A stretch of 19,326 nucleotides of DNA from a bacterium (GCA_046757025.1 JBHHXN010000098.1:1-19326); one strand, 5' to 3'. Positions 1 to 19,326 are shown, numbered from the stretch's first letter. A program made the numbers and translations. Notes: generated by a model not told the origin, from the letters alone.

Positions 1-166
1 CGGCAATCTGCGTTGAATTTGTGAGCGCAACAACAACACTGCCACCGCTATTTCCGGCGCCGCGTACGCCATTTGAAACGTAAAGAGAATCCGTTTGTGC
101 TAATATGTTTGAAGAGTATAGCAAGAAACAACATGTCCAAATAATTGATATAGTTTGCTTTTTCAT
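1..166 (-). CDS. Secreted protein, 5' part only (runs off the window); mature N-terminus resembles the start of a cohesin domain
   Basis: Not in the ORF track. Manual translation from ATG at 166 gives MKKQTISIIWTCCFLLYSSNILA|QTDSLYVSNGVRGAGNSGGSVVVALTNSTQIA..., open to the window edge. The SD AGGAG (173-177) overlaps the TAG stop of the upstream gene. It has a Sec-type signal peptide ending ILA|Q. The CDS call is firm; the cohesin call rests on only ~32 residues. Confidence 0.8.
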   Translation of the reverse strand, partial: MKKQTISIIWTCCFLLYSSNILAQTDSLYVSNGVRGAGNSGGSVVVALTNSTQIA

Positions 167-175
167 TGTGATCTC

Positions 176-1792
176 CTAATAAATTCCATACCAGAGTTTG
201 ATAAGTTGCTCGACCGGTTTGTTGCGTGGAGAGTTGCCCGTCATTGAATCAAAAAAGATACCCGGGTGGTCCAGCCCATCAAACCAGTCCCAACGTTGAC
301 TGAAAAGGCCACTCACCCAGCTTTCATCTTCCAATGCTTCCAAAAAACCCTCGTAATAGACAACTTGCTCACCATAATCTATATCCGTCACCGGTGGAGG
401 TGGTTCACTCTCGACCTGGGCATCCGAACTGTTCGCCTGGAAAGCAAAATATACCGGCACTTTGCTACCAACATCAGTCTCAAACCAATCAAAAAATGTT
501 TCTGTAATTTGCCGGATTTCTTGAACTGTGGGATTATGAGTATCACTAATGATTCCCATACCCAGATACATACCTGGGAATACGCCAATGCGCAACACAT
601 CTATGGCGTCGGCAAAGTCTAAATCTGTTGTACCGTAAACATCAATCGCGATTATGCCTGAATAACGTAAACGTACCGAATCGATGATAGCTCGCCAGCG
701 ATTGCCATATTCCGGAAAAGCCGAAGGACGGAAGGTGTCTTCAGCTCCAAGCAATACTGAGAGCATATCTGCTCCGTATTTTTCGGCTAATTCCGCTCTT
801 GGCAAAAGGTATTTTTCCCATTGATCGAACCAACTCGCCCACCATTGGTGTTGGGATTTATAAAACTCAAGGGAGTCCAATTCTCCAGCTCTCAAATTAA
901 ATCCCGGAGCCACTTGTTCGGTATGACTTATTTTGAATCCTTTTGAATGAGCGCTGGCAACTATAGCAGCATAATCTTTTTCGTTAGTAAGCGAAATGCT
1001 ATTATTTTCGGGCTTAATTTGTGGCAATGGAGCAATTCGCTGGTAAAAGGCGGCTGGTACAACACCAATCCATCCGGCTCCAATGCGCATAGCTGCGTCC
1101 ATTGCGCGGTTTTGAACGGCGGCAAGTGAATCAGAATTGTCCGGCGTAACATCAAAATGCGGTCCACCCAGTTCTCCGAACACATCATAAAAAATCAAGC
1201 CTTCGGCGTCGAAGTGCCGCACACCTACTTTACTGACCAACACATCCACTGTATCAAGGTCCGTTATGCTGGTAGGCTCTTTAAGCTGTAATTCAAAGCG
1301 ATAATTCCCCGGCCATTCGGGATTAAAAGTAGGCGTGGCGCTGGTGGAGTCGCTCAAGATCGCTTCGTTTTCTGTCATATATTCGGTGCTGTAACGATTC
1401 ATGTGCAACTGCCGCCAGCGATAGGTGAGCGTGTCGCCGTCCAGGTCAAACGAGCGCGTGGCATCCAATTGGATATTAGTTCCAGCCAATCCACTGTCCG
1501 GCGAGGCGCTGGCATCAGCCACAGGTGGACGGTTTACCCCGGCAATGGTATTTCTGATGAAAACCAGATCCTGCACCGTAATGCACCCATCGCGGTTCAT
1601 GTCGCCGGCTGCAATCTCATTTTGAGTCGCGGGCGGTAGTTTACCCAGAGCAATTTGTACACCGCGCGCGATGTCGGTGCTATCGACTTTGCTATCGCCG
1701 TTGATGTCGCCGGGCAAAGACTGTGAAATCACAATTTGAGGTAGAAAAAGAAGCGCCACATAGATCAGCAGCAAAGATCTGGTTTCATGCAT
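176..1792 (-). CDS. Secreted modular protein: signal peptide + type I dockerin + PKD/K319-like domain + GH113-like TIM barrel
   Basis: Two F-hand Ca-binding repeats, GDINGDSKVDSTD and GDMNRDGCITVQD (aa 28-75). PKD-like signature NRPPVADA...LDATRSFDLDGDTLTYRW...GNYRFEL (aa 87-186). C-terminal GH113-type motifs: AHSKGFKI, WFDQWEKY...AELAEKYGAD, WRAIIDSVRLRYSG, DYGEQVVYY, SPRNKPVEQLIKLWY. SD GGAGG at 1799-1803. Confidence 0.85.
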   Translation of the reverse strand: MHETRSLLLIYVALLFLPQIVISQSLPGDINGDSKVDSTDIARGVQIALGKLPPATQNEIAAGDMNRDGCITVQDLVFIRNTIAGVNRPPVADASASPDSGLAGTNIQLDATRSFDLDGDTLTYRWRQLHMNRYSTEYMTENEAILSDSTSATPTFNPEWPGNYRFELQLKEPTSITDLDTVDVLVSKVGVRHFDAEGLIFYDVFGELGGPHFDVTPDNSDSLAAVQNRAMDAAMRIGAGWIGVVPAAFYQRIAPLPQIKPENNSISLTNEKDYAAIVASAHSKGFKISHTEQVAPGFNLRAGELDSLEFYKSQHQWWASWFDQWEKYLLPRAELAEKYGADMLSVLLGAEDTFRPSAFPEYGNRWRAIIDSVRLRYSGIIAIDVYGTTDLDFADAIDVLRIGVFPGMYLGMGIISDTHNPTVQEIRQITETFFDWFETDVGSKVPVYFAFQANSSDAQVESEPPPPVTDIDYGEQVVYYEGFLEALEDESWVSGLFSQRWDWFDGLDHPGIFFDSMTGNSPRNKPVEQLIKLWYGIY

Positions 1793-2221
1793 GATGATCC
1801 TCCAGAGAGATTTTAATCAATTGATTTTGACGATGTCAATTTTGTGTGAAATCAGGTGATCTGGCATTTCGCTTTTGTACTCAACTTAGTAGAAATCTCG
1901 TAACCCAGGCCGATTTATTTCCCTTTCCGAAACCGTTAGTTAAAAAAGTACAAATATGAAATTTGTAATGTATATTCTTGCAGGACTGGAAATCCAGTTG
2001 AACTTGTCTTGAGGGGAAGAAACCTTATATATCCGCTTAAAAAATACAACAATAGCAGGTAAAAGACAATCGTAAAATTTCTGTCGTGTAAAATTTTGCC
2101 TACATGTGGTAGGTAAATGGAGTTTGTGATAAAATGGTTCATCGCTTCCGAGTTCGGTTTTCTAACAGCTTTTATCACTGACGTTCGATTGAAATTGATT
2201 TGCTAATCACTCCATGAGCCA

Positions 2222-3028
2222 TCAAATCAAAATATTTTTTTTCCTGTAGAACAGAAAGCTCAAAAAGATCAAACCACCTGAAATCCCGAATAAAACCATT
2301 AATCGCCAGAGGTCAAATCCGTAGTCAGGCGCCAGCACTTCCAGATTCATGTATTTGAAGGGGGTGAAGTATAAAAGAGCTGGCCATCTGTCGGAAATGC
2401 GAAACATCATATCAAACAGGTAGGCGCCCAGTACGATGCCGATACCAATTCCGATGACCGCTTTGGCGCGTTTCATTATAACGGTGATGAAGAAGCCGAG
2501 GACTCCGAAGAGAATACACACTAAAAAGCCGTAGGTGTGCAGGATGGTGAGCGCAGCGATATCAAAATTGCCTTTTGCAAATAGGTTGCAGCTAATTAAA
2601 GCCACTAAGTAAACAATTACATTGATTCCCAGCAAGTGCACCAATAAGCTCAGCAGCTTGCTGGCCACAATCTGGTCTCGGGATAGCGGCCGCGACAGGA
2701 GAAATTCCGCGGTTCGGTTCTGCTCTTCTTTGGATATCGATTTCATGGCCACGATTATCGCGTAGCAGCCCACGACGATGGGGACGTAGTAGATAAAGTA
2801 GGTCACGTAAAATCCCAAAATATTACTCCATTTGTTCAAATCGAGGTTGAACGCAATACGCATGGTTTCGGGAATGGCCGAGTACAAATCGGTGACTTTT
2901 TCTATGTTTTTGGTCATCGCCGAATAGATATTTAAACTGAAGACCACGTACAGCGCCACTCCTGCGCTCAAAATGACACTGCCTTTCAAATGGTCTCTCA
3001 GCTCTTTGATAAATAGATTCCAGCTCAT
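2222..3028 (-). CDS. ABC-2 type transporter permease
   Basis: About six hydrophobic segments and the motif ISKEEQNRTAEFLLSRPLSRDQIVASKL typical of ABC-2 permeases. Ends FYRKKNILI. ATGA overlap with the ATPase gene. Confidence 0.92.
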   Translation of the reverse strand: MSWNLFIKELRDHLKGSVILSAGVALYVVFSLNIYSAMTKNIEKVTDLYSAIPETMRIAFNLDLNKWSNILGFYVTYFIYYVPIVVGCYAIIVAMKSISKEEQNRTAEFLLSRPLSRDQIVASKLLSLLVHLLGINVIVYLVALISCNLFAKGNFDIAALTILHTYGFLVCILFGVLGFFITVIMKRAKAVIGIGIGIVLGAYLFDMMFRISDRWPALLYFTPFKYMNLEVLAPDYGFDLWRLMVLFGISGGLIFLSFLFYRKKNILI

Positions 3029-3924
3029 TTCTCATCCTCCTTTCGATGACCATCCTGATAAAAGTGTATGAAAACCTCTTCTAAAGCCGGTTCGGAGATG
3101 GTTATTTTTTCAATGGCCAGTTGTGACAGCTCTTTTAACAGAACAGGCATTTCCCCCTGATAGAGAAACGTCGCTTCATCTTTATCTGTGTGCAATGAAA
3201 TGATGCCGGGAGTCTGCAGGGAAATTCCTTCTGTATTTTTTAGTCGAATGGTCACCCGACTCAGGAGTTTTTCTTTTAAGGAATGAATTTCATCGATATT
3301 GACGATGCTGCCATCTTTGATGATGGCCACCCGGTGACACAATTTCTCCACTTCGCCGAGAACGTGCGAAGAGAAAAAGATAGTGGTGCCTTCAGCATTC
3401 ACTTCTTTGAGCACATCGAAGAAGTGATTTTGAATGAGCGGATCCAGTCCCGTGGTGGGTTCATCGAGGATGAGCAGCCGGGGCTGGTGTATCAGACTTT
3501 GAATGAGCGCCACTTTTTTCTTGTTTCCCATGGATAAGTCGTCGATTTTTCTGGTGAGATCCAGCGAGAGAATGTCCAAAAGTCGCTGCAAATGCGGTTG
3601 GGTGCTCACACCGTAAAAGCGGGCAGAATATTCGAGGAGCTCTTTGACAGTCATGTTCTCGTAGTAATGCACTTCCGACGGCACAAAGCCCACCATCTGT
3701 TTGATTTTCGGACCCTCTGTGACAATGTCGTGATGGAATATGCGGCCACGGCCGCGGGTTGGGTAAAGCAGGCTCAACAAGAGCCGAATGGTGGTGGTTT
3801 TGCCGGCGCCGTTGGGACCGATGAACCCGAATATTTCTCCTTCGGCAACTTGTAAATTGAGATCGAGGATCCCCCGGGCCTGGCCGTAGTATTTGGTGAG
3901 ACCTTCCGTTTCAATGGCTTGCAT
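3025..3924 (-). CDS. ABC-2 type transporter ATP-binding protein
   Basis: Walker A GPNGAGKTT, signature LSMGNKKK, Walker B LLILDEPTTGLDP, H-loop SSH. SD AGGAGG at 3931-3936. Confidence 0.96.
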   Translation of the reverse strand: MQAIETEGLTKYYGQARGILDLNLQVAEGEIFGFIGPNGAGKTTTIRLLLSLLYPTRGRGRIFHHDIVTEGPKIKQMVGFVPSEVHYYENMTVKELLEYSARFYGVSTQPHLQRLLDILSLDLTRKIDDLSMGNKKKVALIQSLIHQPRLLILDEPTTGLDPLIQNHFFDVLKEVNAEGTTIFFSSHVLGEVEKLCHRVAIIKDGSIVNIDEIHSLKEKLLSRVTIRLKNTEGISLQTPGIISLHTDKDEATFLYQGEMPVLLKELSQLAIEKITISEPALEEVFIHFYQDGHRKEDEK

Positions 3925-4127
3925 ACGTGTCCTCCTTCATACCGTCGTGACAGCATGGAATGGAATGGGATGGGATGCTTTATCATAGAATCTTGGTAAA
4001 CGACACCTAAACAACACGAGCATGTGCTCTTTCCGACTGAGGTTTTGATAACAGCTCAATAAGACGGTCGAGTGTTTGCGGTAGAGTTGCGGCAGGATGA
4101 TTGGTTTTTTGCCTCAGTCTGTAGAAT

Positions 4128-4156
4128 ATTATAAATAATCACCTTTTGAATTGCAA
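4128..4156 (-). promoter_or_regulatory. Sigma70-type promoter of the ABC operon
   Basis: Minus strand TTGCAA (4156-4151), 17-nt spacer, TATAAT (4133-4128). Predicted +1 near 4121-4120. Confidence 0.75.
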
Positions 4157-4211
4157 CAAAAAAATGTGGCGGTTGTGTGGTGAAATTTCCCTGAATCGTT
4201 TTAAAATTCGA

Positions 4212-4258
4212 TTCTTACAAATAAGAAAATAAAATCTACATTTTGTCATAAATAAGAA
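4212..4258. promoter_or_regulatory. Paired upstream activator-like sites for the sigma54 promoter of ccmF
   Basis: Palindrome TTCTTA-CAAA-TAAGAA (4212-4227) and a 13/16 identical copy TTGTCATAAATAAGAA (4243-4258), 31 nt apart, about 110-155 nt upstream of the predicted +1. Confidence 0.5.
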
Positions 4259-4342
4259 ATGGCCGGGTGCATTCTTAATTTGGTTGGGCGAAAAGTAGTT
4301 AATTTAAAAGAGCTTACATGAATTACTTCTATTAGCTGGTTG

Positions 4343-4357
4343 TGGCATACAGCTTGC
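4343..4357 (+). promoter_or_regulatory. Sigma54 (RpoN) -24/-12 promoter upstream of ccmF
   Basis: TGGCATACAGCTTGC versus consensus TGGCAC-N5-TTGC. Exact GG-N10-GC spacing (4344-45, 4356-57), ending 42 nt before the GTG start. Confidence 0.72.
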
Positions 4358-4399
4358 CCATAAGGTAAAAAAATTGAATTTTAATAGAAGGAGAATGCT

Positions 4400-6643
4400 G
4401 TGGGAAAGTTACTGATCATTCTGGCTCTTGTTTCCACCGGTGTTTCCGCGTGGAGCTACTACACTCGTTTGAATCCGGCAGACCGTCCTAAAGGTAAACG
4501 CAAAAAGAAAGCCAATCAGCCAAAACCCCCTCTTGATATCGCCAGGTACGGCTTTTATTTCATGAGCGTTTTTGTGACTCTGGCTTCGTTTTATCTACTG
4601 TATTTGATTTTTGATCATCAATTTCAGTACAGTTATGTGTATCGATACAGCGCAAAAAATTTATCTTTTGGGCTGCTGCTTTCCACTTTCTGGGCCGGGC
4701 AGGAAGGCTCGTTTCTGCTCTGGGCCTGGTTCATCGCGATTATGGGTTTGATATTCATTAAGACCGCCCGCAAATACGAAAATCACGCCATGTTTTATCT
4801 GAATTTGGCGCAGGCGTTTTTTCTGTTGCTGTTGGTGAAAGTCAGTCCGTTTGCAGAGCAGGCACACGCTCCGCTGGATGGGCGCGGTTTGAACCCGCTG
4901 CTGGAAAATTTCTGGATGATAATCCATCCACCGCTGCTGTTTTTGGGTTACGCAGCCGCAACTATGCCGCTGGCACTGGCCCTGGCCGCGATGACCAAAA
5001 GAGATTACGGCGATTGGGTACGGCAGGCGCTGCCGTGGTCGTTGTTTACCTCGGTGACCCTGGGCGGCGGCATCATTTTGGGTGCGTTTTGGGCGTATGG
5101 CACCTTGGGCTGGGGCGGCTACTGGGGCTGGGACCCGGTGGAAAATTCTTCGCTGATTCCCTGGCTGGTTAATTTTGCGCTGTTCCACGGGCTGATCGTC
5201 GAGAAGATGAGAGGCGCCCTGCGGAGGACCAATCTCGCTTTGGCCGTGATTTCCTTTGTGCTGGTGATCTACGCCACCTTTCTTACCCGCAGCGGCGTGC
5301 TGGCGGATTTTTCTGTGCACTCGTTTCAAGACCTTGGCATCAATGCGTATTTGATCATGTTCATGCTTGGCACCCTGGGTTTTGGATTGGGGATTTTATT
5401 CAGCCGCTTCCGAGAGATCAAGGCTCAGCCCATCAATCTTTCCGAGTTGAATCGCGAAAACGTGTTGTTGATCAGCATGGTGGTGCTGCTGGGCTCGGGA
5501 CTGGTCACCATTCTGGGTACCTCCTTCCCATTGATTTCAAGACTGTTCACTCAGCCTTCCAACGTCAACATCAGCTTTTACAATCAGGTGAATCTGCCTT
5601 TTGCCATCGCCATGACGGTGTTGCTGGGAATTGCGCCCGTTTTAAAATGGGGGGCGTCTAACCGAGAATTGCTCAAACGGCTGTCGATTTCTCTGGTGTT
5701 AACGGCGTTATCCGCCGTGTTTGCTTTTCTGCAAGGCGTGCGCGACGGGGTCATTTTGTTGTTCATGACCACCACTGCCTTTGCGTTCTTTTCAAACGGT
5801 CAGGTGCTGCTGCAGCAACTGCGTTTTAATTGGCGCATGACCGGCGCGTCGCTGACGCATGTGGGTGTGGCGCTGATGTTTCTGGGCATCATCGTGTCCG
5901 GCAATTTCGACGAGGAGCAGCATGTGGTGCTCACTCAGGGCGAACAAACCACGGTATTGGGCAAGCAGCTCCTGCTGGAAGGGTTGAGCCCAAAAGAAAA
6001 TGGCAAAGATGAATTGAACATCCGGGTGGTCAGTGAGGAGTCGGAATATGTAGCGAATCCCCGACATTATTATTCTGAATATAATAAAGGCATGATGCGG
6101 GAGCCGTTTATCGATTACGGTTGGGTGCAGGATTTTTATATTTCACCCATCGAAACCCGGACTGGCGATCAACACGATGAGCACGTCCAGCTTTACCTCA
6201 AAAAGGGCGAGAAAAAACAGCTTGACGGGTTTGAAATTCTCTTCACGAGTTTTGAAATGCACAGTCATGCCGAAAACGGCGTCATGCAGGTCGGAGCCAA
6301 ACTGGAGATCGCTCAGGGGGAGCAAAAATTTGCCGTCACCCCAGCTTTGATGATGTCCGGCAACCAGCGAAAGGCTGTACCGGCCGAGTTTCCTGTTTCT
6401 GCAGGCAACTACAGCAGCAAGCCCAGCGTTTCGCTGGTGGGGATCAATGCCAACGAAAAAAGCGTGCAGCTGGATTTTCACGGGCTCGGAAATCCCGCTA
6501 ACGGCGATGCCGTACCAGTCAAAATGCAGGCCTCGATCAACGTCAGCAAGAAACCGTTTATGAATGTGCTCTGGCTGGGAACGATTTTGATCAGTTTGGG
6601 CACCGTCATTTCCATCAAACGCAGGAGCTCGGAACCCGCTTAG
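4400..6643 (+). CDS. ccmF: Cytochrome c biogenesis heme lyase, CcmF/NrfE family (System I)
   Basis: WWD domain WGGYWGWDPVENSSLIPW, plus FWAGQEGS and GLNPLL. The four conserved His are present in IHPP, LFHG, SVHSF and THVG. Many TM segments. GTG start with SD AGGAG at 4389-4393. Confidence 0.95.
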   Translation: MGKLLIILALVSTGVSAWSYYTRLNPADRPKGKRKKKANQPKPPLDIARYGFYFMSVFVTLASFYLLYLIFDHQFQYSYVYRYSAKNLSFGLLLSTFWAGQEGSFLLWAWFIAIMGLIFIKTARKYENHAMFYLNLAQAFFLLLLVKVSPFAEQAHAPLDGRGLNPLLENFWMIIHPPLLFLGYAAATMPLALALAAMTKRDYGDWVRQALPWSLFTSVTLGGGIILGAFWAYGTLGWGGYWGWDPVENSSLIPWLVNFALFHGLIVEKMRGALRRTNLALAVISFVLVIYATFLTRSGVLADFSVHSFQDLGINAYLIMFMLGTLGFGLGILFSRFREIKAQPINLSELNRENVLLISMVVLLGSGLVTILGTSFPLISRLFTQPSNVNISFYNQVNLPFAIAMTVLLGIAPVLKWGASNRELLKRLSISLVLTALSAVFAFLQGVRDGVILLFMTTTAFAFFSNGQVLLQQLRFNWRMTGASLTHVGVALMFLGIIVSGNFDEEQHVVLTQGEQTTVLGKQLLLEGLSPKENGKDELNIRVVSEESEYVANPRHYYSEYNKGMMREPFIDYGWVQDFYISPIETRTGDQHDEHVQLYLKKGEKKQLDGFEILFTSFEMHSHAENGVMQVGAKLEIAQGEQKFAVTPALMMSGNQRKAVPAEFPVSAGNYSSKPSVSLVGINANEKSVQLDFHGLGNPANGDAVPVKMQASINVSKKPFMNVLWLGTILISLGTVISIKRRSSEPA

Positions 6644-6776
6644 CATCTGGTTGAACAATTTCTCGCAACGGAGGGTCTATGAGGTAATAGGCACGGATAG
6701 GCTTACAATAAAATTTGCAATTTTCAAAGGCAAATCTTATTTTATTTCGTAAAACGATTGAAGGAGCCGCTATAAA

Positions 6777-6891
6777 ATTGCAGGGGGTGGAACTTCGGTG
6801 CTCAGAAAAGGGAGTCCGGACACCCCCTACAGTCTGCCTCGAGGGTGGGGGAATAACCAGCTTTTCCATCGAGGATTCCGCTGAGCGGGAT
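6777..6891 (+). ncRNA. Candidate structured RNA element (two hairpins plus possible pseudoknot), family not recognised
   Basis: GC-rich island in an AT-rich spacer. Stem 6777-6789/6821-6833 has 12 of 13 pairs. Second stem 6837-6852/6862-6874. Loop TGCTCAG (6799-6805) is complementary to CTGAGCG (6881-6887). Folded by eye only. Confidence 0.4.
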
Positions 6892-6989
6892 AGAAGGGGG
6901 GCACATCTCATAAAGAATTAAATATTTCCTTATACTAAAATCAGAAATCGTGGATAATCATTTATCAACCAAACGAGAGGAGGAGGAAT

Positions 6990-9113
6990 ATGAATTGTTG
7001 CCAAATCCAAACATTAAACAAGCATTCCCATCGCACTTTTCATCGATTTGTTTTGACCTGGTCGGTTGTGACGGTGATTTTCGTGCTATTTATTGGCTTC
7101 GCCAAAAGTTCTGCCAGCGAAGTCTTGAGTCCGGCAGATTTGCTCAAGCTGAAATCGGTGAGCAGCGCGGAGATCAGTCCCGATGGTAATTGGATAGCCT
7201 ATACCCTGCGGGTGCCTCGCACAGCCGATGACCAGCCCGGCGGTGCCTACAGCGAGCTGCACCTGCTTTCCGTGAAAACCGGCCAGTCGAGGCCGTTCAT
7301 CACCGGTAAAGTGGTGGTGTCGGGATTAGCCTGGAAACCGGACGGCTCGGCCATCGCTTTTCGCACGCGCCGCGGCAGCAACGCTAAAACGCAGGTGTGG
7401 ATGATTCCGGTGGACGGCGGCGAGGCACAGCAGCTTACACATGCCAATAATACCGTGTCGAGTTTCAAATGGCATCCCTCCGGGAAAAAACTGGCCTATC
7501 TTGCCACCACCCCGCCATCCAAGCGAGAAAAAAAACTGGCGGAAAAGGGCTACGGCTTCATTTTCTTTGAAGAAAATCTCAAACATCGCAATCTTTATCT
7601 GTTGGATCTAACAGACGAACAGGAAACCCGAGCCGCCAGCCAGCTCACAGAAAATGTCACGGTTTGGTCTTTTGAGTTCTCTCCAGAGGGAGAGACCATT
7701 GCAGCAGCCATTACCCAAAAGAATCTCGTGGACCACCGATACATGTTTCAAAAAATCTACCTGCTGGATGTGGCCAGTAAAAAGCTCACCCAACTCACGG
7801 ACAATCCCGGCAAACTGGGGAATTTCGTATTCAGCCCGGACGGACGCTATCTGGCCTATGCGGCGGCTTTGGAAAGAAAAGATCATGCCGTGAGTCAGGC
7901 GTTTGTCATTCCCGTTACCGGCGGAGAAGCCCGGAATCTAACCGAGCCGAATTTTCGGGGTCACGTCAACTGGGTGGGCTGGAAGGACAAAAACACGCTC
8001 ATCTACCGCGCTGGCGAAGGAGTGTGGTCCACACTCAGTGCCGTGAACGTGTCTGGTGGTAAGCGCAAGATCCTTTTAAATTCCAGAGAGGAGGGTGTGA
8101 TTTTCAGCGCACCCAGCGCCACCTCCAATTTTCAGCACCTTTCCTTTATCGGGCAATCGCCGGAGAGCCCTGGCGAAGTTTATTACTGGAGGAGCGGTAA
8201 AAAGCTGCGCCGATTAACCGTCAGCAACCCCTGGCTGGCGGAGCGAAAGCTGGGCAAACAGGAAGTGGTTCGTTACCAATCGCGAGATAACTGGGATGTG
8301 GAGGGCCTGCTCATCTATCCGGTGGACTATCAAACCGGTCAGAAATACCCGCTGGTGGTGCTGGTGCACGGCGGACCGGAATCGCACTTTTACAACGGCT
8401 GGCTGTCCAATTATTCCCGTCCTGGACAGGTCCTGTCTGGCAAGGGGTATGCGGTATTTTATCCCAATTATCGCTCCAGCACCGGCTACGGTCTGGAATA
8501 TGCTGCCATCGGATACAACGAAGCCGCTGGGCGGGAATTCGATGATATTGCCGACGGCATCGATTTTCTGGTGGAGAAAGGCATCGCAGATCGTGAGCGA
8601 GTGGGCCTGGGCGGCGGTTCTTATGGCGGATTTGCCTCGGCCTGGTTCGCCTCGTACTACACGAAATACGTCAAAGCGGTGTGTATGTTTGTGGGCATCA
8701 GCGATCTTATCAGCAAGCGCGGCACTAGCGACATTCCGTACGAGGAGCTGTACGTGCATTCCGGCAAAAAACTGGAAGAGATGTGGGAACAGAGTTTGAA
8801 ACGCAGCCCCATTTACTGGGCGCATCAAAGCAAAACCGCGACTTTGATTTATGGCGGTACCGCGGATACCCGTGTGCATCCTTCTCAGAGCCTGGAATTT
8901 TACCGCCGCCTGAAAATGAACGACCACCCAGCGGTGCGGCTGGTTCGCTACCCGGGCGAACCGCACGGCAACCGTAAACAGACCGGCCAGATCGATGTGC
9001 TTTATCGAATCATAGATTGGTACGATTGGTACGTGAAGGAAGCCAAACCGCTGAACGGTCCCATGCCGCCGTTGGATATCAGCCATAAGTACGGATTGGA
9101 TTTGCCGGAGTAG
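6990..9113 (+). CDS. Secreted S9 family serine peptidase (dipeptidyl aminopeptidase/acylaminoacyl peptidase-like)
   Basis: Signal-like N-terminus and beta-propeller repeats (ISPDG, WKPDG, FSPEG, FSPDG). VHGGP motif. Catalytic triad GGSYGG (Ser), ADTRV (Asp), GEPHG (His). Strong SD GAGGAGGAGG. Confidence 0.95.
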   Translation: MNCCQIQTLNKHSHRTFHRFVLTWSVVTVIFVLFIGFAKSSASEVLSPADLLKLKSVSSAEISPDGNWIAYTLRVPRTADDQPGGAYSELHLLSVKTGQSRPFITGKVVVSGLAWKPDGSAIAFRTRRGSNAKTQVWMIPVDGGEAQQLTHANNTVSSFKWHPSGKKLAYLATTPPSKREKKLAEKGYGFIFFEENLKHRNLYLLDLTDEQETRAASQLTENVTVWSFEFSPEGETIAAAITQKNLVDHRYMFQKIYLLDVASKKLTQLTDNPGKLGNFVFSPDGRYLAYAAALERKDHAVSQAFVIPVTGGEARNLTEPNFRGHVNWVGWKDKNTLIYRAGEGVWSTLSAVNVSGGKRKILLNSREEGVIFSAPSATSNFQHLSFIGQSPESPGEVYYWRSGKKLRRLTVSNPWLAERKLGKQEVVRYQSRDNWDVEGLLIYPVDYQTGQKYPLVVLVHGGPESHFYNGWLSNYSRPGQVLSGKGYAVFYPNYRSSTGYGLEYAAIGYNEAAGREFDDIADGIDFLVEKGIADRERVGLGGGSYGGFASAWFASYYTKYVKAVCMFVGISDLISKRGTSDIPYEELYVHSGKKLEEMWEQSLKRSPIYWAHQSKTATLIYGGTADTRVHPSQSLEFYRRLKMNDHPAVRLVRYPGEPHGNRKQTGQIDVLYRIIDWYDWYVKEAKPLNGPMPPLDISHKYGLDLPE

Positions 9114-9186
9114 ATGGGGGTGGAAGATAGAAGATAGAAAATTGTGACTTGAATTCCGATTTCAGGTTTTCGATGATTAATTGTAG
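9110..9186. repeat. Degenerate 7-nt periodic tandem repeat (STRR-like)
   Basis: GTAGATG GGGGTGG AAGATAG AAGATAG AAAATTG TGACTTG AATTCCG ATTTCAG GTTTTCG ATGATTA ATTGTAG. G is at position 7 in 10 of 11 units and a pyrimidine is at position 5 in 10 of 11. Confidence 0.55.
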
Positions 9187-9223
9187 CCCCGGATTCGGAT
9201 TAAGGGTCCGGGGCTTTGTTTTT
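9185..9223 (+). terminator. Intrinsic terminator after the S9 peptidase, overlapping the 3' end of the convergent kinase gene
   Basis: 12-bp stem AGCCCCGGATTC/GGGTCCGGGGCT (two G-U pairs), 7-nt loop, followed by TTGTTTTT. Confidence 0.8.
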
Positions 9224-11176
9224 ATTCTGGCTATTGACGTACTTATTCTCACCGTCAACCATTTCATGCAGATTGTCGGGAATGGAGATGGTAAAGGTGG
9301 TGCCTTTGCCCACCTTGCTTTCCACTCGAATATCCCCTTTGTGTTTTAAAACGATGTTGTACGAGGAATACAGACCGGTGCGCATGCGCACACGTGATTT
9401 TTTTTCTGTGAAGCCCGGCTCAAATAGTTGGGCGATTTTTTCTTCTGGAATGCCTTTGCCGGTGTCGGCAATTTTGATATTAATGTGACCGTTTTCTTTG
9501 AAGGTCTGGATGCTTATGGCGCCCTGCTCCGGGATGGCTTGGATGGCATTCAACAAAAGATTCATGAAAACCTGATTCAGTTCGCTGGGAAAGTGGTATA
9601 TTTCAGGGATGTCGCCGTATTCTTTACGGATGATGATGCCGTCTTTTAAATCGTGCTCCAGAAGGGTGAGGGTGTTCTCCAATCCGTCGTGGATATGCGT
9701 TTTTTGAAATGTGGCTTCGTCCAGGCGTGAAAAGTTTTTCAGGCTTTTGATGATTTTTAAGATACGATTGGTGCCGCGGGTGGTGATTTCGTTGTTCTGC
9801 TGTAAAATTTCATAAATGGAAATCAGTTTTTTATAGTGCTCTTTTGTTTTTTGAATATCCGTGGACTCCAATATTTGTTTTAAGATGTCACACACCCGTT
9901 CGGCCACATCCACGGAGCTTTTGATGGCGCCGATGGGACTGTTTATTTCATGGATGATGCCGGCCACCAATTGCCCCAAGGCCACCATTTTACCCGACTG
10001 CACCAGCTGCGCCTGCGTAGCGTTGAGCTGCTTCAGCGTTTGTTTCAGGGCGTCGTTTTTAGCTTTCAGCTCGACGTTTTTCAGCCGGTAGATTTCCGCT
10101 TCCTTTTTGGAGGATTCGATCTGATAGGCGGATTTGAGATTTTTAAACTGCGTTTCGGTGTCTTCGTGAAACACTTCTTCGTGGATGGCGTGGTACTTTT
10201 CATGATGCGCCAGAGCTTTTTCGAGCTGTCCGAGTGGTTTGTAACACTGGTACAATGCCTCATGAGCTTTGCTGGTCTTGATCTTCGCCTTGACTTTTTG
10301 CGAGAGCACCAGCGCTTCATGTAAAATTTTCAGGGCTTGCTGGATTTTTTTTTGCTTGAGATATACCTGACCAATGTCCAGCAGGTTGGTGGTTTCCCCC
10401 TGGGGATAATTTATTTTACGGCGAATGACCAGACTTTTTTGATGATATTCCAGCGCCTCTTCATATTTTTCCAGACTCTGAAAAATCAGTCCGATATCGT
10501 TTAACGTTTTCGATTCGCCATACAAGTATTCCATAGACTGGTTGATCTTCAGGCTTTTTCTTTGGTACGCCAATGCTTTGGTGTGGTCGCCCATGAGATG
10601 ATAAGCATTCCCGATGCCGTTCAGGGCACGCGCCTGGCCATTGAGATTCTGAGTGTCTCTAAATATGCCGTAGGCTTTTTTAAAATGCTCGCGCGATTGT
10701 TGGTAATTTTTCCAGTCGTAATAGAAGCTGCCCAGGGTGTTGTATGCCCAGGCCCGGCCATCGCAATTGTTGAATTTCTCGAAAATTTTGAGGGTTTTCG
10801 AAATGGCGTCAAAGCCGCGCTGGAAATCGCCGAATCCCCAATAGATGAAGGCCAGTCCGTGGTTGGCATTGGCCTCGCCTTCCAGGTCGTGGTGGTCTTC
10901 AAACCACTGCAGGGCGTCCAGCAGATTGCTCATGGCTTTTTCCACTTCCGCCCGCGAATAGCAGAGGTAACCCATGTTGGTTTTTGCATGAGCCAGCCCT
11001 CGGTCGTAGGCAATTTTTTGCGCTAATTGAAAACTTTCCTCTGCAACTTCCTGGGCGCGTTTGGGCTCGGTTACCCAGATTTCTCTGAACAGCGCGTTGA
11101 GCAAATCGACCCGCTTCTGGTGCTCCTTGCCCACAGCTTGTAATTGCGATTCGAGATTTTGAATTTTTGAGTTCAT
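9200..11176 (-). CDS. Soluble TPR-repeat sensor histidine kinase (NtrB-like HisKA + HATPase_c)
   Basis: N-terminal TPR array (e.g. ARALNGIGNAYHLMGDHTKALAYQRKSL) and a coiled coil. H-box VAGIIHEINSP, N-box NQVFMNLLLNAIQA, G1 DTGKGI, F-box LFEPGFT, G3 GKGTTF. No TM segment. Confidence 0.93.
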   Translation of the reverse strand: MNSKIQNLESQLQAVGKEHQKRVDLLNALFREIWVTEPKRAQEVAEESFQLAQKIAYDRGLAHAKTNMGYLCYSRAEVEKAMSNLLDALQWFEDHHDLEGEANANHGLAFIYWGFGDFQRGFDAISKTLKIFEKFNNCDGRAWAYNTLGSFYYDWKNYQQSREHFKKAYGIFRDTQNLNGQARALNGIGNAYHLMGDHTKALAYQRKSLKINQSMEYLYGESKTLNDIGLIFQSLEKYEEALEYHQKSLVIRRKINYPQGETTNLLDIGQVYLKQKKIQQALKILHEALVLSQKVKAKIKTSKAHEALYQCYKPLGQLEKALAHHEKYHAIHEEVFHEDTETQFKNLKSAYQIESSKKEAEIYRLKNVELKAKNDALKQTLKQLNATQAQLVQSGKMVALGQLVAGIIHEINSPIGAIKSSVDVAERVCDILKQILESTDIQKTKEHYKKLISIYEILQQNNEITTRGTNRILKIIKSLKNFSRLDEATFQKTHIHDGLENTLTLLEHDLKDGIIIRKEYGDIPEIYHFPSELNQVFMNLLLNAIQAIPEQGAISIQTFKENGHINIKIADTGKGIPEEKIAQLFEPGFTEKKSRVRMRTGLYSSYNIVLKHKGDIRVESKVGKGTTFTISIPDNLHEMVDGENKYVNSQNKNKAPDP

Positions 11177-11371
11177 AACTTGGTCCGGCTCATTATGTCG
11201 TGTTCCGGCATTTCGATGAACGGCTAAAAATCGGTGTGTTAATCATTAAAACATGATTTTTTGACTGGCTATTTCAAATTGTCCAAAGAAATTTAGCGTT
11301 TTGCGAATACCGAAGATTTTTTGTTTCCAGATTTGGATGATTTTATTTTGTTTGTTGAATTTCACGCCAAA

Positions 11372-11400
11372 AAGTTACCATTATTTATTCATTTTGTCAA
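11372..11400 (-). promoter_or_regulatory. Sigma70-type promoter of the histidine kinase
   Basis: Minus strand TTGACA (11400-11395), 17-nt spacer ending in TGG, then TAACTT (11377-11372). Confidence 0.6.
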
Positions 11401-11522
11401 TCATTTGTTGAGTTTCCGCAAACAGAAAAATTTATTATGGGCAATTGGAAACTTAAGTCGAGCAATAATTGGCCAGAAGTTGGATGGATAACGCCCCGCA
11501 ATGGGTAAATGCTGTTACAAAA

Positions 11523-11567
11523 TGTTATAATTTTTTGGTTGAATAGCAGGAACGAAAATGGTAATTT
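11523..11567 (+). promoter_or_regulatory. Candidate tandem sigma70 promoters of the VPS10/BNR gene
   Basis: Extended -10 TGTTATAAT (11523-11531). A second candidate is TTGAAT (11539-11544), 17-nt spacer ending in TGG, then TAATTT (11562-11567). Confidence 0.55.
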
Positions 11568-11699
11568 TGAAGGATGAAACCCGTAAAACAGGTCCACTCT
11601 GTTTACGAAAAGAATATTCGGGCGACTCAAAGTAAGCATTTTGTCTCATTCATTTTCCAAAGCAAAAACACCATCATTTACCAACGAAGAGGAGGAATC

Positions 11700-14600
11700 A
11701 TGGATTTTATTTATCCTGAACAGAAAGGGCATGACAATCGGAATGTTCTGATCCTGATGTGTGTTTGTTTGTTGTCGTTTTTTATGCAGAGTGCAGCATA
11801 CGCTCAAAAGCTCGATATGGATAAGCTCCACGGTTTGAAAGCTCGCAGCATCGGCCCAGCGGGCATGAGCGGCCGGGTGACGGCCATTGATGCGGTGCAC
11901 ACAAACCCGGACATCATTTACGTGGGAACGGCTTCGGGCGGATTGTGGAAATCCACCAGCGGCGGCATCGACTGGCAGCCCATATTCGATGATCAGCCGG
12001 TGGCGTCCATTGGCGCGGTGGCTATCGTCCAGCGCACGCCGGACGTCATCTGGGTGGGCACGGGCGAGGGCAATCCCCGCAACAGCCAGACCAGCGGCAA
12101 CGGCGTGTACAAGAGCCTCGACGGCGGTAAAACCTGGCAGCATCTGGGGCTGGCCAATTCCCGCAACATTCACCGACTGCTCATCGATCCGTTTGATCCC
12201 GACATCGTTTACGTAGGTGTGCAGGGACCCGCCTGGGGTGAAAGCTCCGAACGCGGGGTTTACAAAACCACCGACGGCGGCAAAACCTGGAAGCGCATCC
12301 TGTTTGCGAACAACAAAACCGGCATTGCGGATCTGGTCATGGATCCCGTGAATCCCAACAAACTTTATGCTGCCCTGTGGGAGTTCCGGCGCTGGCCGTG
12401 GTTTTTCAAGTCCGGTGGGCCGGGCTCTGGATTGTACATCACTTTTGACGGCGGAGAAAATTGGCAAAAACGCACCCACGAAGACGGGCTGCCTAAAGGC
12501 GAGCTCGGTCGCATCGGACTGGCGGTAGCGCGCAGTGCGCCTAACAAAGTGTACGCCCTGATAGAGGCCAAAAAGAACGCTTTGTATGGCTCCGAAGACG
12601 GCGGTTTTAAATGGCGCAAAATTGCCGACCGAAACATCGGTAATCGGCCTTTTTATTATGCGGAAATTTATGTGGACCCTCAGAATGAGAATCGCATTTA
12701 CAACCTGCATTCCAGCGTCACCGTCAGTGAAGACGGCGGCAAAACGTTTCGCAGTTTTATTCCAAGATCAAAAATTCATCCGGATCATCACGCCTTCTGG
12801 ATTCATCCCGAAGACGGCAGCTTTATGATGGATGGCAACGACGGTGGCATGGCCATCTCTCACGACCGCGGTAAAACCTGGCGCTTTGTGGAAAATCTGC
12901 CGCTGGCGCAATTCTATCACATCAACGTCGATATGGAGATGCCCTACCATGTGTACGGCGGCATGCAGGACAACGGCTCCTGGCGTGGTCCGAGTCAGGT
13001 GTGGCGGGCAGGTGGCATTCGCAATGCCTACTGGGAAGAAGTGGCTTTTGGCGACGGCTTTGATGTGGTGCCCGACCCGAGCGATTCCCGCTACGGCTAC
13101 GCCATGTCCCAGGGGGGCAATTTGCGGCGTTATAATCTGGTCACCGGCACCCAAAAACTCATTCGGCCGGTGCATCCGGATGGCGTGCAATTGCGCTTCA
13201 ATTGGAATGCCGGCATCGCGCCGGATCCGTTCGACAAAAAGACCATTTACTACGGTAGCCAGTTTCTGCACAAAAGCCCCGATCGCGGCGATAGCTGGCA
13301 AATCATTTCGCCGGATCTCACCAGCAACGATCCGGAAAAACAAAAGCAGTTGGACAGCGGCGGCCTGACGTACGACGTAACCGCGGCTGAAAATTTCACC
13401 ACCATTGTCGCCATCGCACCCAGCCCGGTGCAGCGAAACGTCATTTGGGTGGGAACCGACGACGGTCAGGTTCAGCTCACCCGGGACGGCGGCAAAACCT
13501 GGACCAATGTGGTAAAGAAAATCAAAGGCGTGCCGGCAGGCACCTGGGTACCCCAGATTCAGGCTTCTACTTACGCGGCAGCCGAAGCGTTCGTGGTGTT
13601 TGACAATCACCGCCGCAACGATTGGACGCCGTACGTTTATCACACTAAGAATTTCGGCAAATCGTGGAAACGCCTGGCAGATGAAAAAGATGTGTTTGGT
13701 TATGCGCTGGCCATCGCGCAAGACCCGGTGGCGCCCAATCTGCTGTTTCTGGGAACCGAGTTTGGTCTCTATGTCAGCATCGATTTCGGCGCCAACTGGA
13801 GCAAGTGGAAACCCGGCTTTCCCACCGTTTCCACCATGGATCTGGTCATTCATCCCCGCGACCACGACCTGGTGATCGGCACATTCGGCCGGGCCGCGTA
13901 TGTACTCGATGACATTCGACCGCTGCGGGCGCTGGCACAAAAAGGCGCGCAACTGCTGAATAAACCCGTCCATGTCTTTGATATTCCGGATGCCAGCATT
14001 ACTATTCGTAAGCAAGCTGCAGGTACCAGATTTGCCGGGGAAGCTGAATTTTCTGGAGAAAATCGCCCGCGCGGGGCGTTGATCAGTTTTGTGTTTAATC
14101 CCGATACTACAGCAAAAAAAGCGAAAACAGTTAAAGGCGCTCGCAAAGCACGCGGGAAGCCGGCGCACTCTGAGCGGGCTAAATCCGCAGCGGACAGCGT
14201 CAAAATCGAAATACGAAACGCCGCCGGGGAGTTGATTCGGACTTTGCGGGCGCCGGCCAAACCCGGCATCAATCGCACCACCTGGAGGCTAGACCGAAAA
14301 GGCGTGCGTTTTCCCACGCAGCCCAAACCGCGTCCCGGAGCGCGCGAACGCGGCGGTATGCCGGTGATGCCCGGCACTTACACCGTGCGCATTCACAACG
14401 GCGGCCATGTAGACTCCGCCACCGTGGAGGTGAAATTGGATCCGCGCGTGGAAATCGCCCGCTTCGATTTGCAAAAGCGATTTGGTGCCATAGAGCGGCT
14501 GATGAAAAAAGTGCAAGTGGCCACCGACGCGGCAGATCGTTTGCGTGAGGCACAAAAGACCATCCGTTTGATTACGGGACAAATTCGAGAGCGCAAAGAC

Positions 14601-14936
14601 GACGCCGCCAAAGATCTGAAGAAAAAGGGCAAGGCTCTGCAGGATTCTATCAAAACCCTGTTGGAGCTGATAAACCCGCGTGAAGTCCAGGGCATCCGCC
14701 GGGATCCCAATATTGTCAGCGCGAAATTGCGTTCGGCATTTTCGTATCTGCGCTCCTCCATGGAGGCGCCGGGCGAAACCGAAAGCATCGCGGTCAAGCA
14801 AGCCGAAGACAGCATTCAGGAAGTGCTGGATAAATTTAATGCGTTTTTTGATAAGGACTGGCGGGATTATTTCAACGCGGTCAATGCCGCCGACATCAAG
14901 CTGATTGAAGAATATGAGCCGTTAAAAATAGAATAA
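11700..14936 (+). CDS. Secreted VPS10/sortilin-like beta-propeller protein with BNR/Asp-box repeats (often annotated glycosyl hydrolase), ~1078 aa
   Basis: RSIGPAGMSGRVTAI, many S/TxDGGKTW Asp-boxes, YGGMQDNGSW, GDGF, RFNWN, and a C-terminal Ig-like plus helical tail. Start moved from 11574 to the in-frame ATG at 11700, which has SD GAGGAGG and restores an N-terminal signal peptide ending AYA|Q. Confidence 0.92.
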   Translation: MDFIYPEQKGHDNRNVLILMCVCLLSFFMQSAAYAQKLDMDKLHGLKARSIGPAGMSGRVTAIDAVHTNPDIIYVGTASGGLWKSTSGGIDWQPIFDDQPVASIGAVAIVQRTPDVIWVGTGEGNPRNSQTSGNGVYKSLDGGKTWQHLGLANSRNIHRLLIDPFDPDIVYVGVQGPAWGESSERGVYKTTDGGKTWKRILFANNKTGIADLVMDPVNPNKLYAALWEFRRWPWFFKSGGPGSGLYITFDGGENWQKRTHEDGLPKGELGRIGLAVARSAPNKVYALIEAKKNALYGSEDGGFKWRKIADRNIGNRPFYYAEIYVDPQNENRIYNLHSSVTVSEDGGKTFRSFIPRSKIHPDHHAFWIHPEDGSFMMDGNDGGMAISHDRGKTWRFVENLPLAQFYHINVDMEMPYHVYGGMQDNGSWRGPSQVWRAGGIRNAYWEEVAFGDGFDVVPDPSDSRYGYAMSQGGNLRRYNLVTGTQKLIRPVHPDGVQLRFNWNAGIAPDPFDKKTIYYGSQFLHKSPDRGDSWQIISPDLTSNDPEKQKQLDSGGLTYDVTAAENFTTIVAIAPSPVQRNVIWVGTDDGQVQLTRDGGKTWTNVVKKIKGVPAGTWVPQIQASTYAAAEAFVVFDNHRRNDWTPYVYHTKNFGKSWKRLADEKDVFGYALAIAQDPVAPNLLFLGTEFGLYVSIDFGANWSKWKPGFPTVSTMDLVIHPRDHDLVIGTFGRAAYVLDDIRPLRALAQKGAQLLNKPVHVFDIPDASITIRKQAAGTRFAGEAEFSGENRPRGALISFVFNPDTTAKKAKTVKGARKARGKPAHSERAKSAADSVKIEIRNAAGELIRTLRAPAKPGINRTTWRLDRKGVRFPTQPKPRPGARERGGMPVMPGTYTVRIHNGGHVDSATVEVKLDPRVEIARFDLQKRFGAIERLMKKVQVATDAADRLREAQKTIRLITGQIRERKDDAAKDLKKKGKALQDSIKTLLELINPREVQGIRRDPNIVSAKLRSAFSYLRSSMEAPGETESIAVKQAEDSIQEVLDKFNAFFDKDWRDYFNAVNAADIKLIEEYEPLKIE

Positions 14937-15020
14937 AATCCACTTCGAATTCGGCAGTGTGTTCAAATTAAGGTTTAATATTTCAGAAAAAATCGTATTT
15001 TAATAAGATATTTGAATGGA

Positions 15021-15135
15021 GCGTTTTTTGTCAGGGAACGTCATCCCCGCATGTGTTTAGCGAAAACCCGTTCACCATGTGAGAATGAGAATCCGGTATC
15101 CACATGTGGGAATAATTGTTTTGACTCAAAAAAGC
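15021..15135. repeat. Decayed GTCA-type palindromic (REP/RPE-like) element
   Basis: GTCATCCCCGCATGTG (15040-15055) is matched by inverted CACATGTGGGAATAAT (15101-15116), 12/16 identical to the expected CACATGCGGGGATGAC. Outer imperfect arms are GCGTTTTTTGTCA / TGACTCAAAAAAGC. Confidence 0.55.
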
Positions 15136-15420
15136 ACCGTTTTAAATTACATCAGTTCAGGTGATATAACATTTCGAAATCTGGGACGAGAAAACGAGGA
15201 TGACGATGTGTTCCGGATGGCGCCGGAATATAAATGGATCCACTGTGCAGAATCGGCAAACCGGACCCTCCGGGCGTTCTGAATTATGCGAGACTTGGTG
15301 TTTGTCCGGCAGATTTGAAACTGGGCGGAAAAGCGAAGTTTCTGGCAAATGTACCGCCATCGGTCAAAATGGGTTGATCCACCCGATTGGAAGTGAATTT
15401 TTGAAAAGAAAGGTTGTATT

Positions 15421-16566
15421 ATGAAGCGCAAAGCCTTGATTATTCTACCGTTCATCATCATCGGCATCGGCTACTTGGGCATGCAAATATTGGCGAATTT
15501 GCGCACGGATCCGCCCAAAAAAATGCCCACGCCCTATCCCAAACTCGTGGATGCCATGCGTGTGGAGCTTCGGGACGTGCCGGCAGAAATCGTCGCTTAC
15601 GGACGTCTGACTTCGGCGCAACCGGTGATTTTGTACAGCGAAGTGGCTGGCAAACTGATGGCGGGCCAAAAACCTTTCCAGCCCGGGCAAACGTTTAAAA
15701 AAGGCGATCTTCTTTTGAAGATCGATGATCGCCAGGTGCGGTTGGATTTAAACAGCGCCAAAAGCGACTTCCTAAATGCGCTGGCCTCGGTGCTGCCGGA
15801 AATTAAAGTGGATTTTCCAGATGAATTTGAAATCTGGCAGAACTATTTCAACAACTGTAAATTTGACCAGAAATTGGCTGATTTGCCCAAAGTAAATAAC
15901 CAAAAGATCAAATTATTTTTATCAAGATTTAACGTTTACAAATTGTATTTTTCTGTGCGCAATTTGGAGATTCTGCTGGATAAGCACTTTTTCCATGCGC
16001 CATTTTCCGGCGCCATCGTTTCCACAGACCTGCGTGTGGGCTCCACCGCGCGCAACGGCACCCGTCTCGGTGAAATCATTAATTTAGAAGATATGGAGGT
16101 GGAAGTACCGGTGCCTGCAAAGGATGTGCAATGGATCGATCACAACCGGCCGGTGAAATTCAGCTCCTCTGAAATCGCCGGCCGTTGGACTGGCAGAATC
16201 AAACGCGTGGGTAAGGCCATCGATACGCGCACGCAGACCATCCCCGTGTTTATTTCAATCGACCACAATAAGGCCAATGAAATTTACAGCGGGGTTTTCC
16301 TCAAAGCGCAAATCCCCGGTCGAATCATCCCGCAGGCCGTGGCCATTCCTCAAAAAGTGCTTTACAATGAAAAGTATGTTTATTTGATCAAAAACGGCAA
16401 ACTGGATTTCCGAGAAGTGGAAATCGCCCGCCGGGAAACCGAATCGGCCATCATCACGCAAGGGGTGCAAAGCGGCGATACGCTGGTGGTGGAAGTCCTT
16501 CAGGGGGTGGCTCCCGGCATGCTCGCAAAAGGAAACATCATCAGCCCAGAGCACGGGAGTAATTGA
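15421..16566 (+). CDS. RND efflux periplasmic adaptor (membrane fusion protein)
   Basis: N-terminal TM anchor. Lipoyl half-motifs SEVAGKL...GQTFKKGDLLLKID and APFSGAI, plus IDTRTQT and GVQSGDTLV. Coupled to the RND pump by a TGATG overlap. Confidence 0.93.
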   Translation: MKRKALIILPFIIIGIGYLGMQILANLRTDPPKKMPTPYPKLVDAMRVELRDVPAEIVAYGRLTSAQPVILYSEVAGKLMAGQKPFQPGQTFKKGDLLLKIDDRQVRLDLNSAKSDFLNALASVLPEIKVDFPDEFEIWQNYFNNCKFDQKLADLPKVNNQKIKLFLSRFNVYKLYFSVRNLEILLDKHFFHAPFSGAIVSTDLRVGSTARNGTRLGEIINLEDMEVEVPVPAKDVQWIDHNRPVKFSSSEIAGRWTGRIKRVGKAIDTRTQTIPVFISIDHNKANEIYSGVFLKAQIPGRIIPQAVAIPQKVLYNEKYVYLIKNGKLDFREVEIARRETESAIITQGVQSGDTLVVEVLQGVAPGMLAKGNIISPEHGSN

Positions 16567-19326
16567 TGAGAAAAATTATTGCTTTTTTTATTCGGTATCT
16601 CGTCTGGTCAAATGTGTTGATGTTCAGCACCCTGGGATTTGGATTGTTGGGATTTATGCAACTCAAATATTCAATCTTTCCTGAAATGCCGGCCGACATC
16701 ATCACCATTCAGTTAGCTTATCCGGGCGCTTCGCCGCAGGAAGTGGAAGAGGGGGTGGTATTGAAGATCGAAGAAAATTTAGACGGGCTCGAAGGCATTG
16801 ATCGCGTCACCTCGGTTTCCCGGGAAAATTTTGCGGTGGTGAATGTTGAAATTGCCTATGGTTCAGATGTTGACAAAGTGCTCACCGATGTAAAAAATGC
16901 AGTTGATCGCATCAACTCCTTTCCACTAGGCAGCGAAAAGCCGGTAATTTTCGAACAAAAATTTCGAGCTCGGACCATGTCGGTGGTGCTTTATGGAAAA
17001 ACCGATCTTTTTAACTTAAAAACCATTGCCGAAAATTTGCGCGATGAATTGCTGGCAACCTCAGAAATATCTCAGGTGGCCGTAGCGGGGCTGCCCAATC
17101 CCGAAATTTCCATCGAAGTGTCAGAAGCGGTTCTGCAGCGCTACCAATTGACCTTCGATGAAATTGCTAACGCGGTGCGCTCAGCTAACATCAATATTTC
17201 CGGCGGCAAGTTTGAAACCGAAGATGAAGAAATCCTGATTAGGGCGTACGGCCGAAGTTACTACGCCAATGAATTGCACAATGTGGTGGTGCGCGGCAAC
17301 CCGGACGGCACGGTGATTTATTTGAAAGACATCGCAGACATCAAAGAACAATGGGAGGACATCCCCAACAAATCTTACTACAACAATCACAATTCGGTGG
17401 TTTTATCTGTCGATAAAACCGCGGAAGAGGATATCATTGCGGTGGCGAATAAGACGCAGGAGATCGTTGCCGAATTTAACGCGTCTAATAAACAAGTCCA
17501 AGCCTTAATCCTGGATGATCGCACCATCGGCCTGAAACAGCGACTGGAATTGCTGGAGACCAATGGACTGATCGGCTTGTTTCTGGTAGTCTGCACTCTG
17601 GGCTTTTTTATGAATCTGCGTCTGTCGTTGTGGGTTTCCGTGGGCATTCCTTTTTCTTTCGCTGGCATGTTTATTGTAGCTAAAATGGTGGGTATCACCA
17701 TCAATGTCATCTCCACATTCGGCATGATCATTGTGGTCGGTATCCTGGTGGACGACGCCATCGTGGTGGGTGAAAATATTTATGCGCATTATGAGCGCGG
17801 CAAATCTGCTGTTCAGTCTGCCATCGATGGTACTGTGGAGATGCTGGCGCCGGTTTTCACTTCGGTTGCTACGACCATCATCGCTTTCATGCCGTTCTTT
17901 TTTTTAGAGGGATTTTTAGGCAAATTTATCTGGCACATGGCGCTGGTGGTGGTGGTCTCGCTGGCGTTTTCACTAGTTGAAGCCTTTCTCATTTTGCCGG
18001 CGCATCTGGCGCATTCTAAAGGACTGCATCCCCACAAAGAAGACCCGCCATTTCGACAGAAGATCGAAAAAGTAATCAAGACCTCCACCTATACGGTTTA
18101 TGGGCCTGTTTTAAAATTCGCTATGAAATACAGTTGGGTTACGGTTACCATACCGGTAGCGTTTTTTATGCTCACCTTTGGCTTGTTGAAGGGGGGATTC
18201 ATCGGCGCCACGCCGTTTCCATTCATCGACGGCGATACCCTGCCCATCAACGTTTCCCTGGTTGCCGGCCGGCAGGAAGCTGACACGGACTCAGTTTTAG
18301 CTAAACTCGAGCGAGTGTGCTGGCAGGTGAACGAAGAGCTTAAAAAAGAGCGTGAGGATCACCAGGACGTTATCCTGGGAATCCGACGTGAAATCGGGGC
18401 AAATGACTTCGGCGAGTCCGGCAGTCACACGGGCAAATTGACTCTGGAGTTGTTGAATGGTGAAGAGCGGGACATGGACAGTTTTGTGGTGGCAACTCGG
18501 CTCCGCCAACGGGTTGGGGTGGTGCCCGAAGCGCAAAATATCACATACGGCCGCCAAGGTTTTTTTGGCAAGCCGGTCTCCATCAGTTTGCTCGGAAACG
18601 ACTTGGTGCAGCTCAACAAAGCCCGGGATTTGATGGTCAGCGAGTTGATGAATTTTACCACCTTGAAAGATATCACCGATTCCAATCAGGAGGGCAAACG
18701 CGAGCTGAACATCGCCTTAAAGCCCCGGGCTTATGCGCTGGGTTTGCACTTGAGCGACGTGGCGCGTCAGGTGCGCCAGGGCTTTTTTGGCCAGGAAGTA
18801 CAACGCCTTCAACGAGGTCGGGACGAAGTGAAAGTCTGGGTGCGCTATCAGCCGCAGGACCGCGCAGCGCTGGGATTCCTCGATCAAATGCGTATCCGGA
18901 CGCCGGCCGGCGAGGAGTTCCCGTTCAGCGAGCTGGCGGAATACCAGATCGCCCGCGACATCATCGCCATCAATCATCTGGACAAAAAGCGCGAGATCAA
19001 AGTGGAAGCCAACCTGGCCAATGAAACCGACGATTTGCCGCCCATTCTGGATGAGATACGCGAGGACGTGGTGCCGAAAGTTTTGTCGCAAGTGCAAGGG
19101 ATTCAGATTTCTTTTGAGGGCCAATCCCGCAACCGAGAAAAAGAAGCCGAGTCCATGCAGCGAGCGTTTCCCATGGCCTTACTCGGCATGTTTATTTTGC
19201 TGGTTCTGGTCTTCCGTTCGTATGCTCAGGCCTCGTTGATTTTTTCGCTGATTCCGTTTGGCGTCATCGGGGCGGTTTGGGGGCACGGCATTCAGGGGGT
19301 GCAGCTTTCGTTTCTTTCAATGTACG
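16566..19326 (+). CDS. AcrB/AcrD/AcrF family RND efflux permease, 3' truncated by the window end
   Basis: Not in the ORF track. ATG at 16566 overlaps the adaptor stop. Translates MRKIIAFFIRY...YPGASPQEVEEGVVLKIEE...GMIIVVGILVDDAIVVGENI (TM4 DD proton relay) and is still in the same frame at the end of the window (...QLSFLSMY). Confidence 0.96.
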   Translation, partial: MRKIIAFFIRYLVWSNVLMFSTLGFGLLGFMQLKYSIFPEMPADIITIQLAYPGASPQEVEEGVVLKIEENLDGLEGIDRVTSVSRENFAVVNVEIAYGSDVDKVLTDVKNAVDRINSFPLGSEKPVIFEQKFRARTMSVVLYGKTDLFNLKTIAENLRDELLATSEISQVAVAGLPNPEISIEVSEAVLQRYQLTFDEIANAVRSANINISGGKFETEDEEILIRAYGRSYYANELHNVVVRGNPDGTVIYLKDIADIKEQWEDIPNKSYYNNHNSVVLSVDKTAEEDIIAVANKTQEIVAEFNASNKQVQALILDDRTIGLKQRLELLETNGLIGLFLVVCTLGFFMNLRLSLWVSVGIPFSFAGMFIVAKMVGITINVISTFGMIIVVGILVDDAIVVGENIYAHYERGKSAVQSAIDGTVEMLAPVFTSVATTIIAFMPFFFLEGFLGKFIWHMALVVVVSLAFSLVEAFLILPAHLAHSKGLHPHKEDPPFRQKIEKVIKTSTYTVYGPVLKFAMKYSWVTVTIPVAFFMLTFGLLKGGFIGATPFPFIDGDTLPINVSLVAGRQEADTDSVLAKLERVCWQVNEELKKEREDHQDVILGIRREIGANDFGESGSHTGKLTLELLNGEERDMDSFVVATRLRQRVGVVPEAQNITYGRQGFFGKPVSISLLGNDLVQLNKARDLMVSELMNFTTLKDITDSNQEGKRELNIALKPRAYALGLHLSDVARQVRQGFFGQEVQRLQRGRDEVKVWVRYQPQDRAALGFLDQMRIRTPAGEEFPFSELAEYQIARDIIAINHLDKKREIKVEANLANETDDLPPILDEIREDVVPKVLSQVQGIQISFEGQSRNREKEAESMQRAFPMALLGMFILLVLVFRSYAQASLIFSLIPFGVIGAVWGHGIQGVQLSFLSMY

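Follow-up and report, generated by a model that had tools for sequence, protein, structure and literature searches.

Two adjacent genes at the very end of a bacterial contig raise the question of whether a dockerin protein and a cohesin protein are made there as a pair, and what such a pair would be for. The window, meaning the whole stretch of DNA that was analyzed, covers bases 1 to 19,326 of contig C98; the genome (G000) comprises 5.96 Mb in 374 contigs and is 94.8% complete. The original prediction tentatively read the two genes as a mini-cellulosome-like operon, in which a dockerin client is coupled to a secreted scaffold.

The gene pair and its surroundings

The features of the window are as follows.

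176..1792, minus strand: ORF1, 538 aa, consisting of signal peptide, dockerin, PKD domain and GH113-fold barrel, without a T9SS CTD
1724..1792, minus strand: predicted Sec signal peptide of ORF1 (aa 1-23, by reading the sequence)
1544..1714, minus strand: two-repeat type I-like dockerin (aa 27-83, Pfam PF00404)
1226..1534, minus strand: PKD/Ig-like domain (aa 87-189)
179..1222, minus strand: GH113-fold (beta/alpha)8 barrel without the nucleophile Glu (aa 191-538)
167..178, minus strand: ORF1 stop TAG (178-176) overlapping the ORF2 ribosome-binding site AGGAG, with a 9-nt spacer
1..166, minus strand: first 55 codons of ORF2, truncated where the contig stops; homologues show the probable remainder
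166-98, minus strand: ORF2 signal peptide (aa 1-23)
97-2, minus strand: first 32 residues of the ORF2 cohesin-like domain, identified via homologues
2222-3924: ABC-2 permease and ATPase
4400-6643: CcmF
6990-9113: S9 peptidase
9200-11176: TPR histidine kinase
11574-14936: VPS10/BNR propeller protein
15421-19326: membrane-fusion protein and putative RND-type pump

The junction described in the original prediction, a TAG overlapping AGGAG with a second secreted ORF beginning 9 nt past the stop of the first, can be read directly in the sequence, the ORF2 ATG lying at 166-164. Since the window is the start of C98, and the first 300 bases of C98 overlap none of the other contigs, the remainder of ORF2 lies outside the assembly. 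No orphan cohesin fragment or carrier remainder fitting ORF2 was recognized in the genome, and contigs from four public hydrothermal-vent runs of one study, one of them perhaps the source, cover window positions 1-2400 but supplied no letters beyond position 1. The proposal to retrieve the sequence to the left of the window therefore failed for want of an overlapping contig, but the likely layout of the missing part was obtained from a paralogue on contig C71 and from a longer homologue, P0159.

Several variant contigs were seen in the public runs, and over window positions 1-160, the start of ORF2, the summed contig depth is 2-6x that of the ORF1 interior. The contig of a second genome, G001, breaks at nearly the same place as C98. 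The assembly may have broken at ORF2 because several related copies are present. Just upstream of ORF1 on the minus strand is a sigma-70-like site (TTGACA-18-TAAAAT, window 1810-1839, 11/12 match); as three such sites were found where 4.8 are expected, the promoter-like site at 1839-1810 is kept out of the evidence. The genes in the rest of the window (2222-19326) look ordinary.

The N-terminal region of ORF1

The original prediction of a two-repeat dockerin directly after the signal peptide of the 538-aa protein is borne out by Pfam, in which Dockerin_1 (PF00404) matches aa 27-83 with an E value of 1.7e-9 and 38.2 bits against a cut-off of 22.9. Mature ORF1 is predicted to begin at Gln24, and homologues align from the same Gln. 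Both calcium loops follow the D-x-N-x-D...D pattern when read from the sequence, with loop 1 formed by D29/N31/D33/D37/D40 and loop 2 by D64/N66/D68/T72/D75; D29, D40, D64 and D75 are invariant across 46 aligned dockerins. Profile A3 also matches solved dockerins, for example 4uyq_B at E 2.7e-14. The two repeats (window 1544-1714) are asymmetric at recognition positions 10/11, with Ser-Thr in one and Val-Gln in the other. Under the type I recognition rules, this asymmetry would suggest a single binding mode.

Three features of ORF1 go beyond the original prediction, namely the PKD domain, the GH113-fold domain and the absence of a CTD, which was not found in the Pfam scan of the protein. PKD-family matches to aa 87-186 have E values of 1e-4 to 4e-4, all under their cut-offs, and the PKD domain of the C71 paralogue of ORF1 is over the Pfam cut-off. 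ORF1 itself has neither a secretion tag nor a membrane anchor.

The barrel of ORF1

The remainder of ORF1 has the (beta/alpha)8 fold of clan GH-A, as indicated by Pfam, the predicted model and Foldseek. The Pfam GH113 match spans aa 231-504 (E 3.3e-17), and the best PDB matches are GH113 mannanases (profile E 3e-8; Foldseek E 1.7e-17, TM 0.69, from a model whose input alignment included 13 canonical GH113 rows). Catalysis by GH113 requires two glutamates, according to the available part of PMC9032380, and the ORF1 barrel does not keep both of them. In the alignment the nucleophile column holds Glu in 17/17 canonical homologues and in 0/7 members of the ORF1 family, ORF1 having Phe451. The 17 canonical homologues, which come from related genomes, all contain the G-[TVI]-E and [FLI]-T-E-[IV]-G motifs; from GH113 structures, we take the FTEIG glutamate to be the nucleophile. 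Predicted strand 7 of the barrel (aa 447-451) contains no acidic residue. The acid/base Glu is not conserved, the candidate Glu351 being kept in three of the seven family members. A library search with the family profile returned 45 representatives at E <=1e-30, among which the nucleophile Glu is present in 4 and absent in 41. It is likely, judging from these substitutions, that the ORF1 barrel is non-catalytic, and it probably binds a glycan instead of cutting one, which is a guess from the fold.

The nucleophile-less GH113-fold family (P0009-P0158) is broad, and many of its members have lipid or membrane anchors.

The identity of ORF2

The cohesin call for ORF2 depends on homologues, because the 55-aa fragment, with 32 residues of the domain itself, matched no family in Pfam or NCBIfam and reached only E 0.014 against a local cohesin-like profile. 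When the 55 residues were compared by BLAST with the ORFs of the same genome, the sole genuine match (E 4.6e-10) was to a frame of 740 codons that directly follows the paralogue of ORF1 on C71. The C71 protein consists of a signal peptide, a domain of ~140 aa, FG-GAP repeats, ASPIC/UnbV and a Por_Secre_tail CTD. P0159 (733 aa), the one match among 62 candidates in a search of longer proteins, is 84% identical across all 55 aa of ORF2 and has the same layout, with a single cohesin-like domain, an FG-GAP propeller, ASPIC/UnbV and a CTD; between P0159 aa 24-162 and the C71 domain, identity is 61%. Por_Secre_tail is over its cut-off in both proteins, marking these ORF2 homologues as T9SS substrates, and the body of the ORF2 homologue matches the CRTAC1-like structure 9etn (E 2.2e-11).

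The N-terminal domain of the C71 protein was modeled from a 21-homologue alignment (pLDDT 92.6), and the predicted model has the nine-stranded beta-sandwich of a cohesin. Foldseek matched it to type I cohesins (TM 0.83-0.85, E ~1e-9), the listed matches all being cohesin or cohesin-dockerin entries, and the profile of the 21 homologues matched the cohesin 2xdh at E 9.3e-10 and 4uyp at E 1.6e-6. In the proposed scan with the two Pfam models, the dockerin is over its cut-off and the cohesin is not: the C71 domain scores 19 bits against PF00963, below the cut-off of 24.1, and Pfam Cohesin does not match P0159 or the ORF2 fragment. The same model does match 15 of the 21 homologues of the C71 domain at E <=1. 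The cohesin-like N-terminus originally proposed for ORF2 is thus supported through P0159 and through the C71 domain, which is predicted to fold as a type I cohesin. On sequence and model evidence from its homologues, ORF2 is very likely a single-cohesin, CRTAC1-like CTD protein.

Recurrence of the pair and exchange of the anchor

Comparison of the window pair with the C71 pair gives 83% identity for the dockerin, 47% for PKD and 28% for the barrel, a gradient in keeping with diverged cargo behind a plug that is either under constraint or of recent common origin. Of the genes around the C71 pair, the five that were seen all end in a CTD, and the dockerin gene alone lacks one. In G001, which belongs to the same family, an ORF1 orthologue (82%) is followed by the start of ORF2, where that contig stops as well. 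In a Rhodothermales MAG, one cohesin-FG-GAP-ASPIC-CTD gene comes after two dockerin-PKD-barrel genes. C29 encodes a cohesin-less FG-GAP/ASPIC/CTD homologue and has no dockerin gene, which speaks for a tether. Among 167 genomes of the phylum, the Doc-PKD module had any match at E 1e-15 in five, and full-length matches were confined to G000 and G001. One match, in G112, was dropped for having no corresponding gene among ORFs >=100 aa. When metagenomes were scanned with the Doc-PKD alignment, the 67 loci obtained encoded nothing but generic dockerins, <=47% identical.

Other arrangements of these modules occur in G000. On C45 (minus strand) a CTD-less protein with a C-terminal dockerin (12867-13988) is followed by a stand-alone cohesin-like ORF of ~150 aa (12013-12681) with no evident signal peptide or CTD, and the same arrangement is seen at loci L271 and L285. 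On C17 (43897-50263) an [X-Doc-Coh-CTD] gene is followed by two cohesin-first CTD genes, and C147 and C83 encode Coh-Doc proteins that are cut by contig ends.

The relatives of the barrel carry other N-terminal modules. By labels assigned by eye, the 24 best library hits comprise 6 with a lipoprotein-type Cys and a Thr/Pro-rich linker, 6 with a strongly hydrophobic N-terminal helix, 4 with a confirmed dockerin, and 8 fragments or other forms. A tree of 30 barrels was built from 22 of these 24 hits, 5 dockerin proteins and 3 canonical GH113 sequences. The dockerin clade that includes the window (5 rows, support 100/97) is sister to a clade of 13 rows (96/90), with a joint branch of 98/97; in the sister clade, the place of the dockerin is taken by a lipoprotein-type Cys in 6 members and by a strongly hydrophobic N-terminal helix in 6. 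As the tree is midpoint-rooted, it does not give the direction of the swap between anchor and dockerin. Dockerin and CTD occur together in 0/150 barrel homologues (7 with each), which is uninformative, as ~0.3 is expected by chance. For two related barrels in G012, neither a dockerin or CTD nor a neighboring cohesin gene was detected, which counts against a tether. These tandem PKD-barrel relatives (L032:7892-12316, contig C13 of G012) stand upstream of genes that are presumably microcompartment-like.

Dockerin and cohesin genes across the class

Dockerin_1 is present in 92/101 genomes of the class (150 matches listed and 238 more). The census sample consisted of 120 regions, mostly the better ones among the matches listed, merged by contig, plus one region of G009. 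The 120 census regions contain 141 dockerin ORFs, a detection that is partly circular, as the annotation profiles were built from the same loci and from the genome's own CTDs. In 49 of the 69 CTD-bearing dockerin ORFs a cohesin lies between dockerin and CTD, giving a fused Doc-Coh-CTD order. Unassigned segments were not counted as cohesins; Pfam Cohesin matched 4/19 of those between dockerin and CTD and 0/8 of those in downstream genes.

A cohesin-first CTD gene lies downstream of 20/63 CTD-less dockerin genes, 17/65 CTD-bearing dockerin genes and 7/114 other CTD genes, after genes with unknown downstream DNA (7, 3 and 4, respectively) were left out. The two dockerin classes do not differ (Fisher p 0.56). 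Dockerin genes of either class precede such a gene in 37/128 cases, a rate that links them to cohesin genes by exceeding that of other CTD genes (7/114), with the caveat that kin are not independent. Seen from the other side, the upstream neighbor of a cohesin-first CTD gene is a CTD-less dockerin gene in 14 of 29 cases. Two results count against a tether: 43 of the 63 CTD-less dockerin genes have no detected downstream cohesin-first gene, and 16 of the 20 positives belong to one operon family at 11 loci and, as kin, are not independent. The dockerin is N-terminal, as in ORF1, in just 6/71 CTD-less cases, and a cohesin-first CTD gene follows in 4/4 of those whose downstream DNA is complete, among them an S8-peptidase/PPC pair in G009 that is unrelated.

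This operon, conserved in the class, consists of [Coh-Doc-Coh-CTD], one or two CTD-less [X-Coh-Doc] genes and then a minimal [signal-Coh-CTD] gene. It occurs at L250, L263, L272, L284, L288, L302, L310 (cut by the contig end), L321, L345, L346 and L351, and resembles a chain assembly that includes a bare adaptor. At L258, L264, L277, L314 and L337, a second family of CTD-less proteins ends in an 'HRNH'-motif module and a diverged dockerin. The genes of this 'HRNH' family are followed by a CTD gene whose unassigned N-terminal domain is not matched by Pfam Cohesin.

A probable 1:1 surface tether and its alternatives

The best reading of the locus is likely a 1:1 surface tether, not a cellulosome, with binding predicted. 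It is reasonably probable that the ORF1 dockerin clips onto the ORF2 cohesin, and that the ORF2 CTD supplies export and surface attachment. Both proteins would reach the periplasm by Sec, where the calcium-loaded dockerin of ORF1 would bind the single cohesin of ORF2 in a 1:1 ratio. The CTD would then route ORF2 through SprA, after which PorU would anchor or release it, and ORF1 would be displayed on ORF2, probably binding a glycan rather than cutting it. For Bacteroidota, the available part of PMC11611037 describes cleavage of CTD proteins by PorU, after which they are anchored to LPS or released. The host genome encodes SprA and PorU over the cut-offs, a PorV-like gene that falls just short of its 250-bit cut-off with 237 bits, and 182 ORFs that end in a CTD. 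GldM was not found in the host genome, and control genomes were equally silent. Of the cognate pair in a diderm that was originally proposed, the conserved gene pair and the diderm host with T9SS genes stand, and the scaffold framing does not. Because ORF1 has no CTD, three fates are open to it, namely passage together with ORF2, a different way out, or retention in the periplasm; under the tether reading it would cross the outer membrane either bound to ORF2 or by another route followed by docking outside.

The first of these routes defines a sub-case of the tether, in which ORF1 binds the ORF2 cohesin in the periplasm and passes through the T9SS translocon (SprA) as a passenger, the pair being mainly an export (and display) device for CTD-less proteins. 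ORF1 has a signal peptide and no CTD, the two genes are tightly coupled, and at 11 loci of the class a CTD-less dockerin gene is followed by a minimal [signal-cohesin-CTD] adaptor gene; the 14 CTD-less dockerin genes found upstream in 29 cases of a cohesin-first CTD gene point the same way. This form of the tether is nevertheless rather unlikely. The census does not favor it, since CTD-bearing dockerin genes precede cohesin-first genes as often as CTD-less ones (17/65 versus 20/63, p 0.56), so that the pairing is not specific to proteins in need of a ride. In addition, SprA would have to pass a complex of roughly 135 kDa, and a GspE-like ATPase over its cut-off, together with two weak secretin matches in the host genome, leaves another exit. 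Alternatively, the two proteins may not be cognate: the dockerin could be a calcium-binding module or could bind other cohesins, with ORF1 remaining periplasmic and the adjacency reflecting cassette transfer. The exact module is rare, with a full match in 2/167 genomes of the phylum and one Rhodothermales MAG, and the copies may therefore go back to a single cassette; about nine cohesin-like ORFs of the genome are possible partners of the dockerin, and many dockerin genes have no cohesin neighbor. However, unrelated client and carrier pairs occur in the same order (G009 and the 11-locus operon family), a cohesin-first gene lies behind dockerin genes more often than behind other CTD genes, with the same caveat on kin, and the ORF1 dockerin occupies the position of its relatives' anchor. 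A non-cognate pair is thus considered unlikely.

The idea of a polysaccharide-degrading complex, in which glycoside hydrolases such as a mannanase are brought together on a scaffold, is consistent with a real dockerin, a GH113 fold and the cohesin fold of ORF2 homologues. Moreover, an adjacent one-cohesin/one-dockerin pair enhances cellulase activity in Cellulosilyticum lentocellum, as far as the available part of PMC13487519 reports. Yet the nucleophile Glu is absent in 7/7 family members, present in 17/17 canonical homologues and found in 4/45 of the best library hits, and the acid/base Glu is not conserved in the barrel family. There is one cohesin per protein, and Pfam finds no CBM in ORF1 or the partner homologues. 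The genome-wide module count put forward as a check on the original prediction gave three cohesins and three dockerins over the Pfam cut-off (seven and four with our own profiles), and two of these three dockerins are on nucleophile-less barrels. The cohesin-like ORFs, about nine in union, have one match each; no protein has more than one cohesin match and no multi-cohesin scaffoldin was found in the 374 contigs of this 94.8% complete genome. A cellulosome calls for a scaffoldin with multiple cohesins, as a rule with a CBM, and for several dockerin-bearing active polysaccharidases, neither of which was found in this genome. A cellulosomal role is accordingly very improbable, and the terms mini-cellulosome and scaffold do not suit a partner with a single cohesin, a genome in which no multi-cohesin protein was found and a client that lacks the GH113 nucleophile.

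The tether reading offers a small, testable case in which a diderm with T9SS would use a cohesin-dockerin interaction for surface anchoring, and the barrel relatives that carry lipid or membrane anchors instead of a dockerin provide a natural comparison. Through its barrel, the case also draws attention to a large group of proteins annotated as GH113 that are probably pseudoenzymes. If ORF1 does travel as a passenger, gain of a dockerin would allow a non-catalytic GH113-fold family that is elsewhere lipid- or membrane-anchored to be displayed on the surface of a diderm. Such co-export would mean that T9SS carries non-covalent passengers, which would change the prediction of T9SS secretomes and could provide a plug-in display tool.

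Comparison with known systems

A literature search covering titles and the starts of abstracts, with few subscription papers, found no description of this module, of dockerin-mediated T9SS co-export or of a non-catalytic GH113 family. The surprise is limited, since cohesin-dockerin pairs in diderms have already been predicted in print for Ca. Stygibacter and Chlorobium, in the available parts of those reports.

At the level of single domains, the ORF1 barrel resembles the GH113 endo-beta-1,4-mannanases (AaManA, 3civ/4cd6; BaMan113A, 7dv7; 5yli) in sequence and fold, but is ~20% identical and lacks both the nucleophile Glu and the Y-A-A-N-W motif. The body of the ORF2 homologue resembles the CRTAC1/ASPIC-UnbV FG-GAP propeller proteins (PDB 9etn), to which ORF2 homologues add an N-terminal cohesin-like domain and a C-terminal CTD. 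The comparators for the interaction are the type I clostridial pairs (CaCohA2-Doc0917, 6kgc-6kgf; A. cellulolyticus ScaC-ScaB, 4uyp/4uyq) and the non-cellulosomal Archaeoglobus protein 2xdh. The cohesin fold of the C71 paralogue domain (TM 0.83-0.85) and the two-loop dockerin of ORF1 are like those of type I pairs, although identity is 12-17% and the arrangement here differs in its single cohesin, absence of a scaffoldin, N-terminal dockerin, diderm host, carrier ending in a T9SS CTD and client without a catalytic nucleophile.

A cellulosome-like complex with a CTD-bearing scaffoldin has been predicted for Ca. Stygibacter (Cloacimonadota), in the available part of PMC8542988. Like the system described here, and as a prediction only, it involves a diderm, secreted dockerin proteins and a CTD cohesin protein thought to be surface-attached. 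The Ca. Stygibacter scaffoldin, as given in that part of the source, has 3,755 aa with tandem cohesins and CBMs, and the dockerins are C-terminal on enzymes, whereas in the window two neighboring genes would supply a 1:1 pair, and the dockerin is N-terminal on a probable pseudoenzyme. ClcC/ClcD of Cellulosilyticum lentocellum also consist of one cohesin and one dockerin encoded by adjacent genes, and were shown to form a heterodimer (PMC13487519, available part); they come from a Firmicute with no outer membrane or T9SS and have cellulase activity. Cag_2037/Cag_2038 of Chlorobium chlorochromatii are a predicted adjacent-gene cohesin/dockerin pair (bioRxiv 10.64898/2026.03.19.712371). The available part of that preprint describes a type II cohesin and a C-terminal dockerin, proposes RTX/T1SS export and mentions no CTD carrier; as at the locus described here, the genes are adjacent in an FCB diderm, an N-terminal cohesin faces a dockerin partner, and the proposed role is that of a surface tether.
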